A stretch of 64,000 bases of DNA, from the NCBI GenBank assembly GCA_964535025.1, contig CAZHRW010000159.1, positions 14,527 through 78,526 on the forward strand. Reading direction: 5' to 3'. Both the position numbers and the translations under genes were made by a program. Origin of the DNA: an uncultured Planctomycetales bacterium (GTDB taxonomy: Bacteria; Planctomycetota; Phycisphaerae; SM23-33; FEN-1343). Of this stretch, positions 1 to 64,000 are shown one piece after another. The number at the start of each line of letters is the position of its first letter. Within the stretch, counting starts at the first letter, position 1. The notes beneath the pieces were generated by a model. That model was not told where the DNA came from. It did not search any database and saw only the letters and a program-made list of their open reading frames with translations.

Positions 1-735
1 ATGAGCTGGTACCGCCCGGCGGGCTTCGACGCGTACAAGTACTACGTCGCCTGGGGCACCTTGAACCGCAACGCCCTGCACATGCCCCGCGGCGACGAGG
101 TCAACGGCCGCGCGGCGTGGCTGCTCGGCGAGCAGGGCGGCGATTGGGTCGACTACACCTTCGCGTTCACCGCCAACAACGCCTACCTCGGCTTCGGCGG
201 GGGCGTGGTCGTGCTGGTGCGGGACATGGATAACTGCTATTACCTCGACATCGCCCGCGGCCGTCTGGTGCGCAGGCTCGACGGCGCCGAGACCGTCCTG
301 ACGACCGTCGACGCCATTCAGATGCCCGCCACGGGCAGCCGGCGCTACGCCGTCTCCGTGGATGTCGAGCCGGCGGGCGTGACGATCGCCGTCGACGCCG
401 ACGACGACGGCACGACGGACCTGACCTTCACCGACGCCGATCCGACGGCCCTGGCGACGCTGAACGCCGGCGGCGTGGGCTTCCACTGCAACAACTCCGA
501 CAAGTGGCACGTCCTGCGCTTCGACGACCTCCGCGTCGAGGTCGCCGAGACGCGGAGCGGCGCGTCGGGTGATTGCGACGGCGATGGGGACGTCGATCTC
601 GACGATTTCGCCATTGTCAAGCTCAACTTCGGTCGCTCCGGCGTGACCGCCGGCGCCGCCGAGGGCGACCTGGACGGCGACGGGGACGTCGACCTCGACG
701 ACTTCGCGATCCTCAAGACGACCTTCGGGACGTGA
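1..735 (+). CDS. 3' part of a secreted protein (5' end lies outside the window). The C-terminus carries two dockerin-type repeats (GDCDGDGDVDLDDFAIVK and GDLDGDGDVDLDDFAILK).
   Basis: Open frame runs from the window edge to a stop at 735. The tandem Ca-binding dockerin type-I-like repeats are identical in style to the C-termini of the 9912..14918 and 31007..33328 proteins. Confidence 0.55.
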   Translation: MSWYRPAGFDAYKYYVAWGTLNRNALHMPRGDEVNGRAAWLLGEQGGDWVDYTFAFTANNAYLGFGGGVVVLVRDMDNCYYLDIARGRLVRRLDGAETVLTTVDAIQMPATGSRRYAVSVDVEPAGVTIAVDADDDGTTDLTFTDADPTALATLNAGGVGFHCNNSDKWHVLRFDDLRVEVAETRSGASGDCDGDGDVDLDDFAIVKLNFGRSGVTAGAAEGDLDGDGDVDLDDFAILKTTFGT

Positions 736-739
736 GGGT

Positions 740-1690
<951 letters not shown>

Positions 1691-1797
1691 GGCTGAGATC
1701 CTTTCACGTGAATCATAGGATGCGGATGTTCCGGAAAAACTCTACCTTTCTAGTGTAGTATGTCGCTGCTCAAACGTGCATTAAAATCATGAGGATT

Positions 1798-1810
1798 TTA
1801 CAATTTGTAA
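1798..1810. promoter_or_regulatory. perfect inverted repeat TTACAA-T-TTGTAA inside a ~190 bp AT-rich island between divergent cysK and the Rrf2 regulator. Candidate Rrf2/CymR-type operator.
   Basis: The palindrome is read directly from the sequence. The surrounding 1697..1885 is ~40% GC in a ~70% GC genome and also carries a direct repeat of TTCTAGT (about 1747 and 1818). Confidence 0.35.
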
Positions 1811-1939
1811 TAACCTATTCTAGTAAAAAGGGATAGGCAAAACAAATCGCGTGGGTTTCGGCGGTCTCCCTTGTATTGAGCCCAAGTGGGGGGGATAATG
1901 CTCAGCGGGGAGGTGCGGTTGGCGGGGAGGCAAGTGGTG

Positions 1940-2383
1940 ATGACACTCTCGCAGAAGTGCCAATACGCGGTGCGTGCCGTCCTGGAGTTGGCCAGGCGGT
2001 ATCGCCAGGGCCCGGTGCCCGCCGGGGAGGTGGCGGCCGTCCAGGGGATTCCGCGCCGGTTTCTGGAGGTGATCCTCAACGAGCTCAGGCCGACCGGCCT
2101 GGTGGCCTCCCGCCGCGGGGCGCACGGCGGGTACAGCCTGGCGCGGGACCCGCGGGAGATCACGGTCGCCGAGGTCATCCGCCTGGTCTGCGGGCCGCTC
2201 GAGCCCGTCCGCTCGGACGCCCTCGCCGGCGGCGGCGAGCTGCCCTGGGGGGCGCGGGCCCTGCAGGAGCTGTGGGACCGTGCCGGCCGCGCCGTGGACG
2301 ATGTCTATGCGTCGGTGACCTTCCACGACCTGGTCGACCGCGAGCGGTCGCTCCGCCGCGATGTGACCGACTACAGCATCTGA
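1940..2383 (+). CDS. Rrf2 family transcriptional regulator (CymR/IscR-like)
   Basis: MTLSQKCQYAVRAVLELA... is the Rrf2 wHTH N-terminus. Start moved to the in-frame ATG at 1940, since the track ORF 1886..2383 has a non-Rrf2 N-extension. Divergent from cysK, as for CymR. Confidence 0.8.
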   Translation: MTLSQKCQYAVRAVLELARRYRQGPVPAGEVAAVQGIPRRFLEVILNELRPTGLVASRRGAHGGYSLARDPREITVAEVIRLVCGPLEPVRSDALAGGGELPWGARALQELWDRAGRAVDDVYASVTFHDLVDRERSLRRDVTDYSI

Positions 2384-2648
2384 CCGGTCGCGGCCGCCGG
2401 GCGAAGAGGGCATCGCCGGTGCTCGGGTCAATCCCGCCAAACGAGGGGGGCGAAGTGGGCGAAGTACTGGAGCCGGCCGACCTTTGGTGCGCGGCAGGTT
2501 GTCGCTTTTACCCGTTTCCTCCTTGACAGACGCCCGCGACACCGCATAATGAGTGAGCGTTCATTCACTTTTGGACGAGCCAAGCCGCGAACCGGTCGCT
2601 GACGGTCGGCGGCGGCTTTTCGAGGCGGCACCCGGTGGAGTGCGGGCC

Positions 2649-3245
2649 ATGGCCAGACCGGCGGTCAAGAAGGATCGAATGGAGAGGGCGGCGATCGAGT
2701 TGTTCGCCACCCAGGGACTGGCGCGGACGACGGTCCGCGACATCGCCGCGGCGGCCGGGGTCGGCGAGGGGGCCTTGTACCGCCACTGGACCGGCAAGAA
2801 CGAGATGGCCTGGGCGCTCTATCGGCGGGAGGTCCACGCCTTCGCCGACGCCCTGCGGCCGTACCTGGAAGCGGCCGATGGACCCCTGGCCGATCGCGTG
2901 GCGGCGGCCGTGGCGTTCATCTACGGGGCCTACGACGTCGACCCGACCCGCCTGGCGTTCATCCTGTTTACCCAGCACGGCTTCCCGGCCGAGCACGTCC
3001 TCGACGATGCGTTCAATCCGTTCACGCTGGTGCTGGCGTTCTGCCGGCGGGAGATCCGCAGCGGGACGATCCCGCCGGCCGACGGGGAGGTCCTCGCGTC
3101 GCTGGTGATGGGGTCGGTCGTCCAGCCGCTGATCATGCACCGCTACGGGCGCGTCACGCGGCCGCCGCGGGCGATCGCCGCCGACGTGGCGGCGAGCATC
3201 ACGGCGCTGCTGCTAGCCGCGGCGGCGGGGGAGGCGACGGCATGA
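2649..3245 (+). CDS. TetR/AcrR family transcriptional regulator
   Basis: MARPAVKKDRMERAAIELFATQGLARTTVRDIAAAAGVGEGALYRHW is a TetR HTH. Start is at the internal ATG of track ORF 2553..3245. Its stop overlaps the next gene's ATG (ATGA). Confidence 0.8.
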   Translation: MARPAVKKDRMERAAIELFATQGLARTTVRDIAAAAGVGEGALYRHWTGKNEMAWALYRREVHAFADALRPYLEAADGPLADRVAAAVAFIYGAYDVDPTRLAFILFTQHGFPAEHVLDDAFNPFTLVLAFCRREIRSGTIPPADGEVLASLVMGSVVQPLIMHRYGRVTRPPRAIAADVAASITALLLAAAAGEATA

Positions 3246-3964
3246 GCGGCGCGAACGAATCCCGGCCGGGGGCGGCGGGACGGCTGGCGTGGCCGGTGGT
3301 GGGGGTGTTGTGCCTGCTGCCGGCGATCCAGACGGCGGCGGCCGTGTGGCTGGAAATCTACCCGGCGGTGACCTATCCGCTCATGAAGGTCGTGATGATC
3401 ATTCTCCCCCTGGCCATCTGGCGCGGCCGGCGCCTGGCGGTGCGGGATGTGGCCGCACGGATCGGCCTGGCACGGCCGCGGCTGCTGAGGGGCGTGGGGA
3501 TCGGCCTGGCGATGGCCGCGATCATCGTCGGCGGCTACGTTCTGCTCCTGCGCGGCCGCGTCGACGGGGCGGGGATCGCCCGCAAGACCACGTCGCTGGG
3601 GTTGCGGGAGTATTATTGGGCGATGGCCGTGGTCATTTCGCTGGCGAACGCCGCCTTCGAGGAATATTACTGGCGGGGGTTCCTGCTGAGCGAACTGCGG
3701 CCGTGGACCGGGTGGTCGTGGCGGCTGACCGTCCTGGCCGGGGCGCTGTTCGGGGTGCATCACGTTTTCGCCCTCGCGCCGCTGCTGGCCTGGCCGCTGG
3801 CGGCCGGGTGCACGGCGATCACGATGGTCGCCGGGGGCGTCTGGGCGTGGATGCGGGTGCGGGGGTGGTCGCTGGTGGATTGCTACCTCAGCCACGTTCT
3901 GGCGGACCTGGCGATCATGGGCGTCGGGTGGGATCTTTTGCAGCAGGCGGCGAGGGCCGGATGA
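3242..3964 (+). CDS. CPBP family intramembrane glutamic endopeptidase (CAAX protease/Abi-like)
   Basis: Multi-TM protein with EEYYWRGFLLSE (EExxxR), FGVHHVFA (FxxxH) and a distal H motif. Translationally coupled on both sides (ATGA overlaps at 3242 and 3961). Confidence 0.75.
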   Translation: MSGANESRPGAAGRLAWPVVGVLCLLPAIQTAAAVWLEIYPAVTYPLMKVVMIILPLAIWRGRRLAVRDVAARIGLARPRLLRGVGIGLAMAAIIVGGYVLLLRGRVDGAGIARKTTSLGLREYYWAMAVVISLANAAFEEYYWRGFLLSELRPWTGWSWRLTVLAGALFGVHHVFALAPLLAWPLAAGCTAITMVAGGVWAWMRVRGWSLVDCYLSHVLADLAIMGVGWDLLQQAARAG

Positions 3965-5274
3965 AGTACGACCAGGACACGCTCAATCAGATTCGTCGCG
4001 GCCGCAGCCGGTTCATCGCCATGGTGGTGACGTACGGGCTGGGCACGTTCAACGACAGTTTCTTCCGCCAGTCGGCCATGCTGCTGGCGGTCGCCGAAGG
4101 TCACGAGGCCATGCAGGGGTGGATCATGAGCCTGTTCGCCCTGCCGTACCTGCTGTTCGCCTCGCTGACCGGCTGGCTGGCGGACCGATTCTCCAAGAAG
4201 CGCGTCGTGATCGCCGCCAAGGCCCTGGAAGTGGTGGCGATGGTTCTGGGGGCCGTCGGGATCATCACGCTGAACTGGTGGTTCGTCCTGGCGATGGTGT
4301 TCATCATGGCGACCCAGTCGTGCCTGTTCAGCCCGGCCTTGAACGGGTCGATTCCCGAGCTGTACCCGGATGTGTACGTGACGCGGGCGAACGGGACGCT
4401 CAAGCTGGTCGTCACGGCCATGATCCTCGCCGGCGGCGCCGTCGCGGGGGTGGCGATGGGCTTCGAGGGCACCGGCTGGGGCGGCGTGCCGACCGAGCGG
4501 ATCGGCGTGGCGGTGGGGGTGGTGGCGATCTCGTTGTGCGGGCTGGCGATGAGCTTCGGCGTCGTGCGCCGGCCCGCGGCCGACCCCGACGCGCCGATAC
4601 CGCGACGGGGACCTGTCAGTACGATCCGCGAATTGATCGCCATTCGCCGCGATGCGCTGCTGGCGAAGGTGATCGCCACGAACGCGTTCACCTGGTTCGC
4701 CGGATCGTTGCTGATCCAGTTCATCAACCTGATGGCACAGAATGAATTCGGCTGGCCCAAGCAGGTCGCGGGGTACCTGGTGGCCGCCGAGTTGATCGGC
4801 CTGGCGGTGGGGGGGCTGGTGGTCAGTCGTCTGGGGGGCGGGCCGCGGTGGTACCGCGCGTTGGGGCCGTCCATACTGGCCATGGGCGGGCTGCTGGTGG
4901 TCATGGAGATGCTGCCGATGCTCCCCGACGGCGGGAGCGTGCTGTGGTCGTGGATGCCGTCGGCGCGGCGGCTGGCCGCGTACGGGCTGCTCGGTGCGAT
5001 CGGCGTGCTGGGCGGATCGGTCGTCATCCCCTGCGAGGCGTTCGTGCAGCGGCGCCCGCCGGCGGGGCGCAAGGGGACGGTTCTCGCCTCGGCCGGCTTC
5101 GCGGTGTTCGCGGGGATCCTGGTCTCCGGCCCGCTGGCGAACGTCCTGGCCGCACCCGGTGCGGGCGGACGATCGCTGGTCGCGCCCACCCGCGCGATGG
5201 CGCTGCTGGGGGTGGCGGCCCTGGCCGCCGGGGCGTTTTTCCGCCGCGCGTACGCGAAGGAGACCGAGGCATGA
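3961..5274 (+). CDS. MFS transporter, lysophospholipid transporter LplT-like
   Basis: In-frame ATG at 3961 inside track ORF 3289..5274; the upstream part of that ORF overlaps the CPBP gene out of frame. 12-TM MFS topology. Gene order MFS followed by an Aas-like acyltransferase mirrors lplT-aas. Confidence 0.7.
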   Translation: MKYDQDTLNQIRRGRSRFIAMVVTYGLGTFNDSFFRQSAMLLAVAEGHEAMQGWIMSLFALPYLLFASLTGWLADRFSKKRVVIAAKALEVVAMVLGAVGIITLNWWFVLAMVFIMATQSCLFSPALNGSIPELYPDVYVTRANGTLKLVVTAMILAGGAVAGVAMGFEGTGWGGVPTERIGVAVGVVAISLCGLAMSFGVVRRPAADPDAPIPRRGPVSTIRELIAIRRDALLAKVIATNAFTWFAGSLLIQFINLMAQNEFGWPKQVAGYLVAAELIGLAVGGLVVSRLGGGPRWYRALGPSILAMGGLLVVMEMLPMLPDGGSVLWSWMPSARRLAAYGLLGAIGVLGGSVVIPCEAFVQRRPPAGRKGTVLASAGFAVFAGILVSGPLANVLAAPGAGGRSLVAPTRAMALLGVAALAAGAFFRRAYAKETEA

Positions 5275-7913
5275 ATCGGCTGCTCACCTGGCTGGTCAAG
5301 GCGGTGCTGTGGCTGCGGTACCGCGTTCGCATCACCGGCGTCGACGAGGTCGCCCGGCGGGGGCGGTCGGGGATCCTCTTCCTGCCCAATCACCCGGCCC
5401 TGATCGACCCGATCATCCTGACGTCGCACCTGTACGGCCCGTTCGCCGTCCGCGCCCTGGCCGACCGGGGGCAGATCGACCGGTTTTTCATCCGGTGGCT
5501 GGCCCGACGGATCGGCGTGCTGCCGATCGAGGACGTCGCCACCGCCGGGCCCGACGCCGCCGACGCCGTCCGCCAGGCCGTCGACAAGGTGGTCGCGGGA
5601 CTGCGAGACGGCGACAATTTCATCCTCTACCCGGCCGGGCGGGCCTATCAGGGGTACCTCGAGGACCTCGGCGGAACCAGCGCCGTCGAGATGATCCTCC
5701 GCAAGTTGCCCGACGTCCGCGTCGTGCTCGTCCGCACCCGGGGCCTGTGGGGCAGCGCGTTCAGCCGCGCCTCCGGCACGGAGCCCGACGTCGCGACAAT
5801 CCTGCGCCGCGGTGTCGGCCGGCTGCTGCTTAACGGCATCGTCCTCGGCCCGCGCCGCCACGTGGAGATCACACTCGACGAGCCCGACGACCTGCCCCGC
5901 GGCGGCGATCGCCGGACCCTCAACCGCTACCTGGAAACGTTCTACAACGTCGGCGCCGAGCACAACACGTACGTCCCGTATACCTGGTGGGAGCGCGGCG
6001 GCGTGCGGACCGAGCCCGAACCCCGGCCGCCCGGCGTCCACGGCGACCTCGAGCGGGTCGGCGACGCCACCCGACGGCAGGTCGCCGACTACCTCCGCAC
6101 GCTCACCGGCCGCGACGAGCCGCTGTCGGACGACCTGCGGTTGGCGCACGACCTGGGGATGGACTCGCTGGCCCGCGCCGACCTGGTGATGTGGCTGGGG
6201 CGCGAGTTCGGCTACCCGCCGGGGGACGTCGACTCGCTGCGGACTGTGGGGGACGTGATGCTCGCGGCCGGCGGGCAGGCGCGGGGGGCGGTGGCCAGGC
6301 CGCTCAAGGCGGTGCCGGACCGGTGGTTTAACGACGGCGCCGAGCCGCGGCTGCTCGATGGGGTCGAAACCATGACCATCTGCGAGGCCTTCCTCGCCCA
6401 GGCCCGCCGCCGGCCGTCCGCCGTCGTCCTGGCCGACCAGACCAGTGGGGCGAAGACCTATCGCGATCTGGTGATGGGCATCCTGGCGCTCAGGCCCGCC
6501 ATCGAGGCGATCGACGGGACGCACGTGGCGATCATGCTGCCGGCCTCCGTCGCCGCCAACGTGGTCTACCTGGCGACGCTGTTCGCCGGCAAGACGCCCG
6601 TGATGGTCAACTGGACGACCGGGCGCAGGAACATCCTGCACGGCCTGGACGCCCTGGACGTTTCGGCGGTGCTGACGGCTCGGGAACTGGTCCACCGCTT
6701 AGGCGGCCAGGGCGTCGATCTCGGCGGCGCGGCCGAGCGGTTCGTCTACCTGGAGGACCTGCGGGCGTCGCTGACGACGAAGGCCAAGCTCGCCGCGTGG
6801 ATCGCCGCCCGCCTCGGCCTGCATCGCCTCGGCGCCGTCAGGCCGCCGGAGACCGCCGTGATCCTCTTCACCAGCGGGTCGGAGAACGTCCCCAAGATCG
6901 TCCCGCTGACCCACCGCAACATGCTGACCAACCTCGCCGACGCCTGGACCCGCTTCGCCCTCGGACCGACCGACAGCCTGCTGGGCATCCCCCCGCCGTT
7001 CCACTCGTTCGGATTAACGGCGACCATGCTCCTGTCGACCTGCACGGGACTGCGGGCGGCGTTTCATCCCAACCCGACCGAAGGGGCGGCGGTGGCCCGG
7101 TTGATCGACGCGTATGCCTGTTCGATCCTCGTGACCACGCCGACGTTCCTCAACGGGATGGTCCGCATGGCCGACGCCGACCAGTTGCTTTCGCTGCGGC
7201 TGGTCGTCTCGGGTGCCGAGGCCTGTCCGCCGCGGGTCTATGAGGCGATGGCCCGCCGGTGTCCGCAGGCGGTCGTGCTGGAAGGGTACGGCGTGACGGA
7301 GTGCTCGCCGATCATCTCGGTCAATCCCGAAGCCGATCCGCGGCCGGGGTCGATCGGCCCGGTCCTGCCGTCGATCGAGTACGCCATCACCGATCCCGAC
7401 ACGTTCGAGCGGGTCGAGGTCGGCCGGCGGGGCATGCTCCTGGTGCGGGGGCCCAGCGTGTTCGGAGGGTACCTCCAGCACGACGGGCCGTCGCCCTTTG
7501 TCGAGGCCGAGGGGCACACGTGGTATCGCACGGGCGACCTGGTCCGCGCCGATGAGGACGGCTGGCTGACGTTTGCCGGGCGGCTCAAGCGGTTCGCCAA
7601 GATCGGCGGGGAGATGATCTCCCTGCCGGCCATCGAGGCGGTGCTCACCGAGCGGTTCATTCGCGACGACGACGAGGGGCCCATCCTCGCCGTCGTCGCC
7701 GTGACGGCCGACGAGCGGCCGGAACTGGTGCTGGTGGCCGTGCGGGAGATCGATCGCGACGCCGCCAACGCCGCGATCCGCGAGGCGGGGCTGTCGGCCC
7801 TGCACAATATCCGGCGGGTCGAGCTGCTCGATGAGCTGCCCCTGCTGGGCACGGGCAAGACGGACTACCGGGCGCTCCAACGGCGACTCGCCGGCGAACA
7901 GAAGGACGCGTGA
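5271..7913 (+). CDS. three-domain Aas-like enzyme: PlsC-type lysophospholipid acyltransferase, then embedded acyl-carrier (phosphopantetheine-attachment) domain, then acyl-AMP ligase / acyl-ACP synthetase
   Basis: Start MNRLLTWLVKAV at 5271 (ATGA overlap with the MFS stop). NHPALIDPI = LPLAT HX4D motif. DLGMDSLARADLV = PP-binding DSL site. ILFTSGSENVPKIV, YGVTECSP and WYRTGDLV are AMP-binding motifs. Confidence 0.8.
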   Translation: MNRLLTWLVKAVLWLRYRVRITGVDEVARRGRSGILFLPNHPALIDPIILTSHLYGPFAVRALADRGQIDRFFIRWLARRIGVLPIEDVATAGPDAADAVRQAVDKVVAGLRDGDNFILYPAGRAYQGYLEDLGGTSAVEMILRKLPDVRVVLVRTRGLWGSAFSRASGTEPDVATILRRGVGRLLLNGIVLGPRRHVEITLDEPDDLPRGGDRRTLNRYLETFYNVGAEHNTYVPYTWWERGGVRTEPEPRPPGVHGDLERVGDATRRQVADYLRTLTGRDEPLSDDLRLAHDLGMDSLARADLVMWLGREFGYPPGDVDSLRTVGDVMLAAGGQARGAVARPLKAVPDRWFNDGAEPRLLDGVETMTICEAFLAQARRRPSAVVLADQTSGAKTYRDLVMGILALRPAIEAIDGTHVAIMLPASVAANVVYLATLFAGKTPVMVNWTTGRRNILHGLDALDVSAVLTARELVHRLGGQGVDLGGAAERFVYLEDLRASLTTKAKLAAWIAARLGLHRLGAVRPPETAVILFTSGSENVPKIVPLTHRNMLTNLADAWTRFALGPTDSLLGIPPPFHSFGLTATMLLSTCTGLRAAFHPNPTEGAAVARLIDAYACSILVTTPTFLNGMVRMADADQLLSLRLVVSGAEACPPRVYEAMARRCPQAVVLEGYGVTECSPIISVNPEADPRPGSIGPVLPSIEYAITDPDTFERVEVGRRGMLLVRGPSVFGGYLQHDGPSPFVEAEGHTWYRTGDLVRADEDGWLTFAGRLKRFAKIGGEMISLPAIEAVLTERFIRDDDEGPILAVVAVTADERPELVLVAVREIDRDAANAAIREAGLSALHNIRRVELLDELPLLGTGKTDYRALQRRLAGEQKDA

Positions 7914-8890
7914 GCATGCGAGAGGTGCTGATGCTGGGGATGCTGACCGGGATGACGCTGGCCGGCGGGTGCGGGGGCGTGCGGGACTTCTACGCCCGCA
8001 GCCTGGTCGTGCACACGCGCCTGCCGGGCCGCCTCCAATTGGCGCTGCAGCCGCCGGACGCGGTGCTGCTGCGTCGGGGGCGGATCGACCAGGCCCGCCG
8101 GATCGCCACGAGCGACGGGGTGTGCATCGACCTGTGGGTGATCAATGCCCGACCGGCGGCGGGGGACCGCCCGCGGGGCACGGTGGTGGCACTGCACGGG
8201 TTGGCGATGTCGCGGGTGGAGATGCTGGCCACCGCCCAACGCCTGGCCGATCGGGGCTTCGACGTCGTTCTACCCGACCACCGCGCGCACGGCCGCTCGA
8301 CGGGGCGGTACACGACCTTCGGGGCCAAGGAGGCCCGCGACGTCCGGGAGGTCCTCGACGTACTCCGGGCCGAGGGGGCCGTGGCGTTGCCCACCTATGC
8401 GGTGGGCGTGTCCATGGGCGGCGCGACGGCCGTGCTGTACGCCGCCGACGATCCCGACTGCCGGGGCGTCGTCGCCCTGGCCCCGCCGGCCGACACCCGC
8501 GCGATCCTCCGACGGCTGCTGGTCGTCTACGCCCCGTGGATGGTGGGTCGCCGGGCCGACGCCGTCGTCGATCGCGCCGGGGCGCTGGCCGATTTCGACG
8601 TCGACGCCACCAGCGCCGCCGACGCCGCTCGACGCCTGACGTGCCCGCTCCTGGTCGTGCACGGCACGTTCGACGCCATCGTGCCGACCTGGCACGGCCG
8701 CCGGGTCTACGCCGCGACCGCCGGGCCGAAACGCCTTGAATGCATCCGGGGCCTCGGTCACGCCCTCATCATGACCGGCCGTGCCGACTGGATCGCCGAC
8801 CAGGTCGACGCCATGGCCGCCGGCCGCTTCGTCGCCAAAGGCACCTGGGCGAGCGATAGGGAGACGCGAGATGAAAAAGTTAGCGGATGA
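7910..8890 (+). CDS. alpha/beta hydrolase (lipoprotein signal, lysophospholipase/esterase-like)
   Basis: LTGMTLAGGCGG lipobox; GVSMGGATA = GxSxG nucleophile elbow. GTGA/ATG start is coupled to the Aas-like stop. Confidence 0.7.
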   Translation: MSMREVLMLGMLTGMTLAGGCGGVRDFYARSLVVHTRLPGRLQLALQPPDAVLLRRGRIDQARRIATSDGVCIDLWVINARPAAGDRPRGTVVALHGLAMSRVEMLATAQRLADRGFDVVLPDHRAHGRSTGRYTTFGAKEARDVREVLDVLRAEGAVALPTYAVGVSMGGATAVLYAADDPDCRGVVALAPPADTRAILRRLLVVYAPWMVGRRADAVVDRAGALADFDVDATSAADAARRLTCPLLVVHGTFDAIVPTWHGRRVYAATAGPKRLECIRGLGHALIMTGRADWIADQVDAMAAGRFVAKGTWASDRETRDEKVSG

Positions 8891-9779
8891 TGCCCTCGAC
8901 GAGTCCCATTCCGCCGCGCCGTCCGTCAGCAAGCCAAAGAAGCCGCTGTGGCGGCGGCTGGTCGTGAGCGTCCTGCGCATCGTCATCGCGGCCTACGTCG
9001 GCCTGGCGCTGGTGCTGACGTCGTGTCAGTCGCGGATTGTCTATCAACCGTCGGAGACCATGGACGCGACGCCCGATGAGGCGGCGATGGAGTACGAAGA
9101 CGTCCGCTTCACCGCCGACGACGGGGTTCGCCTCCACGCGTGGTATATCCCGGCTGAGGGGGCCCGAGGCACGGTACTGGTCTGTCACGGCAATGCCGGC
9201 AATATCTCCGGCCGCCTGGCGACCGCGGCGCTGTTCCAGCGGCTGGGGCTGTCGGTGCTGCTGTTCGACTACCGTGGCTACGGGCTCAGCGAGGGCAAGC
9301 CGAGCGAGGAGGGCACTTACCTCGACGCGGCCGCCGCGTGGCGGTACCTTACCGAGGAGCGGGGGATCGACCCGGCCGGGATCGTGGTCTTCGGCCGTTC
9401 GCTGGGCTCGGCGATCGCGACCCGCCAGGCGGCCGCGGCGCCGCCGGCGGCGCTGATCGTCGAGTCGGCGTTCACCTCGGTCCCGGACGTCGCCAGGCAT
9501 TATTACCGCTTCCTGCCGGTCGGGTGGCTGTGCCGGTTCGACTACGCGACGGAAGCGACCATCGGCCGGGTGCGCTGCCCGGTCCTGGTCATCCACAGCC
9601 GCGACGACGAGATCATCCCCTTCGCCATGGGGCGGCGGGTGTTCGAGGCCGCGGGCGAGCCCAAACGCTTCCTGGCCATCGGCGGCGGACACAACGACGG
9701 CTTCCTCGTCAGCCAGGGCGATTATCTGCGCGAGATCGATTCGGTGCTCGACGAGGTCCTCGGCAAGGACGGGACCTGA
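8871..9779 (+). CDS. alpha/beta hydrolase with N-terminal membrane anchor
   Basis: Start MKKLADD at 8871, preceded by GGAGACG. TM segment LVVSVLRIVIAAYVGLALVL. CHGNAGN and GRSLGSAIA (GxSxG) motifs. Confidence 0.7.
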   Translation: MKKLADDALDESHSAAPSVSKPKKPLWRRLVVSVLRIVIAAYVGLALVLTSCQSRIVYQPSETMDATPDEAAMEYEDVRFTADDGVRLHAWYIPAEGARGTVLVCHGNAGNISGRLATAALFQRLGLSVLLFDYRGYGLSEGKPSEEGTYLDAAAAWRYLTEERGIDPAGIVVFGRSLGSAIATRQAAAAPPAALIVESAFTSVPDVARHYYRFLPVGWLCRFDYATEATIGRVRCPVLVIHSRDDEIIPFAMGRRVFEAAGEPKRFLAIGGGHNDGFLVSQGDYLREIDSVLDEVLGKDGT

Positions 9780-9911
9780 TCGGGGGTGCGAAACAATCCG
9801 GACGATAGGGGGCTGACGGGCGCCGGGGGATGTGATACAATGCCGGTGTCTTGCATTCTTTGTGAACAGGTGGGCCCGACGCGCATTCGCTGAATAGGAG
9901 ACAGACGCGTA

Positions 9912-12900
9912 ATGGAACGTTCGGCAACTCAGCCCCACGGTGGGCATCTCGGCGGTTGTCCGCTTCCCGGTTTCGAGACCCTCGAGCCGCGATTGATGCT
10001 GGCCGGCGACGTGGTGATCTCGGAGTTCATGGCCATCAACGATGGGACGCTGGCCGACGTGGACGGGGATTACAGCGACTGGATCGAACTGCACAACCGC
10101 GGCGACGACGCCGTCGACCTCGACGGGTGGTTTCTCACCGACGATCCGGCCGACCTGACCAAGTGGCGGATCCCCGCGATCACGCTGGCCGCCGGGGAGA
10201 TCGAGGTGATCTTCGCCTCCGACAAGGATCGCGACGACCCGGACGGTGAACTGCACACGGGCTTCAAGCTCAGCGGTTCGGGCGAGTACCTGGCGCTGGT
10301 GATGCCCGACGGGACCTCCATCGCCCACGCCTACGCGCCGACGGTCCAGTACGCCGACGTCTCCTACGGGCTCGACCTGGACGGCAACCCCGCCTACTTC
10401 GACCCGGCCACGCCCGGGGTGCCCAACGCCGGGGACGTGGAACTGCTGCCGGACGTCGAGTTCTCCGTCCAGCACGGCGTCTTCGACGCGCCGTTCACAC
10501 TGACGCTGAGCAGTTCGGTCCAGGATGCGACCATTTACTACACGCTGGACGGCACGGATCCCTACGGGGCGATCGACGCCGTCGAATACACCGGCCCGAT
10601 CGTCATCGACGCGACCACCGTCGTGCGGGCCTATGCCGAGACCTGGGACGCCGAATCCGCGGTGACCACGCAGACCTACATCTCCCTCGCATCGGTCCTG
10701 ACCCAGGGCGACGACCAGACCGCCATCGGCTTCCCCGACATCTGGCACGCCGGGGCCGGCGGCAGCGGCATCTACGACAGCGAATACCGCGACGCCGATT
10801 ACGAGATGGACCCGGACATCATCAACGACCCGGTCTGGGGGCCGCTGCTGACCGAGGCGCTCACCCAGATTCCGTCCATGGCGCTGACGCTGGACCCGTA
10901 CGACTTGTGGGACCCGGAAGACGGCATCTACCCCAACTCGATCCAGCGCGCCAGCCGCGACGACAAGTGGGAAAAGCCCTCGTCGCTGGAGTTGTTTTAC
11001 CCCGACGGCAGCACCGAGGAAGGCTTCACCGTCAACGCCGGCGCCCGCATGTTCGGCGAACTGGCCCGATGGGCCGCGGTCAACGACAAGCAGAGCTTCC
11101 GGATGGTGTTCCAGGGCGAGTACGGCCCGACGAAGCTGGTGACCGACTTCTTCGGCGACTCCGACGTCGACGAGTACGACACCATCGTCATGCGGGCCCA
11201 CTGGGGCAAGTCCTGGCTGCTGGACGAGGCCCTCGGCGACCGGCTGGGGGTTTCCTGGCTGAATTCCGATCCGTCGTCGGCCCAGTACCTCCGCGACCTC
11301 TACGCCCTGACCACCTTCGCCGATACCGGCAACCTCAGCTCCGACGGGCGCATGGTCCACCTGTACCTCAATGGCCTGTACTGGGGCCTTTACGAGGTCA
11401 TCGAACGGCCGGACAACTCCTTCAACGCCGAGCACCGTGGCGGGGACAAGGACGACTACAGCGTCATGAAGGGCGCCGCCGGCACATTCGCCTACCGCGG
11501 CGAGAACACGTATAACATTGGTGTGCACATGCCCTACTACATGTCCAACGGCCGCCTCCAGGACGGTAGCCGCGACATGTGGGACTGGCTCTTCCATACG
11601 TATTTCGATGCCCACGAGGACGGCATCAACATGCTCGAGCGGGACAATGTCACCCCGGTCCGCGGCACGATTAGTGATGAGGAACTGGCCGAGATCGCCC
11701 AATACGTCGACCTCGACAACCTCATCGACTACATGATCACGCTGTGGACGCTCAACCGCGGGGACTTCCCCGGCAAGAACTGGTACGCCGCCTGGGAAGG
11801 CGGCGCCGCCGACACGCCGCCCGACAAGCCGATCCAGTTCTACGTGTGGGACTCCGAAGCGTCCCTGGCCGGTACGGAGATCACGCATTGGACTCCGCCG
11901 GCCGAGCGATGGAACAGCCCCAGCAAGGGTAATGACACCGGCCCGGTCCGCATGTACTGGCGGCTGATCACCAACCAGGGCTTCCGCATCCGCTGGATGG
12001 AACGGGCCCGGGATCTGCTGGGCGACGGCGGGCCCCTCTCGGATGAGGCCTCCATGCAGCGCTACGCGGAGATGGCCTCGCAGATCGACATGGCCGTCAT
12101 CGCCGAATCCGCCCGCTGGGGCGACTCGGCGACGCTGCACATCAACGACCCGATGACCAAGGACGACTGGCAGGCCGAGTACGACCGCCTCATGGCCGAG
12201 TGGTTCCCCGGCCGCGCCGAGATGGTCCTGGCCGAGATGGGGGCGGCGGGGCTGGACGATGCGCCGACGGCGCCCGAGATCGACGTCCCCGGTGGTCTGG
12301 TTCAGCCCGGCACAATGGTGATGCTGAGCACGGTCGGCGACGGCGAGGTATGGTACACGCTCGACGGCACCGACCCCATGGACGGCGTCGGGATGCCGAT
12401 GCCGATGAGCGACCCGCGGCTGCAATGGGCCTTCAACGATACCGGAACCGATCTGGGCACCGCCTGGCGGGAAATCGACTACGACGATTCGACCTGGGGT
12501 ACGGGCACCGGCCGTCTCGGCTATGGCACCGGCGACGAGGATACCGCCATCGGCTTCGGCGACGATTCGCTCGACAAGCACATCACCACCTACTTCCGTG
12601 CCAACATCATCCTGGACGAAGTGCCGGACGATACGGTGACGCTCTACGTCCGCCGCGACGACGGCGTGGCGATCTACGTCAACGGCCATCGCATCGCCGA
12701 GCCGCACGACAATCTGCCCGCCGGCGAGATCACCTACGACACGCTGGCCAGCTCGTCGGTGGCCTTCGGGGCCGAAAACCAGTGGCACACATACGAAGTG
12801 GACCCGTCGCTGTTCGTCGAGGACCACAACGTGATCGCCGCGGAGGTCCACAAGTACAGCCCGCGCGGCTGGGACCTGACCTTCGAGATGACCACCGACC

Positions 12901-14918
12901 TGCCGTTGCAGAGCATCTCGGCCGTCCCCGTCGAACTGTTTACCGACACCCACCTGGTCGTCCGCACGATGCGCGACGGCAAGTGGAGCTACAAAACCGA
13001 GGCCGTCTACATCGTCGACGAGGCCCCGCCCCTGGCGATCACGGAGGTCAACTACAACCCGGCGGCCGCGATGGCGGCCGAATACCAGGCGGGCGCGACG
13101 GACGCCCAGGACTTCGAGTTCATCGAGGTCCACAACCCCACCGGCAATCCGATCCGCCAGATCGGCGCGACCCTGAGCGAGGGCATCACCGCGACGCTGC
13201 CATTGTTCGAACTCGAACCCGGCGAGTACGGCGTATTCGTCCGCGACCGCGAGGCCTTCCAATTGCGGTACGGCACCGACGTGAAGATCCTCGGCGAGTA
13301 CACTCGCCACCTGGGCAACGGGGGCGACCGGATCGTGCTGACCAGCTCCAACGGGGCGGTCCTGGCCGACTTCACCTATGACGACGCCGCCAACTGGCCC
13401 GGCCGCGCCGACGGCCGCGGCGCCACGCTGGAGGTCATCGACACCCAGGGCGACTACAACAGCGACGACACCTGGCGCTCGTCGACCGAGTATCTCGGCA
13501 CCCCCGGCGCCGCCGGGATCGGGCCCGTCGACTCGGTGATCATCAACGAAGTGGTCACCAATCCCGACGGCGGCTCCGACGCGATTGAACTGCACAACCC
13601 CACCGGCGAGGCGATCGACATCGGCGGCTGGTACCTCAGCGACACCGCCGACGAGTACACCCGCTACCGCATCGGCGACGATACGGTCATCCCGGCCGGC
13701 GGATACCTGGTCTTGACGGACGCCGAGCTGGGATTCGGCCTCAGCCGCTTCGGCGAGGACGTCTGGCTCATGGCCGCCGACGGCGACGGGGCCCTGACCC
13801 GGTTCGTCGACCACGTCGAATTCGGCGCGGCCCTGGAGGGGATGCCCTTCGGACGCTATCGGGGCCAGGACGCCGACGGCGATTTCACCGCCCTGGCGAG
13901 CATTACACTCGGCGGGCCCAACGCCGGGCCGTTCCCCAGCGACGTGATCCTCAGCGAAGTCCACTACCATCCCGGCGACCTGGCCGGATCGACTGAGGCC
14001 GACCTGGAGTTCCTCGAGCTGTACAACCGCAGCGATCACCCCGTCCCGCTCGACTGGTACGACGCCAACGGCAACGGCGTCCGCGACGCCGGCGAGCAGG
14101 GCGCCTGGCGGCTGGCCGGCGCCGTCGAGTTCGCCTTCCCGGCCGGCACGACGATCGACCCCGGCGGCACGCTGGTCGTTGTGGGCGCCGCGTCGGTCGA
14201 GGCGTTCCGGACGGCCTACGGGATCGATGAGAGCGTAGCCGTTTTGGGCGCCTGGGACGGCCGGCTGGCCAACGGCCGCGAGCGGATCGACCTGTGCCTG
14301 CCGGCGCCTCTGCGCACCGGGGACACCGAGACGGCCTACGTCGTGGCCGACTGGGTCGACTACAAGGACCACCTGCCCTGGCCCGTCTCGGCTGACGGCG
14401 CCGGCGATTCACTCCACCGCATGCGCGCCTGGGCGTACGGCAACGACGTCACGAACTGGTTCGCCGCCGAGCCCAACCCCGGGCAGGCGGCCCTGACGCC
14501 GGAGGCCCTGGAAGGCGATCTGAACCACGACCTCCAGGTCGACGGCGTCGACATCGGCCTGATCAACCGGGCTGTCCGCGAGGGGGCGACCGATCTGCGG
14601 TTCGACCTGGACGGCGACGGGGACGTCGACGGCGCCGACGTGGACTACCTGCTCCAGGGGATCCTCGGCACGCACGCCGGGGACTTCAACCTCGATGGGT
14701 ACGTCGACCTCGACGACTTCGACGCGCTCAAGACCGGCTTCGGCAAGCCCGCCGGCTGGTCCGGCGGCGACGCCAACGGCGACGGGAGGGTCGACCTGGA
14801 GGACTTCGCCATCCTCAAGAAAAACTACGGCGCCCAGCCGGTCCAGCAGGCCGATCCGGACAACCTGCTGGCGCCCCTGGACGTCCTGGCCGAAGTCGCC
14901 GCCGGCCCCCTTGGGTAG
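9912..14918 (+). CDS. giant secreted CotH kinase-like protein with four lamin-tail domains (LTD) and C-terminal dockerin repeats
   Basis: 1668 aa. LTD signatures VVISEFMAINDG...DWIELHN, ITEVNYNP...FIEVHNPTGNPI, VIINEVVTNPDG...IELHNPTGEAI, VILSEVHYHP...LELYNRSDHPV. CotH core MVHLYLNGLYWGLYEVIERPDNSF. C-terminal DLDGDGDVDGADVDYLL, GDFNLDGYVDLDDFDALK and GDANGDGRVDLEDFAILK dockerin repeats. N-terminal motif ETLEPRLMLAGD. Confidence 0.75.
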   Translation: MERSATQPHGGHLGGCPLPGFETLEPRLMLAGDVVISEFMAINDGTLADVDGDYSDWIELHNRGDDAVDLDGWFLTDDPADLTKWRIPAITLAAGEIEVIFASDKDRDDPDGELHTGFKLSGSGEYLALVMPDGTSIAHAYAPTVQYADVSYGLDLDGNPAYFDPATPGVPNAGDVELLPDVEFSVQHGVFDAPFTLTLSSSVQDATIYYTLDGTDPYGAIDAVEYTGPIVIDATTVVRAYAETWDAESAVTTQTYISLASVLTQGDDQTAIGFPDIWHAGAGGSGIYDSEYRDADYEMDPDIINDPVWGPLLTEALTQIPSMALTLDPYDLWDPEDGIYPNSIQRASRDDKWEKPSSLELFYPDGSTEEGFTVNAGARMFGELARWAAVNDKQSFRMVFQGEYGPTKLVTDFFGDSDVDEYDTIVMRAHWGKSWLLDEALGDRLGVSWLNSDPSSAQYLRDLYALTTFADTGNLSSDGRMVHLYLNGLYWGLYEVIERPDNSFNAEHRGGDKDDYSVMKGAAGTFAYRGENTYNIGVHMPYYMSNGRLQDGSRDMWDWLFHTYFDAHEDGINMLERDNVTPVRGTISDEELAEIAQYVDLDNLIDYMITLWTLNRGDFPGKNWYAAWEGGAADTPPDKPIQFYVWDSEASLAGTEITHWTPPAERWNSPSKGNDTGPVRMYWRLITNQGFRIRWMERARDLLGDGGPLSDEASMQRYAEMASQIDMAVIAESARWGDSATLHINDPMTKDDWQAEYDRLMAEWFPGRAEMVLAEMGAAGLDDAPTAPEIDVPGGLVQPGTMVMLSTVGDGEVWYTLDGTDPMDGVGMPMPMSDPRLQWAFNDTGTDLGTAWREIDYDDSTWGTGTGRLGYGTGDEDTAIGFGDDSLDKHITTYFRANIILDEVPDDTVTLYVRRDDGVAIYVNGHRIAEPHDNLPAGEITYDTLASSSVAFGAENQWHTYEVDPSLFVEDHNVIAAEVHKYSPRGWDLTFEMTTDLPLQSISAVPVELFTDTHLVVRTMRDGKWSYKTEAVYIVDEAPPLAITEVNYNPAAAMAAEYQAGATDAQDFEFIEVHNPTGNPIRQIGATLSEGITATLPLFELEPGEYGVFVRDREAFQLRYGTDVKILGEYTRHLGNGGDRIVLTSSNGAVLADFTYDDAANWPGRADGRGATLEVIDTQGDYNSDDTWRSSTEYLGTPGAAGIGPVDSVIINEVVTNPDGGSDAIELHNPTGEAIDIGGWYLSDTADEYTRYRIGDDTVIPAGGYLVLTDAELGFGLSRFGEDVWLMAADGDGALTRFVDHVEFGAALEGMPFGRYRGQDADGDFTALASITLGGPNAGPFPSDVILSEVHYHPGDLAGSTEADLEFLELYNRSDHPVPLDWYDANGNGVRDAGEQGAWRLAGAVEFAFPAGTTIDPGGTLVVVGAASVEAFRTAYGIDESVAVLGAWDGRLANGRERIDLCLPAPLRTGDTETAYVVADWVDYKDHLPWPVSADGAGDSLHRMRAWAYGNDVTNWFAAEPNPGQAALTPEALEGDLNHDLQVDGVDIGLINRAVREGATDLRFDLDGDGDVDGADVDYLLQGILGTHAGDFNLDGYVDLDDFDALKTGFGKPAGWSGGDANGDGRVDLEDFAILKKNYGAQPVQQADPDNLLAPLDVLAEVAAGPLG

Positions 14919-14939
14919 GGGGGCGTAACTGGACGGGTG

Positions 14940-15118
14940 GACTGGAGCCCCCAAAACCCGAAATCCGAAGCACGAAATCCGAAACAAACCTCAAAACGGA
15001 TAAGACGGCAAACGGCAAAACGGCCAAGCCCCGTTGTTTGGTGCTTTTCCGTTTTGCCGTTTCGAATTTGTTTCGAGTTTCGAGTTTCGAGCTTCGGATT
15101 TCGGATTTCCGGCGCGTC
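14940..15118. repeat. REP/MITE-like palindromic intergenic element, copy A (nested inverted repeats between convergent CotH gene and leuA)
   Basis: Outer arms CCCGAAATCCGAAGCACGAAATCCGAAACAAACC (about 14957..14990) and GAATTTGTTTCGAGTTTCGAGTTTCGAGCTTCGGATTTCGGATTTCCGG (about 15064..15112) are reverse complements. Inner hairpin CGGCAAAACGG...CCGTTTTGCCG. Shares modules with the element at 51436..51598. Confidence 0.5.
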
Positions 15119-15123
15119 AGCGC

Positions 15124-16665
15124 CTACGGATGGGCCGGCCGTTCCTTGCCGTTCTGGACGGTCAGGGCGCGGTTGACCGCGGCGAGGTAGGCCAGGCCGG
15201 AGGCCTCGACCACGTCGGTGTGGACCCCTCGGCCGCGGAATCTGCGGCCCTCGTGGATCACCTCGACGCTGACCTCGCCCTGGGCGTCGGTGCCGCCGGT
15301 CAGGGCGCGGAGCTGGTAGTCGCTTAGCGTCACCGATGCGCCGGTGATCCGCTGAATGGCCGAGTAGACCGCGTCGACGGGCCCGTCGCCGGTGGCGGCA
15401 TCGGTATGGTCCTCGTTGTCGCGGCTCAGGGTGACGGTGGCGGTCGGGGTGGTGCTGTCGCCGGCGATGGTCTGCAGGCCCTTGAGCGACCATACCTGGA
15501 TCGCCGTCTCCGTTTGCGCGTCGATGATCGCCTCGATGTCCTCGTCGTAGACGTTCTTCTTCTTGTCGGCCAGGGCGATGAACTGCTCGAAGGCGGCGTC
15601 CATGTCCTCGTCGGTGAGCGCGTAGCCCAGCGTCGCGACGCGGTCGCGGAAGGCGTGGCGGCCGGAGGGCTTGCCGAGGACGAGCTTGTTGGAGGGGATC
15701 CCGACGTCCTCCGGTCGCATGATCTCGTAGGTCTCGCGGTGCGCCATGACGCCGTGCTGGTGGATGCCCGCTTCGTGGGCGAAGGCGTTCTCGCCGACGA
15801 CGGCCTTGTTGCGCTGGACCATCAGCCCCGTGATGCTCGTGAGCAGACGGCTGGTGGGGTAGATCCGCTGGGTGGCGATCCGTGTCTCGGCGTCGAAGAC
15901 ATCCCCGCGGGTTCGCAGGGCCATGACAACCTCCTCGAGGGAGGCGTTGCCGGCCCGCTCGCCGATGCCGTTGACGGTGCACTCGACCTGCCCGGCCCCG
16001 GCGGCGACCGCCGCGAGACTGTTGGCCACGGCCAGGCCCAGGTCGTCATGACAATGGACGCTGATGACGGCCTTGTCGATATTGGGGACGTTCTCGCGGA
16101 TGTTGGCGATCAGGGCGCCGAACTGGTCGGGGATGGCGTAGCCGACCGTGTCGGGGATGTTCACCGTCGTCGCGCCGGCGGCGATGACCGCTTCCAGGAC
16201 GTCGTTGAGGAAGTCCCACTCGGTCCGCGAGGCGTCCTCGGGGCTGAACTCGACGTCGTCGGTGAACGTCCGGGCCAGGCGGACCGACTCGACGCTCATG
16301 TCGATGATCTGCTCCTTCTTCTTGCGGAGCTTATGGTTGCGGTGGATCTCGCTGGTGGCGCAGAACACGTGGATCCGCCGTTTCGACGCCGGGGCGAGCG
16401 CGTCGGCGGCGGTGACGATATCCTTCTCCAGCGACCGCGCCAGCCCGCAGATGATCGGCCCGGCGACGGCCTCGCTGATGGCGCGGACCGCCTGGAAGTC
16501 GCCGGGGGAAGCGACGGGGAAGCCCGCTTCGATGACATCCACGTTCAGCTTGGCCAGCGCGTGGGCCAACTGGAGCTTCTCATTGAGGTTCATGCTCGCG
16601 CCGGGGCTCTGTTCGCCGTCGCGGAGCGTGGTGTCGAAGATCGTGATGATGCGTTTCTCGGCCAT
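15124..16665 (-). CDS. leuA: 2-isopropylmalate synthase
   Basis: [25 protein letters not shown]... HxH metal site [15 protein letters not shown]; C-terminal LeuA regulatory domain. Start chosen at the internal ATG (16665). The track ORF extends to 16809 through an arginine-rich non-LeuA extension that overlaps the terminator hairpin. Confidence 0.85.
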
Positions 16666-16810
16666 AATAGGTGTACTCGCTGTCGTCCATTGTCCGTTCG
16701 AATCAAGGGCCGCGTCGCCGCGCGCCCACGCGGGGGGATCCGCGTTATAGTCGAAACGGCTTGCTGTTATACCGTTGTGCGGCCATCGGCGTCGCCTCCA
16801 AACAGGCATG

Positions 16811-16840
16811 AAAAAACCCGCAACCGGTCAGGGTCGCGGG
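16811..16840 (-). terminator. intrinsic terminator of the leuA leader (attenuator): 9-bp GC stem, 6-nt loop, U6 tract
   Basis: Minus-strand RNA CCCGCGACC-CUGACC-GGUUGCGGG-UUUUUU, read from plus-strand aaaaaacccgcaaccggtcagggtcgcggg. Confidence 0.6.
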
Positions 16841-16887
16841 TGATCGTTCCATCAGCTTCGGCGTGGTGCAGCAGATCCCGCGGCCCG

Positions 16888-16947
16888 TTAGCGCAACAGT
16901 AGCGCCAGGGCGTCGGCAAGGATCAGGCTGTCACCGGTCATGGTCAT
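16888..16947 (-). CDS. leu leader peptide MTMTGDSLILADALALLLR (19 aa, 7 Leu including LALLL run)
   Basis: ATG..TAA small ORF located between a consensus promoter and the terminator hairpin, ~150 nt upstream of leuA. Confidence 0.55.
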   Translation of the reverse strand: MTMTGDSLILADALALLLR

Positions 16948-16975
16948 CAGGGCTCTCGCAATAACGTCACCTCAT

Positions 16976-17003
16976 AGTATATCGGACAGGCGCGGGGTTT
17001 CAA
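16976..17003 (-). promoter_or_regulatory. sigma70-like promoter for the leu leader: -35 TTGAAA, 16-nt spacer, -10 TATACT
   Basis: Minus-strand sequence TTGAAAccccgcgcctgtccgaTATACT lies immediately downstream of the trpC stop and ~30 nt upstream of the leader ATG. Confidence 0.45.
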
Positions 17004-17016
17004 TCAGAAATCCGCC

Positions 17017-17832
17017 TTAACGTGCCGGGCCGAGCAGGTCGCCGATCTTCGCGGCGATGTCGTCGCTGCGCATGAGCGACTCGCCCACGAGGATCCCGCG
17101 GACGCCCGCGGCGGCGAGGCGCTCGACGTCGGCGTGGGTGTGGATGCCCGACTCGCTGACGAGGATGTCGCGGCCGTCGACCAGGTCGGCCAGGCGCAGC
17201 GTGGTGGCGATGTCGGTGGTGAAGGTGGTCAGGTCCCGATTATTGATCCCCAGCAGGACGTACCCGCCGGCAGGAAAACCCGCCAGCGAGCGGACGCGGA
17301 GAAGTTCGTCGGCGTCGTGGACCTCGATCAGGCACGTCAGCGACAACTGGCTGGCCAGGATGAGCAGGTCGGTCAAGGGGCCGGTCTGCAGGCACGCGGC
17401 GATCAGGAGGACCGCGTCGGCCCCGGCGGCCCGTGATTCGTAAACCTGGTAAGGATCAATAATAAAATCCTTGCGGAGGACGGGCAGGCCCACCGCCTGG
17501 CGGACCTGGGTGAGGTAGGCCAGGCTCCCCTGAAAGTACGTCTCATCCGTCAGGACACTGATGGCTGAGGCGCCGGCGGCCTCGTAGGTGCGGGCGATCG
17601 CGACGGGGTCGAAGTCGGTGCGGATGACGCCCGCCGAGGGCGAGGCCTTCTTGACCTCGGCGATGAGGTTGACGGCGCGGGCCGGGCGCCGGCTGATGGC
17701 GCGATAGAAGTTGCGACAGCGCGGCAGGTTGCGGCACTGGCGGATCAGCGTTTCGGTCGGACGCGCCTGCTTGGCCGCGGCGACTTCTTTGCGCTTGGTT
17801 TCGGTGATCTCATGCAATATAGTCCGGGCCAT
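17017..17832 (-). CDS. trpC: indole-3-glycerol phosphate synthase
   Basis: 271 aa. LIAEVKKASPSAGVIRTDFDPVAIARTYEAAGASAISVLTDETYFQGS is the TrpC signature. Confidence 0.9.
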   Translation of the reverse strand: MARTILHEITETKRKEVAAAKQARPTETLIRQCRNLPRCRNFYRAISRRPARAVNLIAEVKKASPSAGVIRTDFDPVAIARTYEAAGASAISVLTDETYFQGSLAYLTQVRQAVGLPVLRKDFIIDPYQVYESRAAGADAVLLIAACLQTGPLTDLLILASQLSLTCLIEVHDADELLRVRSLAGFPAGGYVLLGINNRDLTTFTTDIATTLRLADLVDGRDILVSESGIHTHADVERLAAAGVRGILVGESLMRSDDIAAKIGDLLGPAR

Positions 17833-17862
17833 AGTGGGGTAGTTTACTGTTTAGCGGGCATC

Positions 17863-18795
17863 ATGCTGAAGGCTTTTGGGATTTCTTTGCTCGTGGCCGA
17901 GCAGGCGACGCGTCCGACCACGGCGCCGGGTCGGCCCGGCGGGGTCGCCGTATCGCCGGCCGACCATTTCGCCATGATCGTCATGGCCCTGGGGCTGCTC
18001 GCCCTGGGCGTCTGGCTGTTCCGCCGCGTCGGCCACAGCCGCAAGCTGCTCCTGCACGATGCCCCGGGACGCCCGAACAACCTCGGCTGGCCCCACGTGA
18101 TCGTGATCGTCGGGTGGCTGGCGCTCGACCGGGGCTCGGCCCTGGTGGCGGCGCTGCAGGAGAGGGCCCCCGCGGACGTCACAGCCGGCGTCCTCGTCGG
18201 CGGCGCGATCTTCCAACTGATGATCCTGGCCATCGCCCTGGCGGCGGCCCACATGGGCTTCCGGCGGGGGATCGTCCACGGGATGGGGCTGTCGACCCGC
18301 CGGTGGTTCACCGACAGTGTGCGGGGCCTCCTGGCCGGCCTGGCGGTCTTTCCCGTGTGCATCGCGCTGTTCAGTCTGTCGGAGGTCCTGATCCCGGAGG
18401 CCTTCCAGCAGACCCATGTCGTGCTGGTGTTCCTCAGGCAGGATGCGGCCCTGTCGGGCAAGCTGGTGGCGGTCGCGGCGGCGGTGCTCGTGGCGCCCGT
18501 CGTCGAGGAGGTTCTCTATCGCGGCATCCTGCAGACCGCGCTGCGGCGGGTCCTCGGCGGGCCGTGGCCGGGGATTCTGGCCGCCGGCGCGCTGTTCACG
18601 CTCGCCCACCTGTCCTTTGCCGCCGACCCCGTCCGGCCGGTCGCCCTGGAAGACCTCGCGCCCCTGTTCGCCCTGGCAGTGGTGCTGGGCTACAACTACG
18701 AGCGGACCGGACGGCTGCTGCCGAGCATCATCACCCATTTCGTCTTCAACGCCGTCAACGTCGTCGGCGCCCTCCTGCCCGGCGGCGCCCCGTAA
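17863..18795 (+). CDS. CPBP family intramembrane metalloprotease (second copy)
   Basis: VVEEVLYRGILQ (EExxxR), FTLAHLSF, HFVFN motifs. Multi-TM. Start at the internal ATG so it does not overlap trpC. Confidence 0.7.
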   Translation: MLKAFGISLLVAEQATRPTTAPGRPGGVAVSPADHFAMIVMALGLLALGVWLFRRVGHSRKLLLHDAPGRPNNLGWPHVIVIVGWLALDRGSALVAALQERAPADVTAGVLVGGAIFQLMILAIALAAAHMGFRRGIVHGMGLSTRRWFTDSVRGLLAGLAVFPVCIALFSLSEVLIPEAFQQTHVVLVFLRQDAALSGKLVAVAAAVLVAPVVEEVLYRGILQTALRRVLGGPWPGILAAGALFTLAHLSFAADPVRPVALEDLAPLFALAVVLGYNYERTGRLLPSIITHFVFNAVNVVGALLPGGAP

Positions 18796-18820
18796 GAACC
18801 TAACGATCCAGGCAAATGCA

Positions 18821-18916
18821 GAGAGGCCACTTGCGGGTGACCCGGGGGCATTGGCCGGGGCTGAGCAGGCCTCCAACCAACATCCCCTTCCATGGGGCCG
18901 CCACAAGTGGCCTCTC
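18821..18916. repeat. long-range inverted repeat GAGAGGCCACTTG(C)GG ... CC(A)CAAGTGGCCTCTC (16-bp arms, ~70-nt spacer) in the 380-bp gap upstream of rhaB. Candidate structured RNA.
   Basis: Arms read directly at 18821..18836 and 18901..18916. GC-rich nested complementarity sits in between. No U-tract follows. Confidence 0.4.
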
Positions 18917-19173
18917 GCTCAATGCTCTATCCCACCAGCCAAGGCAAAGAGCATACGCCAAGCCGGCACGACAGTGAGCGGCGGACGCCGACATCCCTTC
19001 CTCCAGGTCGACGTCCGTACATATACTATATCCCCTGTCTCCATCGGTGTCAACAGAGATGCCGCCCGTGAAAACGCACCCTTCGCCGCCTTGACAACCG
19101 ACGCCCCGCCGCTAAGGTCATGGTAGTCGGGTTCCTGTGAGCCGGCGCCACCGACGGACCGGAGGAGCAGAGC

Positions 19174-20685
19174 ATGGCAGAAGTGAACAAATCCTTTGTT
19201 GCGGTAGACTTGGGTGCCAGCGGCGGCAAGGTGTTCGTCGGGACGCTCGGCGAAGGCTTTGAACTGCGCGAGGTCCATCGCTTCGACAACGGCGGGATCT
19301 CCACCTGGGCCGTCGGGGCCGACGGGACCACGGTCGAGAAGATCTACTGGGACGTGCTGCATATCTTCAACCAGGTGGTCGTCGGCCTCCGCAAAGCCGC
19401 GGACGCGGCCGACGGGCCCATCGCCAGCATCGGCATCGACATCTGGGCCGCCGACGCCGGGCTGCTCAATGCTCACGGGGAGCTGATCGGCCCGGTCTAC
19501 TGCTACCGCGACCACCGGCTCGACGACGTCCCCGACGAGCTGTTCAAGATCCTCTCGCCCCGCGAGCTGTTCGATATTACCGGCATCCCCAGTCAGCCGT
19601 TCTACCTGCTGAACCAGTTGTTCTGGCTCAAGCGGCATCGCCCGGACCTGCTGGCGATGACGCACCGCGTCGTGCCGATCGGCAGCCTGCTGCAGTACCA
19701 CTTGTGCGGCTCGACGGCCGCGGAGCAGACGTGGATGGCCGTGCAGCGGCTCACCGCTGCCGGCACCGCCGAGTACGACGACCGGCTGCTGGACGCCGCG
19801 GGGGTCGACCGGGCGATCCTGCCCGAGGTGGTCGCGCCCGGGACGGTCGTGGGAACGTTGCGGGACGAACTGGCCGACGAGACGCACCTGGGGCCGTGCA
19901 AGGTTGTCGCGACGAAGATGCACGACACCGCCTGCGCCTTCACCGCCGCCCCGGTGGCCGACCGTCGCACGGGGCTGATCATCTCATCGGGCACGTGGTC
20001 GCTGGTGGGGCGGATCCTCGACGAGCCGCTGGTCACCGACGCCGTCTTCGAGGGGCGCCTGGCCAACGAGGGCGTCCGCGGGGACGTGCGACTGCTCCGC
20101 AACGTCATGGGCACCTGGCCCGTCCAGCAGCTTCGCGAGGCGTGGATGCGGCAGGATGGGCGGGAGATTTCCTGGGACGAGATCGTCCAGCTCGCCGAGG
20201 CGGCGCCTCCGCTGGCGACGCTGGTGGATGTGGACGATCAGGCGATTTACAACCCCGCCGACATGGAGGCGGCCCTCCGCGAGCAGATCTCCCGCACGGG
20301 GCAGTCCCAGCCCGACGGGCGAGGCGGGCTGTTGCGGGCGGTCTACGAGGGGCTGGCATTGAAGGTTCGCGAGGTCAACGCCTTCCTGCAGCAGGCCACG
20401 GGTGACACCCACGAGGTGATCCACGTCGTCGGCGGCGGGGCGCGCAACGCCTTGCTCAACCAGTTCATCGCCGACGCGACGGGCCTGCCGGTTCAGGCCG
20501 GGCCGTACGAGGCGACCTGCATCGGCAACATCCTCGTTCAGGCGGTCGCCGCCGGCCGGTTCCCCGACACCCGGGCCGCCCGCGCCGTCGTCGATGCGGC
20601 TTTGCCGGTGGTCACCGTCGAGCCGGGCGATTTGGCCCGCTGGGACGCCGCGGCCGCCGCCCTGAGCGGCCGTCACGGCGGCTGA
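19174..20685 (+). CDS. rhaB: FGGY-family sugar kinase, rhamnulokinase-like
   Basis: 503 aa. FVAVDLGASGGKVFVG...REVHRFDNGG N-terminus as in RhaB. C-terminal HVVGGGARNALLNQFIADATGLPV FGGY motif. Confidence 0.75.
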   Translation: MAEVNKSFVAVDLGASGGKVFVGTLGEGFELREVHRFDNGGISTWAVGADGTTVEKIYWDVLHIFNQVVVGLRKAADAADGPIASIGIDIWAADAGLLNAHGELIGPVYCYRDHRLDDVPDELFKILSPRELFDITGIPSQPFYLLNQLFWLKRHRPDLLAMTHRVVPIGSLLQYHLCGSTAAEQTWMAVQRLTAAGTAEYDDRLLDAAGVDRAILPEVVAPGTVVGTLRDELADETHLGPCKVVATKMHDTACAFTAAPVADRRTGLIISSGTWSLVGRILDEPLVTDAVFEGRLANEGVRGDVRLLRNVMGTWPVQQLREAWMRQDGREISWDEIVQLAEAAPPLATLVDVDDQAIYNPADMEAALREQISRTGQSQPDGRGGLLRAVYEGLALKVREVNAFLQQATGDTHEVIHVVGGGARNALLNQFIADATGLPVQAGPYEATCIGNILVQAVAAGRFPDTRAARAVVDAALPVVTVEPGDLARWDAAAAALSGRHGG

Positions 20686-20708
20686 GGGGTTTCTTCGGCG
20701 GCACGAGC

Positions 20709-20737
20709 TTGACCGTGTCGGACCAATGCAGTACAGT
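20709..20737 (+). promoter_or_regulatory. candidate promoter for tRNA-Ser: -35 TTGACC, 17-nt spacer, -10 TACAGT
   Basis: Read from the sequence; lies ~30 nt upstream of the tRNA 5' end. Confidence 0.4.
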
Positions 20738-20769
20738 CCGCACGTTGCCGATACCATAGACGCCCCGCT

Positions 20770-20859
20770 GGAGAGGTGGCCGAGAGGCTGAAGGCACCGG
20801 TTTGCTAAACCGGCGTACGGTTTAAGGCCGTACCGCGGGTTCGAATCCCGCCCTCTCCG
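20770..20859 (+). tRNA. tRNA-Ser (anticodon GCU)
   Basis: GGAGAGGTGGCCGAGAGGCTGAAGGCACCGGTTTGCTAAACCGG + long variable arm + GCGGGTTCGAATCCCGCCCTCTCCG. 90 nt class II cloverleaf. CCA not encoded. Confidence 0.85.
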
Positions 20860-20999
20860 TGAAATGAGGAAGCTCGATTCTCCCTGGAGGGTCGGGCTTC
20901 TTCCGTATCAAGATCCCGACGGCGGGATTCGAACACGCCCCGCCGCGCCGCGGCGGCACGCAGGGCTCGATAGTCGCCGTTCACGTCTCCGCGGTTCGT

Positions 21000-21707
21000 T
21001 CAGTCGGCCCGATCTTCATTGTCCTGGAGAACTTCCAGCTCGATCAGCGCGGCCTTAGCGGCGAGTTGCTCGGCTTGCTTCTTGTTGTTGGCCCAGGCGC
21101 TGGTGAAGCGATGGCCGTTGCAGACGACGCAGATCTCGAAGGCCTTATCGTGGTCGGGGCCCTTTTCGTCGAGCAGTTCGTAGACGGGCGTGGTGTTCCA
21201 CGTCTGCTGGAGATGCTGCTGGAGGATGCTCTTGAAGTTGCGGGCGTGCTCGTTGGCGATCACCCGGTCGATCTGGTCGGCCATGTGCTCGAGGATGAAC
21301 CGCCGCGCGGGCTCCAGCCCGCCGTCGAGGTACACCGCACCGACGACGCTCTCCAGCACCGCCGCGCTGAGGCTGGACGGCAGCGAGCGGCGGGGGCCGA
21401 AGCCCTTGCCGACGTGCAGGCACGTGTCGAGGCCGATCTTCCGTGCCACCCGCCCGCAGACCTGGCGGGAGACCACCGCCGATTTGATCTTGGTCAACTC
21501 CCCCTCGAGGAACTCCGGGTGGGCGAGGTAGAGCGCCTCGCAGATCACCAGCCCCAGCACGACGTCGCCGAGGAATTCGAGGCGCTCGTTGGACTGCAGT
21601 CGCGACGGGGCGATCGACGAGTGCGTCAGCGCCATCCGCAGCAGGTCCAGGTCGGAAAACCGGTACTCAAGGATCTCCTGGCAACGGTCGAGTTGCTCCT
21701 GCATCAT
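21000..21707 (-). CDS. rnc: ribonuclease III
   Basis: ERLEFLGDVVLGLVICEALY RNase III signature plus C-terminal dsRBD. Start at the tandem ATG ATG (MMQEQLDRCQEILEYRF). Confidence 0.9.
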   Translation of the reverse strand: MMQEQLDRCQEILEYRFSDLDLLRMALTHSSIAPSRLQSNERLEFLGDVVLGLVICEALYLAHPEFLEGELTKIKSAVVSRQVCGRVARKIGLDTCLHVGKGFGPRRSLPSSLSAAVLESVVGAVYLDGGLEPARRFILEHMADQIDRVIANEHARNFKSILQQHLQQTWNTTPVYELLDEKGPDHDKAFEICVVCNGHRFTSAWANNKKQAEQLAAKAALIELEVLQDNEDRAD

Positions 21708-22104
21708 CGCGGCCCTCGCGGCGAAGGCCCATGGCGAGAGCCGCCTGTGGCCGCCGCGGCCGCATGGCAAGTCTCGTCAGGGGTCTTTGCATGCGCCAAA
21801 GACTCAGAGGCCCTCTACGATAGCGTCGCCGCCGGCGCTTGTCAATCCGGGCTCCGGGCAGGTTACCGCGGGGCCGCTGATGGAGTGGGCGAAGGAGATG
21901 CCGTCTTTTCGGGGGGGGTGCCGCGGGTGGGGTAAGGAATGACAAGGGGTTACAATTTCGGAGTTGCAATACCGAGATAGCTTGGGTGGGCGGAGGAATT
22001 GGTGGGCGCGCCGCCACATCGGGGTGGGGCGGCCCTATGATTGGGGTGGAAGCCGTCCGCTACTCCCCCCGCACCGGCGGGCCGGGCTGAGAGGAGTGAC
22101 CAGC

Positions 22105-23961
22105 ATGAATGACACCGCCGGTCTGCGGAAGGGACTGGGGCTCGTTCACGTGTTCGCCATCGCCTCCGGGGCGATGATCAGTTCCGGTCTGTTCATCCTG
22201 CCGGGCATGGCTCACGCCCAGGCCGGGCCGGGCGTGGTGTGGTCGTACCTGATGGCCGGCATCCTCGCGACGGCCGGCGCGCTGAGCATCGCCGAGCTGT
22301 CGACCGCCATGCCCAAGGCCGGCGGCGATTACTTCTTCATCACCCGCGGCTTCGGCCCCGGCGTCGGGACGGTCGCCGGGCTGCTGAGCTGGTTTTCCCT
22401 GTCGCTGAAGAGCGCCTTCGCCATCGTCGGCATGGCCGCGTTCGCCACGTTGATCGTACGGCTTCACGGCGTCGCGGCCGGCGGGCTGCTGGTGGTGCTG
22501 TTCGTGGGGCTCAACCTCCTCGGCGTCCGCGAAGCCGCCCGCGCCCAGGTCGCCATTGTCGCGGTCATGTTCGCGCTGCTGGCGATGTACCTGGTCGTCG
22601 GCTTCCCGCGAATCCGCGTCGAGCTGCTGATCCCCTTCGCCCCGCACGGCATGGCGGCGATCTTCGCGACGACCGGGTTCGTCTTCGTCTCCTACGGCGG
22701 GCTGCTCAACGTCGCCAGCGTCGCCGAGGAGGGCCAACGTCCCGGTCGCACCATCCCGATGGGACTGCTGTTGTCGTTGATCACCGTGACGATCCTCTAC
22801 ACGCTCGTCGTCGCCGTTACCAGCGGCGTGGTCGAAGACGCGGCGCTCGACAGCTCGCAGACGCCGATCTCCGACGGCGGGCGGGTCATCCTCGGCCAGG
22901 TCGGCTTCGTCGCCATGAGCCTCGGGGCGATCCTCGCGTTCGTCTCGACCGCCAACGCCGGGATCATGTCGGCGTCGCGCTACCTGCTGGCCCTCAGCCG
23001 CGACCGCCTCCTGCCCGAGCCCCTCGCCAGGGTCAACCGTCGCTTCCGGACGCCCCACGTGGCGATCGGCGTCACCGGCGTGGTGATCTTCCTGAGCCTG
23101 CTGCTGGCCCTCGAGGTCCTCGTCGAGGCCGCCTCGACCGTGCTGATCCTGGCCAACATCCTCTCGTGCCTGTCGGTGATCGTCCTGCGAGAGAGCGGCG
23201 TGCAGAACTACCGGCCGTCCTTCAGGACCCCGCTGTACCCGTGGGTGCCGCTGGGGGGCATTCTCGGCCTGGGCTTCGTCCTGTTCTCGATGGGGGCCGC
23301 GGCGTACGGCATCAGCGCGGGGCTGATCCTGGTGGGCTTCGCGATCTACTGGTTTTACGGCCGCAAGCGGGTCTCGCAGGAGTCGGCCCTGCTGCACCTG
23401 ATCGAGCGGCTGACCGCCCGCGAGCTGGTCACCGGCACGCTGGAGAGCGAACTGAAGGAGATCGTCCACGAGCGTGACCAGATCGCCCTCGATCGCTTCG
23501 ACCGGCTCGTCGAAGACGCCCCCGTCCTCGATGTCGGCGAGCCCATGACCGCCGAGGCGTTCTTTCAGGCCGCCGCCGCCGAGTTGGCGCCACGCGTGGC
23601 CATGGACGCCGGCGCCCTGGCCGCGATGCTCCGCCGGCGGGAGGCCGAGGGCTCCACGATGCTCAGCCCGTCGATGGCGATCCCGCACGTGGTGGTCCCC
23701 GGCGAGCACCAGTTCGGCCTGCTGCTGGCGCGGGCCCGCGAGGGCGTCCGGTTCGCCGACGGCCAGCCGGGCGCCGAGGCGATCTTCGTCCTCGCCGGCA
23801 CCGCCGACGAACGCAACTTCCACCTCCGCGCCCTGGCCGCCATCGCCCAGACCGTCCAGGAGAAGGACTTCCACCGCCGCTGGATGGCCGCCACCGGCGC
23901 CCAGGGCCTCCGCGACGTCATACTCCTGTCCGAACGCGGCCGACAGGAAGGAGCGGACTGA
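22105..23961 (+). CDS. APC-family amino acid permease fused to a C-terminal PTS EIIA type-2 (EIIA-Ntr-like) domain
   Basis: Start MNDTAGLRKGLG preceded by GAGGAG. 12-TM APC core. C-terminal domain has SMAIPHVVVPG with the conserved His, followed by IFVLAGTADERNFHLRALAAIA. Confidence 0.72.
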   Translation: MNDTAGLRKGLGLVHVFAIASGAMISSGLFILPGMAHAQAGPGVVWSYLMAGILATAGALSIAELSTAMPKAGGDYFFITRGFGPGVGTVAGLLSWFSLSLKSAFAIVGMAAFATLIVRLHGVAAGGLLVVLFVGLNLLGVREAARAQVAIVAVMFALLAMYLVVGFPRIRVELLIPFAPHGMAAIFATTGFVFVSYGGLLNVASVAEEGQRPGRTIPMGLLLSLITVTILYTLVVAVTSGVVEDAALDSSQTPISDGGRVILGQVGFVAMSLGAILAFVSTANAGIMSASRYLLALSRDRLLPEPLARVNRRFRTPHVAIGVTGVVIFLSLLLALEVLVEAASTVLILANILSCLSVIVLRESGVQNYRPSFRTPLYPWVPLGGILGLGFVLFSMGAAAYGISAGLILVGFAIYWFYGRKRVSQESALLHLIERLTARELVTGTLESELKEIVHERDQIALDRFDRLVEDAPVLDVGEPMTAEAFFQAAAAELAPRVAMDAGALAAMLRRREAEGSTMLSPSMAIPHVVVPGEHQFGLLLARAREGVRFADGQPGAEAIFVLAGTADERNFHLRALAAIAQTVQEKDFHRRWMAATGAQGLRDVILLSERGRQEGAD

Positions 23962-24148
23962 CACGCAATCCTTGCGTGAGCGCCGTTGACGAATACGTGA
24001 AAACCCGCGACACGGAACACCAGTGATTCGTTCCGTCACGTCACCCGTCATGCCATGGATCGGCGGATTTTTCCCCTCTTCTTTCCCCTTGACCCCGGGC
24101 GCCAACTGTGATATGAACGCCGCCTCATTCAACGAGCGAATATTCATA

Positions 24149-24853
24149 ATGCCGAATAAGCACTCAACGAGAGACGCCGGCCGCAAGCTTGCCCGCAAGG
24201 AGCGGGAGCGCCGGCGGCATCGCCGCGAGATCCTCGACGCCGCCGAGGCGGTGTTCGTTCGCAAGGGCTATGCGGCGGCGACGGTCGACGAGATCGCCCA
24301 GGAGGCCGAGTTCGCCGTCGGCACGCTGTATAACTTCTTCCAGGGCAAGGACGACCTGTATGCCCACGTCATGCGGAAGATCGTCGAGGACTTCATGGAG
24401 GCCTTCGAGACGCAGGTGTTGAGCCTGGACGATCCGATCGAGGCGATCACCGCGCTGATCGAGCTGCGATTGACGCATTTCGACGAGCATTGGGCCTTCT
24501 TCCGCGTGTTCCTGGAAACCTCCCCGGTCGGCCTGATCGACACGGCGCGGGTGCTGCCGGCGACAATCGTCGAGCAGCGCGACCGGTACCTCCGGGCGGT
24601 CAGCCGCCTGTTCGAAGACGGCGTGGCCCGCGGCGCCTTCGACGAGATCGATCCGCTGTACCTGACGCTGTGCCTGGAGGGGATGATCAACGCCTTCTTC
24701 TCGTACTGGTTCCGCCACAAGCCCACCGAGCCGCTGGCCGTGCGGGTAGAGAAGATGACCGCCGCCTTCCTCGGACGGGGGAAGATCCGCCCGGCGGACC
24801 ACCCGCCCGCGGCCGGCAGCCTCAACCGCAAGCGTCAAGGCAATAAGGAGTAA
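24149..24853 (+). CDS. TetR/AcrR family regulator of the efflux operon
   Basis: ILDAAEAVFVRKGYAAATVDEIAQEAEFAVGTLYNFF is a TetR HTH; start MPNKHST. Confidence 0.8.
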   Translation: MPNKHSTRDAGRKLARKERERRRHRREILDAAEAVFVRKGYAAATVDEIAQEAEFAVGTLYNFFQGKDDLYAHVMRKIVEDFMEAFETQVLSLDDPIEAITALIELRLTHFDEHWAFFRVFLETSPVGLIDTARVLPATIVEQRDRYLRAVSRLFEDGVARGAFDEIDPLYLTLCLEGMINAFFSYWFRHKPTEPLAVRVEKMTAAFLGRGKIRPADHPPAAGSLNRKRQGNKE

Positions 24854-24860
24854 CCTCGCC

Positions 24861-26399
24861 ATGGGCAACGATGGTCCCGCGCTTGTGAACATCCCCCCGA
24901 CGGCCCCGCGACGGTGGCTGGGACCGGCCCTGCTCGCGGTCGCCCTGGCGGCCGGCGGCTGCATAAGCGGAGCCGCCGGTCCCGAGCAGGTCTACAACGA
25001 CCGCGTCGCGGTCTACGAGCGCTGGCAGCGCGGCCGTGAGGCCGACGCCGAGACCCTGCCGGTCCTGTCGGGGCGGCTGAGCCTCGCCGACGCCGTCAAG
25101 GTCGCCCTGGCCTACAACAAGTCCCTCCTGGCCGTCCTCCAGGACAAGCGGATCGCCCGCGGCCGCGTGGTTGCCTCCTACGCCGAGGCGCTGCCGACCG
25201 TGACAGCCCAGGCGAGCTACACGCGGCTGGACGAGGTGACGAGCTTCAACGCCGGCGGGCAGTGGATCTCGACGGGCGAGTTGGACAACTACGCGGTCGA
25301 CCTGAGCGTCCGCCAGCCTGTCTACCGCGGCGGGGCGATCCGCTCGGCGATCCGCGGCGCGGAACTGTTCGCCCATCTGACCGACGAGACGGTCCGCGCC
25401 GGCGTCCAGGCCGTGGTCTACGACGTCGCGGCCACGTACTACGCGACGCTGCTGGCGCGGCAGCTCTACGAGGTCAACCGCCAGGCGGTCGTTTCCGCCG
25501 AGGCGCACCTGGCCGACGTGCGGACAAAAGCCGAGCAGGGCGTCGCGTCGCGGTTCGACGTGCTTCGCGCCCAGGTGGATGTCTCGAACTTCCAGGCCGA
25601 GATGATCCGCCAGCAGAACCGGCTGAACCTCGCCCGTACCCGGCTGCTCAAGACGATGGGCGCCTCGCAGGATACGCAGGTCGTCCTCAGCGACGAGTTG
25701 ACCTACCATCCGATCGAGCCGTCGGAGGCCGAGGCGGTCCGGCTGGCGTATCTCCGCCGGCCGGACCTCTACCGGGCCGAGCTGGCCGTCCGCCTGCAAA
25801 GCGAGGCCGTCCGGATCGCCCGCAGCGCCTATTGGCCGAGGATCGACGCACTGTTTACCCAAGGCTGGGCCCGACCCGACCCCCACACGTCCACCGACGA
25901 CTGGGGCGACCGGTGGACGGCGGGCGTGCAGGCGGAGATCCCGATCTTCGACGGGCTGCGGCGCGAGGGCCGCCTGATCGAGGAGAAGGCGGCGCTGGCG
26001 CGCCGGCGGATCGAGCGCGACGACGCGACCGACCAGGCCCTGCTGGAGATCCGCCAGGCTCTGCTGAGCGTGGAGGACGCCGAGCAATTCGTCGCCAGCC
26101 AGCGGCTGAACCTCGAGCGGGCCCACGAGGGGCTGCGGCTGGCGGAGGTCGGCTACCGGGAGGGCGTCAACACGGAGGTGGAAGTGGTCGACGCCCGCGC
26201 CGCCCTGACGCGGGCGCGGGGCTTGTATTACCAGGCGGTCCATGATCACGCGCTGGCCCGGCTGGCCCTGCAGCGGGCGACGGGCGGCCTGGCGCCGCCG
26301 CCGGGCGAGACCGCCGTCGAAGCCGTGCCGGCGCTGAGACCGCCGCACGAAGAGGCGCTCGAGCCGACCTCGGCGCCGGCGGGAGCAAACAACGAATGA
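24861..26399 (+). CDS. outer membrane efflux protein (TolC/OprM family, lipoprotein)
   Basis: Lipobox LAAGGC. Two OEP repeats with coiled-coil/beta-barrel pattern. Confidence 0.8.
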   Translation: MGNDGPALVNIPPTAPRRWLGPALLAVALAAGGCISGAAGPEQVYNDRVAVYERWQRGREADAETLPVLSGRLSLADAVKVALAYNKSLLAVLQDKRIARGRVVASYAEALPTVTAQASYTRLDEVTSFNAGGQWISTGELDNYAVDLSVRQPVYRGGAIRSAIRGAELFAHLTDETVRAGVQAVVYDVAATYYATLLARQLYEVNRQAVVSAEAHLADVRTKAEQGVASRFDVLRAQVDVSNFQAEMIRQQNRLNLARTRLLKTMGASQDTQVVLSDELTYHPIEPSEAEAVRLAYLRRPDLYRAELAVRLQSEAVRIARSAYWPRIDALFTQGWARPDPHTSTDDWGDRWTAGVQAEIPIFDGLRREGRLIEEKAALARRRIERDDATDQALLEIRQALLSVEDAEQFVASQRLNLERAHEGLRLAEVGYREGVNTEVEVVDARAALTRARGLYYQAVHDHALARLALQRATGGLAPPPGETAVEAVPALRPPHEEALEPTSAPAGANNE

Positions 26400-27589
26400 A
26401 ACGCATCGTCAAGACACTGGCGGTCCTCATCGCCCTCGCCGTCGTCGCGGTGGCGTCGGTGATCGGCTATCAGCAGGTTCAGCGGACCCCGGCAGCGTCC
26501 AAGTCACCCGCCACAACGCGGCCGGCCGCCGATCCCATCGAGGTGACGGTGGCGCCCGTTCGCACCGGGCGGGTGAGCCGTACCATCGAGGTGACCGGCG
26601 AGGTGCGCCCCTTGAAGGCCGTCCAGGTGGCCCCGGAGGTCGGCGGGCGCCTGAAGCGTCTGCGGCTGGCCGACGGGACGCTTATCGAGGAGGCCGTGGC
26701 CGTCCGTCGCGGCGACGTGGTGGCCGTGATCGATCCGGTCCGCTACCGCGCGGCGGTCGAGGCGGCCGAGTCGGGCGTGACGGTGGCCCAGGCCGCGCTG
26801 GGGCGGGCCGAGGTGACGCTCGCCGACGCCCGGCGCGAGAAGGAGCGATGGACCCGCCTGGTCGCCGACGGGGCGGGCACGCAGCGGGACCTGGACCAGG
26901 CGCTGACCGCTTTCGAGCGGGCCGTCGCGGAGGTCGATTATGCCCGGGCCCAGGTCCAACAGGCCGAGGCCCGGCGCGTGGTCGCGCAGGTGGACCTCGA
27001 CGAAACGACCGTCGAGGCGCCCTTCGACGGCGTGGTAACCCGGACGTTCGTCGACGAGGGCGCCTACGTCGGGCCGGGCACGCCGCTGTTCGCCCTGGCC
27101 GACCTCCACGCCGTCGAAATCACCGCCGGCGTGGCCGACCGCTACTATCCCCGCCTGGTCGTCGGCCGGACCGAAGCATCGGTCGAGGTGGACGCCTGCC
27201 CGGGCGAACGCTTTTCCGGCCGCGTCTGTCGCATCCGGCCGGCGATGGACCAGGCCACGCGGACGGTGCCGGTCACGATCGAGGTGCCCAACGGTGACAG
27301 CCATCTGACCGGCGGGATGTACGCCCGCGTCCGGCTGGTGCTCGAACAGCGCGACGACGTGCCGGTCGTGCCCGACGCGGCCCTCGTCCGCACCGCCGGC
27401 GCGGTCCGCGCCTACGTGGTCGAGGACGGCCGGATCCGGGTGCGTCCGGTGACGCTGGGGCTCACCGAGGGGGCCACGTGCGAGGTGACCGACGGGCTGC
27501 GCCCGGGTGAACGGGTGGTCCTTCGCGGCCAGCGGCTGCTCAGCGAGGGTATGGCCGTCCGGCCCATCGAGAAGGAGCCGGGGCGATGA
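26396..27589 (+). CDS. RND efflux periplasmic adaptor (membrane fusion protein, HlyD/AcrA family)
   Basis: N-terminal TM, lipoyl/beta-barrel domains. ATGA overlap with the OMF stop. Confidence 0.85.
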   Translation: MKRIVKTLAVLIALAVVAVASVIGYQQVQRTPAASKSPATTRPAADPIEVTVAPVRTGRVSRTIEVTGEVRPLKAVQVAPEVGGRLKRLRLADGTLIEEAVAVRRGDVVAVIDPVRYRAAVEAAESGVTVAQAALGRAEVTLADARREKERWTRLVADGAGTQRDLDQALTAFERAVAEVDYARAQVQQAEARRVVAQVDLDETTVEAPFDGVVTRTFVDEGAYVGPGTPLFALADLHAVEITAGVADRYYPRLVVGRTEASVEVDACPGERFSGRVCRIRPAMDQATRTVPVTIEVPNGDSHLTGGMYARVRLVLEQRDDVPVVPDAALVRTAGAVRAYVVEDGRIRVRPVTLGLTEGATCEVTDGLRPGERVVLRGQRLLSEGMAVRPIEKEPGR

Positions 27590-30500
27590 ATCTTCCAGGG
27601 ACCTCCGTTCGCCGGCCGGTCATGACGCTCATGGTGTTCCTGGGCGTGATCCTCGTCGGTGCGTTCTGCCTGGTCCAGATGCCCATCGACCTGTTCCCGG
27701 AGATGGACATCCCCTCGATCACCGTGGTGACGCCCTATCCCGGGGCCGGGCCGGAGGAGATCGAGGAGAAGGTCACCCAGCCATTGGAGAAGCGTCTCGC
27801 GACCGTCGAGGACATCAAGCACATCGTCTCGACCTCGCGGGAGGGGATGTCGACGATCCGCCTGCAGTTCGACTGGGAGACCGACCTCGATACCCGCGCC
27901 AACGACGTCCGCGACGCGATCGATATGGCCCAGCAGGAGGTCCCCGACGAGGCCGAGCGATCCCGGATCTTCAAGCTCGACCTGAGCGAGTTCCCCATCC
28001 TCGTCTACGGGGTCTTCGCCGAGGCCTCCTACGAGGACCTCGAGGACATCCTCGACGAGGAGGCGGCCAACCCGCTGGAGGGGATCCCGGGCGTCGGGTC
28101 GGTCCGCGTGATCACCCCGCTGCAGCGGCAGGTCAACGTGGATCTCGACCGCGAGCGGCTCGCCGCCCACGGGCTGGTGGTGGCCGACGTCGCCGGCGCC
28201 GTGGCCCGGGCCAACCGCCAGTCGTCCGCCGGCAGCATCAAGATGGGCGACACCGACTACCTGCCCCGCGTGCCGGCCGAGTTCGAGTCAGTCGAGCCGA
28301 TGAACGACATCGTCGTCCGCGCCGATGACGCCGGGATCGTGCGCCTGGGCGACCTCGGCACCGCCCGGGACGGGTTCAAGGACGTTCAGCTCGACGTCCG
28401 CGTCAACGGCAAGCGCGGGGCGCTGCTGATGGTCCAGAAGCAGTCCAACGCCAACACCGTCGAGGTCGCCCGCGCCGTCGAAGCCAGGCTCGCGCGGATC
28501 CTCGACAGCGGACGACTGCCCGCCGACGTGCAAATCGTCAACGTGATGGACTCCTCCGAGGACATCGAGCGGATGGTCGCCGACCTGGCCCAGACGCTGA
28601 TCATCGGCGGCGTTCTGGCCGTCGCCGCGGTGTTCGTGTTCCTCCGCCAGACCACCGGCACGCTGGTGATCGCCCTGACCATCCCCTTCGCGCTGATCGC
28701 CTCGGGAACGGCGATGTACCTGATGGACTACTCGATCAACATGATGACGCTGTTCGCGCTGATCGTGGCGCTGGGAATGGTGGTCGACAATGCGATCGTC
28801 GTCCTGGAGAACATTGCCCGCCACCGCGAGAGCGGCGAGCGGCTGGCCGAGGCGGCCACCTTCGGCGCCGCCGAGGTGTCCATGGCGATTGTCGCCTCGA
28901 CGATGACGACCCTGTGCATCTTCTTCCCCCTGCTGTTCGTCAAGGGGATCGCCCGGATCATCTTCAAGCCCTTCGCCGTCGTGGCCGCCGTGGTGATGCT
29001 CGCATCGCTGCTGACGGCGCTGACCATGACGCCCATGCTCAGCTCCCGCCTGCTCAAGCGCGGCCGTGACCGCGCGCCGGGCCGTTTCTTCCGGGCCACC
29101 GAGGCCGCCTTCAACGGCATGGCCGACGGCTACGCCTGGCTGCTGGGCTGGTGCCTGCGCCACCGCGCCGTGGTGATCGTGATCGTTCTGGCCGCGTTCG
29201 GCGGCAGCCTCGCGCTGGTGCCCGCGATCGGGTTCGAGTTCATGCCCAAGGAGGACCGCGCCCTGGTTCGGGGAACGATCGAGCTGCCCGTGGGCACCCG
29301 CCTGGAGCGCACGGCCGAGGCGCTGGAGGCGGTCGCGGCCGAGATCGACGCCGCGATCCCCGACGACCAGGTCCGCGCGGTGTTCACGCGGTGCGGGGTC
29401 AGCGAATCGGGGTTCAGCAGCGACGAGGGGACCCACATCGGTTCGTTCGGCGTCAAGCTCGTCCCGCGAGGCCGGCGCGACCGGCACGTCACGGAGATCG
29501 CCGACGACCTGCGCGAGCGGATCGCCCGCATCGCCGGGCGCTGCGGGATCGTGACGTTCCGGTTGGACCTCAACGATCCGATGTCGTCCATGGCCACCGG
29601 CGGCGAACAGCCGGTGAGCGTCAACATCCTCGGCGACGACCTGGACGTCGCCGACGCCTACGCCGCCCGCCTGGCCGGGCAGGTCCGCGAGGTGCCCGGG
29701 ACCGTCGACATCAGCATCTCCCGCGAGAAGGGCGCCCCCGAGGTCTGGGTCGACGTCGACCGCCGGAAGGCCTCGGCGCTGGGGCTGAACGCCTCCGACG
29801 TAACCGAGACGGTTCGCGCCAGCGTGTACGGCACGATCGCCAGCAAGTACCGCGTGCGGGGCGACGAGTACGACATCTTCGTCCGCCTCCGCGAAGCCGA
29901 CCGCGGCCGCCTGGACGACCTGCGCCACCTGCCCCTGCGGCTGCCGACCGGCGAGCTGGTTCGCACCGAACACGTCGCCGAGATCACCCGGCAGCGGGGG
30001 CCGCTGGAGATCGAGCGGAAGGATCAGCGCCGCATCGTCCGCGTCGAAGGCGACGCGCACGGCCGCTCGGTGGGCGAGGTGATCCGCGACGTCCAAGACC
30101 TCGTCCACGCCAGCGACGTGCCGGCCGGCGTCACCGTGACGATGGGCGGGCAGAGCGAGGATATCCGCGAGTCGTTCCTGTGGCTGTCGATCGCCCTGGT
30201 GATCGGGGCGCTGCTGGTCTACATGGTGATGGCCTCGCAGTTCGAATCGCTCATCGACCCGTTCGTCGTCATCTTCTCGGTGCCGGTGGCCTTCCTCGGC
30301 GTGATCTGGTTCCTCTTCCTGCGCGGATACAGCCTGAACATCATCGTCTTCCTCGGCTTGCTGCTGCTGGTGGGCATCGTGGTCAACAATGCCATCGTTC
30401 TGGTCGACTACATCAACATCCTGCGCGCCCGCGGGCGCTCCATGACCGAGGCCGTCCAGGAAGCCGGCCGGACGCGGCTGCGGCCGGTGCTGATGACCGC

Positions 30501-30699
30501 GATTACGACGATCGTCGCTCTGGTGCCGATGGCGTTCAAGCAGGGCCAGGGCTCGGAGGTGTGGAACCCGCTGGGCGCAACGATCATGGGCGGGCTGCTG
30601 GTGTCGACGCTGGTGACGCTGGTGCTGGTCCCCACGTTGTACAGCCTCTTCGAGCGCCGCGTCCGGCGTGGCCCGGAGGCGGAAGGAGCACGGCCGTGA
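27586..30699 (+). CDS. RND efflux transporter permease (AcrB/CzcA superfamily)
   Basis: 1037 aa, 12-TM with two large periplasmic loops. ATGA overlap with the MFP stop. Confidence 0.9.
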   Translation: MNLPGTSVRRPVMTLMVFLGVILVGAFCLVQMPIDLFPEMDIPSITVVTPYPGAGPEEIEEKVTQPLEKRLATVEDIKHIVSTSREGMSTIRLQFDWETDLDTRANDVRDAIDMAQQEVPDEAERSRIFKLDLSEFPILVYGVFAEASYEDLEDILDEEAANPLEGIPGVGSVRVITPLQRQVNVDLDRERLAAHGLVVADVAGAVARANRQSSAGSIKMGDTDYLPRVPAEFESVEPMNDIVVRADDAGIVRLGDLGTARDGFKDVQLDVRVNGKRGALLMVQKQSNANTVEVARAVEARLARILDSGRLPADVQIVNVMDSSEDIERMVADLAQTLIIGGVLAVAAVFVFLRQTTGTLVIALTIPFALIASGTAMYLMDYSINMMTLFALIVALGMVVDNAIVVLENIARHRESGERLAEAATFGAAEVSMAIVASTMTTLCIFFPLLFVKGIARIIFKPFAVVAAVVMLASLLTALTMTPMLSSRLLKRGRDRAPGRFFRATEAAFNGMADGYAWLLGWCLRHRAVVIVIVLAAFGGSLALVPAIGFEFMPKEDRALVRGTIELPVGTRLERTAEALEAVAAEIDAAIPDDQVRAVFTRCGVSESGFSSDEGTHIGSFGVKLVPRGRRDRHVTEIADDLRERIARIAGRCGIVTFRLDLNDPMSSMATGGEQPVSVNILGDDLDVADAYAARLAGQVREVPGTVDISISREKGAPEVWVDVDRRKASALGLNASDVTETVRASVYGTIASKYRVRGDEYDIFVRLREADRGRLDDLRHLPLRLPTGELVRTEHVAEITRQRGPLEIERKDQRRIVRVEGDAHGRSVGEVIRDVQDLVHASDVPAGVTVTMGGQSEDIRESFLWLSIALVIGALLVYMVMASQFESLIDPFVVIFSVPVAFLGVIWFLFLRGYSLNIIVFLGLLLLVGIVVNNAIVLVDYINILRARGRSMTEAVQEAGRTRLRPVLMTAITTIVALVPMAFKQGQGSEVWNPLGATIMGGLLVSTLVTLVLVPTLYSLFERRVRRGPEAEGARP

Positions 30700-30986
30700 A
30701 GCTGACGCTGATCACTTACAACGCGGCGATCGACGACGAGGTGATCGAGCAGGTCGCCGCCGTCGGCGCCGAAGGCTACACCAAGTGGACCGGCGTGATG
30801 GGTCAAGGCCGCACCAGCGGCCCCCATCTGCTCAGTCACGTCTGGCCCAAGGGCAACAACGTCCTGCTCGCCGTCACCGACGATGACGTCGCCGACCGGC
30901 TCCTCGCGGCGGTCCGCCGTCTGCGGGAAACCCTCGGCCGCGAGGGCGTCAAAGCCTTCGTCCTCAATGTCGACGCGGCCACCTGA
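30696..30986 (+). CDS. small PII-like (GlnB-like superfamily, DUF3240-like) protein translationally coupled to the RND pump
   Basis: GTG at 30696 overlaps the RND TGA. The 96-aa product VKLTLITYNAAIDDEVIEQVAAVGAEGYTKWTGVMGQGRTSG... fits a beta-alpha-beta-(T-loop)-beta-alpha-beta PII fold pattern. It is the in-frame tail of shadow ORF 29151..30986. Confidence 0.5.
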   Translation: MKLTLITYNAAIDDEVIEQVAAVGAEGYTKWTGVMGQGRTSGPHLLSHVWPKGNNVLLAVTDDDVADRLLAAVRRLRETLGREGVKAFVLNVDAAT

Positions 30987-31006
30987 GCGGACCCGGTGCG
31001 GGCGCG

Positions 31007-33328
31007 CTACGGGCCGGCAAAGCAGTGCTTGAGGATGGAGAAGTCGTCGAGGTCGACGTCCCCGTCGCCGTCAAGGTCGCCGTTGGCCTCGGTGGCGCCG
31101 GCCGCCATGCCGAAGTGGCACTTGAGGGTGGCGAAATCGTCGAGGTCGTAGCTGCGCTGGGGCACCTCGAAGGCGCCGATGTCGACCGCCTCGCCCTGGG
31201 GGCGGGCGGTCCCGTCGAGGTCGACGCCGATATCCAGGCCGTAGAGGCTTTCGAACAGGTCCACGTAGGCCTCGAGGCCGGCGCCGGCGTCGATGGCCGG
31301 GCTGGGATCGCTCGCCAGGGCCGGCCGCAGGTCGCCGGCGGCGGGGTCGACAAACCGCGGGTCGGCTTCGAGGTTGGCCCAGGCGTGATCGCCCCAGGCG
31401 GCCTGGAAGGCGTCGACGCCGTGAAGAACCGTGGAAGTCGCCCACTTGATCCGGGCGCTGCCGCCGGGCTGGTGGAACAGGTTGTGGGTGACCTGCGACC
31501 CGGCCGCCACGTCGGCGGAGGTGACGGCAAGGTGATGGGACGGCTCAGCGAGGTTGGCGACGATGTTGTTGTGGATGAACCAGCGCTGGTTGCCGCCGGC
31601 GGGGCTGGCAATGCCGGCGTCGACGTCGTGGATCGTGTTGCCCGCGATATGCACCTGGCCGTTGCCCCACCCGATGATCGCGGCGCCGGGCGACCAGGCG
31701 CTGTCGGGATTGTACTCGCCGCTGACGTGGTGGATGTCGCGGATGACATTGCCGAGGATGTAGGCGGTCACGGCCCCGTTGGAGCGGATGCCGTTCTGGC
31801 TGTTATAGATCTCATTATCGAGGATCCAGACGTTCTCGGGGTCGCCGTGGACCACCACGGCTGTCCCGTCCGAGCCCGAGCCGTTGGGGAAGGTCACCGG
31901 CGCGTAGCCGTACATGACGTTTTCGCTGAGGATCACGTCGCGGCTCTGCTTGACGTCGATGGCGTTCTCGCGGTTGTGGTCGATCAGGTTGCGGCCGACG
32001 TAGATCGAGGTGGCGACGTAAGCGGCGTAGGCGGCATTGTAGTAGAGCTGCACGCCATCCTCGCCGTTGCGGGTCATGCGGTTGTCCACGATCCACACCC
32101 GCCGGCTGTTGCCCTGGGGCGTGATGGCGTGCAGGCCGGTCTCGTCGGTGGGCGCGGGCGTGTTGTCGTGGATGTCATTGTCGTAGAAGACGATGTCGTC
32201 GTTGAAATGCCGCTCGGCGTCCCCGCCGAGGGTGTCGGAGACGGGCAGGACGGCCCACACGGCCCGGAACCCCGTCTCCAGGGGCGCCAGGTTCGTCGCC
32301 TCGCCGTGACGGATCGCCACGTGGTCCGAGGGGTTCAGCACCCGCAGGTAGCCTTCGGCGGTCCCCACGGTGTCGGTCCGGAAGTATTCCAGGACCAGAT
32401 ACGAGCCCCGCACGCGGACCTCGTTGGCGAACACGGCGCGGGCGCCGGGGCCGGCCCCCCGGACGAAGATCGGACGTTCGGCCGTGCCCCGCCCGGTGAT
32501 GCCCAGCCGCGGACCGTGGTAATTGGCGTAGGTGTACGGCCCGCCGTGGACCTCGACGACGCTGCCGGGGGGCAGATCGAGCGGGATCGTCCGACGCGGC
32601 CGATCGGGCGTGCCGAAGGGGTTCCCCGCGTCGGTGGCGTCGCCGTGGGCGTTGTCGATGTAATGGGTGTAGGGTCCGTCGGCGCCGAGGCGGTAGGGCT
32701 TGGGGCCGTCACCGTAGTCGAAGGTGTGTGAGGTGTCGGCGTACATCCAGTGCGTTTCCTCGATGCCGAACGACGGCGCCGGCACGCCGACCGGCGGGAC
32801 CCAGCAGCCGACCCGCTGCACCCGGACCGCATCGGCGACCAGCAGCCCTTCGCCGGTCAGCCGCACCGACAGCGTCTCGCCCCGCACCAGCAGCGGCGCG
32901 CCCAGGTCCTCCCAGGCGGTCTGGGCCTCGGTGAAGTCGTCCGGCGCGCTCCGCTGGTCGACGAGCAGCTCGCCGAGCATGCGGGTCGTCTGGCCGTCGA
33001 GGGGGTTGGCGATCGTGAATCGCGCCGCGGCGGCGCGGTCGGCGGCGGCCGTCCACGACGCCGACACGCGGTAGTGGTAGCCCGGGCACAGACCGGTGAA
33101 CGTCCACGTGGCCTCGGCGCCGGCCGTGCCGGTCGTGCGTGCGTCGCCGTCGTGGCCGGCGGTTTCGATCGTCCAGGCGCCGGTCGTCGTGAAACCCGCG
33201 CCCCCATCGTCGACGATCCGGGGCAGGGTCAGCGGGTCGGCGCTGAGCAGCAGGCGGTGTTCAAGCGTCTCCATCAAGGCACGCGCGCGGGGGCGCGGCC
33301 TGTCGTGGCGTCGGTCGGGCTGCATCAC
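31007..33328 (-). CDS. secreted right-handed parallel beta-helix (pectate-lyase-fold) protein with C-terminal dockerin repeats
   Basis: Repeated GNxIxDxxxGI beta-helix rungs (NVIRDIHHV..., IAGNTIHDVDAGI..., FIHNNIVANL). C-terminal ANGDLDGDGDVDLDDFSILK. N-terminal METLEHRLLLSAD motif. Confidence 0.7.
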   Translation of the reverse strand: MMQPDRRHDRPRPRARALMETLEHRLLLSADPLTLPRIVDDGGAGFTTTGAWTIETAGHDGDARTTGTAGAEATWTFTGLCPGYHYRVSASWTAAADRAAAARFTIANPLDGQTTRMLGELLVDQRSAPDDFTEAQTAWEDLGAPLLVRGETLSVRLTGEGLLVADAVRVQRVGCWVPPVGVPAPSFGIEETHWMYADTSHTFDYGDGPKPYRLGADGPYTHYIDNAHGDATDAGNPFGTPDRPRRTIPLDLPPGSVVEVHGGPYTYANYHGPRLGITGRGTAERPIFVRGAGPGARAVFANEVRVRGSYLVLEYFRTDTVGTAEGYLRVLNPSDHVAIRHGEATNLAPLETGFRAVWAVLPVSDTLGGDAERHFNDDIVFYDNDIHDNTPAPTDETGLHAITPQGNSRRVWIVDNRMTRNGEDGVQLYYNAAYAAYVATSIYVGRNLIDHNRENAIDVKQSRDVILSENVMYGYAPVTFPNGSGSDGTAVVVHGDPENVWILDNEIYNSQNGIRSNGAVTAYILGNVIRDIHHVSGEYNPDSAWSPGAAIIGWGNGQVHIAGNTIHDVDAGIASPAGGNQRWFIHNNIVANLAEPSHHLAVTSADVAAGSQVTHNLFHQPGGSARIKWATSTVLHGVDAFQAAWGDHAWANLEADPRFVDPAAGDLRPALASDPSPAIDAGAGLEAYVDLFESLYGLDIGVDLDGTARPQGEAVDIGAFEVPQRSYDLDDFATLKCHFGMAAGATEANGDLDGDGDVDLDDFSILKHCFAGP

Positions 33329-33511
33329 AGATTTGTCTCACTTATGCTTGGTCGGATTGGCGGGGGGATCCTGATCCGTCGGGTGATGATGAGCGTCCGT
33401 GCTCATAGTGCTTCTATAGCCTCAGTTGGACTTCCCGTCCAGAGAGAAAGTCGGTATACTCACGGGCGAGACTTGAGCCGATGTGTCGGCGGTCACCGTA
33501 GGGAGCCCACC

Positions 33512-34261
33512 ATGCGGGTGAAACTGTTTGACGTCCAGGCCGGTTTCGGCGGCGCCAGGCCGGGCACGCAGGTCGTGCCCGTCGAGGCGCTGACCGACCA
33601 GATGGATCGCCTCCACATCGCCGGGGCGCTGGTGCGGCTTCTCCCGGACGACCTGGACGGCGACGTCGTCCGCTCCAACGCGATGGTCTTTGACGCCCTC
33701 GCGGCCGATACGCGCCTCGTGCCCTGTCCGGTGGTCCTGCCGGCGGCCCTCGGCGACGTACCCGACGAGGCCGAGCAGGTCGACGCCGCCGTCGCCGCCG
33801 GCGCCCGGGCCGTCTGCATCCGCCCGGGGCGGGACTGCTGGACGCTCGAGCCGTGGTGTGCCGCGACGCTCCTGGACGCCCTGCAGCAGCGGCGGCTGCC
33901 CGTCGTGTGCGACCAGGCCCACGTGGCGGCCGACGCCGTCGCCCGCCTGGCCGGGACCTGGGGCGACCTGCCGCTGATCGTCACCGGCGCCGGCTACCGC
34001 CAGATGCGCACGCTCGTTCCGCTGATGCAAACGCACCCGAACATCTTCCTCTCGATCGGCAGCAACCTGACGGTCCATCGCGGCCTCGAGAGCCTGGCCG
34101 CGCGGGTCGGGGCCGATCGCCTGCTGTTCGGCACGGGCTTCCCCGCCGCCGAGGCGATGATGGCCGTGACGCAGTTGATGTACGCCGAGCTGGACGACGC
34201 AGCCAGGCAGCGGATCGGCGCCGGCAACCTCGAACGCCTGATGGGGGAGGTGCGCTCATGA
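33512..34261 (+). CDS. amidohydrolase-2 family (TIM-barrel metal-dependent hydrolase) protein
   Basis: Start MRVKLFDVQAGFGG inside track ORF 32750..34261. ATGA overlap with the downstream paralogue. Confidence 0.55.
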   Translation: MRVKLFDVQAGFGGARPGTQVVPVEALTDQMDRLHIAGALVRLLPDDLDGDVVRSNAMVFDALAADTRLVPCPVVLPAALGDVPDEAEQVDAAVAAGARAVCIRPGRDCWTLEPWCAATLLDALQQRRLPVVCDQAHVAADAVARLAGTWGDLPLIVTGAGYRQMRTLVPLMQTHPNIFLSIGSNLTVHRGLESLAARVGADRLLFGTGFPAAEAMMAVTQLMYAELDDAARQRIGAGNLERLMGEVRS

Positions 34262-35064
34262 CGACCTTGCTTGAACGCGGCCGTCGCGGCGAGCCGCTTG
34301 ACGACCTGGACATCGTGGACGTGCACGGCCACCTGGGCCGTCCGCCGTTCGGCGTGGGCGAGTTGTCGGCGGCGTCGCTGGTCGCCACGATGGATCGTCT
34401 CGGCGTGGCGACGGCCGTGATCAGCCACATCCACTGCCTCTGCGCCGGCGCGAGCGTCGGCAACGACGAGATCCTCGACGCCATGCGCGCCTTCCCGGGG
34501 CGCATTGAAGGCTACGTCCGCCTGTGGCCCAGCAGTGGTGAGGAGGTCCGCCGCGAGGCCGAGCGGTACCTCGACGCGGGGTTCGTGGGCATCAAGCTGC
34601 ACGACGTCACGGGTTTTCGCTACACAGCGCCCGCCTACGCGCCGGCTCTGGCACTGGCCGACCGGCGGCGCATGCCCGTCCTGCTGCACACGTGGGCGAA
34701 GGCGGAGGAGTTCGAGGACGTCGACCGCCTTGCCGCCGCTTATCCCCGCGCGAGCTTCATCCTCGCCCACAGCGGCGTGAGCGATTCGGTCGAGGCGTAC
34801 GGCCGGGTGGCCCGCGAGCACGCCAACGTGTATCTCGACCTGTGCATGAGCCTCACGCCGCCCGGCCACGTCGACCGCCTCGTCGCCGCCGCGGGCCTCG
34901 ACAAGGTCCTCTGGGGCTCCGACGCCACCTTCCTCAACATGGCCCACCAGCTCGGCAAGGTCCTCGGCGCCCGCCTCGACGACGCCGACAAACGCCGTCT
35001 GCTCTCGACCAACGCCCGTCGCCTGCTCGGGCGCATCCGGCGGGACGCAAAGCGCAAGCCTTGA
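34258..35064 (+). CDS. amidohydrolase-2 family protein (paralogue)
   Basis: DIVDVHGHLG...GIKLH...LLHTWAKAEE...ILAHSG metal-ligand pattern of PF04909-type hydrolases. Confidence 0.6.
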   Translation: MTTLLERGRRGEPLDDLDIVDVHGHLGRPPFGVGELSAASLVATMDRLGVATAVISHIHCLCAGASVGNDEILDAMRAFPGRIEGYVRLWPSSGEEVRREAERYLDAGFVGIKLHDVTGFRYTAPAYAPALALADRRRMPVLLHTWAKAEEFEDVDRLAAAYPRASFILAHSGVSDSVEAYGRVAREHANVYLDLCMSLTPPGHVDRLVAAAGLDKVLWGSDATFLNMAHQLGKVLGARLDDADKRRLLSTNARRLLGRIRRDAKRKP

Positions 35065-35082
35065 CCCGCGCCGGCGCCCGAC

Positions 35083-36363
35083 TCACGCAAGCGTCCGCAC
35101 GGCGTCGCGCATGATCCGCGTGATGGGCAGGTGCCGGGGGCAGCGGCGCTCGGCGAGGGCGAAGGTCTCACCGGCGAGGCGGCGGCGGGTCTCGGTCGGC
35201 AGGGCCCTAAACAGCTCGCGGGCGGTGTCGTGGTCGCCGTAATCGTTGTAGTACATCATGTAGCGCATCACGTCGCAGACCGGCAGGCCGTCGCACGCGC
35301 CTTCGCAGATGTCGGCGCAGCCGGCGCAATAGTCGCCGGCGGTCTGGCGGGCGTACTGCTCCATCAGGGCCTTTTCGTCGGCCGACAGTTTGGTCTGGTT
35401 CATGGCCGCGGCGATGTTGGACATCAGGACCGTGAGGCTGGGCATCTGCGAGCAGATCGAGGCGATGGCCTTGTTCTCCCAGATCGCCTTGAGCTTGGCC
35501 TGCTTGTCGGTATAGCCCTTTTGGACGAACTTCCCGGCCAGGGCCAGTTCGGCCTCGCTCTCGGTCTTGACGGGCCCGCCGCCCTGGGTCTTCATGGCGG
35601 TCAGGCCGATGCCGGCCTCGTGGCAGGCGTCGACGGCCCGCTTCATGTCATCGTCGTGCATCAGGCGGAAGTTGTACGTGGTCATGATGCCGTCGATGAA
35701 GCCGGCCTTGGACGCCCTGAGCATCGACGCGGGCATGTTGCGGTGGGTGGAGAACCCGAACAGCTTGATCCGCCCGCGTTTCTTCTCGCGCTCGGCCCAC
35801 TGCTTCCACGTGCGGCCGAACCGCTCGAGCTCCTCCGGGCCGCGGAGCCCGTGGATGAAGTACAGGTCGATGTAGTCGGTGTTCATCCGCTCCAGCGACT
35901 GCTCCAGCAGCCCCGTCATCCCGTCCGGGTCCCGCGCGCCCGACTTGGTCACCAGGAAGATCCGCTTGCGCTGCTTGGGGTTGGCCTTGAAGAACTTGCC
36001 GAACCCCAACTCGCTGTTGCCCCCGCGATAGGAGGCGGCGGTGTCCCAGTAGGTCACGCCGTACTTGAGGGCCTGCTTGAGCGTGAGCTGGTTGTTGACG
36101 ACGTCGAAGATGCCCCCCAGCGCCAGCATCGGCACGACGCGGCCGGTCTTGCCGAACTTGCGTGTCGGCACCGCCGGGGGCGCCGGCTGCGTCGCGGCCG
36201 GTTGGGTCTCGGCGGGTTGGGTGGTCGGCTGGGTGGTCGGCTGAGTGGCTTGCTCACCTCTGGCCAGGCCGGTCGCCGCCAGGAAGGCGCCGGCGCCGGC
36301 CGCGCCGCCGGTGCGGAGAAAATCGCGTCGGTTGAGCTGGTCGTGGTTGGGATCGGTGGTCAT
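35083..36363 (-). CDS. TAT-exported aldo/keto reductase with ATQP-repeat linker and C-terminal Cys-rich (putative Fe-S) motif
   Basis: Start MTTDPNHDQLNRRDFLRTGGAAGAGAFLA (twin-arginine signal). AKR core GVTYWDTAASYRGGNSELGFG...IFLVTK. C-terminal CAGCADICEGACDGLPVC. Confidence 0.75.
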   Translation of the reverse strand: MTTDPNHDQLNRRDFLRTGGAAGAGAFLAATGLARGEQATQPTTQPTTQPAETQPAATQPAPPAVPTRKFGKTGRVVPMLALGGIFDVVNNQLTLKQALKYGVTYWDTAASYRGGNSELGFGKFFKANPKQRKRIFLVTKSGARDPDGMTGLLEQSLERMNTDYIDLYFIHGLRGPEELERFGRTWKQWAEREKKRGRIKLFGFSTHRNMPASMLRASKAGFIDGIMTTYNFRLMHDDDMKRAVDACHEAGIGLTAMKTQGGGPVKTESEAELALAGKFVQKGYTDKQAKLKAIWENKAIASICSQMPSLTVLMSNIAAAMNQTKLSADEKALMEQYARQTAGDYCAGCADICEGACDGLPVCDVMRYMMYYNDYGDHDTARELFRALPTETRRRLAGETFALAERRCPRHLPITRIMRDAVRTLA

Positions 36364-36407
36364 GGGGGGCCTCTCTTGTTCGTTTACACCGAGCCGTCGA
36401 GCTTCTG

Positions 36408-38348
36408 CTACAGCAGCAGCGACCGCTCGCGGCTTCGGGTTTCGTTCTCGGCGGTCACGCGAATCGCTCGTTGGCCGCTGACCGGGCATTCGTGTTCGCA
36501 CACGCCGCACCCGATGCAGCGGGATGGGTCGACGTACGGCCTCTGCAGCCGGATGAGGACCTTCACACGGTCGCCCGGCGAGGGCGGGAAGTCCCATTCG
36601 GTCTGCTCGTCGAGGACGATCGTATCGCTCGTGTGGCGGACGATCCGCCGCCGGACGGGGTCGAAGGCCTCGGCCGGCGCGAGGTAGTAGTCTCCGGTGG
36701 CGTAGCCGCGCCCGCTCAGCGGGGTGCCGGTGAGTGTGACGGCGGCCCCGTCGACCGCCGCGACGGTGAAGACGCCGTCCCGCACAGCCGTGTAGCTTTC
36801 CCGGGTGAAGATCGCCTTGGGGCTGACCGGGCAGTTCTCCTGACAGACCAGGCAGGGGCGGTCCATGGCCCACGGCAGGCACCGGCTGCGATCGACGAAG
36901 GCCGTGCCGATGCGAACCGGCCCGTCATCGGCGTAATCGCCCCGGCCCATCCGCTGATCCAGTGACAGCGGCGCCAACGCGCCGGTGGGGCAGATGTTGC
37001 TGCACGCGACGCAGTTGAACCGGCAGCCACTGGAGCCGATGCGGTTGTTGAGCACCGGCGTCCAGGCCGCCTCGATGCCCTTGTCGAGCCCGGCCGGCTG
37101 CAGGACGTTGGTCGGGCAGACCCGCATGCACTGGCCGCACTTGATGCATCGCTTGAGGAACTCCCCCTCGCCGCGGGCCCCGGGTGGGCGGATCAGTCCG
37201 GGGTTCCAGTTTTCGCCGAGTGTGCCGGCCAGGCGAATCAGCGGCACGGCCGCCAGCCCGCCCAGCAGTGACAGCAGGACCCCACGGCGGGAGACGTCAG
37301 GCGAGGCGACCTGTCCGGCGGCCAGGCGGCCCGTAGTGAAGCCCATCACCCCGTGGGTGCAGTCGTCCAGGCAGTTGCCGCACAGGACGCATTCGCTGGT
37401 GCGGATCTCGCCGCTCGGTTCGCAGGCGCCTTCGCAGCTGCGCTCGCACAGGCGGCAGTGAATGCAATCGCTGTTGCGCTGTCCGATCCGCCAGACGGCG
37501 AAACGGCTGAATACCCCCAGCAGGGCACCCAGCGGGCAGATGAACCGGCAGTAGAACCGCGGCACGATGAGATTCGCCAGCAGGGCGCCGATGAAGATCC
37601 CGCCGATCACCCAGGTGCCCTGGTAATGCCGCGCCACCGGCGAAACCTGCTGCACGCTGTTATCCACGGCGGGCAGCACCGCCAGCGACAGCGAGCGATA
37701 TACCAGCGGGATCGGGTCCAGCAGCCCGGTCTGCAGGCTCGCGGCCCGGCCGGTCCGGTCGGGCAACACCATCGCCGCGACGACCCACACCGCCGCCAGC
37801 GCGAGCACCCACGCCGCCGCCCTGCGCCGGCGCTTGAGCACGCCGCCCAGGGCCAGCACGGCCAGAACCACCAGACCGGCGGCCACCAGGGCCGTCGGCC
37901 ACCGGGGGGCCGATCGGCTCCAACGGATGAGCTGGGCCGCCAACGTCCCCGCGGCGGCCGCCAGCAGGAACGTCAGCACGAGGTACTTGATCGCCTGGGC
38001 GCGGCGGTATCGGTTCGCGTCGATCTGCGCCTTGGCGGGCTTTCGCCGCCGGCCGAGCCAGCCGACGAATTGGTGCATCGTGCCGAACGGACAGACCCAG
38101 CCGCAGAAGACCCGCCCGAAGATGATGGTCACGACGAGGGTCACCAGTGCCAACATCAGCGGGCCGACCAGCACGCCGGTCGCCAGCGCGACGGAGACCG
38201 CCACCAGCGGGTCGGCGGCCAGCAGGGCGTTCACCGGCCAGCCCCGCAGTTGCCACCAGTGCTCGCCCGCGCTGGCGACCACGACAAAGAGCACCAGCAG
38301 AGCGAGGAAGAACACCTGGCTGATCCGTCGTACCGTGACAATCTTCAT
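36408..38348 (-). CDS. membrane polyferredoxin of the NapH/MauN/CcoG type (two CX3CP membrane modules plus about six 4Fe-4S ferredoxin motifs)
   Basis: FCGWVCPFG and YCRFICPLG. CIHCRLCERSC, CVLCGNCLDDC, CIKCGQCMRVCP, CVACSNICP, CLVCQENCP, CIGCGVCEHECP. Multiple TM helices. Confidence 0.8.
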   Translation of the reverse strand: MKIVTVRRISQVFFLALLVLFVVVASAGEHWWQLRGWPVNALLAADPLVAVSVALATGVLVGPLMLALVTLVVTIIFGRVFCGWVCPFGTMHQFVGWLGRRRKPAKAQIDANRYRRAQAIKYLVLTFLLAAAAGTLAAQLIRWSRSAPRWPTALVAAGLVVLAVLALGGVLKRRRRAAAWVLALAAVWVVAAMVLPDRTGRAASLQTGLLDPIPLVYRSLSLAVLPAVDNSVQQVSPVARHYQGTWVIGGIFIGALLANLIVPRFYCRFICPLGALLGVFSRFAVWRIGQRNSDCIHCRLCERSCEGACEPSGEIRTSECVLCGNCLDDCTHGVMGFTTGRLAAGQVASPDVSRRGVLLSLLGGLAAVPLIRLAGTLGENWNPGLIRPPGARGEGEFLKRCIKCGQCMRVCPTNVLQPAGLDKGIEAAWTPVLNNRIGSSGCRFNCVACSNICPTGALAPLSLDQRMGRGDYADDGPVRIGTAFVDRSRCLPWAMDRPCLVCQENCPVSPKAIFTRESYTAVRDGVFTVAAVDGAAVTLTGTPLSGRGYATGDYYLAPAEAFDPVRRRIVRHTSDTIVLDEQTEWDFPPSPGDRVKVLIRLQRPYVDPSRCIGCGVCEHECPVSGQRAIRVTAENETRSRERSLLL

Positions 38349-38359
38349 ACGAATCCCGT

Positions 38360-39355
38360 TCACCCGATCTCCGCGCGATGGAGCTTGATCGACCGCCACG
38401 CCGCGGCCCCGACGCCCGCCCGCTCGGCCTTGGCGAGGTAGGGCAGCTCGCCCGGCGCCAGGTCCAGCAGCGTCGCGGCATACGCGTCGGCCGCCACCTG
38501 GTCGGTCGAGACGATCATGGTGTTGGTCGCTTTGAGGTCGTCCACCGAGCCGCCGGTCGGCCCGTTGGTCATCATCGTCCGCGTGCCGTCGAGCACCACC
38601 AGCGTCGGCCGCACCATCATCGCCAGTTCCTTGATGGTGTTGTGGATGTCCTGGTGCAGGCGGTTGCGCCGCCCGCCCAGCAGGCCGTACCAGTTCTTCA
38701 TGCTCATCGATGCCCCGGCCCGGAAGTGGTTCTTCACCGGCGCGATGCCGATCACCTTGGTTGCGCCGGCCAGCGGCTCATACAGCACCGGCCAGTGGGT
38801 GATGATGCCGCCGTCCGGCAGGGTGTAGGGTCGGAACAGCGCCTCGCGCGGCAGCAAGACCTTGGCGCCGGCCCGCCGGGCGGCCGGACCGATGCCCGAC
38901 AGCTCGAAGCAGCTCACCGGGTCGTTGATCGGGTTGTCCGTCACCACCACCTCGGCCGCGCCCGCCGCCAGGCACAGTCGCACCACCTCGCCCACCAGGT
39001 CGGGATGGGCCGTGGCGCCCAGCGACGGCGGCGTGGCGAACGCGGCGTTGACCTTCACGACGACCCGGTCGCCGCGGCTGACGAACCGCTGGACGCCCCC
39101 CAGGGCCGCCAGGGCCCGACGGACGGTCTTGACGCGGTTGGCACCGGTGACGATGGCCATCTCGCCGCGGGCGTCGGCAATCGAGAAATCCCTCAACGCG
39201 GCGGCGCGGGCCGTGTCGCTGCCCGTGTCGCGTCCGGTCAGCAGGTACCCGCCCGCGGCGACACCGGCGATCGCGGCCCCAGCCTTGGCCGTGCGGGCGA
39301 GGAATGCCCGTCGGCTGCAGTACGGCCCGTCAGGGATGGGTCGGTCCTGGTTCAC
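38360..39355 (-). CDS. DUF362 domain protein with twin-arginine signal
   Basis: GTG start overlaps the upstream stop (GTGA). SRRAFLARTAKAGAAIAG TAT signal. DUF362-like core IVTGANRVKT...VVKVNAAF...VVTDNP. Confidence 0.65.
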   Translation of the reverse strand: MNQDRPIPDGPYCSRRAFLARTAKAGAAIAGVAAGGYLLTGRDTGSDTARAAALRDFSIADARGEMAIVTGANRVKTVRRALAALGGVQRFVSRGDRVVVKVNAAFATPPSLGATAHPDLVGEVVRLCLAAGAAEVVVTDNPINDPVSCFELSGIGPAARRAGAKVLLPREALFRPYTLPDGGIITHWPVLYEPLAGATKVIGIAPVKNHFRAGASMSMKNWYGLLGGRRNRLHQDIHNTIKELAMMVRPTLVVLDGTRTMMTNGPTGGSVDDLKATNTMIVSTDQVAADAYAATLLDLAPGELPYLAKAERAGVGAAAWRSIKLHRAEIG

Positions 39356-40353
39356 TCGGCCTCCGCGGAAAGTGTAGCGTGCAGCCGTCCGATAATCTGC
39401 TCGGCGGTGGGGCGGTCCGGGCATTCGTGAACGCCGGCGACGAACGGGCCGGCCGTGAAGACCATCTCGTAGGTGTCGAAGATCGTCGCCGCCCGCAGCG
39501 ACGCGATGGCCAGGTCCGTCTCGACCGGCTCGGCGCCGTTGGCGATGAAGAACGCATGGAACGCCCGGGCGTCTTCGGCCGCGGCCGCGGCGTCGGCCCG
39601 GCGGGCGAGGAAGGCCGTCACCGTCTGGCCGTTGACGTCATAGCGGGCTGAAAAGACGTCGCGCAGCTCGGCGATCCCGAACACGTTGCGGGCCAGCAGG
39701 GCGACGCTGTCGGCGAGAAGCCCCTCGGAGGGGAACAGCTCGAGCTCGTCGATGCCCGGGCCCGCCTCGAGCGACGCGGCCAAAGCCGCGGCGAACCGCC
39801 GGACCGCCTCGGCCACCGCTTCGGAGGACTCGGACGGGACGATCTCGACATAGTGCCGCCCCCGCGCGAAAAAGACGGCCCCGCCGCTGCGATAGGCGAA
39901 GGGGGTGAACTCCAGAGTCTCGCCGCCGCTTCGCCGTTGCGTACTGAAGACAGAGTACGCCGCGCGGTGGTCGTTCATCCTGTAGAGGTAGACCTCGAAC
40001 CACCCCGGGGCCTCGGCCGGCGTGAACCGCTGGCAGGTGAGGGCCTCGAAGCCGGCATCGGTGTACTGCGGGGCTTTGCCGTTGATCTTGTTGTAGAGCG
40101 TCTCGGCGCCGAATCGCTCGGCCGGCGTGTACGGCCGCGCGATCGCCGGCTCGACCGCGTCGAAGGCCGAGGCGATCTCCTCGCCCCGGCGGTCGGCGGC
40201 GGGCTCTTCGGCCGCGTCGGCGACGGCGTAGATCGACCGGTCGTAATGGAACTGCTTGAAGAAGACCCCCGCGGCGATGCCGACCAGGAGCAACAGGACG
40301 ACTGAGCCGACGAATGTCTCCTTCAGCGACGGCGACCGTTCACCTGGACCCAT
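39352..40353 (-). CDS. hypothetical membrane-anchored (single N-terminal TM) protein, first gene of the redox module
   Basis: ATG at 40353 preceded by GGAGTGGAGGG. TM VVLLLLVGIAAGVFF. Only the 3' 1 kb of the 1738-aa track ORF 39352..44568 is taken as coding. Confidence 0.5.
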   Translation of the reverse strand: MGPGERSPSLKETFVGSVVLLLLVGIAAGVFFKQFHYDRSIYAVADAAEEPAADRRGEEIASAFDAVEPAIARPYTPAERFGAETLYNKINGKAPQYTDAGFEALTCQRFTPAEAPGWFEVYLYRMNDHRAAYSVFSTQRRSGGETLEFTPFAYRSGGAVFFARGRHYVEIVPSESSEAVAEAVRRFAAALAASLEAGPGIDELELFPSEGLLADSVALLARNVFGIAELRDVFSARYDVNGQTVTAFLARRADAAAAAEDARAFHAFFIANGAEPVETDLAIASLRAATIFDTYEMVFTAGPFVAGVHECPDRPTAEQIIGRLHATLSAEAE

Positions 40354-40599
40354 GACGCCCTCCACTCCCCCGACGACCCATGCAACGATATCAGTGTCGT
40401 GAATCGGCCCCGCCATGTCAAGGACGGCCGCGACAGGACGGCCGCGCCGGGCGAATCGGCAAGTGCTTGCCATATCTTCGGCAAAAACGGCTCCGTCTGC
40501 GGCCGAACTGTGCCGCCTTTCGCTGTTTTGACTGGCCAATCCGCCGGTGCGCTGGTATATCCGGGGGCCGTGTTTCTCACCGCGGTTCAAGGAGTCTTT

Positions 40600-43812
<3,213 letters not shown>

Positions 43813-43827
43813 CAGGAGAAGACCCGG

Positions 43828-44589
43828 ATGAACGATGAAGTCCTCATCATGCCGTGCCTGGATATGCAGAACGGCCGCGTGGTCAAGGGCGTGCACTTCG
43901 TGGACATCCGCGACGCCGGCGACCCGGTCGAGTGTGCCGAGGCCTACTGCCGCGCGGGGGCCGACGAGCTGGCGCTGCTGGACATCACCGCCACGGTCGA
44001 GCGCCGCGGGACGATGCTCGAGGTGATCCGCCGCGTCGCGCCGGCGGTCACCGTGCCGTTCACGGTCGGCGGGGGCATCGGCGACGTGGCCACGGCGGCG
44101 GCGGTGCTCGAGGCGGGGGCCGACCGCATCTCGGTCAGCAGCGCCGCCTTCCGTGAGCCGGACCTCGTGCCGCGGCTTATCGACGAGTGCGGGCCGAAAG
44201 TGACCGTGGCGATCGACGTGGACCACAACGCCTCGCTGCCCAGCGGTTACGAGGTCTACATCGACGGCGGCCGCACCGCGACCGGGACCGACGCCGTCGA
44301 ATTCGCCAGGCGGGCCGCGGGATGGGGCGTCGACGTGATCCTTCCGACCAGCAAGGCCGGCGACGGCGCCCGAACGGGCTACGACCTGCCGATCATCCGC
44401 CGCATCCGCGAGGCCACGGGCCTCACCGTTGTCGCCTCCGGCGGCGCCGGTGCGCTCGAGCACTTTCTCGAGGCCGCCCGGGCCGGCGCCGGCGTCCTGC
44501 TGGCGGCGAGCGTGTTCCACTTCAACACGATCGCGATCCCCGATCTGAAGGCCTACCTCGCCGAGCACGGCGTCCGCGTGCGGCAGTAG
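43828..44589 (+). CDS. hisF: imidazole glycerol phosphate synthase cyclase subunit
   Basis: 253 aa. PCLDMQNGRVVKGVHF...GADELALLDIT...VPFTVGGGI HisF (beta/alpha)8 signature. Confidence 0.9.
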   Translation: MNDEVLIMPCLDMQNGRVVKGVHFVDIRDAGDPVECAEAYCRAGADELALLDITATVERRGTMLEVIRRVAPAVTVPFTVGGGIGDVATAAAVLEAGADRISVSSAAFREPDLVPRLIDECGPKVTVAIDVDHNASLPSGYEVYIDGGRTATGTDAVEFARRAAGWGVDVILPTSKAGDGARTGYDLPIIRRIREATGLTVVASGGAGALEHFLEAARAGAGVLLAASVFHFNTIAIPDLKAYLAEHGVRVRQ

Positions 44590-44610
44590 GGGGGCGTCGA
44601 AACACGCCGC

Positions 44611-45927
44611 CTAGCCCGATGAGCCGCGCGTTGAACGCCATTGTTCGTACGCGTCGTGGCTGGCGCGATAGATGTTCACCCAGATCGGGCTTTGCAGGAT
44701 CGGATCGCCCGCCGCTTCGAGCCAGCGCCAGAGACGGTCGTTCAGGTCCGCCTCGACCGCCGCGACGTCCGCGCGGCCGGAGAGGTTGTCGAACTCCAGC
44801 CGGTCGGCGGCGAGGTCGTACAGTTCCGTCACCGGGCAGGTATCGGGTTCCTTCGCCGGGGCGGTGATGTCGACGGGTGTGCGGAACGTCCTGAGGTTGG
44901 AGAAGTTTCGGATGAGTTTGTGCGTGCGCGTTCGCACACAGCGGGCCTCGGGTTGACTGCCGCCCATGAGGTACATTGCGAAGATCGCCTCCCGCGTCGC
45001 CGGCGCCGCGGCATCGCGAAGCAGGGCGGTGAACGGAATGCCGTCCAGGTCATAGGGCGGCGCCATGCCGATCAGGTCCAGCAGCGTCGGCGTCACGTCA
45101 ACATTGGAAATGAGGTGGCCCACCCGTCGCCCGCCGTCCACGCCGCCGGCCGGCCAGCGGACCAGGAAGGCCGTCTCGATGCCGGGATCGTAGAGGTACC
45201 ACTTGGCGCGGGGAAACTCCAACCCGTGATCGACCGTGAAGACGACGAGGGTGTCATCCGTGAGGCCGTTGTCGTCCAGGGCCTTGAGGATGATGCCCAC
45301 CGCGTCGTCCACCTTCCGCACCGCCCCCTGCAACTGGGCGGCGTCCGCCCGCGCGGCCTCGTTATCCACCAGGTACGGCGGCACCGTCACGCCCTTGCTC
45401 GCATCAGGCTTGACGCCGCCGACGTCCCATTTCCGGTGCGTCTCGCCGAACCCGATCTGTGCGTAAAAGGGGCGCTCGTCCGAACTCGCCGTGGCAGCGA
45501 ACGATGCGAAGGCCTCGGCGACCGTGTCGGCCGGGCGGTGAACCCCTTCCTGTTTGGCGTACCACTCCTCGAACGCCAGCCGGTCAATGTCCCACGGCAT
45601 CACCTCGTGCTGATGGTAGAACAGCACCGTCCGGTAGCCCCCGTCGCGCAGGATGTGCGAGAGGTGCCGCACGTCGTCGTGGAAGGTCCAACTGGACGGC
45701 GGATGCGACAGGCCCATCAGCCCGTTGCGCTGCGGCCACAGCCCCGTCATCATCGCCCCGCGGGAGGGCGAACAGACCGGCGACGTGCAGAAGAACTCCT
45801 CCAGCAGCACCCCCTCGGCCGCCAGGCGGTCGATGTTGGGCGTGTGGACCGTCTCCACGCCGTAACAGCCGAAATGACGCCCGGTGTCGTGGGTGGTGAT
45901 ATAGACGATATTCGGTCGCCGGGCCAT
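44611..45927 (-). CDS. sulfatase (formylglycine-dependent arylsulfatase family)
   Basis: PNIVYITTHDTGRH...CTSPVCSPSRGAMMTG, i.e. the C-x-P-x-R FGly motif. Confidence 0.85.
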   Translation of the reverse strand: MARRPNIVYITTHDTGRHFGCYGVETVHTPNIDRLAAEGVLLEEFFCTSPVCSPSRGAMMTGLWPQRNGLMGLSHPPSSWTFHDDVRHLSHILRDGGYRTVLFYHQHEVMPWDIDRLAFEEWYAKQEGVHRPADTVAEAFASFAATASSDERPFYAQIGFGETHRKWDVGGVKPDASKGVTVPPYLVDNEAARADAAQLQGAVRKVDDAVGIILKALDDNGLTDDTLVVFTVDHGLEFPRAKWYLYDPGIETAFLVRWPAGGVDGGRRVGHLISNVDVTPTLLDLIGMAPPYDLDGIPFTALLRDAAAPATREAIFAMYLMGGSQPEARCVRTRTHKLIRNFSNLRTFRTPVDITAPAKEPDTCPVTELYDLAADRLEFDNLSGRADVAAVEADLNDRLWRWLEAAGDPILQSPIWVNIYRASHDAYEQWRSTRGSSG

Positions 45928-45985
45928 GGGCGCCTCCGGTTCGATCAGGCTAAGCTCTTTTCTCTGCGTGGGCTACGGCGCCATT

Positions 45986-47437
45986 CTACCGGGCCGTCGC
46001 CGCCGCGGCGGCCGGACCCGAGGCCGGCGAGGCGGCACGCAGCCGCGCCAGGGCCGCGACCCACGGGCCCGTATCGGGCGCGGCCACCGTCACGATCTCG
46101 CCGCCGGTCACATCCGCACGGCCGCCCCAGTGGCCCGTGGCGGGGTTGATCCACCGCAGGTCGAAGCGGTCGGGATGCTCGTGGAGGTCCAGGCCGACCG
46201 AGCCGCCGCGGGGGAAGTACAGGGCGTAGGCCTGGCCGGGCCTGGCCGCGAGGTAGGCTTCATCGTCCCGGCGATCCGTGAGCAGGTGGTTGGCCGGGTC
46301 AAGGTCCCACAGCTTCATGCAGTACTCGAGCTTGCGGGCGGCCTTGAGGGCGGCGACGCTCGGGGCGGACAGACCCAGCCCGGAGGGAGGGCGGTGGAAC
46401 CGGGCGGCCGCGGCGCCGCCGAGGATATGGCGCCACCAGCGGTTCAGGCCTTCGGCGGTGTCGCCGTACTTGCCGCCGTCGGCGCCGTAGGTCTTGACCG
46501 TGTTCACCGGTCGCGGCCGGTCGGCGATGTGGCTCCGGACCCATTGAAAGTTGTCCCAGTGGGTCTGGCCGCTCTTCTGGTTGTTCTGCGAGACGTCGGC
46601 GAAGTCATAGCGCTCGGGGTGATCGAGCGTGTGCCGGTGCTCCTTGCTTGTAAGGTCCCACGCGTCCCACATTTCGGTGATGCACACCTCGACGCCGGCC
46701 TCGCGGGCCCGCCGGCGGATCCACTCGGCCCAGTAGATTGCCCACTGCGGGTCGCCGGAGGTCTCGTTATCGATGCAGTAGAGCACGTGGTCGTGCTTCA
46801 GTGTGTATGAGAGCATCTTGTCGACGAACCGCTGCTGGTAGGGCAGGACGACGGTGTTGTCACGCTGCTTGGGCGTGGTGTAGAAGAACGGCTGGGCGTT
46901 GCGGCCGGGGTGCTCGGGATACTCCGGGGCCAGGCCGGACGTTTCGTGGGTGTAATTGACATTGTTGGCGGGGTTGAACGGGTCGGCCCGCCAGTGGTCG
47001 CGGGAATGGTCGAAGCGGTCCCACAGCTCGATCTGCACGATGATGCCGCGCTCGTGCGTGAGGCGGAGCATGGTCTCGAAGCGCTGCCAGTACTCAGCGT
47101 TCCACGCGTCGAGATCGTAGGTGCCGTCCGGCCGCCGCGCGAAGGCGTGAATCTCGTAGCCGCGGTCGTTCCGGTCGCTCATGGTGTTGCGGATGTAGTT
47201 GGCCCCGGCGGCGGCCATGGCGTCGAGGTGGGCTTCGAGGTCGGGTATCTGGAAGAGGTTGTCGTCGTCGCTGGCGCCAAGCAGCAGGACCGGCCTGCCG
47301 CGGTATTGCCAGTAGCGCGGGTTGGCGTCCCAGGGGCGGATGCGGTCGCCGGCCCGCCTGTCCGGGTCCGACGGCGCGGCGGCCAGACTGATTGTCAACA
47401 CGAGGAGGAGGGACGGAAGCATGACAGTGTAATGCAT
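45986..47437 (-). CDS. secreted clan GH-A TIM-barrel glycoside hydrolase (GH5/DUF4038-like)
   Basis: Signal peptide. IDNETSGD (acid/base NE) and CITEMWD (nucleophile TE) in the expected beta-strand 4/7 spacing. Confidence 0.6.
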
Positions 47438-47567
47438 GGAACTCTCCCGAGGCCTGCGCGTAGGTGTACGTCGGCGAATCTAACGTTTCCGCTGTGTGAA
47501 GGCAAAGCCCAAAAAGCGCCGGGTCCCCGCTCAAGGGGTGCCGACGACCCCCGCCGTGGGGAAAGGC

Positions 47568-47595
47568 TTGCACGCCGGCCGTCAAGGCTTATATC
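47568..47595 (+). promoter_or_regulatory. candidate promoter: -35 TTGCAC, 16-nt spacer, -10 TATATC
   Basis: Read from the sequence; lies ~25 nt upstream of ATG 47619. Confidence 0.35.
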
Positions 47596-47618
47596 TCGAC
47601 CACATCACCGCCCAGTTG

Positions 47619-47903
47619 ATGACGTTCATCCAGCGCACCTATTGCTACCTCGGCCGGCGGCTGGAGAACTACTACCCCAACACGAACACACGCGTCGTCA
47701 CCGCCATCACCTACGGCGCGGGCGACCCGCACGCCTACGATGATGTGACCGCGTGGATCCGTGATCGCATGAAGGGCTATTACGGCCTCGAAACCGTCGG
47801 CAGCTTCACCCTTCACGGCGCCCGCCACGACGACGTCGTCGGCGAGGACCATCCCGAGATCCGCCGGGCGCGGGCGTTCGGCAGGGCGCTTGGGGAAGGG
47901 TAA
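47619..47903 (+). CDS. small hypothetical protein (94 aa; alternative upstream start at 47496)
   Basis: Only plus-strand ORF between two minus-strand genes, with a promoter-like element just upstream. No recognisable family. Confidence 0.3.
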   Translation: MTFIQRTYCYLGRRLENYYPNTNTRVVTAITYGAGDPHAYDDVTAWIRDRMKGYYGLETVGSFTLHGARHDDVVGEDHPEIRRARAFGRALGEG

Positions 47904-47917
47904 AACGCTCCGGCTGT

Positions 47918-49027
47918 CTACGTCCCTCGAATTTCCGCCCGCTCGATCGTCATCGCCTCCAGCCGCTCGGCGACCGGTTCGCTGCCGCAGCCGGGCCGGT
48001 CGGGGGCGGTGATTCGCGACGGGCCCGAGTGCACCACCTCGGGGCCGGCGAGGTCCGGCTCGTAAAAGCGCTTCGAAACGAACACGTCGGCAGGGTAGGT
48101 GAAGTTGTCCAGCGTTGCCAGCGCCAGGTTGTGGCGCGAGCCGACCGCCGACTCGAGCATGCCGCCCACCCAGCAGGGGATGCCCTTGTCGCGGCAGTAA
48201 TTATGGATCGCCACGGCGGGGGTGAGCCCGCCGACGCGGCCGTTCTTGATGTTGATGTACCCGACGATCCCCAGGTCGATCGCCTTGCGGGCCTTGTCGA
48301 CCGACGTGACGCTCTCGTCCAGGCAGATCGGCGTGGCGATCCGGCGGGCGAGCTCGGCGTGGTCGGCCAGGTCGTCGTGGGCGAGCGGCTGTTCGATCAT
48401 CGCCAGGTTGAACGCATCGAGCTGCTCGAACATCGGCGTGTCGGCCAGCGTGAAGCCGCTGTTGCAGTCGACGTGGATCGTCGTGTCGGGGAACGCGCCG
48501 CGGACGGTGCGAACCATGTCCACGTCCCAGCCGCGGCGGTACTTCAGCTTGACCCGCGCGAAGCCCGCCTCCACGGCCGCGGCCACCTTGGCCAGCAGTT
48601 CGTCGAGGGACGTCTGCACGCCGAAATCCGCGCCGACGGTCACGTCCGGCCCCCGGCCGCCCAGCAACCGCCAGAGGGGCATCTCCCGCCGGCGGGCCTC
48701 CAGGTCCCACCACGCCAGGTCCAGCGCCGCCTTGGCGAACCGGTTGTCCTTGATCGGCGCCAGCAGGGCCTGGAGCTCATCGCCCGAACCGACGTCGCGG
48801 CCGACCAGGCGCCCGGCGAGGTACTCGCGGATCGTCACGAAGGCCCCGGCCGCCGATTCGCCGCTGTAGGTCGGCAGGTTCGGCGCCCCCTCGCCCCAGC
48901 CGGACAGCTCGCCGCTGTCCATGCGGACCAGGACGGCCTCGATGGTGGAATCGTCGCCGAACGCCGTCCGAAAGGGGGACGTCAGCGGCATGGCCACACG
49001 GTAGACGTCGATACGGTCGATGTGCAT
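47918..49027 (-). CDS. enolase-superfamily enzyme of the MR/MLE group (o-succinylbenzoate synthase / N-acyl amino acid racemase / dipeptide epimerase-like)
   Basis: Start MHIDRIDVYRVAMPL. KLKYRRGWDVDMVRTVR...HVDCNSGFT...IEQP metal-ligand and KxK pattern. The track ORF's 130-aa N-extension is Arg/Pro-rich non-coding. Confidence 0.8.
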   Translation of the reverse strand: MHIDRIDVYRVAMPLTSPFRTAFGDDSTIEAVLVRMDSGELSGWGEGAPNLPTYSGESAAGAFVTIREYLAGRLVGRDVGSGDELQALLAPIKDNRFAKAALDLAWWDLEARRREMPLWRLLGGRGPDVTVGADFGVQTSLDELLAKVAAAVEAGFARVKLKYRRGWDVDMVRTVRGAFPDTTIHVDCNSGFTLADTPMFEQLDAFNLAMIEQPLAHDDLADHAELARRIATPICLDESVTSVDKARKAIDLGIVGYINIKNGRVGGLTPAVAIHNYCRDKGIPCWVGGMLESAVGSRHNLALATLDNFTYPADVFVSKRFYEPDLAGPEVVHSGPSRITAPDRPGCGSEPVAERLEAMTIERAEIRGT

Positions 49028-49032
49028 AAGTG

Positions 49033-49491
49033 TCACTCCGGGAATGCCCGACGCGTGAGGACGAACCGGTCCTCTTGGGGTCGGTAATAGCCCTTGATGA
49101 AGCCGCGTTCGGTGAAGCCGTGCCGCTCGTAGAGGGCCAGGGCGGCCTCGTTGACGGGGTCGACGGTGAGGAAGCTCGTCACGCCGCGTTCGTCGAGCCG
49201 CTCGACCAGCGCCGCCAGCAGGCGCCCGCCGATGCCCCGGCCGCGGCGGGCGGGGTCGACGAAGATCTTGTGCACCGCGTAGCGGCCATCCGTGCACGGG
49301 AACGCCACGGCCGCGCCGACGACCGCGTCGCCGGCGGTCGCCACGAGCGTGAGGGCGCACTGGCACCAGACCCGCCAGACGTGCTCGCCGTCCGGGATAA
49401 ACTCCCCCCGCCGGTTGCCCCGCCACGCACGGCGATCGAGCTCGGCGATCGCGAGGAAGTCCGATGCCGTCGCGGTGCGCAGGTCGATCAT
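49033..49491 (-). CDS. GNAT family N-acetyltransferase (152 aa)
   Basis: HKIFVDPARRGRGIGGRLLAAL = acetyl-CoA binding R/QxxGxG/A motif. ATG overlaps the ABC-F stop (ATGA). Confidence 0.75.
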   Translation of the reverse strand: MIDLRTATASDFLAIAELDRRAWRGNRRGEFIPDGEHVWRVWCQCALTLVATAGDAVVGAAVAFPCTDGRYAVHKIFVDPARRGRGIGGRLLAALVERLDERGVTSFLTVDPVNEAALALYERHGFTERGFIKGYYRPQEDRFVLTRRAFPE

Positions 49492-51419
49492 CCCGCTTCC
49501 TCCATCTTCACCTGCCAGACCTCCATCAGGGTGTCGATCTGCCGGCGGCGGGCGTCGTAGTCGGCCTGGACCTCGGCGAGCCTTGCCGCATCGGTAAAGA
49601 CCACCGGGTCGGAGAACGACTGCTCGATCGCCACCAGCGCCCGCTCGTGCTCGTGGATCCGCTGCTCGACCTCCTCGAGCGTAAGCTTGCTCATCTGGTA
49701 GGAGTTCAGCCCGCCCACCCGCTCGGTCGCCGCGGCCTGCCGGGACGACGGCTTCGGCGGCGACGGTTTCTTCGCGGCCTCGCGGGCGGCGGCCTCGGCG
49801 GCCTTGCGCTCCTCTCGCTCCCGCCAGAAGGTGTAGTTGCCCTCGACCAGCTCCCACCGGCGGGGCCACAGCAGCAGCAGACGGCTGCAGACGCGATCGA
49901 CGAAGTACCGGTCGTGGCTGACCAGCAGGATCGTCCCGTCATACTCGGCCAGCGCCGCTTCGAGCATTTCCCGCGAGGCGATGTCCAGGTGGTTGGTCGG
50001 CTCGTCGAGGATGAGGAAGTTCGGCCTGGAAAACAGCAGCCGTGCCAGCAGCAGACGGCTGCGCTCGCCGCCGGAGAGGCTCCCGACGGCCTTGAACACC
50101 TCTTGGCCGGTGAACAGGAACCGCGCCAGCCAGCTCCGCAGGACGTGCTCGTCGGCGGTGCCGGCGAAGGCGGCCATCTGCTCCAGGACGGTCAGCGACT
50201 CATCCAACCCGAGCTGCTTCTGGTCGTAGTAGCCCACCGTCATCCCCTTGCCGATCACGGCGGTGCCGGCGTCGGGCGGTTCGGTGCCGAGGGCCATCCG
50301 CAGGACGGTTGTCTTGCCGACGCCGTTGGGGCCGAGGATGGCGAGCTTCCCCCCGCCGCGGAGTTTCAGCGACAGGTCCTCGACGATCGGCGTGTCGCCG
50401 AACGCCTTGGTGATTCCATCCAGGACAAGGGCCTGGTCGGACCCGCGGGAGCCGGCGTGGATTTTCAGCGACAGGGCCTGCTCGTCGCGGACGGGGTCGG
50501 TCAGAAGCTCGCCGGCCTTGAGCCGTCGTTCGAGCCGGGTCGCACGGCCGCGGGCTTCGCGGCTGCGGGAGCCGGAGGCGTGGAAGCGGGCGATGAAGTC
50601 CCGCTCCCTGGCGATGGTGGCCTGGTCCTTTTCGTACTGCCGCCGGCGGTGCAGGCGGCGGATCGTGCGCTCCTGCACGTAGCGGGTGTAGTTGCCCGGG
50701 TACAGTTCCGTCCGCCCGCCGCCCAGTTCGTGGACCTTCATGACGACGCGGTCGAGCAGGTAGCGGTCGTGGCTGATCAGCATCACGGCGGCGGGGAGCT
50801 TGACGAGGTACTTCTCGAGCCACTGGACGCCCTCGAGGTCCAGGTGGTTGGTCGGCTCGTCCAGCAGCAGCAGGTTCGCCCCGCCCAGCAGGACCGACGC
50901 CAGCGCCAACCGGCACTGCTGGCCGCCGGAGAGGACACGGCAGGGCTTGTCACGCTCGTCGGGGGCGAAACCGACGCCGGCGAGGACCTCCTCGACGCGG
51001 TGCTCCCACGAGAAGCCGCCCGCCGCCTGGTGGCGGGCCTCGAGCTGGCCGTACTGCTTCATGAGCCGTCCAAGCGCCTCGCCGGACGCCGCGGCCATCG
51101 CCGCCGACAGCTCCCGCAGGCGGGCTTCCATCTTCACCACCTCGGCGAACGGCCGCGAGGCGACGGCGCGGACGGTCTGGTCGGTCTCGAGCCGGGGCTG
51201 CTGGGGCAGGTAGCCCACTCGCACGTTCTTGCCCCAGACGACCTTGCCGCTGGTCGGCAGGAGCGCCCTGGCGAGGATCCGCAGGATCGTCGTCTTGCCC
51301 GAGCCGTTCGGTCCGACCAGCGCGACCCGCTCGCCGGCATACAGGTCCACCGTCACGCCGCCGAGCACCTCGACCTTGCCGAACTCGTGGTGAATGTCTT
51401 GTAAGGAGGCAACGGACAT
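49488..51419 (-). CDS. ABC-F family ATPase, Uup-like (two ABC domains, C-terminal coiled-coil domain)
   Basis: Start MSVASLQDIHHEFGK. Walker A GPNGSGKTT and GPNGVGKTT. LSGGQQCRLALA and LSGGERSRLLLA signatures. Lys/Glu-rich coiled-coil tail. No TM domain. Confidence 0.85.
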   Translation of the reverse strand: MSVASLQDIHHEFGKVEVLGGVTVDLYAGERVALVGPNGSGKTTILRILARALLPTSGKVVWGKNVRVGYLPQQPRLETDQTVRAVASRPFAEVVKMEARLRELSAAMAAASGEALGRLMKQYGQLEARHQAAGGFSWEHRVEEVLAGVGFAPDERDKPCRVLSGGQQCRLALASVLLGGANLLLLDEPTNHLDLEGVQWLEKYLVKLPAAVMLISHDRYLLDRVVMKVHELGGGRTELYPGNYTRYVQERTIRRLHRRRQYEKDQATIARERDFIARFHASGSRSREARGRATRLERRLKAGELLTDPVRDEQALSLKIHAGSRGSDQALVLDGITKAFGDTPIVEDLSLKLRGGGKLAILGPNGVGKTTVLRMALGTEPPDAGTAVIGKGMTVGYYDQKQLGLDESLTVLEQMAAFAGTADEHVLRSWLARFLFTGQEVFKAVGSLSGGERSRLLLARLLFSRPNFLILDEPTNHLDIASREMLEAALAEYDGTILLVSHDRYFVDRVCSRLLLLWPRRWELVEGNYTFWREREERKAAEAAAREAAKKPSPPKPSSRQAAATERVGGLNSYQMSKLTLEEVEQRIHEHERALVAIEQSFSDPVVFTDAARLAEVQADYDARRRQIDTLMEVWQVKMEEAG

Positions 51420-51435
51420 CGCGGCCAGTATAACG

Positions 51436-51598
51436 CCCGGCCCTGCGGGCCGGGAAATTCGAAATACGAAACCAATCCGAAACGGCAAAACAGCACAGCT
51501 CGAAACGCCAAGGCGTCCGCCCAAGTCGTGTCGGGCTTTATCCGTTTGCCGTATTGGGAGTTGTTTCGTATTTCGAGTTTCGTGCTTCGGATTTCCGC
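51436..51598. repeat. REP/MITE-like palindromic intergenic element, copy B (between the FAH-family gene and the ABC-F gene)
   Basis: Right arm CGGAAATCCGAAGCACGAAACTCGAAATACGAAACAA (reverse complement of 51560..51597) matches the left arm of copy A almost base for base. Shares the ACGGCAAAAC/CCGTTTGCCG inner module. Contains hairpin CCCGGCCC-TGC-GGGCCGGG at 51436..51454. Confidence 0.5.
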
Positions 51599-51599
51599 G

Positions 51600-52529
51600 C
51601 TAGCGGCGGCGCGGCGTGTAGAACTCGCTCGGGCGCTCGCCCAGCGTGACGGTCAGGTCGCCGATCCCGTCGATGGTGGCGGTGATGACGTCGCCGGCGT
51701 TGAGGTATCGGCCGGTGCCCATGCCGACGCCCTCGGGCGTGCCGGTGGCGATGATGTCGCCGGGCGTGAGCGTCATGAGGTGCGAGAGGAACGAGACCAG
51801 CTCGTAGACGTCGAAGATCATCTGCCGCGTGTTGGCGTTCTGGCGGACCTCGCCGTTGACCGTCAGGCGGATCGACAGGTCCCGCGGATCGCCGATCGCG
51901 TCGGCGGTGACGATCGCCGGACCGGTCGGGCAGAACCCGTCGGCCCACTTGCCGGTCAGCCAGTCGTAGAACTCGTCCCACGGCCGTCTGGCACGGCCTT
52001 CGGCGAAGGTGACCGAACGGGCGGAGAGGTCATTGGCGATCGTGTAGCCGGCGATGCAGGCGGCGGCCTCGTCGGGCGAAACGTTCTTGGCCGGACGGCC
52101 GATCACGATGGCCAGCTCGGCCTCGTAGTCGATCTCCGTGCTGGTGGCTGGCCAGGCGATCGTGTCGCCGGGGTGGGCGATGCACGTGGCGGGCATCAGG
52201 AACGGTCGGGGTGTCGTGTCGCTGTGCGGGTCGTCGGTCAGGCCCTTGTCCAGGCGGCTTTCCTTGATGTGTTTGGCGTAGTTGCCCGCGATCGCGATGA
52301 TCTTCGGCGGCGACGGCACCGGCGCCAGCAGCCGCAGCTCGCCGGCCGGCACGCCGTCGGCCGACGCCGCCAACTCGCCGATTCGCTCGATCGCCGCGTC
52401 TTGCGCCTCCAGCGCCGCCAACAGCGACGCCGGCCCGTCCGGCCAGGCGGCGGGAATGTCCACGACCCGGTCGTCGACCATGACGCCGTAGGAAACGCGG
52501 CCGTTGTGTTCGAACGTCACAAGCTTCAT
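51600..52529 (-). CDS. fumarylacetoacetate hydrolase (FAH) family protein
   Basis: Start MKLVTFEHNGR. DYEAELAIVIG and metal-binding Glu/Asp pattern of the FAH/HpcE fold. Confidence 0.8.
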   Translation of the reverse strand: MKLVTFEHNGRVSYGVMVDDRVVDIPAAWPDGPASLLAALEAQDAAIERIGELAASADGVPAGELRLLAPVPSPPKIIAIAGNYAKHIKESRLDKGLTDDPHSDTTPRPFLMPATCIAHPGDTIAWPATSTEIDYEAELAIVIGRPAKNVSPDEAAACIAGYTIANDLSARSVTFAEGRARRPWDEFYDWLTGKWADGFCPTGPAIVTADAIGDPRDLSIRLTVNGEVRQNANTRQMIFDVYELVSFLSHLMTLTPGDIIATGTPEGVGMGTGRYLNAGDVITATIDGIGDLTVTLGERPSEFYTPRRR

Positions 52530-52631
52530 CGGCGGTGCTCCTTGGGGGAATGCCGGCCCTGCCCCGATGCAAGGCGGGAATAATCCAGCAGGACAGCTCG
52601 ACTGCTCTGGAAAAACGCATTGCGTTTTCAC

Positions 52632-52705
52632 TGGGCGATACTGGATTCGAACCAGTGACCTCACGGGTGTGATCCGTGCGCTCTAACCAGCTGAGCTAAT
52701 CGCCC
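52632..52705 (-). tRNA. tRNA-Val (anticodon CAC)
   Basis: Minus-strand GGGCGATTAGCTCAGCTGGTTAGAGCGCACGGATCACACCCGTGAGGTCACTGGTTCGAATCCAGTATCGCCCA. Clean 7/4/5/5 cloverleaf. Confidence 0.8.
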
Positions 52706-52798
52706 GGGTGCGAGCAACGATTTGTAGCCCCGCGACGGCGGCGTGTCAAGGCCGCCGCGGGAAAATGCCCGGCCGCGGCCGGTCCTACGGATGGTCGA

Positions 52799-53914
52799 TC
52801 AACGGCCGCCCAGCTCGCGGAGGATCGCGAGGGCTTCGACGAAGTCGGCCGGGAGGGGTGCTTCGAGCGTCATGGTCTCGCCCGTTGCGGGGTGATGGAA
52901 GGTGATCCGCCAGGCGTGGAGGGCCTGGCGGGTGATGATGGGGCCGACGGCCTGGTCGGGATGGCCTTCGAGCTGGCTGCGGTAGAGTGGGCCGCCGCCG
53001 TAGAGCCGATCGCCGACGATCGGGTGGCCCATGTGGCTGCAGTGGACGCGCAACTGGTGGGTCCGCCCGGTCTTGGGCTGCAGTTCCAGCAGCGTGAACG
53101 ACGGCGTCTCGCCCCCGCCGAGGCGCTCGCGGACGCGGTAGTGGGTGACGGCGGATTTCGACAGGGCGGCGAAGGGCCGTCCGGTCCGCCGGTCGACGGC
53201 GTACTTCTCCTTGATCCGCGGGTGCTGGCCGATCGGCAGGTCGATGATGTCCTCGTCGAGCTCGACGTGCCCGTGGACGACGGCCATGTAGGTTTTCTGC
53301 ACCCGCCGGTGCTCGAACTGGCTGCCGAGGCTCCGCAGGGCCAGCTCGCTCTTGGCCAGCAGGATGATGCCGGTCGTGTCGCGGTCGAGGCGATGGACGA
53401 TGCCGGGGCGGTAGGCTTCATCCCGCAGGGGCAGATCGCCGATGGAGGCGTTGTGCTGCTGGAAGTACCACGCCAGGGCGTTCAGCAGCGTGCCCGACCA
53501 GTTGCCCCGGGCGGGGTGGACGATCAGCCCCGGCGGCTTGTCGACGGCGATGAGGTGGTCGTCCTCGTAAACCACGCCGATCGGGATCGGCTCGGGCGGG
53601 ATCGTCTTGACCTCGGGTTCGGGCAGGAGCATGTCGATGACGTCGCCGGCCTGGACCGTGTAACTGCCCTTGACGGGACGGCCGTTGACGGTGATCCGCT
53701 CGTCCTTGATGAGCTTCTGAAGCAGCGAGCGCGACGCCACCTGCTTGCCGAGCCGTCCGGCGAGGTACTTGTCCAGCCGCCGCTGCGTCAGCGAGCGGCG
53801 GAGGGTGATGCGGCCGCGCCGGCCGCCGCTCTCGTCGACGGTTTCAACGAGCGGCTCGTGCTCATCGCTCCCCGCCTCGGCGGGGCCCTGTCGGGCTATG
53901 TCAGGTTCGGTCAT
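52799..53914 (-). CDS. RluA-family pseudouridine synthase (RluD-like, with S4 domain)
   Basis: HRLDRDTTGIILLAKS catalytic Asp motif. N-terminal S4-like LDKYLAGRLG. ATG at 53914 chosen (TTG at 53956 possible). Confidence 0.8.
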   Translation of the reverse strand: MTEPDIARQGPAEAGSDEHEPLVETVDESGGRRGRITLRRSLTQRRLDKYLAGRLGKQVASRSLLQKLIKDERITVNGRPVKGSYTVQAGDVIDMLLPEPEVKTIPPEPIPIGVVYEDDHLIAVDKPPGLIVHPARGNWSGTLLNALAWYFQQHNASIGDLPLRDEAYRPGIVHRLDRDTTGIILLAKSELALRSLGSQFEHRRVQKTYMAVVHGHVELDEDIIDLPIGQHPRIKEKYAVDRRTGRPFAALSKSAVTHYRVRERLGGGETPSFTLLELQPKTGRTHQLRVHCSHMGHPIVGDRLYGGGPLYRSQLEGHPDQAVGPIITRQALHAWRITFHHPATGETMTLEAPLPADFVEALAILRELGGR

Positions 53915-54031
53915 CGGCCCTGCCCTCGAAGGAGGGGTCGCTTCCACCCAAGACAATGGGCAGGCAGCCGACGCCCCCGCGAGGGTCCGGCTGCCTGCCC
54001 AGGGTGTCTACTGTGCCGCGATGTCCGCGGT

Positions 54032-54655
54032 TCAGACCAGTTCGCGCGCCAGGTCGGCGGCGCTGGCGGCGTCGGGGGCGTACCCGTCGGCGCCGATCTC
54101 GTCGCAGTAGCTCTGCGTGACCGGGGCGCCGCCGATGATAATCTTGATCTCCAGCCCGTCGGCCTTGACGGCCTTGGTGACCTCCGCCATCTGGGGCATC
54201 GTCGTCGTCAGCAGCGCGCTCATCGCCAGGACCTTCGCGTTGCTTTCCTTGGCCTTGGCGATGAAGGTCTCCGGCCCGACGTCCGTGCCCAAGTCCACCA
54301 CCTGGAACCCTGCGCCCTGCAACATCATGCCGACCAGGTTCTTGCCGATGTCGTGCAGGTCGCCCTTGACGGTGCCCAGCACCACGGTGCCCACCGGCTT
54401 GACGCCCGCTTTCTTCAGGTGCGGCTCGAGCAATGCCATCCCGGCCTTCATCGCCCGGGCGGCGATCAACACCTCGGGGACGTAGATCTCGTTGGCCTTG
54501 AAACGCACGCCCACCACGTTCATGCCTGCAATCAGGCCATTGTCCAGCACGTCGCCGGCCGGCACGCCCTCATCCAGGGCGGCCTGGCACTGCTCGGCCA
54601 CCGTGTCTCGATCTCCCTTGATTACGGCATCAGCAATCGCTTGCAAGTCGGCCAT
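54032..54655 (-). CDS. corrinoid (cobalamin-binding) protein, MtaC/MtbC-like
   Basis: 207 aa. Helical cap domain followed by a Rossmann B12-binding domain with GTVKGDLHDIGKNLVGMML (DxHxxG cobalt-ligand motif) and SALLTTT. Confidence 0.8.
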   Translation of the reverse strand: MADLQAIADAVIKGDRDTVAEQCQAALDEGVPAGDVLDNGLIAGMNVVGVRFKANEIYVPEVLIAARAMKAGMALLEPHLKKAGVKPVGTVVLGTVKGDLHDIGKNLVGMMLQGAGFQVVDLGTDVGPETFIAKAKESNAKVLAMSALLTTTMPQMAEVTKAVKADGLEIKIIIGGAPVTQSYCDEIGADGYAPDAASAADLARELV

Positions 54656-54815
54656 CGTTTTTGTCTCTCCATCCAGACACGCTCTTCAAATCGCCGCACG
54701 ACCGGCACCCGACGCGGCTGCCGGCGCGGCAGAGCCAACCAACGGTAGAGTCACCACCTACATACCAGAAAGCCCCCGTCGTGTAAGGCATTTTCTGGGA
54801 TTTTTCGATTTTGCG

Positions 54816-54825
54816 CCCCCCCCCC
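54816..54825. repeat. C10 homopolymer tract in the intergenic region upstream of the corrinoid-protein gene
   Basis: gcgccccccccccgagg, read directly from the sequence. Such tracts are rare in this sequence. Confidence 0.8.
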
Positions 54826-54843
54826 GAGGCCCTCCGGGGCGGC

Positions 54844-55572
54844 CTACGACGCCGGCTGCGTCGCGGCTTCGGACGGCTGCGTGGCCGCCGGCTGGGTGGC
54901 CGGTCGCCTCGCCAGCGACACGTCGTCGCCGAGCGTCTCGAGGCGCGTTCGGCGGGCGAGCGCCTCGGCGGCGATCAGCCGTGCGCCGCGATCGGCCAAG
55001 GCGGCGGCGGCGTCATACTGGGCGACAGCCTCTTCCCGGTCGCCGCGATACTCCGCTACGCGACCCAGGCCGAGCCGGGCCTTGCCCACCGCCCGAACCT
55101 GGTCGCCGTACTGGGCGATGACGGTCTCGAAGGCGGTCGCGGCTTCGGCCAGGCGGGCGGTGCGCTCGGTGTCGCTGAGGTCGTACCAGTCGTCGGCGAC
55201 CATTCGCAGGGCCAGTTCGCCGGCGTGGACGTGCGCCCAGGCGGCCACGGGGTCCTGGCCGCTCTGCTCGGCCAACTGCTGGAGGGACGCCAGGCGTTCG
55301 CGCGGGTCGGCCTGGGCCTGGAAGGCCGCCTCGTGCAGTTGAACCCGCTCGTTCTGTCTGGCCCGGGCGGCGTTCCCGATCAGCGTGATGATCAGGAAGA
55401 TCACCGCGCCGACGGCCAGGACCGACAGGACCACGGTGCCCAGGTGTTCCTTGAAAAAGACGCCGGCCTTGCTCAATTCCTTGGCCAGCTCGCTTTCTTT
55501 CAATTCGTGTCGGCGTTGAGACTTCAAAGGCTCCCCTCGCAGGGTAATCGGGTCAATAATTTCCCGACGCAC
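54844..55572 (-). CDS. membrane-anchored TPR-like protein (YfgM-like) with C-terminal ATQP repeats
   Basis: Single TM LGTVVLSVLAVGAVIFLIITLIG. Helical-repeat body. Tail PATQPAATQPSEAATQPAS. Confidence 0.5.
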   Translation of the reverse strand: MRREIIDPITLRGEPLKSQRRHELKESELAKELSKAGVFFKEHLGTVVLSVLAVGAVIFLIITLIGNAARARQNERVQLHEAAFQAQADPRERLASLQQLAEQSGQDPVAAWAHVHAGELALRMVADDWYDLSDTERTARLAEAATAFETVIAQYGDQVRAVGKARLGLGRVAEYRGDREEAVAQYDAAAALADRGARLIAAEALARRTRLETLGDDVSLARRPATQPAATQPSEAATQPAS

Positions 55573-56038
55573 GTGCCGGGACTTCCGGGACGATCAGGAC
55601 GTGGATGTCCGTACCTTTCCACCGGCGATCGGTAATCTTGATCGTGCAGCGCTCGCGGCCCCGCTGGAACTGCAGGAAAACATCGCCGCCGAGCATCTGG
55701 TCGGACATTTCGGTCCAGTCATGTTCGGGCATGTATCGCTTGTAAAACCTTCCGACGGCCCACTTATCGGCCGGGCCGACGTAATGGTGGTCCACCACGC
55801 GAATGCCGCTGGTGGCCACGGCGCGGGAGCGCTGGGAGTCCAGCTCAAACCGCTGGGGCACGGGCACATCCGTGAGCCGCCGCTCGGAGCCGGGCAGCAG
55901 CTCCGGCGCGATCCGCCGCTGCGAGCCGCTGCCGCCCGTGTCGACCGACTGGCCGTACGAACTGCAGCCGCCCGCTCCCAGGGCGCACAGGGCCGTAACC
56001 ACTGTCGCCATCGTCGCCAGGTGCATGGATCGGTTCAT
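55553..56038 (-). CDS. hypothetical lipoprotein
   Basis: MNRSMHLATMATVVTALCALGAGGCSS signal/lipobox. Start at the internal ATG of track ORF 55553..56137. Confidence 0.45.
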   Translation of the reverse strand: MNRSMHLATMATVVTALCALGAGGCSSYGQSVDTGGSGSQRRIAPELLPGSERRLTDVPVPQRFELDSQRSRAVATSGIRVVDHHYVGPADKWAVGRFYKRYMPEHDWTEMSDQMLGGDVFLQFQRGRERCTIKITDRRWKGTDIHVLIVPEVPARASGNY

Positions 56039-56205
56039 GGCGGTTCTCCCGCCCCCCGCGTGGTCGCGGCGGGCCTCGTGACTCCCGGAGATGCATTTTC
56101 GTTGTGTGATGGACGTTGTCAACAGGTTCGCGCCCATTATAGTGTGAGCGGGACCGCCGGCAAAGGTGTATCGTTGATCGCAGGGGGAGCAGACGGAGAA
56201 GGTCC

Positions 56206-56586
56206 ATGACCCGACAAGTCGTCATTCTGGTCGATCACGGCACGCCCGACGCGCCGTCGTCGCCGCCGCTGGCGCGTCTGGCGTCGATCCTGGCCGGCCG
56301 TGCGGGCGTGCGGGTGATCGCGGCCCACCTGGTCGGCGAGCCGTCGGTGACCGACGCGGCGGCGCGGGCGGCCGGCGAGGGGGCCGAACGGGTGATCGTC
56401 CTGCCTTGCCTGCTGAGCGACGGCCACCACACCCGCCGGACGTTGCCCGAACTGCTGGCCGAGGCGAGGCGGCGCCATCCGGACGTCGCGTTCGAGTTGG
56501 CCGAGCCGCTGGGGATCGACGACCGGCTCGCGGGGATCCTGCTGGATCGTCTGCGGGGCCGCCTGGCCGAACGGACCCCGGCATGA
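56206..56586 (+). CDS. CbiX/SirB-like small chelatase (sirohydrochlorin cobalto-/ferro-chelatase family)
   Basis: VVILVDHGTPD...AAHLVGEPSV...VLPCLLSDGHHT pattern of short CbiX. 126 aa. Confidence 0.6.
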   Translation: MTRQVVILVDHGTPDAPSSPPLARLASILAGRAGVRVIAAHLVGEPSVTDAAARAAGEGAERVIVLPCLLSDGHHTRRTLPELLAEARRRHPDVAFELAEPLGIDDRLAGILLDRLRGRLAERTPA

Positions 56587-57395
56587 ACGTCGAGATCGCC
56601 TGGGGTCGTCCCAACGCCCGCACGCCGATCGACCTGACGGACGTGCCCATCGCCATCGCCGACCTGCCGCCGGCCCTGGAGGGGTTCCGCCTGGCGGTCG
56701 TCAGCGACGTCCACTACGGCCGTCTCGTCGACGAGGCCTTCGTGCGACACCTGGCCGCCCTGGTCAACGGCCAGGCGCCCGACGCGATCGTCATCGCCGG
56801 CGACTTCATCGACCGCAGCCGGCGGCGGTTCGACGGCTGCGCGGACCTGCTGCGGGCCTTCCGCGCCCCGTCCGGCGTGCTGGGCGTCCTGGGCAACCAC
56901 GAGCACCGCCTTGGCGCCCGCCGGGCCCTGGAGGCGTACACCGCCGGCGGCGTCGACATGCTCGTCAACGCCCATCGCACCCTCGGCCGCGGCGGCGCGG
57001 GGCTCACCCTGGCGGGGCTGGACGACTGCATCGAGGGCCGCTGCGACCCCGTCGCGGCCCTCGACGGCGCCGACCCCGGCCGGCCGGTGATCCTCGCCTG
57101 CCACAGCCCCGACGTCGCCGAGGCCCTCGACGGCGTCGCCCGGGCCGACCTGGTGGTCGCGGGGCACACGCACGGCGGCCAGATCACGCTGTTCGGCCGG
57201 CCGCTGATGACGCAGATCCGCTATCGACGCTACACCCGCGGCCTGGCCGACGGCCCGCGGTGCCGGGTCTACACCTCCCGCGGGGCCGGCGTCACCCGCA
57301 TCCCGCTTCGCGTGGGGGCGCGGGCGGAGGTGCCGATGATCCGCCTGACGTGCGGCCAAGAGGGTTGCCAAAGCCCCGGCGGCCTTCTATCGTAA
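56583..57395 (+). CDS. metallophosphoesterase (calcineurin-like)
   Basis: VVSDVHYG, GDFIDR, GNHEH and GHTHGGQ motifs. ATGA overlap with the CbiX stop. Confidence 0.8.
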   Translation: MNVEIAWGRPNARTPIDLTDVPIAIADLPPALEGFRLAVVSDVHYGRLVDEAFVRHLAALVNGQAPDAIVIAGDFIDRSRRRFDGCADLLRAFRAPSGVLGVLGNHEHRLGARRALEAYTAGGVDMLVNAHRTLGRGGAGLTLAGLDDCIEGRCDPVAALDGADPGRPVILACHSPDVAEALDGVARADLVVAGHTHGGQITLFGRPLMTQIRYRRYTRGLADGPRCRVYTSRGAGVTRIPLRVGARAEVPMIRLTCGQEGCQSPGGLLS

Positions 57396-57401
57396 GCCGC
57401 C

Positions 57402-57764
57402 GTGGCTCCGTGGAGAACGATCGTGATCGTTGTGTTGAACCTGTTCGATATTCATCCGGGGCGCGAGCGGCAGTACGCCGAGTACCTCCGCCGCGTTCAG
57501 CCGATCCTCGACCGCGTCGGGGCGCGGGTCCTGCTGTACGGGCGCACCCGCTACGTGCACCTGGGCCCCTGCACGCAGGAATACTGCGGCCTGATCGCCT
57601 ACGACTCCGTCGACGCCCTCCGCCGTCTCAGCCACGACGAGGCGTTCAACACCATCCGCCCCCTGCGCGACGAAAGCACCTGCAATTACGTGCTCACCAC
57701 CGTCGAGGCGTTCGACTCCATGGCCGCCGCGGCCCGCGAGCTCGAGACGGCGCCCGAGCGGTAG
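57402..57764 (+). CDS. DUF1330 family protein
   Basis: ...QYAEYLRRVQPILDRVGARVLLYG... matches the DUF1330 pattern. GTG start. Confidence 0.45.
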   Translation: MAPWRTIVIVVLNLFDIHPGRERQYAEYLRRVQPILDRVGARVLLYGRTRYVHLGPCTQEYCGLIAYDSVDALRRLSHDEAFNTIRPLRDESTCNYVLTTVEAFDSMAAAARELETAPER

Positions 57765-57772
57765 GGCGTTGT

Positions 57773-58189
57773 TCAGGCGAGATCCCGCCCCGTGGACCCC
57801 GTGGCCAGCCGAGCGTGGAGGACGCCCTTTTCGCGGTGGAGGTGGTCGGCGAGGGCCTGGATGTCGCGTCCGCGTCCGCGGACCATGATCATCTCGGCGC
57901 AGAGGTGCTCGTCGAGATGGATGTGCGTGGTGGCCAGGACCTTCCCGCGGAAATGGTGCTGCTCGTCGGTAAGCCGTTCGCTCAGGCCGGGGCTGTGGTG
58001 GTCGTACAGCAGGGAGATCGTGCCGAGGCTCTCGGCGTTCGAGCGCCACCGGGCCTCGACGATGTGATTGCGGATCAGGTCGCGGATGAACTCCGAGCGG
58101 TTGCTGTAGTCGCTGTCGGCCACCTGGGCCTCCAACTGCTCGAACAGCGACCGCTCGATCGACACGCTGAAGCGAACGAGATCGGACAC
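57773..58189 (-). CDS. nikR: nickel-responsive regulator NikR (ribbon-helix-helix plus metal-binding C-domain)
   Basis: LVRFSVSIERSLFEQLEA = RHH beta-strand. C-domain YDHH...HLDEHLC = NikR His/Cys high-affinity Ni site. Confidence 0.7.
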   Translation of the reverse strand: MSDLVRFSVSIERSLFEQLEAQVADSDYSNRSEFIRDLIRNHIVEARWRSNAESLGTISLLYDHHSPGLSERLTDEQHHFRGKVLATTHIHLDEHLCAEMIMVRGRGRDIQALADHLHREKGVLHARLATGSTGRDLA

Positions 58190-58381
58190 GGGCGACTCCT
58201 TGTGCTGTGGGGCTTATCCTACCAGGGCGGGCGGCGTGTGCAAGCGTCCGCGGCCGGGCAGGGGGCTGTCAGGGGCTGACGACCCGCCTAAAGGGTTGTG
58301 TCGCGCGAGTTATGCCTGTATCCTAGCGGGTCACTGTAGATAGCGAGCCGGTGTCCCCACGGGGTCGTCGGTCCCGGGTCC

Positions 58382-59740
58382 TTGAGCGAAGAAAGGCGGA
58401 TGGCGATGATCGGCTGCAGTCTGGGACGAAACGTGCAGGTGACGGTGGCGGGGGGCTCCTACCAGGACGGCCTGCTGGCGGTGATCCAGGGCGTCCCGCC
58501 GGGGATGGTGCTGACCGAGCAGGAGATCTACGGCGACATGCTCCTGCGGAACCCCGGTGCCGACGAGCTGTCGAGCCCGCGGAAGGAGCCGGACCTGCCG
58601 GTGATCTACTGCGGGATCAACGCCGCCGACACCGTCGAGAACGCCGGCAACGCGCGGCATACCAACGGGACGCCGCTGGGGATCCTCATCCCCAATCTCG
58701 ACCGGCACTTCATCCACATCAAGCAGTACCAGGACACCAACCGCACCCCGCGGCCGGGCCATGCGTCCTACGCGACGTTCCAGAAGTACGGGCCCAACGA
58801 CGACGCCATCGGCGCCGGCATCTTCTCCGGCCGCTACACCAGCACGATCGTCGCCGCCGGCTATGTTGCCAAGCGCGTGCTCGAACGGTGCGGGATCCGC
58901 GTCTGCTCGTTTATCCGCGAGATGGCCGGCGTCCGCTGCGACGACGTCGCCGACGAGGCGCTGTTCAGCACCACCGACGCCTACAAGCGGATGCGCCACG
59001 ATTATGACCCGTTCTACCAGGCGGTTTACGTCAACGGCCGCGTCACGCCCGAGATGCGGTTCCTGGAGAAGATGGCCGTCTTCGCCGCCATCGAAGGCGA
59101 GATCGACGCCATCCGCCAGACGGCCAGGCCGGTCGAGGCCGACGCCGTCCGGGCCGAGTACGGCGTGCACCACGTGATCAACTGCCCGGACCCGGACGCG
59201 GCGGCGGCGATGCTCGAGGCCGCCAACAGGATTACGGTGACGGGCGATTCGTCCGGCGGCGTCGTCGAGGTCGTCGCGACGGGCGTCCCGGCCGGGCTGG
59301 GCGAGCCGGTCTTCAACAAGCTCGACGCCGAGCTCGGTCGGATGCTCGGCATCGGCGCCGTCAAGGGCGTCGAGGTCGGCGCGGGCTTCGCCGTCAAGGA
59401 TATGACCGGCTACGAGTGCAACGACCAGATGCGGGCCGTCGACGGCGAGGTCGTCTTCGATTCCAACAACGCCGGGGGCATCACCGGCGGCGTGTCGACG
59501 GGCCAGACGATCGTCGCCCGCCTGGCCGTCAAGCCCACGCCGACCATCGACCGGCCCCAGCACACCATCGACAAGTACACCCACGCCAACACCGAGCTGG
59601 CCGCGATCACCCGTCGCGATCCCACCATCGTCGGGCGGATCTGGCCCGTCGCGGAGAACTACACCGCCCTGGTCCTCCTGGACCACCTGATGGCCCACTA
59701 CGGCTACCAGGCGCTTAAGGAGAAGGCGGGACAGAAGTAA
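58382..59740 (+). CDS. aroC: chorismate synthase (longer than typical; true start may be the downstream MAMIG)
   Basis: SSPRKEPDLPVIYCGI, HTNGTPLGILIPN, GGITGGVSTGQ are AroC motifs. Confidence 0.72.
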   Translation: MSEERRMAMIGCSLGRNVQVTVAGGSYQDGLLAVIQGVPPGMVLTEQEIYGDMLLRNPGADELSSPRKEPDLPVIYCGINAADTVENAGNARHTNGTPLGILIPNLDRHFIHIKQYQDTNRTPRPGHASYATFQKYGPNDDAIGAGIFSGRYTSTIVAAGYVAKRVLERCGIRVCSFIREMAGVRCDDVADEALFSTTDAYKRMRHDYDPFYQAVYVNGRVTPEMRFLEKMAVFAAIEGEIDAIRQTARPVEADAVRAEYGVHHVINCPDPDAAAAMLEAANRITVTGDSSGGVVEVVATGVPAGLGEPVFNKLDAELGRMLGIGAVKGVEVGAGFAVKDMTGYECNDQMRAVDGEVVFDSNNAGGITGGVSTGQTIVARLAVKPTPTIDRPQHTIDKYTHANTELAAITRRDPTIVGRIWPVAENYTALVLLDHLMAHYGYQALKEKAGQK

Positions 59741-59757
59741 CGGCGACGGTCGAGGAT

Positions 59758-61923
59758 TCAGCGCCCCAGCAATCGCAGGCTGTTGAACACCACCAGCAGC
59801 GTGGCGCCGGTGTCGGCGGCGATGGCCATCCACAGCGACGCCGCCCCGGCGAGGGTGAGGATGATGAAGAGGGTCTTGAGGCCGAGGGCGAAGATGATGT
59901 TCTGCTTGATGATACGCAGCGTTCGCCGGGAGTGAGCGATCAGCCAGGGCAGGCGGGACAGGTCGTCGCTCATCAGGGCGACGTCGGCGGTTTCGATCGC
60001 CGCGTCGGTGCCCATGGCGCCCATGGCGATCCCGAAGGTCGCGGCGGCCATGGCCGGGGCGTCGTTGATCCCGTCGCCGACCATGGCGACGTGCCGGTGC
60101 TCGCGGACGAGACGGCCGACGGCCTCAACCTTATCCTCCGGCAGCAGTTCGCAGCGGAACTCGTCGACGCCGGCGGCGGCGGCGATCGCGCGGGCGGTGC
60201 CCTCGTTGTCGCCGGTGAGCATGATGACGCGGCTGACGCCGGCGCGTTTCACCGCACGGACGACGCCCGCGACGCCCTCCCGCAGGCCGTCGGCGATGGA
60301 GATCAGCCCGCAGACGTGGGCATCGTTGCCGACGGCGACCACGGTGTGGCCGGCGTCCTCCAGGGCCAGCGCGCGGGCGTGGATGGCGTCGGTTTCCTGT
60401 CCCTTTTCGTGCATCAGCCGGTGGCTGCCGATCCAGAACGGCCGCCCCTCGATGGTCGCCTCGGCGCCTTTGCCCTTGAGGGCAAGGAAGTTAGCGGCCT
60501 CCATCGGCCGCACCGATGCCTCCCGCGCCTTGCGGAGGATCGCCCGCGCCAGGGGATGTTCGCTGTGCGCCTCCAGCCCCGCCGCCCGCGCCAGCAGCTC
60601 GGCCTCGCTGTGGCCGTCGAGGGGCACGAGCACCTGGACGGCCGGGCGGCCGTGCGTGAGTGTGCCGGTCTTGTCGATCGCCAGGGCCTTCAGTCGTCCG
60701 GCGGCTTCGAGGTAGATCCCGCCCTTGATCAGCACCCCGCGCCGCGCCGAGGCCGTCAGGGCCGACACGACGGCGACCGGTGTGGAAATGACCAGGGCGC
60801 AAGGACATGCGATCACCAGCAGCACCAGCGCGCGGTAGAACCACGCCCCCCACGACGCCCCCGCGACCAGCGGCGGCGCGACGGCGACGGCGACGGCGGC
60901 GGCCATCATCGCCGGCGTGTAGTAGACCGCGAACCGGTCCACCCACTGCTGGCTGCGGGCGCGGCGGGCCTGGGCGCGCTCGACCATGTGGATGATCCGC
61001 GCGAGCGCCGTGTCCGCCGCGGCGCGGGTGGTGCGTAAGGCCAGTGCCCCGTTCTGGTTAATGGTCCCGGCGTGGACCTCGTCGCCGGGGGCCTTGTCCA
61101 CCGGCATCGACTCGCCGGTGATCGGGGCCTGGTTGACCGACGACCGGCCGTCCGTCACCACGCCATCCAGCGGGATCCGTTCGCCCGGGCGGACCATAAC
61201 CGTCGAGCCCACCGCCACTTCGCCGACGGGCACCTCGTGGGCGTGGTCCGCCGCGGCCCCGCCGGGCAGCACCCGGGCCGTCGGGGGGGACAGATCAAGC
61301 AGGGCGCCGATCGCGTTGCGGGCCCGCTCGACGCTCCAATGCTCCAGCAGCAGGGCGACCGCGAAGAGGAACGCCACCGTGGCCGCCTCGAACCACTCGC
61401 CGATGAGCATCGCGCCGAATACGGCGATGATCATCAGTAAGTTCATGTCCGGCCGAAGCCTGCGCAAGGCGCGGAAGGCCGGCGGCGCGACGAACCATCC
61501 CCCCAGGGCGATCGCCGCGGCGTAGGGGATGACCACCGCCACAGGCAGCGCGGCCTCCCCGTGCCCGCCGGCGAGGCTGTGCAGCAGGCTGCCGGAGAGC
61601 CACCAGTGGCTCACCAGGCCGCCCAGGAGGAAGACGCCGGAGGCGGCGGTGACAATCAGGCGCGCATGCTGTTTCCAAAAGGAGACTTGCGGCTGGCGGC
61701 CCCGCAGGTCCCACGGCGTGGCCTTCATGCCGGTCGCGTCGACGGCGGCGACGATCTGCTCGGGGGAGACCGCCTCGCCGTCGAATTCGACCGACATCCG
61801 GGCGTTGACCACGTCGAATTCCAGGTCGATCACGCCCGGCAGGCGGCCGACCTCGCGGCGGAGGATCGCCACCTCCTCCCCGCAGTCCAACCCCCGCACC
61901 TTGTAGTCGTTCGTTCGAGGCAT
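59758..61923 (-). CDS. heavy-metal translocating P1B-type ATPase (Zn/Cd/Co-type)
   Basis: N-terminal HMA-like domain. TM CPC motif VIACPCALVISTP. DKTGTLT phosphorylation site. GDGINDAPAM. C-terminal AADTGATLLVVFNSLRLL typical of P1B-2. Confidence 0.9.
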   Translation of the reverse strand: MPRTNDYKVRGLDCGEEVAILRREVGRLPGVIDLEFDVVNARMSVEFDGEAVSPEQIVAAVDATGMKATPWDLRGRQPQVSFWKQHARLIVTAASGVFLLGGLVSHWWLSGSLLHSLAGGHGEAALPVAVVIPYAAAIALGGWFVAPPAFRALRRLRPDMNLLMIIAVFGAMLIGEWFEAATVAFLFAVALLLEHWSVERARNAIGALLDLSPPTARVLPGGAAADHAHEVPVGEVAVGSTVMVRPGERIPLDGVVTDGRSSVNQAPITGESMPVDKAPGDEVHAGTINQNGALALRTTRAAADTALARIIHMVERAQARRARSQQWVDRFAVYYTPAMMAAAVAVAVAPPLVAGASWGAWFYRALVLLVIACPCALVISTPVAVVSALTASARRGVLIKGGIYLEAAGRLKALAIDKTGTLTHGRPAVQVLVPLDGHSEAELLARAAGLEAHSEHPLARAILRKAREASVRPMEAANFLALKGKGAEATIEGRPFWIGSHRLMHEKGQETDAIHARALALEDAGHTVVAVGNDAHVCGLISIADGLREGVAGVVRAVKRAGVSRVIMLTGDNEGTARAIAAAAGVDEFRCELLPEDKVEAVGRLVREHRHVAMVGDGINDAPAMAAATFGIAMGAMGTDAAIETADVALMSDDLSRLPWLIAHSRRTLRIIKQNIIFALGLKTLFIILTLAGAASLWMAIAADTGATLLVVFNSLRLLGR

Positions 61924-62104
61924 CCCAACACCTTGACCTTACCGTAGTCTAGGACATCCGCCGGCGACATCATCTCTTTTACGGCCGGCGGGCCGTCGGC
62001 GGTCCATCCCAGCGGGCAAGCCGATGAAATCGTTCGACATGAACACCGATCTCCGCTAGACTTCCATCCTGAATTGTCCTGCATTTTGTAAGGAGACAGA
62101 TGCC

Positions 62105-64000
62105 ATGCGATTCGCGCCCTCATTCGTTATTCCCGTCTGTATCGCCGCTTGTATTTCCCTCACCGTCGCGCAGCCGGCCATCCCCGACCGCGACCCGGCC
62201 CCCGCCCGGCCGGTCCGGTTGATCGAGGCGGTCCGCGGCCAGCATCCGCGCCTCCTCTTCAGCCAAGACGAGGTCCCCGCGCTGAAAGCGTTCGCCAAGA
62301 CCAAGCGGGGCCAGCAGTTCTGGTCGGAATTGACCGATTACCTCCCATCGTCGCGGCCGCCGTCGGAGCCGGAGTTCCTCCGCAACGCCACCGACGGCCA
62401 GCGCCAGGGCTTCTGGCGGATGCCCACCGTCGCCCTCCATTACGTCCTGACGGGCGATCAGCAGTCCTTCGACCGCAGCGTGGGCTACATGAAGCTCCTG
62501 CTGGAACTCGAACACTGGGAACTCGGCGGCGAGACCGATTACGGCATGAGCGCCGCCAACATCATGATCGGCGCCGCCCTCACCTACGACTGGCTGTACA
62601 ACGACCTCGACACCGAATTCCGCAACGCGTTCCGCGATAAACTCTTATTGCAGGCCCGGCGGATGATGCACAACGGCCACCTCGGCACTACCGGCGGGGG
62701 CGGCTACTGGCGGGGCGACCCGCAGAACAACCACCGCTGGCACCGCAATGCCGGGCTGGTCCTCTGCGCCCTGGCCGCCGCCGAACCCGATCGGGACGAC
62801 GATGACTGGCTGCTGGCCAAGGTCCGCGAGGAACTGGACTTCGTCACACGCTGGCTGCCCGAGGATGGCACGAGCCACGAGTCGTTCAGCTACGCCATCT
62901 TCGGCATGGCCCACCTGACGCTCGCCCTGGAAGCCTCGGACCGCTGCCTGGGCACCGAGTATCTGCAAATCCCGTTCATGAAAACTCTTCCGCGCTTCAT
63001 GACGGCCAGCTTCGCACCCGGGCTCGACAAGCGCTTCCGCTTCGGCGACCAGGGTGGCAGCAACGTGGGCAACCTCGGCTACGACGTGGCCCTCTTCCGT
63101 CCCATCGCCGTCCATAAGCTCAGCGACCATCTGGCCGTACTGAACGAACAGCTCGACCGCCACGGCGTCGGGCCGACGCGGGCATGGCTGGCGCTGCTGT
63201 GGTACCCGCGGGACCTCGAGCCCGGGCGCGTCGCGAACCTGCCCAACACGCACTTCTTCGACGATCTCGGCATCCTTATCGCCCGGAGCGGCTGGGAAAG
63301 CGGGCAGGCGGCGGCGATGTTTAAGTGCGGCCCCTTCGGGGGTTACACGCTCAACCGCTACCGGGCCGCCCGCGGCGGCCAGTACATCAACGTCGCCCAC
63401 GACGACCCCGACGCCAATGCGTTCCTCCTGTTCAACGAGGGGGCCTTCCTCACCGAGACGGACGGCTACTCCAAGCACAAGCAGTCGGCCAACCATAATA
63501 CCATCCTCATCAACGGCACCGGCCAGACCGTCCCCGGACGGGCCGAAGGGGGCGGCTGGTCCCAGCCCGGCGGGGATATGACCGAAACCGCCGTCGTAAC
63601 CGCTTTCGCGGAAAACGGTAAGAACGTCGCCATCGAGGGCGAGGCGTCGGGGTTCTACCCGGTCAATCCCCGCGGCGGCAACGAACGGCCGGCACTCGAG
63701 CGCTTCCGCCGGAGCTTCTTCTGGATCGACGGCCGCTACATCCTCGTCCTCGACGACATCCGCGCGGGCGAGCCCGTCGAGATCACCTGGCTGATGCAGG
63801 GCAAGGACCTCGACGCATCCGACGACGGCGAAGGACGTTACATCCTCACCTCCGGCGAGGCCGCCTGCCCGTTCCACGTCGTCACGACCGCCCCGGCGAC
63901 CGCGCGGATCGTCGACTCGCCCGCCGACAGCCGCGGTGAGCCGCTCGGCTGGCGACAGTTGCGCCTCACCAGTCGGACCACGTCGACGCTCGTGGTAAGT
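62105..64000 (+). CDS. secreted heparinase II/III-like polysaccharide lyase family protein (3' end outside the window)
   Basis: Frame opens at ATG 62105 and is still open at the window edge, so it is absent from the track. Signal peptide MRFAPSFVIPVCIAACISL. HPRLLF and DDPDANAFLLF...HNTILINGTGQ regions typical of alginate-lyase/heparinase II/III architecture. Confidence 0.65.
   Translation, partial: MRFAPSFVIPVCIAACISLTVAQPAIPDRDPAPARPVRLIEAVRGQHPRLLFSQDEVPALKAFAKTKRGQQFWSELTDYLPSSRPPSEPEFLRNATDGQRQGFWRMPTVALHYVLTGDQQSFDRSVGYMKLLLELEHWELGGETDYGMSAANIMIGAALTYDWLYNDLDTEFRNAFRDKLLLQARRMMHNGHLGTTGGGGYWRGDPQNNHRWHRNAGLVLCALAAAEPDRDDDDWLLAKVREELDFVTRWLPEDGTSHESFSYAIFGMAHLTLALEASDRCLGTEYLQIPFMKTLPRFMTASFAPGLDKRFRFGDQGGSNVGNLGYDVALFRPIAVHKLSDHLAVLNEQLDRHGVGPTRAWLALLWYPRDLEPGRVANLPNTHFFDDLGILIARSGWESGQAAAMFKCGPFGGYTLNRYRAARGGQYINVAHDDPDANAFLLFNEGAFLTETDGYSKHKQSANHNTILINGTGQTVPGRAEGGGWSQPGGDMTETAVVTAFAENGKNVAIEGEASGFYPVNPRGGNERPALERFRRSFFWIDGRYILVLDDIRAGEPVEITWLMQGKDLDASDDGEGRYILTSGEAACPFHVVTTAPATARIVDSPADSRGEPLGWRQLRLTSRTTSTLVVS

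Follow-up and report, generated by a model that had tools for sequence, protein, structure and literature searches.

The window, as the whole 64,000-nucleotide stretch of DNA analysed here is called, carries on its minus strand a leuA gene that is preceded by a compact leader region. Within 193 nt, a promoter, a short leader ORF, a post-stop segment referred to as region 2 and an intrinsic terminator follow one another in canonical order. The features of the region, one per line, are:

17003..16976, minus strand: sigma-70-like putative promoter of the leader transcript, with -35 box TTGAAA (17003..16998), 16-nt spacer and -10 box TATACT (16981..16976)
16957..16953, minus strand: weak Shine-Dalgarno-like GAGAG, 5 nt 5' of the leader ATG, read from the sequence
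16947..16888, minus strand: leader ORF of 19 codons plus TAA, MTMTGDSLILADALALLLR; ATG at 16947, TAA at 16890..16888
16926..16924 (CTG), 16920..16918 (CTT), 16908..16906 (CTG) and 16902..16894 (CTA CTG TTG), minus strand: Leu codons 8, 10, 14 and 16-18 of the leader ORF
16935..16908, minus strand: region 1, the candidate anti-antiterminator strand within the ORF (codons 5-14), predicted to pair with region 2 in ribosome-free RNA (MFE folds)
16907..16889, minus strand: small conserved hairpin G(G/C)GC ... GCGC, whose loop and 3' strand contain Leu codons 16-18 (columns 59-64 with 72-77 of the RNAalifold consensus)
16886..16865, minus strand: region 2, with core GGGCCGCGGG at 16886..16877; its predicted partner is region 1 or the terminator 5' arm
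16841..16811, minus strand: intrinsic terminator (regions 3 and 4), with 5' arm ACCCGCGACC (16841..16832), loop CTGACC (16831..16826), 3' arm GGTTGCGGGT (16825..16816) and a T6 run to 16811
16799..16745, minus strand: second small ORF MAAQRYNSKPFRL, with GGAGG at 16799..16795, 8 nt, ATG at 16786 and TAA at 16745
16759..16748, minus strand: conserved motif CCGTTTCGACTA in the second small ORF
16665..15124, minus strand: leuA (2-isopropylmalate synthase), the putative regulated gene, assigned by NCBIfam, Pfam and homologue length

Elements of the leader and the start of leuA

The promoter, originally predicted as TTGAAA-N16-TATACT, is present and matches the consensus at 10 of 12 positions; the consensus scan found five sites of such quality in 10 kb, compared with 0.8 expected. 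The leader ATG (16947) lies 28 nt downstream of the -10 box. Length and place of the Leu-rich ORF are as predicted, but it contains six Leu codons (8, 10, 14, 16, 17 and 18) and not seven. The core of region 2, GGGCCGCGGG, begins one base past the leader stop codon, and the pairing proposed for this G-rich segment is borne out by its complementarity to CCCGCGACCC (16840..16831) at nine of ten positions, with one C.A mismatch. The terminator, which had been described as a 9-bp GC stem with U6, is indeed strong and has the T6 run; its stem, however, comprises 10 pairs (seven G-C, one G.U) at about -19.7 kcal/mol. None of the other terminator-like sites in the scanned 10 kb is as strong. The 166-nt leader as a whole folds better than 200 of 200 shuffles (z = -3.7).

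The product of leuA scores 783 bits against NCBIfam NF002086 (cut-off 532) and 743 bits against TIGR00973, and its Pfam domains are HMGL-like, HCS_D2 and LeuA_dimer. The true start of the gene is ATG 16665, 145 nt downstream of the terminator T run (about 150 nt had been expected), and not 16809: LeuA homologues are 513-514 aa long, alignments to the NCBIfam and Pfam models begin at residues 3-7 of the protein that starts at 16665, and nine of the 13 relatives introduced below have an in-frame stop in the stretch from the terminator to the leuA start, so that an extension from 16809 is not conserved. The gene model is corrected here as the original prediction had suggested, since the Arg-rich "extension" of leuA from 16809 passes through the terminator. 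The gene is apparently monocistronic and is convergent with a CotH/LTD gene (9912..14918, plus strand).

Conservation, covariation and masked folding

The comparison set comprises 14 distinct loci, namely the window ("win") and 13 relatives, which were gathered one by one; LeuA scans of genome and metagenome contigs yielded, among the matches listed, mostly distant phyla at <=61% identity. The same element occurs at all 13 further leuA loci, which belong to Phycisphaerae-like Planctomycetota (LeuA 66-91% identical), and this conservation is decisive against a chance arrangement. Comparison with relatives had been proposed as a check on the Leu-rich ORF and the hairpin, and both are kept in 14 of 14 loci. 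The element stands upstream of leuA in every case, whatever gene precedes it: trpC, yhbY, ruvX, GH4, PilZ, TPR and HTH genes are found there, some of them divergently transcribed.

The leader ORF is open in all loci and has a length of 19 codons plus stop throughout, with all three stop codons represented. Leu is invariant at codons 8, 10, 16, 17 and 18, each position being encoded by two to five synonymous codons. In the leader frame, Leu accounts for 101 of 266 codons (38%), compared with 6 and 21 Leu (2% and 8%) and 29 and 6 stops in the other two frames. Leu codon usage differs between the leaders and the long ORFs of the window: in the latter, CTA makes up 1.1%, TTG 4% and CTC 38% of Leu codons, whereas among the 14 leaders CTA is found at codon 16 in nine and at codon 12 in seven, and CTC contributes only three of the 101 Leu codons. 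The small hairpin G(G/C)GC ... GCGC explains why Ala/Gly is conserved at codon 15 and Arg at codon 19. A start codon and a GAGG-like Shine-Dalgarno sequence are kept in all loci, with GAGG 6-10 nt before the start in most relatives. The scan scored a promoter in 10 of the 14 loci, and in these a -10-like cGATAtAgT precedes the leader ATG by 16-31 nt; a similar element was recognised by eye in L171, L172 and L174. In every one of the 14 loci, a single base separates the stop codon from region 2, a placement that sensing of the ribosome position would need.

Covariation was assessed in the 14-locus alignment. For the terminator, 93.1% of cells are paired and nine of 13 pairs are compensatory, against 36-49% paired in slid controls. 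The antiterminator, predicted to form from region 2 and the terminator 5' arm (columns 80-89 with 132-141), bears out the original proposal, with 90.7% of cells paired and four of ten pairs compensatory, whereas slid controls reach 34-53% paired. Examples are columns 82/139, with A-U in eight sequences and G-C in five, and columns 89/132, with G-C in nine and A-U in four. Support is weakest for the anti-antiterminator (1:2 pairing), in which 63-68% of cells are paired across the 14 loci; slid controls for the 63% figure give ~41%. Two 1:2 designs occur in the family, of which the one in the MIRQ subgroup pairs the start-codon with the stop-codon region. This start-codon/stop-codon pairing (P1) was rejected as the general 1:2 design, as it fails in the window's own clade.

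Folding in the presence of a ribosome was modelled with a 28-nt mask (-15 to +12 around the A site). Full-length MFE folding gave the terminator under every mask and was uninformative because the terminator is thermodynamically dominant; transcripts ended before the terminator 3' arm were therefore used. The resulting values describe an equilibrium with an assumed ribosome footprint, while the real choice is kinetic. For the window, the expected number of pairs between regions 2 and 3 is 0.0 in ribosome-free RNA, rises to 4.7-7.8 for A-site positions from codon 4 to codon 16, and falls to 0.7 at codon 17 and <=0.1 from codon 18 to the stop. Averaged over the 14 loci, the number of pairs is 8.4 for a ribosome at codon 16 and 0.3 for one at the stop. 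Under these constraints, the antiterminator is predicted to form when a ribosome occupies codons 4-16, and not when it has reached the stop or is missing. A ribosome stalled on Leu17 or Leu18 in the window would, given the footprint assumed, mask part of region 2. In L164, L165 and L172-L174, the antiterminator already forms in the ribosome-free RNA ended before the 3' arm, and a default of termination in the absence of translation is therefore not universal.

The element is also linked to a second leucine-related gene, as a further copy is found upstream of leuS in L167 (82 bits, peptide MIPRRHNVSLLLLHGFLLR). In the 64-kb window, the family covariance model has exactly one strong match (122 bits). 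Three weak matches (3.6-11 bits), at 25584, 26156 and 30300, were disregarded, being located within efflux-pump genes. No second attenuator was found when the window was scanned for small ORFs with amino-acid runs and terminators.

A putative leucine attenuator and competing explanations

Taken as a whole, sequence, folding model and analogy point to the leader being, very probably, a leucine-responsive, ribosome-mediated transcription attenuator of the classical type that controls leuA. Sequence and comparison show that the elements are present, that the Leu codons are under coding constraint, that terminator and antiterminator covary, and that the element is linked to leuA and leuS; that a ribosome is actually coupled to it, that it responds to leucine and that the two structures compete kinetically we infer by analogy with trpL and leuL. 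From the leuL/trpL logic originally proposed, the ORF, Leu codons, terminator and antiterminator are conserved, whereas the 1:2 pairing stands on weaker ground.

The switch could operate in the following manner: Transcription would start a few bases past the -10 box (16981..16976), and, as RNA polymerase continues, a ribosome would enter the 19-codon leader ORF. With an ample supply of charged tRNA-Leu, this ribosome would reach the stop codon and cover region 2, or it would depart and allow region 2 to re-pair with region 1 inside the ORF. In both cases, the terminator 5' arm would remain free to form the 10-bp hairpin, which together with U6 would end the transcript at ~16811. When tRNA-Leu is scarce, the ribosome may stall on Leu codon 8, 10, 14 or 16, masking region 1 and leaving region 2 (GGGCCGCGGG) free. 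Region 2 would then bind the terminator 5' arm (CCCGCGACCC) upon its emergence, preventing the terminator and enabling read-through into leuA.

An RNA that only looks like a leader-peptide attenuator, being recognised by a protein or another factor or carrying an ORF that acts on translation or mRNA stability only, appears unlikely. Such a case has a precedent, as non-classical action was concluded for the actinobacterial LEU element and for the leuA and ilvB leaders of Streptomyces coelicolor; the latter resemble attenuators, but mutation of the candidate regulatory codons in S. coelicolor had no effect or a non-classical one (PMC1262725). The weak conservation of the 1:2 pairing and the extra conserved segment downstream of the terminator would be in line with it. 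The planctomycete leader, unlike the LEU element, possesses all four classical parts; moreover, terminator and antiterminator both covary, the Leu codons are kept as amino-acid identity with synonymous change and not as sequence, and the one-base distance of region 2 from the stop is exact in all 14 loci, all of which argue for the classical attenuator. Still less likely is a metabolite- or tRNA-sensing RNA, such as a riboswitch or T-box-like leader, that happens to contain the small ORF. A structured region (z = -3.7) in a 5' leader that ends in a terminator is shared with many such RNAs, but conservation tracks codons (open frame, fixed 19-codon length, synonymous Leu changes, Shine-Dalgarno sequence and start), and there is no conserved unpaired block outside the helices that could make a ligand pocket. 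Rfam likewise speaks against this explanation: it gave no gathering-level match in the window and, for 16500..17200 at E <= 10 with permissive filters, no leader family, including Leu_leader (RF00512) and T-box. The only matches were to sub-threshold sRNA models (isrK, 14.2 bits; NsiR1, 13.6 bits), both on the terminator.

The ORF might also be an independent tiny gene for a hydrophobic peptide, or the terminator might belong to the trpC unit, with leuA transcribed from a separate downstream promoter. The peptide is hydrophobic and the 145 nt between terminator and leuA would provide room for a promoter, yet this arrangement is highly improbable. The element is always immediately upstream of leuA (once of leuS), even beside divergent genes; as it is tied to these genes regardless of the upstream gene, it is not a trpC terminator. 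A free-standing peptide gene would need no covarying antiterminator that overlaps its terminator. Finally, the consensus scan revealed no promoter-like site between 16811 and 16665, and in some relatives the spacing of 55-75 nt between terminator and leuA leaves little room for one.

If the leader acts as a leucine attenuator, it is of a known type, new for the phylum as far as the literature was searched, and involves no new regulatory principle: no report of leader-peptide attenuation in Planctomycetes, Verrucomicrobia or Phycisphaerae was found in Rfam or the full-text literature, with the attenuator survey by Lopatovskaya et al. (2010) outside the coverage. The mechanism would thereby be extended, with unusually clean comparative support, to Planctomycetota and, via looser relatives, to Verrucomicrobia. 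Since attenuation requires a ribosome closely behind RNA polymerase, a conserved family of such switches would be indirect evidence of transcription-translation coupling. Attenuators in Phycisphaerae, Planctomycetaceae and Verrucomicrobia, if real, would constitute genomic evidence of tight coupling and would bear on the long-standing discussion of compartmentalised planctomycete cells; the cell plan of the phylum has been debated (PMC5394234, PMC5287468). In practical terms, the alignment and covariance model could be used to annotate the element elsewhere and to flag leucine-regulated genes, such as leuS, in uncultured Phycisphaerae.

Known leaders, looser relatives and the second small ORF

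The putative attenuator shares its parts and their order with enterobacterial leuL (Rfam Leu_leader, RF00512) and trpL: a promoter, an ORF with a Leu run, a post-stop segment, and a G+C-rich terminator with a U run. As in trpL, the control codons are placed two to four codons before the stop. The leuL peptide has 28 aa with four consecutive Leu; the planctomycete peptide, in contrast, has 19 aa with Leu fixed at 8, 10 and 16-18. The enterobacterial leu leader depends on rare CUA codons, which is reminiscent of the preference for rare Leu codons in the planctomycete leader. Homology to leuL in sequence or structure is not detectable with Rfam at E <= 10. Furthermore, leuL precedes leuABCD whereas leuA stands alone here, and the planctomycete leader has an extra 145-nt segment with a second small ORF after the terminator. 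Outside the enterobacteria, the Bacteroid-trp motif (RF01692) is a leader of the ribosome-mediated attenuation kind in Bacteroidetes. This motif is listed in PMC2864571, and attenuator leaders have been described for actinobacterial trp, leuS and ilvB (PMC1262725); the earlier statement that ribosome-mediated attenuation is rarely documented outside Proteobacteria and Firmicutes was thus too strong.

In Streptococcus, the LeuA leader detected by PASIFIC has a Leu-rich uORF overlapping the anti-antiterminator, and terminator/antiterminator alternatives upstream of leuA (PMC5314783). This leader evolved independently and differs in phylum and sequence; it is supported by RNA-seq and Term-seq (PMC5314783), the planctomycete one by sequence comparison and folding. 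In Staphylococcus aureus, a leucine-rich attenuator peptide of the ilv-leu operon represses branched-chain amino acid biosynthesis genes (PMC5794164); this Firmicute operon is under CodY control as well. In Actinobacteria, candidate classical attenuators with Leu leader peptides are found at Streptomyces leuS, and an upstream ORF with a Leu run precedes leuA in most of the phylum (PMC1262725); in the planctomycete family, too, the same leader type serves both leuA and leuS. The LEU element itself is a pseudoknot without a terminator, at whose base the run of Leu codons and the Shine-Dalgarno sequence of leuA are paired (PMC1262725). The planctomycete leader differs in having a terminator and in the distance of ~230 nt between its Leu run and the leuA start; by eye, no complementarity of the Leu run CUACUGUUG to the leuA upstream or ribosome-binding region was seen.

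Looser Leu leaders occur upstream of leuA in Planctomycetaceae and Verrucomicrobia. The combination of a Leu-rich small ORF and a terminator was seen at ten of 150 other leuA loci on the sense strand and at none on the antisense strand; three of the ten look weak. Named taxa among them are Planctomycetaceae, a PVC-group bacterium, Verrucomicrobia and one Nitrospirae MAG, the others being unlabelled metagenome contigs. In masked folding, the clearer loci (L001, L002, L014, L017 and L138) follow the same ribosome-position logic.

A simple attenuation model leaves the 145-nt stretch between terminator and leuA, with its second small ORF, unexplained. A Shine-Dalgarno sequence, a start codon and an xPFRL peptide are kept in win, L161, L162, L167, L169 and possibly L171, and the ORF is absent in relatives with short terminator-leuA spacers. 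A near-copy of CCGTTTCGACTA at 9533..9544 (plus strand) lies inside an alpha/beta-hydrolase coding region and was judged to be due to chance (0.17 expected, two observed including the real one). A long-range stem joining the conserved CCGTTTCGA of the second small ORF to a segment like UCGAACGG ~30-40 nt before leuA was considered and rejected: in a duplex-versus-shuffle test, the top partners did not agree with one another, and 74-362 of 500 shuffles performed equally well.

The second small ORF may be part of the regulatory region. Tentatively, the leader could sense leucine in two stages and be widespread in the PVC superphylum, the attenuator being followed by a second small ORF that read-through transcripts would cross, although this extension is rather doubtful. 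The second small ORF might gate leuA translation, an idea suggested by leuA lacking a strong AAGGAG ribosome-binding site there, unlike in relatives without the second small ORF. Its conserved end reads CGA-CUA, an Arg codon followed by the Leu codon CUA, which is rare in this genome.

Leader anatomy and the start of leuA

The element preceding leuA is very probably a leucine leader-peptide attenuator: the observation was confirmed, and the interpretation as leuL/trpL-type attenuation, put forward in the original prediction, is supported by evidence that is entirely comparative and thermodynamic. The predicted promoter, 19-codon ORF, post-stop segment and terminator were all found on the minus strand as described:

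17832..17017, minus strand: trpC ORF (IGPS), stop TAA at 17019..17017; read from the sequence and from domain/family searches
17003..16976, minus strand: promoter TTGAAA-16 nt-TATACT, 13 bases past the trpC stop; consensus scan
16947 (ATG) to 16890..16888 (TAA), minus strand: leader ORF of 19 codons, MTMTGDSLILADALALLLR; read from the sequence
16886..16877, minus strand: region 2, GGGCCGCGGG, beginning one base beyond the leader stop
16841..16816, minus strand: terminator hairpin ACCCGCGACC-CTGACC-GGTTGCGGGT, T run to 16811; terminator scan

The promoter is among five sigma-70-like sites detected by the consensus scan in the surrounding 10 kb (0.8 expected), and the leader ATG sits 28 nt past its -10 box and 5 nt past GAGAG. 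The leader ORF is Leu-rich as proposed, with six Leu rather than seven, and the stem taken for 9 bp of GC has 10 pairs, comprising seven G-C, two A-U and one G.U. At -19.7 kcal/mol, this hairpin is the top terminator-like site in the scanned 10 kb. Region 2 is complementary at 9 of 10 positions to CCCGCGACCC (16840..16831) in the 5' arm of the terminator, and the fold of the 166-nt leader beats 200 of 200 shuffles (z = -3.7).

The long leuA ORF from 16809 carries a 48-codon N-terminal extension that opens inside the terminator T run. Three observations locate the true start at ATG 16665, 145 nt beyond the T run: nearly all of the best 120 LeuA homologues in the protein search are 513-514 aa long, with query coverage beginning at residue 1 of the short form; alignments to NCBIfam and Pfam models open at residues 3-7 of this form; and an in-frame stop separates terminator and leuA start in 9 of 13 relatives. 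The suspicion that leuA had been over-extended was thus borne out, the Arg-rich extension (16666..16809, minus strand) being unsupported by homologues, models and the frames of relatives.

Apparently, leuA is monocistronic. The next gene is a CotH/LTD gene at 9912..14918, convergent with leuA, and domain and family searches revealed no other branched-chain amino acid genes in the 64-kb window. This plus-strand ORF encodes LTD, CotH, Fn3_assoc and dockerin domains and overlaps a second very long ORF on the opposite strand (8880..14372, minus, 1830 aa), which has a GC3 of only 0.65; it is probably a shadow frame without coding function, of the sort typical for high-G+C DNA.

Between terminator and leuA lies a further small ORF, conserved in relatives:

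16745..16799, minus strand: second small ORF, MAAQRYNSKPFRL; GGAGG, 8 nt, ATG 16786 to TAA 16745

With its good Shine-Dalgarno sequence (GGAGG), it occurs in the window and in the leuA loci L161, L162, L167, L169 and perhaps L171, and its frame is the sole open one common to all loci bearing it. The window, L161, L162, L167 and L169 each have exactly one copy of a 12-nt motif within this ORF, CCGTTTCGACTA, placed 93-102 nt ahead of the leuA ATG. Among loci, AGC is replaced by TCC at one Ser codon, a swap that hints at coding. Relatives bearing this ORF have weaker leuA ribosome-binding sites, and in those lacking it leuA follows a short spacer (55-75 nt) with a strong AAGGAG; speculatively, the ORF could provide a second, translational control step. 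A long-range helix for the motif was rejected, being no better than in shuffles. A copy with one mismatch, CCGGTTCGACTA, falls within the coding region of an alpha/beta-hydrolase (9533..9544, plus) and probably matches by chance.

Conservation of the leader ORF

LeuA scans of genome and metagenome contig collections listed matches mostly from distant phyla. In the protein search, LeuA homologues labelled Planctomycetota or Phycisphaerae formed a graded series (91, 88, 82, 80, 76, 75, 74 ... 66% identity); from the contigs encoding them and one metagenome locus, L081, 13 more distinct upstream regions were obtained. The original prediction looked to relatives for the Leu-rich mini-ORF and hairpin, and the same leader element is present in 13 of 13. 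The genes upstream of it vary (trpC, yhbY on the opposite strand, ruvX, a GH4 glycosidase on the opposite strand, PilZ, TPR, HTH), which assigns the element to leuA rather than to trpC.

In all 14 loci, the leader is readable as exactly 19 codons followed by a stop (TGA in 11, TAA in two, TAG in one). Leu is invariant at codons 8, 10, 16, 17 and 18, each position using two to five synonymous codons (codon 10 is written as CTT, CTG, CTA, CTC and TTG), and is found at codons 11-14 too in 6-9 of the 14 sequences. Altogether, 101 of 266 leader codons (38%) specify Leu; the remaining two frames contain 6 and 21 Leu, with 29 and 6 stops interrupting them. Ahead of the start, at conserved spacing, relatives have a GAGG-like Shine-Dalgarno sequence and a -10-like cGATAtAgT. 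At the sequence level, these patterns are evidence that the leader ORF is translated and that leucine is the relevant amino acid.

The long ORFs of the window use CTG (45%) and CTC (38%) for Leu, followed by CTT (11%), TTG (4%), CTA (1.1%) and TTA (0.6%). In the leaders, CTC accounts for merely 3 of the 101 Leu codons, TTG is frequent, and CTA occurs at codon 16 (16902..16900 in the window) in 9 of 14 and at codon 12 in 7 of 14. A preference for rare Leu codons reportedly makes the enterobacterial leu leader sensitive, according to work from the Calvo laboratory. Such sensitisation could underlie the leader codon bias, as could a constraint of RNA structure.

Alternative helices and ribosome position

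Helix statistics were derived from the alignment of the 14 loci (A1), with slid helices as controls. Region 1 denotes the strand inside the leader ORF, and regions 3 and 4 are the terminator arms.

Helices in alignment A1 (pairing; compensatory pairs; slid controls)
Terminator, 3:4, columns 129-141 with 148-160: 93.1% of cells paired; 9/13 compensatory; 36-49%
Antiterminator, 2:3, columns 80-89 with 132-141: 90.7% of cells paired; 4/10 compensatory; 34-53%
1:2, window design, codons 5-14 with post-stop segment: 63% paired; 8/20 compensatory (126/500 shuffles as high); about 41%
1:2, MIRQ design, AUGAUCCGUCAG with CUGACGGAUC: 68% paired; 4/10 compensatory (28/500 shuffles as high); 22-45%

Antiterminator columns 82/139 are A-U in eight sequences and G-C in five, and columns 89/132 are G-C in nine and A-U in four. 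Region 2 therefore co-varies with the 5' arm of the terminator independently of the 3' arm, which is the signature of two mutually exclusive helices. The anti-antiterminator (1:2) is the weak point of the model; the MIRQ design is used in the subgroup of relatives of that name and is missing from the window's clade. Judging from the alignment, region 1 was evidently remodelled in evolution, with regions 2-4 and the Leu codons retained. RNAalifold also yields a conserved small hairpin whose loop contains Leu codons 16-18; this accounts for the constant G(C/G)G at codon 15 and for CGC at codon 19.

Minimum free energy folds of the full-length leader contain the terminator under every ribosome mask. 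Full-length folds of classical attenuators likewise always show the terminator, the choice being kinetic. Because of this, the transcript was truncated before the 3' arm, and a 28-nt mask (an assumed footprint) was stepped along the leader ORF, the readout being the expected number of 2:3 pairs in the ensemble. In the window, this number is 0.0 without a ribosome, 4.7-7.8 with the A site on codons 4-16, 0.7 on codon 17 and at most 0.1 from codon 18 to the stop. Over the 14 loci, it averages 8.4 with the ribosome at codon 16 and 0.3 at the stop; in five relatives, ribosome-free RNA already forms the antiterminator in the model. Within the model, a leucine attenuator would be expected to depend on ribosome position in this way: a ribosome stalled on the Leu codons would permit the antiterminator, and one at the stop codon, with region 2 starting one base on, would block it.

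Distribution and relation to known systems

A covariance model built from A1 recovers all family members (99-130 bits) and has one strong match in the 64-kb window, the leuA leader (122 bits). It scores the leuA leaders of L001/L082, a Planctomycetaceae MAG, and L138, an unlabelled metagenome contig, more weakly (26 and 22 bits, respectively). In L167, a second strong match (4565..4716, plus, 82 bits) comprises a 19-codon leader (peptide MIPRRHNVSLLLLHGFLLR), its own terminator and, after the stop, the same CGGATCGC segment, with complementarity to an arm of that terminator. It lies directly upstream of a gene fragment from 4754 encoding leucine--tRNA ligase (TIGR00396, E = 6e-83). Paralogous Leu leaders before two different leucine-related genes are hard to explain except by leucine control.

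Among 150 other leuA loci, a Leu-rich small ORF followed by a terminator occurs 10 times on the sense strand and never on the antisense strand. The sense matches include two Planctomycetaceae MAGs (MNHDLLNLSLLLLHPLPPGMA and MQSLDLLNLNLLSLLESGRS), a PVC-group bacterium and a Verrucomicrobia bacterium (…STLLLLLRKNDSACV), L138 and the family member L081; three are weaker (L086, L117 and the Nitrospirae MAG L008). In five of the clearer but more divergent leaders, L001 (2592..2744), L002, L014, L017 and L138 (2289..2440), which come from Planctomycetaceae, a PVC-group bacterium, Verrucomicrobia and one unlabelled contig, pairing of the 5' arm varies with ribosome position in constrained folding just as in the family. 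Leu leader attenuation of leuA thus seems widespread in the PVC group, as far as sequence and folding indicate; sampled leuA loci of Omnitrophota, Clostridia, cyanobacteria and Aquificota showed no Leu leader with terminator.

The mechanistic design is that of trpL and leuL, and in Rfam the element belongs neither to Leu_leader nor to any other family. The streptococcal LeuA leader, unrelated in sequence, is another independent invention (PMC5314783). Leu-leader attenuators have been predicted for Streptomyces leuS. The LEU element that precedes leuA in actinobacteria differs from the window element in being a pseudoknot with no terminator, and classical attenuation was judged unlikely for it (PMC1262725). 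Full-text literature searches, which did not cover the broad survey of Lopatovskaya et al. (2010), turned up no account of leader-peptide attenuation in either Planctomycetota or Verrucomicrobia. The element would bring a textbook mechanism to a new phylum; it also offers a useful correction of the annotation and bears modestly on the coupling of transcription and translation in PVC bacteria.

Two of the leuA loci carry repeats near the gene. In L169, a long imperfect inverted repeat of short units (CCAAATCCCAA... facing ...TTGGGATTTGG; about 4640..4815, plus) is placed downstream of leuA, before the next gene. In L172, two or three tandem copies of a ~85-nt unit (…GTAGCCACGGGTGAAGCGAAGCTGAGCCCGTGGAAACGGGCG…CAGGGGGCG; about 200..440, plus) lie just upstream of the leuA leader promoter.

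Follow-up and report, generated by a model that had tools for sequence, protein, structure and literature searches.

We analysed a window of 64,000 nucleotides from an uncultured Planctomycetales bacterium. It contains two long genes whose products begin with the same short N-terminal motif, here called the LEPR leader, and, at its left edge, the end of a third gene; their coordinates and those of their features are collected in Table 1. The beta-helix protein consists of a LEPR leader, a Golvesin_C/CBM-like module, a right-handed beta-helix, a choice-of-anchor-Q segment and a degenerate dockerin, in this order, and is matched by Beta_helix and Golvesin_C of Pfam and by choice_anch_Q and LEPR-8K of NCBIfam. 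The CotH/LTD protein contains four LTD domains, an Fn3_assoc/CHB_HEX_C domain, a CotH kinase-like domain and a dockerin at its C-terminus.

Table 1. Features of the three genes in the window (positions count from the first nucleotide of the window)
Feature	Position	Strand	Remarks
Open reading frame 1..735	1..735	+	last 244 codons of the gene for a 923-aa beta-helix protein; N-terminus outside the window
Dockerin double repeat, ORF 1..735	nt 568-729	+	Dockerin_1, 32.5 bits
CotH/LTD protein gene	9912..14918	+	1668 aa, LEPR leader at start; N-terminus MERSATQPHGGHLGGCPLPGFETLEPRLMLAGDVVIS
LEPR-XLL core motif, CotH/LTD protein	9975..10010	+	ETLEPRLMLAGD, residues 22-33; strict regex match
Dockerin double repeat, CotH/LTD protein	14679..14831	+	residues 1590-1640, followed by a 28-aa tail; Dockerin_1, 42.8 bits
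Beta-helix protein gene	31007..33328	-	ORF, 772/773 aa; secreted-type carbohydrate-active enzyme; N-terminus MQPDRRHDRPRPRARALMETLEHRLLLSADPLTLP
Degenerate C-terminal dockerin, beta-helix protein	31016..31147	-	half repeat YDLDDFATLKCHFG and full repeat GDLDGDGDVDLDDFSILKHCFA
Golvesin_C/CBM-like beta-sandwich, beta-helix protein	32816..33217	-	residues 37-170; Pfam PF25275, 34.1 bits
LEPR-XLL core motif, beta-helix protein	33236..33271	-	ETLEHRLLLSAD, residues 19-30; strict regex match
Arg-rich leader ahead of the motif, beta-helix protein	33272..33325	-	residues 1-18, net charge +4, no hydrophobic core

A search of the PDB with the sequence of the beta-helix protein gave no match, and a fold search was therefore used. 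With the AF2 model (pLDDT 88, pTM 0.89) as query, Foldseek returned GH136/GH87 hydrolases, AlgE4/AlgG epimerases and CBM6-type modules; the matches to the Golvesin_C/CBM-like module were a porphyran-binding CBM and CBM6. The mature protein, modelled as a GH136/GH87/AlgG-like helix with a CBM, is predicted to be extracellular in type. Residues 1-29 have pLDDT values below 50, and the LEPR leader is predicted to lie outside the fold.

The N-terminal motif and its family

In its strict form, E.LE.R.[LM]L[SA].D, the motif occurs only twice in the six reading frames of the whole window, both times at the head of a long ORF. In 200 first-order Markov simulations the expected number of such matches was 0.0, against 2 observed, and for the looser pattern E.LE.R.[LMIV][LMIV] it was 0.005, again against 2 observed. 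The synonymous codon positions differ between the two copies, so that the motif is conserved at the level of the protein; conservation at the RNA level was rejected for the same reason. The NCBIfam model NF012209 (LEPR-XLL) scores 19.5 bits over residues 17-34 of the beta-helix protein and 21.0 bits over residues 20-35 of the CotH protein, in both cases above its cutoff of 17. The Pfam model PF07595 (Planc_extracel) gives 17.8 and 18.1 bits, respectively, both below the gathering score of 25.5, with E~0.002 and alignments over profile positions 4-20 and 7-20. The shared motif to which the earlier note had drawn attention is therefore real, and it is the already curated LEPR-XLL (NF012209) or 'planctomycete extracellular' (PF07595) motif. 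It is strictly N-terminal and lacks a hydrophobic core. It is not new, and the existing literature treats it as a putative novel export signal. A literature search with literal sequence strings found no match.

Mis-called start codons, which the earlier note had named as a possible source of the motif, cannot have created it, since an in-frame stop stands 22-27 codons upstream of both matches; the only usable start codons of the two ORFs precede the motif. A broader reading as an artefact, either chance similarity or non-coding upstream sequence read through from a wrong start, could appeal to the many spurious ORFs that high-GC DNA yields, and 43 of the 119 loci in our genome-wide sample of strict DNA-pattern matches are indeed antisense nuoF. 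However, besides the upstream stops and the chance expectation of zero, the matches to curated HMMs and the retention of the motif in orthologues of the beta-helix protein at 43-71% identity speak against this reading, and we regard it as extremely improbable. The JGI gene call for the CotH gene errs by starting at M29, which gives a protein of 1640 aa from which the motif has been cut off.

At 53 of the 119 sampled loci the strict motif is at the N-terminus of a long ORF (34 in Planctomycetota, 15 in Proteobacteria and 4 in other groups). The sampled leaders have a median length of 27 aa, a net charge of +6 and no hydrophobic core, and 43 sequences give the consensus RRR-L-[RL]-[LF]-E-x-L-E-x-R-x-L-L-[AS]. 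The CotH leader, with a net charge of 0, is atypical. Like the segment described by NF012209 (LEPR-XLL, 'LEPR-8K'), the one found here is about 24 aa long, strictly N-terminal and built around an LE-P/x-R-x-LL core, and it is found on extracellular or adhesin-type proteins. The model was, however, named for giant proteins of ~8000 aa, whereas the two window proteins, of 773 and 1668 aa, are not very large, and the CotH protein has LM where the model has LL. Many of the sampled planctomycete members are also mid-sized, so that giant size is a tendency and not a requirement. As summarised in PMC8567305, Planc_extracel (PF07595; Studholme, Fuerst & Bateman 2004) was defined in Rhodopirellula baltica as RRLxxExLExRxLLA on predicted cell-surface proteins, and was proposed there to be a novel export signal. 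In the window proteins its RRL part is poorly kept: the beta-helix protein has only a weak version, RARAL, and the CotH protein lacks it. For T. immobilis, 20 of 52 motif proteins were detected, 8 exclusively in the SDS (envelope) fraction (PMC8567305), and a variant of the motif, LExLExRxxP, is abundant on Tuwongella proteins.

The leader and classical signal peptides

The hydrophobic core was measured as the maximum 9-residue Kyte-Doolittle score of the N-terminus. It comes to 1.2 in the beta-helix protein and to 2.3 in the CotH protein, in which the maximum is located after the motif; neither N-terminus has a hydrophobic core ahead of the motif. The sole Leu-rich stretch of the LEPR segment is interrupted by two invariant Glu residues and an invariant Arg. 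By the criteria for classical Sec (SPase I) signal peptides, which are an n-region, an unbroken hydrophobic h-region of about 7-15 residues and a small-x-small cleavage site, the LEPR N-termini do not qualify, while that of the 923-aa dockerin protein does. A Tat signal, which would be S/T-R-R-x-F-L-K and then an h-region, was rejected as a reading of the leader, which has neither RR-x-FLK nor an h-region. Otherwise, normal Sec, lipoprotein and Tat signals are in use in this organism: at other places in the window ordinary signals are present on the DUF6298 protein, two heparinase-like proteins and the OEP, and a genuine Tat signal is present on an aldo-keto reductase.

Comparison with homologues of the beta-helix protein points in the same direction as the earlier note, which had held that the motif replaces a classical signal peptide. 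LE.R.LL is present in 7 of 105 homologues, with no hydrophobic core except in P0004. In most of the remaining homologues the conserved W.PPIGIP.P.FGIEE.H core follows immediately on a classical signal peptide. Among these sequences LEPR substitutes for the Sec signal peptide, as a genuine conserved N-terminal element, free of a hydrophobic core, on proteins of extracellular type. In P0004 a hydrophobic extension lies upstream of LEPR and looks like the product of a mis-called start.

The segment could nevertheless be read as an unusual Sec signal peptide that is exported by the canonical SecA/SecYEG. The Arg-rich part would then be the n-region, L..LE.R.LLL[SA] a short, interrupted h-region and [SA]-x-D the signal-peptidase site. 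Its N-terminal position, the basic residues ahead of it and its location at the place of the Sec signal in homologues agree with this reading, and the canonical SecA of planctomycetes has rearranged wing and scaffold domains (PMC4452313), which might alter its signal preferences. On the other hand, there is no hydrophobic stretch of at least 7 residues, and the invariant acidic residues and Arg would fall within the h-region. Some leaders (L112, L099 and P0008) consist of only 1-12 residues with no positive charge, the same organism places textbook signal peptides on other proteins, and proteobacterial giants whose C-termini are of the T1SS type have the motif as well (PMC10868602). An unusual Sec signal thus seems unlikely to us. 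We infer that LEPR proteins are directed by their leader to an export or sorting route of a non-classical kind; the dedicated route suggested in the earlier note is plausible, and it fits both the comparison of homologues and the leading hypothesis in the literature (PMC8567305).

The C-terminal dockerin repeats

Dockerin repeats had been claimed for the C-termini of both LEPR proteins and of the truncated ORF. The type I model Dockerin_1 (PF00404) describes two tandem Ca2+-binding repeats of ~22 residues and has a gathering score of 22.9 bits. The CotH protein and ORF 1..735 score above this threshold, and for these two the claim stands. The beta-helix protein reaches only 18.1 bits, as it has one full and one half repeat and the first Ca loop is missing, so that here the claim holds for a degenerate dockerin at most. 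With a local repeat HMM the two repeats score 36.8 and 47.4 bits in the CotH protein and 11.7 and 44.4 bits in the beta-helix protein. In all three window proteins the dockerin is at the very C-terminus. A homology search with the dockerin module returned only fragments of 46-113 aa.

The full-length protein to which ORF 1..735 belongs (923 aa; L002:10956-13727, minus strand) starts with MVGRRRARGVCLCLAAALVTAATAGG, a Sec signal peptide of the classical kind in which the LEPR motif is absent. Since this protein carries its dockerin behind an ordinary signal peptide, the dockerin is a module separate from LEPR. The two occur together on the two window proteins and on the close homologues P0002, P0004 and L012; in a sample from other genomes, none of 13 complete LEPR ORFs has this type of dockerin. 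LEPR-type proteins elsewhere carry trypsin, Ig-like and integrin-beta domains (PMC8567305), and non-cellulosomal dockerins are common in Planctomycetota (PMC6461901). The proposal that motif and dockerin together define a family must be given up, given the Sec signal peptide of the 923-aa protein and the LEPR proteins elsewhere, which are mostly without dockerin. Judged from these sequences, the dockerin repeats appear to be an independent, shuffled Ca2+-binding module that stands apart from the export signal.

In the earlier note the leader and the dockerin were taken as marks of a cellulosome-like scaffold with a sorting route of its own. A cohesin/dockerin 'planctosome' has in fact been proposed for the Phycisphaerae-related Nemodlikiaceae (Andrei et al. 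2019, PMC6461901; Peer et al. 2009 cited there), and the proteins described here resemble it in the C-terminal type-I dockerin, the LTD domains and their non-cellulolytic, extracellular type; the proteins that combine LEPR with a dockerin also agree with such a scaffold. However, the published model calls for anchor and adaptor proteins that bear cohesins, and no cohesin Pfam match was found on the called genes of the window ±10 kb. Moreover, the components of that model have ordinary 26-aa signal peptides (PMC6461901), the third dockerin protein of the window has a Sec signal peptide, the dockerin of the beta-helix protein is degenerate, and LEPR proteins in general have none. In the window and its flanks nothing points to a cellulosome-like scaffold, and we consider one very unlikely.

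The position of the dockerins bears on another reading, in which a classical type I system exports the proteins C-terminus first, the dockerin acts as an RTX-like signal and folding ratchet, and LEPR is a retention or anchoring element and the last part to come out. Dockerins bind Ca2+ and here are strictly C-terminal. Among giant proteins, LEPR-XLL is known from some that end in RTX/serralysin domains (PMC10868602) and, in our own locus sample, from some with a HemolysinCabind domain, and in Chlorochromatium it adjoins TolC and SapC (bioRxiv 10.64898/2026.03.19.712371). Because C-terminal RTX/T1SS features are frequent among them (PMC10868602), the proteobacterial LEPR giants could be exported by a classical T1SS, with LEPR serving otherwise. 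The 923-aa protein, however, has this dockerin and yet starts with a Sec signal peptide, and the dockerin therefore cannot be a dedicated T1SS signal. Its absence from the 13 complete LEPR ORFs also tells against this reading, as does the neighbourhood of the window genes, which has no ABC-type T1SS genes beside them and in which the adjacent tripartite pump is of the RND type. Classical type I export is in our view quite unlikely.

A candidate export module

A candidate for the non-classical route is the secondary SecA operon, which encodes GAF-HlyD, M50-HlyD, a short SecA and HlyD and the role of which was described as 'completely unknown' (Kamneva, Poudel & Ward 2015, PMC4452313). Its short SecA is a protein of ~660 aa that lacks the wing/scaffold domain. 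No substrate was named for this secondary SecA_DEAD/T1SS-related locus, and it was reported in only 'some' Planctomycetes, among them R. baltica, Pirellula, Blastopirellula, Planctomyces brasiliensis and Phycisphaera mikurensis (PMC4452313, S2 table). Its spread over phyla (Planctomycetes including Phycisphaera, Verrucomicrobia, Proteobacteria and Chlorobi) is that of the LEPR leaders, and in Proteobacteria-type contigs it adjoins LEPR or giant genes. In loci of this type LEPR genes lie directly downstream of the operon; its HlyD orthologue adjoins LEPR in 5 of ~12 proteobacterial loci with visible neighbours, and a TolC-like OEP does so in one further locus. A search that started from M50 and covered 80 metagenome loci found 8 ORFs with LEPR at the N-terminus, against 0 in the reversed control, and 6 of the 8 stand in the order GAF-MFP > M50 > short SecA > MFP > LEPR. 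An ORF of at least 1000 codons is located just upstream in 14 of 27 loci of this survey. The M50 protein has a PqqD-like domain at its N-terminus in 4 loci, with a score above the Pfam gathering score in L200, which is also the sole locus with a short SecA immediately before a planctomycete-looking LEPR gene.

Around the 34 Planctomycetota LEPR loci, on the other hand, SecA, HlyD and M50 neighbours are not enriched, and tblastn found no component of the module in these loci, in the window or in its flanks. The link to the module, which is our own, therefore rests on Proteobacteria-type contigs. Proteins with the LExLExRxxP variant are abundant in Tuwongella, which is not among the genera reported to have the module. 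Two Rce1-like/CPBP genes in the window were considered as leader peptidases, and only their presence speaks for them.

The module also recalls RiPP systems, in which a PqqD-like RRE is combined with M50-type proteases (daptide, YydH/LiaK). The M50-HlyD protein of the operon has an N-terminal PqqD-like domain at residues ~30-105 and is weakly similar, by NCBIfam, to the daptide and YydH/LiaK proteases. Substrates with a short leader at the N-terminus would be in keeping with such a scheme of leader recognition. Here, however, the substrates would be large proteins with folded domains and not small peptides.

The reading that we favour, and think probably correct, is that the LEPR leader directs non-classical export, for which the secondary SecA module is a candidate route, and that the dockerin is an independent Ca2+-binding module. 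The leader, short, Arg-rich and non-hydrophobic and followed by L-E-x-R-x-L-L-[S/A]-x-D, occupies the place of the Sec signal peptide on proteins predicted to work outside the cell, namely a glycan-active enzyme with CBM and beta-helix and a CotH/LTD surface protein. The preferred route would be the T1SS-like module of GAF-HlyD, PqqD-like-RRE-M50 protease-HlyD, short SecA and HlyD, optionally joined by TolC and SapC. The leader would be bound by the RRE-like domain of the M50-HlyD protein, the short SecA would drive translocation, and the leader would be cut off by the intramembrane M50 protease. The dockerin repeats would probably serve to hold the protein at the cell surface, or to stabilise it there, after export. 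The choice of this module is suggested by gene adjacency in other phyla only, and the specific proposal that the LEPR-XLL/Planc_extracel leader is the substrate signal of the orphan secondary SecA module (with or without TolC, SapC and DUF3467) is a tentative one, which we put forward as a possibility.

The two window proteins are new members of a motif family curated since 2004 in Pfam and later in NCBIfam. Gene callers and signal-peptide predictors routinely drop or overlook the LEPR leader, and estimates of the Planctomycetota secretome are biased because gene calls such as that of JGI for the CotH gene delete the leader. How LEPR proteins are exported is a 20-year-old question, for which the adjacency of LEPR and secondary SecA genes and the RRE-like domain on the M50 protease provide a concrete, genetically testable hypothesis. 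If it is true, large surface proteins in Planctomycetota, Verrucomicrobiota, Proteobacteria and Chlorobiota would be exported by a hybrid Sec/T1SS-like pathway in which the leader is recognised in the manner of RiPPs, and both window proteins would be ordinary-sized clients of the secondary SecA module.

A shared N-terminal leader in two window proteins

As the earlier note had reported, the beta-helix protein (772/773 aa) and the CotH/LTD protein (1668 aa) share a motif near their N-termini; both termini read as stated and both match the strict pattern E.LE.R.[LM]L[SA].D. These are exactly the two matches in the six-frame translation of the window, each with an in-frame stop 22-27 codons upstream. 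In 200 versions of the window simulated with a first-order Markov model, the chance expectation was 0.0 for the strict motif and 0.005 for a looser core. Most synonymous positions differ between the two copies of the motif DNA, which argues for selection on the peptide rather than on an RNA or DNA element.

Wrong start codons, which had been raised as a possible origin of the motif, did not create it. Upstream starts are few: the sole one in the CotH gene is ATG 9912, and the candidates in the beta-helix gene are a GTG/ATG pair at 33328/33325. Public gene calls and flanks were taken from MLSed_10000151 (131,512 bp, JGI metagenome 3300001533), of which the window is 63,642-127,641. There the CotH/LTD protein is called from Met29 ('MLAGDVV...', 1640 aa) and its leader is lost (window 9912-9998, + strand); the 1668-aa product that starts at ATG 9912 is absent from the public record. 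The leader can be clipped systematically by gene callers.

NCBIfam NF012209 ('LEPR-8K', LEPR-XLL domain-containing protein; cutoff 17) matched residues 17-34 of the beta-helix protein (19.5 bits) and 20-35 of the CotH/LTD protein (21.0 bits). Pfam PF07595 (Planc_extracel, 'Planctomycete extracellular') matched the same residues in both at ~18 bits (E~0.002), below its gathering score of 25.5. In Tuwongella immobilis 52 genes carry the variant LxLExLExRxxP, which is found on 8 of the 10 longest proteins of the genome; 20 of the 52 products were detected by proteomics, 8 solely in the SDS-soluble envelope fraction (PMC8567305). LEPR-XLL has also been reported from a ~8000-aa Vibrio protein whose C-terminal part has RTX/serralysin domains (PMC10868602) and from Chlorobium chlorochromatii proteins of 36,806 and 20,647 aa, flanked by SapC/TolC homologues (bioRxiv 10.64898/2026.03.19.712371). 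Since curated models and the literature already cover the motif, it is a known one to which the window contributes two members.

The proposal that the motif replaces a classical signal peptide is backed by homologues, by ordinary signals elsewhere in the organism and by a structure model. LE.R.LL lies near the start of 7 of 105 homologues of the beta-helix protein, all without a hydrophobic core except P0004, and most of the remainder have a textbook signal peptide directly before the conserved W.PPIGIP.P.FGIEE.H core. In P0004 a hydrophobic extension precedes the motif, apparently because its start was mis-called. Sec or lipoprotein signals are present on DUF6298, both heparinase-like proteins, the OEP and a 923-aa beta-helix protein, and a Tat signal on an aldo-keto reductase. 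As modelled by AlphaFold2 (pLDDT 88, pTM 0.89), residues 1-29 of the beta-helix protein are unstructured and are followed by a CBM-like beta-sandwich and a right-handed beta-helix that resembles GH136 lacto-N-biosidase, GH87 alpha-1,3-glucanase and the alginate epimerases AlgE4/AlgG; the protein is a predicted extracellular carbohydrate-active enzyme. LEPR-XLL as a genuine non-classical N-terminal leader suggests a special export route, in line with the published view. To this extent the dedicated route first proposed is supported; the leader is not coupled to the dockerin, and a cellulosome-like system finds no support.

The closest homologue of the beta-helix protein is in a MAG labelled Planctomycetota. 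The window (69% G+C) encodes a sulfatase, DUF6298, two heparinase II/III-like proteins, an RND efflux operon and housekeeping genes, a content that fits a polysaccharide-degrading planctomycete. The sulfatase/DUF6298/heparinase-like cluster suggests sulfated glycan degradation and provides the beta-helix enzyme with a functional setting; its proteins have ordinary signal peptides throughout, and one heparinase-like protein carries an F5/8 type C domain. The efflux operon is of the RND type and does not encode a type I exporter of proteins; nothing indicates that the two Rce1-like/CPBP intramembrane proteases (PF02517) act on the leader.

Features of the window and of compared loci (L numbers)
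Feature	Location	Strand	Remarks
Strict motif, beta-helix gene	window 33271	-	heads ORF, 754 further codons
Strict motif, CotH gene	window 9975	+	heads ORF, 1647 further codons
Sulfatase, DUF6298, two DSE-like/heparinase II/III-like genes	window 44611-47437, 62645-64000; L007:995-5767	- (window parts)	
TetR-OEP-MFP-RND efflux operon, then small P-II-like gene	window 24050-31000	+	RND AcrB-like, 1037 aa; abuts 3' end of beta-helix gene
Rce1-like/CPBP protease genes	window 3344-3964; 17863-18795	both +	one within TetR-Rce1-MFS-AMP-binding-hydrolase cluster directly upstream of CotH/LTD gene
LEPR-LTD gene with C-terminal dockerin, MLEGLEPRLLLAGDLWITELMAVNDG..., adjoining CotH-LTD-dockerin gene	L012:1-8000		Planctomycetota MAG JAAYZK010000178
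nuoF antisense false positives	L009, L016, L033, L058, L077 and ~38 other loci		
M50-HlyD gene, N-terminal PqqD-like (RRE-type) domain	L200:9983-10963 (+); L128:7858-10008; L129:7849-9996; L074:3032-6163 (-)		
DUF3467, GAF-MFP, PqqD-like-M50(HELGH)-HlyD, short SecA (~660 aa), MFP operon	L059:304-3488; L074:1-6163; L128:4595-13908; L129:5536-12831; L200:8128-14123		
Two IS transposases (DDE_Tnp_1_4, IS1595) between M50-HlyD and HlyD genes	L104:1631-4166		Ca. Thiodiazotropha chromosome OZ242974; where short SecA would be

Dockerin repeats

The C-terminal dockerins that the earlier note had described are clear in the CotH/LTD protein (42.8 bits) and ORF 1..735 (32.5 bits; Pfam Dockerin_1, gathering score 22.9), while the beta-helix protein, with one full and one half repeat, reached 18.1 bits, below that score. 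The pairing of leader and dockerin does not define a family: the 923-aa beta-helix protein whose tail is ORF 1..735 begins MVGRRRARGVCLCLAAALVTAATAGG, a classical signal peptide without LEPR, and a repeat HMM built on the window dockerins found no repeats in the 13 complete LEPR ORFs of the genome scan. With this HMM, C-terminal repeats were found solely in the close LEPR homologues P0001, P0002 and P0004, the window proteins and L012. A cellulosome-like system gained no support either; no called gene in the window ±10 kb matched cohesin. Non-cellulosomal planctomycete dockerins and a speculative 'planctosome', whose components carry normal signal peptides, have been published (PMC6461901). 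The most fitting reading of the dockerin is that of a Ca2+-binding surface module that has been shuffled independently.

In L012 the LEPR-LTD gene adjoins a CotH-LTD-dockerin gene, so the CotH/LTD architecture of the window is that of a recurrent planctomycete family; LEPR directly followed by LTD recurs in L020, L053 and L103. P0002, a 71%-identical orthologue of the beta-helix protein (L210, GCA_048622735.1, JBMCUH010000017), keeps both leader and dockerin. It adjoins hisA-like and carB genes, which in the window lie ~7-10 kb from the beta-helix gene (partial synteny), and has GH127 and apiosidase-like glycosidases among its neighbours.

Occurrence and make-up of the leader

The back-translated strict motif was scanned over one genome per GTDB species and hit at least 119 loci. 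Among the matches listed, 53 lie at the N-terminal end of a long ORF (34 Planctomycetota, 15 Proteobacteria, 4 other), 43 of 119 lie in the antisense frame of nuoF in high-GC genomes (sense sequence around GAYICGEETALLESLEGK), and 23 are miscellaneous. The antisense matches, which read ...LALERLEQRGLLAADVGAGA in high-GC Actinobacteria and Proteobacteria, are a systematic false-positive class in six-frame regex searches for the motif.

Forty-three curated leaders have a median of 27 residues before the motif and a net charge of +6, without a hydrophobic core. At positions left free by the search pattern they show RRR-L-[RL]-[LF] ahead of the motif, with [AG] following [AS], which is the published consensus. 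Against this set the leader of the beta-helix protein (18 aa, +4) is typical and that of the CotH protein (21 aa, net 0) atypical.

The leader and the secondary SecA operon

Among 94 neighbour ORFs of Planctomycetota LEPR genes nothing was enriched; the 33 of Proteobacteria showed a distinct pattern. In L059 and L074 a short SecA paralogue (664-673 aa, mutually 51% identical, below all SecA equivalog cutoffs), followed immediately by an HlyD-family adaptor, lies beside the LEPR gene. By tblastn the same HlyD orthologue adjoins the LEPR gene at three further loci, L104, L100 and L032, and an M50-like protein was found in L104 and L059; at a Desulfomicrobium locus the LEPR gene has a TolC-like OEP beside it. 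The family of the short SecA is large, with >100 clusters at 55-80% identity.

Two long contigs encode, in this order, a giant protein bearing Cadherin/PKD/RTX or dockerin domains, DUF3467, GAF-MFP, a ~715-aa membrane protein, short SecA and MFP. The 715-aa protein has HELGH inside a transmembrane segment, weak M50 and HlyD matches, weak similarity to RiPP maturation metalloproteases (NCBIfam) and an N-terminal PqqD-like domain, which scored 29.6 bits in L200 (gathering score 23.4) and 16.7-18.9 bits, at a constant position, in three others. The conserved operon directly adjoins LEPR or giant adhesin genes at all five loci tabulated. In a reverse search, the M50-HlyD alignment retrieved 80 metagenome loci (870 kb), which contained 8 N-terminal LEPR ORFs versus 0 in the reversed-sequence control, 6 of the 8 in the order GAF-MFP, M50, short SecA, MFP, LEPR ORF; an ORF of 1000 codons or more ended just before the operon at 14 of the 27 loci with enough upstream sequence.

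[quoted passage not shown] The PqqD-like domain on the M50-HlyD protein is absent from that description, and no link between LEPR-XLL and the operon was found in the literature searched. Components of the module were not found by tblastn in the window or its flanks, and motif variants occur in planctomycetes not listed as module-bearing. We propose, tentatively and as a rather doubtful possibility, that the LEPR leader addresses this orphan SecA/M50/HlyD module, the adjacency coming from Proteobacteria-type contigs only. LEPR-XLL proteins are good candidate substrates in view of the shared phylum distribution, the adjacent genes and the RRE-like domain.

Follow-up and report, generated by a model that had tools for sequence, protein, structure and literature searches.

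A widespread polyferredoxin-DUF362 gene pair at the core of a predicted extracytoplasmic redox operon in a planctomycete

Four tightly packed genes, here called A to D, occupy the minus strand near the middle of the window (the whole stretch of 64,000 nucleotides that was analysed), raising the question of what kind of redox system they encode and which of the products acts as its enzyme. The first-pass annotation had proposed a quinol-to-periplasm electron chain feeding a periplasmic carbonyl reductase, and did not recognise the arrangement as a described system; indeed, we found no literature description of the four-gene module. The genes and the region upstream of them are as follows.

39352..40353, minus strand: gene A, DUF6599 protein, 333 aa
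38360..39355, minus strand: gene B, Tat-signal DUF362 protein, 331 aa, GTG start
36408..38348, minus strand: gene C, polytopic polyferredoxin of the PFD family (NapH-NapG fusion), 646 aa
35083..36363, minus strand: gene D, Tat-signal aldo/keto reductase (AKR) with a C-terminal Cys domain, 426 aa
40354..40599, no strand: A-carB divergent intergenic region, presumed promoter region (from JGI gene calls)

The four co-directional genes are tightly coupled and form a real operon, and JGI gene calling, done independently on the source contig, gave the same four products. A and B overlap by a GTGA (39352-39355) with GGAGG ahead of it, and this start/stop overlap is kept across orthologous loci. The gaps are 11 nt between B and C and 44 nt between C and D; the coupling stands as first annotated, except that the B/C gap had been given as 12 nt. 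In the A-carB intergenic region, a palindrome lies at 40458-40471, and a search of 40354..40599 for a consensus sigma-70 site found none.

The arrangement is not confined to this genome. Of 48 informative loci (those with enough flank) from Desulfobacterota, Planctomycetota and Verrucomicrobiota, 39 have A-B-C-D in identical order and strand, which is far beyond chance. Look-ups anchored on B returned the same four genes, and no further neighbour beyond these four is conserved across the A-B-C-D loci. The reading that the four are mere neighbours with no functional coupling is effectively refuted by these synteny data: it is hard to square with the same order and strand across phyla, with junctions that are overlapping or very short, or with distant loci in which the same four families recur, recombined in other gene orders. 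Dependence on all four products in strict stoichiometry is also not indicated, since C and/or D is missing beside A-B in 9 of the 48 loci. Five A-B-C loci have no adjacent D, and D is duplicated in several others. Around individual modules, we observed an adjacent tatC in 11 planctomycete loci, AhpC- and DsbA-like genes preceding the module in one verrucomicrobial locus, and a sigma-54 two-component system upstream in one locus.

Beyond the four-gene form, a Tat-DUF362 gene adjoined the distant PFD gene in all five genomes inspected, and among 49 metagenomic PFD loci a DUF362 neighbour was clear in 40 and weak in 7. Because distant PFD genes nearly always lie beside a Tat-DUF362 gene, and usually without A and D, the conserved core is B plus C and not the reductase. 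This pair is very widespread among anaerobes and is common in Desulfobacterota, Nitrospirota and the Planctomycetota/Verrucomicrobiota group. Desulfurivibrio alkaliphilus is a cultured carrier of the core pair; Desulforhabdus sp. TSK and Desulfoferrobacter suflitae are cultured carriers of the four-gene form.

By its sequence, C belongs over its full length to the PFD family of NapH-NapG fusions. It aligned end to end with four core PFDs at 40-43% identity with all Cys invariant, and by BLASTP with the membrane region of Q1NSB0, the PFD of delta proteobacterium MLMS-1, at 29% identity (E = 2e-25) with RR-TMD5 aligned. Fer4_5, several Fer4 models, MauM and CcoG were matched, as were NapH and NapG below threshold; C is neither NapH proper (TIGR02163, 77 bits against a cut-off of 213) nor NapG proper (NF007012, 75 bits against 269), and no nap genes lie in the neighbourhood of the module. 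Its features are listed below.

38088..38105, minus strand: first CX3CP motif (CGWVCP); C82 and C86 invariant in 52 orthologues
37533..37550, minus strand: second CX3CP motif (CRFICP); C267 and C271 invariant
37359..37466, minus strand: ferredoxin-type Cys region, predicted cytoplasmic; nine Cys, C295-C330, all invariant
37233..37289, minus strand: internal twin-arginine plus TMD5, RRGVLLSLLGGLAAVPLIR, predicted Tat-dependent last helix; R354, R355 and R372 invariant
36411..37196, minus strand: NapG-like domain, predicted periplasmic; four [4Fe-4S] motifs, C401-411, C442-453, C490-506 and C611-621
36561..36779, minus strand: insert of ~73 aa that separates periplasmic cluster motifs 3 and 4, typical of A-B-C-D-type PFD

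The annotated 646-aa membrane protein with two CX3CP modules and about six ferredoxin Cys motifs is thus borne out: the protein has six ferredoxin-type groups, and all 29 of its Cys are invariant in 52 orthologues, including the 16 in CxxCxxCxxxC-type groups of the NapG-like domain. These motifs fit about three Fe-S clusters in the cytoplasm and four in the periplasm, the nine-Cys region being placed on the cytoplasmic side by analogy with NapH/PFD topology (PMC5449189). Full-length homology links C to Q1NSB0, and both have five core TM helices, two CX3CP motifs, Cys clusters on the cytoplasmic side, a last helix that follows immediately on a twin-arginine and is itself followed by a positive charge (R372 in C), four periplasmic [4Fe-4S] motifs and a C-terminal ...ESRS..LLL ending. 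C is ~100 aa longer, and has the ~73-aa insert and a hydrophobic insert specific to the window copy. Motifs 3 and 4 are 97-107 aa apart in 51 of 52 A-B-C-D-type orthologues and 152 in the other, versus 32 in core PFDs; other PFDs carry different inserts at this same site. TMD5 of C is less hydrophobic than TMD1 (Kyte-Doolittle peak 1.9 versus 2.6-2.7). In Q1NSB0, reporter fusions demonstrated Tat-dependent export of the C-terminal domain (Tooke et al., 2017, eLife, PMC5449189), and joint Sec and Tat insertion has thereby been shown experimentally for this member of the PFD family, from which we predict that the four [4Fe-4S] clusters of C's NapG-like domain lie in the periplasm. That study is confined to membrane insertion, gives the PFD neither a partner nor a function, and does not use the term DUF362. 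Like NapGH of E. coli and Wolinella, a quinol dehydrogenase that sends electrons outward from the quinone pool to a periplasmic enzyme (PMC5449189), C has a NapH-type membrane module and a NapG-type Tat-exported tetra-cluster ferredoxin module. Unlike in NapGH, both are in one polypeptide, and the partners here are DUF362, AKR and DUF6599 proteins where NapGH has NapC/NapAB.

B, the constant partner of C, matched DUF362 (PF04015) with 140 bits against a cut-off of 24, over positions 1-199 of the 200-position model. Two of its features bear on its location and chemistry.

39263..39316, minus strand: twin-arginine signal SRRAFLARTAKAGAAIAG; R15 and R16 invariant in 68 orthologues and five distant PFD-linked DUF362 proteins
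38651..38734, minus strand: conserved loop K208-x-H210-x9-K220-N221...H234-Q235, candidate cofactor or active-site loop

The twin-arginine string that was first annotated in B is present (SRRAFL), with the RR invariant in 68/68 orthologues, of which 13 of 30 matched TIGR01409 at E <= 0.1; the window's own signal falls under the HMM cut-off (10.3 versus 16.7 bits). The structural model of B has the fold of LarA, the nickel-pincer racemase, at a moderate pLDDT of 74.6 that is lowest exactly in the conserved loops. B is not a member of DUF2088, the LarA N-domain family: it matches DUF362, and only the clan is shared. No recognisable redox cofactor motif was found in B. Its loop is invariant across both DUF362 subfamilies and is also present in a cytoplasmic DUF362-ferredoxin fusion, and the spacing of the invariant H210-x9-K220-x13-H234 resembles that of H174-x9-K184-x15-H200 in LarA, in which Lys184, His200 and Arg75 bind the NPN cofactor and His108 and His174 are catalytic (PMC11770544). 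This spacing suggests that the loop may be equivalent to LarA H174/K184/H200; hhalign and hmmsearch did not detect a B/LarA alignment, and clear counterparts of R75 and H108 were not apparent. LarA has 424 aa versus 331 aa in B including the Tat signal, and since B is ~140 aa shorter, part of the LarA structure is probably absent from it. B also differs from LarA in its predicted Tat export and in its genetic tie to Fe-S carriers. Elsewhere, the DUF362 domain is fused to a 2x[4Fe-4S] ferredoxin, indicating that DUF362 has repeatedly been wired to Fe-S carriers. A retrieval for B's subfamily alone yielded more than 5,600 cluster representatives.

The LarA fold raises the idea that B is a redox-neutral LarA-type racemase or epimerase of a periplasmic or envelope 2-hydroxy acid or sugar, with the PFD only resetting or activating the redox state of its cofactor. 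That LarA enzymes keep a hydride for a short time and can become stuck in the wrong redox state (PMC11770544) speaks for it. A seven-cluster membrane protein is, however, a large investment for occasional repair, the second catalytic His of LarA has no clear counterpart in B, and the repeated fusion and linkage of DUF362 to Fe-S carriers suggests net electron transfer; we consider this idea very improbable.

D, the protein first cast as the terminal enzyme, matched Aldo_ket_red (PF00248; 86.6 bits, cut-off 24), TAT_signal (25.8 bits, cut-off 22.7) and TIGR01409 (18 bits, cut-off 16.7), so that its annotated twin-arginine signal is upheld by both signal models.

36274..36333, minus strand: twin-arginine signal NRRDFLRTGGAAGAGAFLAA; RR in 46/46 sequences
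35137..35328, minus strand: tail C346-x2-C349-x3-C353...C408-Pro, predicted single [4Fe-4S] site, from Cys conservation

As in the AKR superfamily, D has an (alpha/beta)8 domain with an Asp-Tyr-Lys-His tetrad (Asp107/Tyr112/Lys140/His171), complete in 46/46 sequences; the best relatives with solved structures are 9yeb, 2,5-diketogluconate reductases and L-galactose dehydrogenases. The NAD(P)H motif region is kept (SICSQMP...SN), but the Lys/Arg residues that bind the 2'-phosphate in classical AKRs are not evident in the sequence. Unlike usual AKRs, D carries a Tat signal, which would take it to a compartment without free NAD(P)H, and its C-terminal helical domain contains one CX2CX3C...CP site; AKR-like proteins with an Fe-S tail, those of COG1453, offer a comparison. 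The CX2CX3CX3CX5C cluster reported at the end of D is present (C346, C349, C353, C357, C363), but only CX2CX3C and a distal Cys-Pro are conserved: C346 and C408 occur in 46/46 sequences and C349 and C353 in 45/46, whereas C357 and C363 are unique to the window copy (0/45 orthologues). Two further conserved Cys lie within the barrel. The tail gave no Pfam Fer4 match even at E = 10, and its resemblance to Fe-S segments of CdhA and SdhB is weak and not significant; from the conserved Cys we infer an Fe-S site. The Zymomonas glucose-fructose oxidoreductase (GFOR), which is Tat-exported and takes its nicotinamide cofactor, tightly bound, to the periplasm, is a precedent for D working outside the cytoplasm, and in MsrPQ a membrane redox protein supplies a Tat-exported periplasmic enzyme. 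Both involve other protein families and cofactors and have no sequence relationship to the module.

Is D then the end point of the chain, with a NapH-like protein oxidising menaquinol, electrons passing outward to the AKR as terminal periplasmic carbonyl reductase, and the DUF362 and DUF6599 proteins as accessories? The complete tetrad, a conserved Cys site in a good position to accept electrons, the duplication of D in several loci, as expected of a specificity-determining subunit, and the outward electron flow of the NapGH quinol dehydrogenase (PMC5449189) all speak for it. In most lineages, however, PFD and DUF362 occur without any AKR, so the reductase cannot be the conduit's reason to exist, and an adjacent D is absent from the five A-B-C loci. 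Menaquinol (about -75 mV) is thermodynamically ill suited to reducing aldehydes or ketones (about -200 mV), and an AKR has no known route for taking single electrons. We therefore regard this as an unlikely account; the original proposal is supported in part, with the AKR no longer at its core.

A matched DUF6599 (PF20244) with 153 bits against a Pfam gathering score of 27; no literature on DUF6599 was found.

40249-40317, minus strand: N-terminal TM helix of A, residues ~13-35

This helix agrees with the annotation of A as membrane-anchored. It is followed by two tandem alpha/beta domains (residues ~70-333) with PsbP/PknH-sensor-like folds. Membrane-anchored, translationally coupled to B and lineage-specific, A may be a scaffold or ligand-binding subunit.

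Together, these data lead us to propose, with moderate confidence, that the products of the four genes make up a single Fe-S oxidoreductase complex, membrane-bound and extracytoplasmic, in which C is the conduit, B the likeliest catalyst, and D and A lineage-specific additions. The complex would be assembled through both Sec and Tat. The NapH-like half of C would sit in the membrane with its Cys motifs on the cytoplasmic side, and the fifth helix, with RR ahead of it, would pass the NapG-like half and its four [4Fe-4S] clusters on to Tat for export. The Tat-exported, LarA-fold B is the most likely catalytic subunit because it is the evolutionarily constant PFD partner; D, with its intact tetrad and one predicted [4Fe-4S] cluster, could be a lineage-specific second catalytic or electron-entry subunit. 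B and D both come from superfamilies whose enzymes transfer hydride at C-OH/C=O centres, which makes a hydroxy or carbonyl compound of the periplasm the probable substrate: a sugar, sugar acid, 2-hydroxy acid or aldehyde. Between this substrate and either the menaquinone pool or a donor in the cytoplasm, electrons would run in one direction or the other over up to eight Fe-S clusters. Exchange between a hydride enzyme and single-electron Fe-S centres without a flavin counts against the complex.

A more specific and rather unlikely version would have DUF362 proteins carry a hydride-accepting NPN-type cofactor, inserted in the cytoplasm, on the His-x9-Lys...His loop, making PFD-DUF362 an Fe-S-wired branch of the LarA superfamily. 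Cytoplasmic insertion would explain why a DUF362 protein without a known cofactor motif is exported by Tat. Hydride chemistry on periplasmic hydroxy acids or sugars would then become single-electron flow to the quinone pool with no flavin, and the AKR-[4Fe-4S] subunit of the four-gene version would widen the substrate range.

The same architecture could instead belong to a periplasmic maintenance system, like MsrPQ or the cupric reductase CcoG, serving envelope repair or metal-ion reduction and not catabolism or respiration. The NapH/CcoG/NosR family includes non-respiratory reductases, and C matches CcoG. Wide occurrence of the core pair among anaerobes, the AhpC- and DsbA-like genes ahead of the one verrucomicrobial locus, and the parallel with MsrPQ that Tooke et al. 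draw for dual-targeted fusions (PMC5449189) would fit. Against this, stress and repair genes are not consistently linked across loci, B and D resemble small-molecule enzymes, and the sigma-54 two-component system upstream of one locus suggests substrate-type regulation. We hold a maintenance role to be improbable.

DUF362 is a large orphan family, and the PFD has so far been only a model of Sec/Tat co-operation, without an assigned partner or function. Taken with the LarA fold, the near-universal pairing of PFD with Tat-DUF362 puts DUF362, DUF6599 and PFD into a concrete, testable context as parts of a proposed periplasm-facing redox enzyme. If the proposed complex feeds or drains the menaquinone pool, anaerobic respiratory chains would have an entry or exit point that has gone unrecognised; if an NPN-like cofactor is present, nickel-pincer chemistry would extend to net redox catalysis outside the cytoplasm.

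The first-pass annotation had placed four contiguous genes on the minus strand, and this placement proved exact; independent JGI gene calls on the source contig, a metagenome contig of 131.5 kb (3300001533 MLSed_10000151), gave the same four products:

39352-40353, minus strand: gene A, membrane-anchored DUF6599 protein, 333 aa
38360-39355, minus strand: gene B, DUF362 protein, 331 aa, GTG start
36408-38348, minus strand: gene C, polyferredoxin, 646 aa
35083-36363, minus strand: gene D, aldo/keto reductase (AKR), 426 aa

A is translationally coupled to B; the stop of A and the start of B share the sequence GTGA with GGAGG upstream. The C-D gap was 44 nt as described, while the B-C gap was 11 nt rather than 12 nt. 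Searches with Pfam and NCBIfam models supported the family assignments, returning DUF6599, DUF362, Fer4_5 plus many Fer4 models, and Aldo_ket_red; the NapH and NapG matches of C were sub-threshold, and the Tat signal of D scored above the cut-off. In the JGI calls the flanking genes were carB, which is divergent, and two Amidohydro_2 genes, which are convergent.

The two Amidohydro_2 genes (33300-35064, convergent to D) encode cytoplasmic proteins, and beyond carB/hisF are a sulfatase and a DUF6298 gene (44611-47437), after which the JGI annotation of the contig has an MR_MLE gene. The surroundings hint at sugar-acid or sulfated-glycan metabolism, but this neighborhood was not conserved in other genomes. 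An RND efflux operon (OEP/HlyD/AcrB-type, 24861-30699) and a 1,668-aa CotH/lamin-tail/dockerin-domain protein (9912-14918) were unrelated to the module, and the rest of the window held ordinary housekeeping and envelope genes without a conserved link to it.

A DUF6599 alignment search of GTDB species genomes gave more than 569 relatives, and the best 80 loci were taken for tblastn with the four window proteins; the informative loci, in which 6.5 kb or more follow A, numbered 48. A-B-C-D occurred in the same order and strand in 39 of the 48, with A-B-C in five, A-B in two and A alone in two. Co-occurrence in this genome only, which the first-pass annotation had named as grounds against the module, is therefore clearly contradicted. 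The loci came from Desulfobacterota, Planctomycetota and Verrucomicrobiota; identity to the window proteins was 50-60% for B, C and D and about 38% for A, and the median A-B gap was -4 nt. Look-ups anchored on B homologs recovered the same four genes. All-against-all clustering of flanking ORFs produced no further conserved operon gene, the clusters being antisense shadows and lineage-specific tatC, rhomboid, thiL/thiD, aldehyde dehydrogenase and dnaK genes. Divergent tatC (PF00902, E = 6e-63) lay about 1.3 kb upstream of A on the opposite strand in 11 Planctomycetota loci (L016, L017, L020, L029, L032, L038, L045, L050, L071, L072 and L073), whereas the window has carB at this position.

Scans for sigma-70 promoters and terminators gave nothing beyond shuffles. 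About 105 nt upstream of A lies a perfect palindrome, GGCAAG-CA-CTTGCC (40458-40471), which may be a regulator site and resembles a sigma-54 -24/-12 element with spacing one base short. Immediately upstream of the module, one genome (locus L083, 6287-8510) carries a HisKA kinase and sigma-54 activator pair, and a verrucomicrobial locus (L085, 7476-8772) carries AhpC/TSA, DsbA-like and DUF2630 genes; both are lineage-specific hints of regulation or redox context. The NtrC-type regulator in L083 and the TGGCA...TTGC-like palindrome raised the possibility of sigma-54 control, which we rejected: none of 71 loci had a GG-N10-GC site within 300 nt upstream of A, and the spacing of the window palindrome is wrong.

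The polyferredoxin C contains 29 cysteines, all invariant in 52 orthologs, arranged as two CX3CP modules, as the first-pass annotation had described, a nine-Cys block and, beyond residue 400, four CxxCxxCxxxC-type groups. Between the Cys blocks, the invariant pair R354-R355 is followed by a helix of moderate hydrophobicity, after which comes R372. This layout is that of the PFD family, NapH-NapG fusions with five TM helices and Fe-S clusters partly on the cytoplasmic side and four outside; in reporter fusions of the member Q1NSB0 from delta proteobacterium MLMS-1, the last helix and the downstream part were Tat-translocated in an RR-dependent manner (Tooke et al., eLife 2017, PMC5449189). The membrane region of Q1NSB0 (sequence from the PMC5449189 supplement) shares 29% identity with C (E = 2e-25), and the RR-TMD5 segments of the two coincide in the alignment. 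Full-length relatives of Q1NSB0 were 40-43% identical to C from one end to the other and kept all Cys, the RR and the C-terminal motif without exception. Because of these two matches, we assign C, from its sequence, to the PFD family.

C differs from other PFDs by an insert of about 73 aa between periplasmic clusters 3 and 4 that is typical of the A-B-C-D type: in most core PFDs (the distant relatives) the two cluster motifs are 32 aa apart, against about 104 aa in the A-B-C-D type. Other metagenomic variants (among loci L112, L115, L125, L126, L129 and L142) had spacings of 86 or about 200 aa, and this site is an insertion hot spot. The idea that A or D docks on the insert lost support with locus L121, which has distant A- and D-like genes and a PFD without the insert. 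In its NapH-like half, the window copy of C also has its own hydrophobic insert of about 60 aa (37749-37931) between TM helices, with two predicted helices and an RRRR loop, absent from orthologs and core PFDs.

The main new result is a conserved core of DUF362 and PFD. Five Q1NSB0-type PFDs were examined in context (Desulfurivibrio alkaliphilus, Nitrospiraceae, Dissulfurispiraceae and two metagenomic contigs), and all five had a DUF362 gene of about 300 aa upstream on the same strand. In two it adjoins or overlaps the PFD gene, in the other three further genes are inserted between them, and DUF6599 and AKR were absent from all five. All five of these DUF362 proteins started with M(D/K)RRxFL. 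A scan of metagenomes that started from core-type PFDs gave 49 loci flanked by 1 kb or more on each side; DUF362 was upstream on the same strand in 36 and immediately downstream in four, and seven of the remaining nine showed a weaker DUF362-like match downstream. An N-terminal RR motif was present in about 57-60 of 62 partner proteins. In a few distant loci, members of the four families recur in rearranged orders (B-C-A'-D' with D' reversed, C-B-D', C-D' and A'-B-C, among L121, L165, L126 and L112), suggesting that the association is functional and not merely inherited synteny. Locus L012 encodes, between its B and C genes, a cytoplasmic DUF362 paralog (12534-13601, minus strand) that lacks a signal peptide and has a 2x[4Fe-4S] ferredoxin fused at its C-terminal end; its K-x-H...K-N...H loop is retained, but the two Cys invariant in periplasmic B are not. 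From the pairing, the rearranged orders and this fusion, DUF362 emerges as a recurrent partner of Fe-S carriers, and the core consists of PFD and DUF362, to which AKR and DUF6599 have been added.

For the Tat signal proposed for B, the RR is invariant in orthologs; the window copy falls below the Tat HMM cut-off, but 13 of 30 orthologs match the model. The two DUF362 subfamilies share a set of invariant residues that includes K101, N103, D140, N144, K208, H210, K220-N221, H234-Q235, D256 and N264-G-P. The structure model of B has the fold of LarA, the nickel-pincer (NPN) lactate racemase, in which K184, H200 and R75 hold the cofactor and H108 and H174 are catalytic (PMC11770544). In the LarA sequence, checked against 5HUQ, H174-x9-K184-x15-H200 follows a beta strand, compared with H210-x9-K220-x13-H234 after a beta strand in B. 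This spacing is suggestive of counterparts, a correspondence we infer only, because DUF362 profiles scored nothing above shuffled controls against LarA in hhalign and hmmsearch. Single-sequence and profile searches for solved-structure relatives of A and B found only signal-peptide or TM look-alikes.

The Tat signal of D passed both models, with the RR in 46 of 46 sequences, and the AKR tetrad D107/Y112/K140/H171 was equally complete (46/46); the closest solved relatives are ordinary AKRs. The Cys cluster noted in the tail held for C346, C349, C353 and C408-Pro, which are conserved, but C357 and C363 occur in the window only. The tail reads as a putative degenerate helical ferredoxin keeping one cluster; Pfam gave no Fe-S model in the tail alone, and its profile had only non-significant matches to PDB sequences. 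Two further barrel cysteines, C247 (35623-35625) and C304 (35452-35454), conserved in 44 of 46, are candidates for a disulfide or an extra metal ligand. The window copy carries a Thr/Gln/Pro repeat linker, QATQPTTQPTTQPAETQPAATQPAP (36178-36252), between Tat signal and barrel that orthologs lack. Eight loci (L037, L046, L047, L053, L057, L064, L071 and L072) have two copies of D, in tandem in seven and on opposite strands in L037.

The best-supported reading is that the module proteins would form a Sec/Tat-assembled, periplasm-facing oxidoreductase, with the PFD as the conduit for electrons across or along the membrane and the DUF362 protein, of LarA fold, as its constant catalytic partner. 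The additions of this lineage would be the AKR, with a single predicted [4Fe-4S] cluster, and the membrane-anchored A, in a binding or scaffold role. A periplasmic hydroxy or carbonyl compound is suggested as substrate by the fact that B and D both come from superfamilies that transfer hydride at C-OH/C=O centers. The first-pass annotation had electrons flowing from quinol to a periplasmic carbonyl reductase. In NapGH quinol electrons do go outward, but by standard potentials menaquinol would donate poorly to the reduction of a carbonyl. It is at least equally plausible that a hydroxy compound is oxidized and its electrons pass to menaquinone, or that a low-potential donor in the cytoplasm supplies them through the clusters on that side.

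The general design is similar to NapGH, C belongs to the described PFD family, and B, D and A are members of known Pfam families or superfamilies. In the literature searched, none of the papers mentioning DUF362 dealt with a PFD link, DUF6599 was absent, and no functional description of DUF362, DUF6599, COG2006/COG1453, Npun_F2552 or NPN in the periplasm was found. What appears to be new is the pairing of PFD with Tat-DUF362 and its four-gene elaboration; the general kind of system, in which periplasmic subunits exported by Tat go with an Fe-S conduit in the membrane, is known. More speculatively, a nickel-pincer-type cofactor in B could be what couples hydride chemistry to one-electron carriers without a flavin and, if true, would at the same time give a reason why B has to be exported by Tat.
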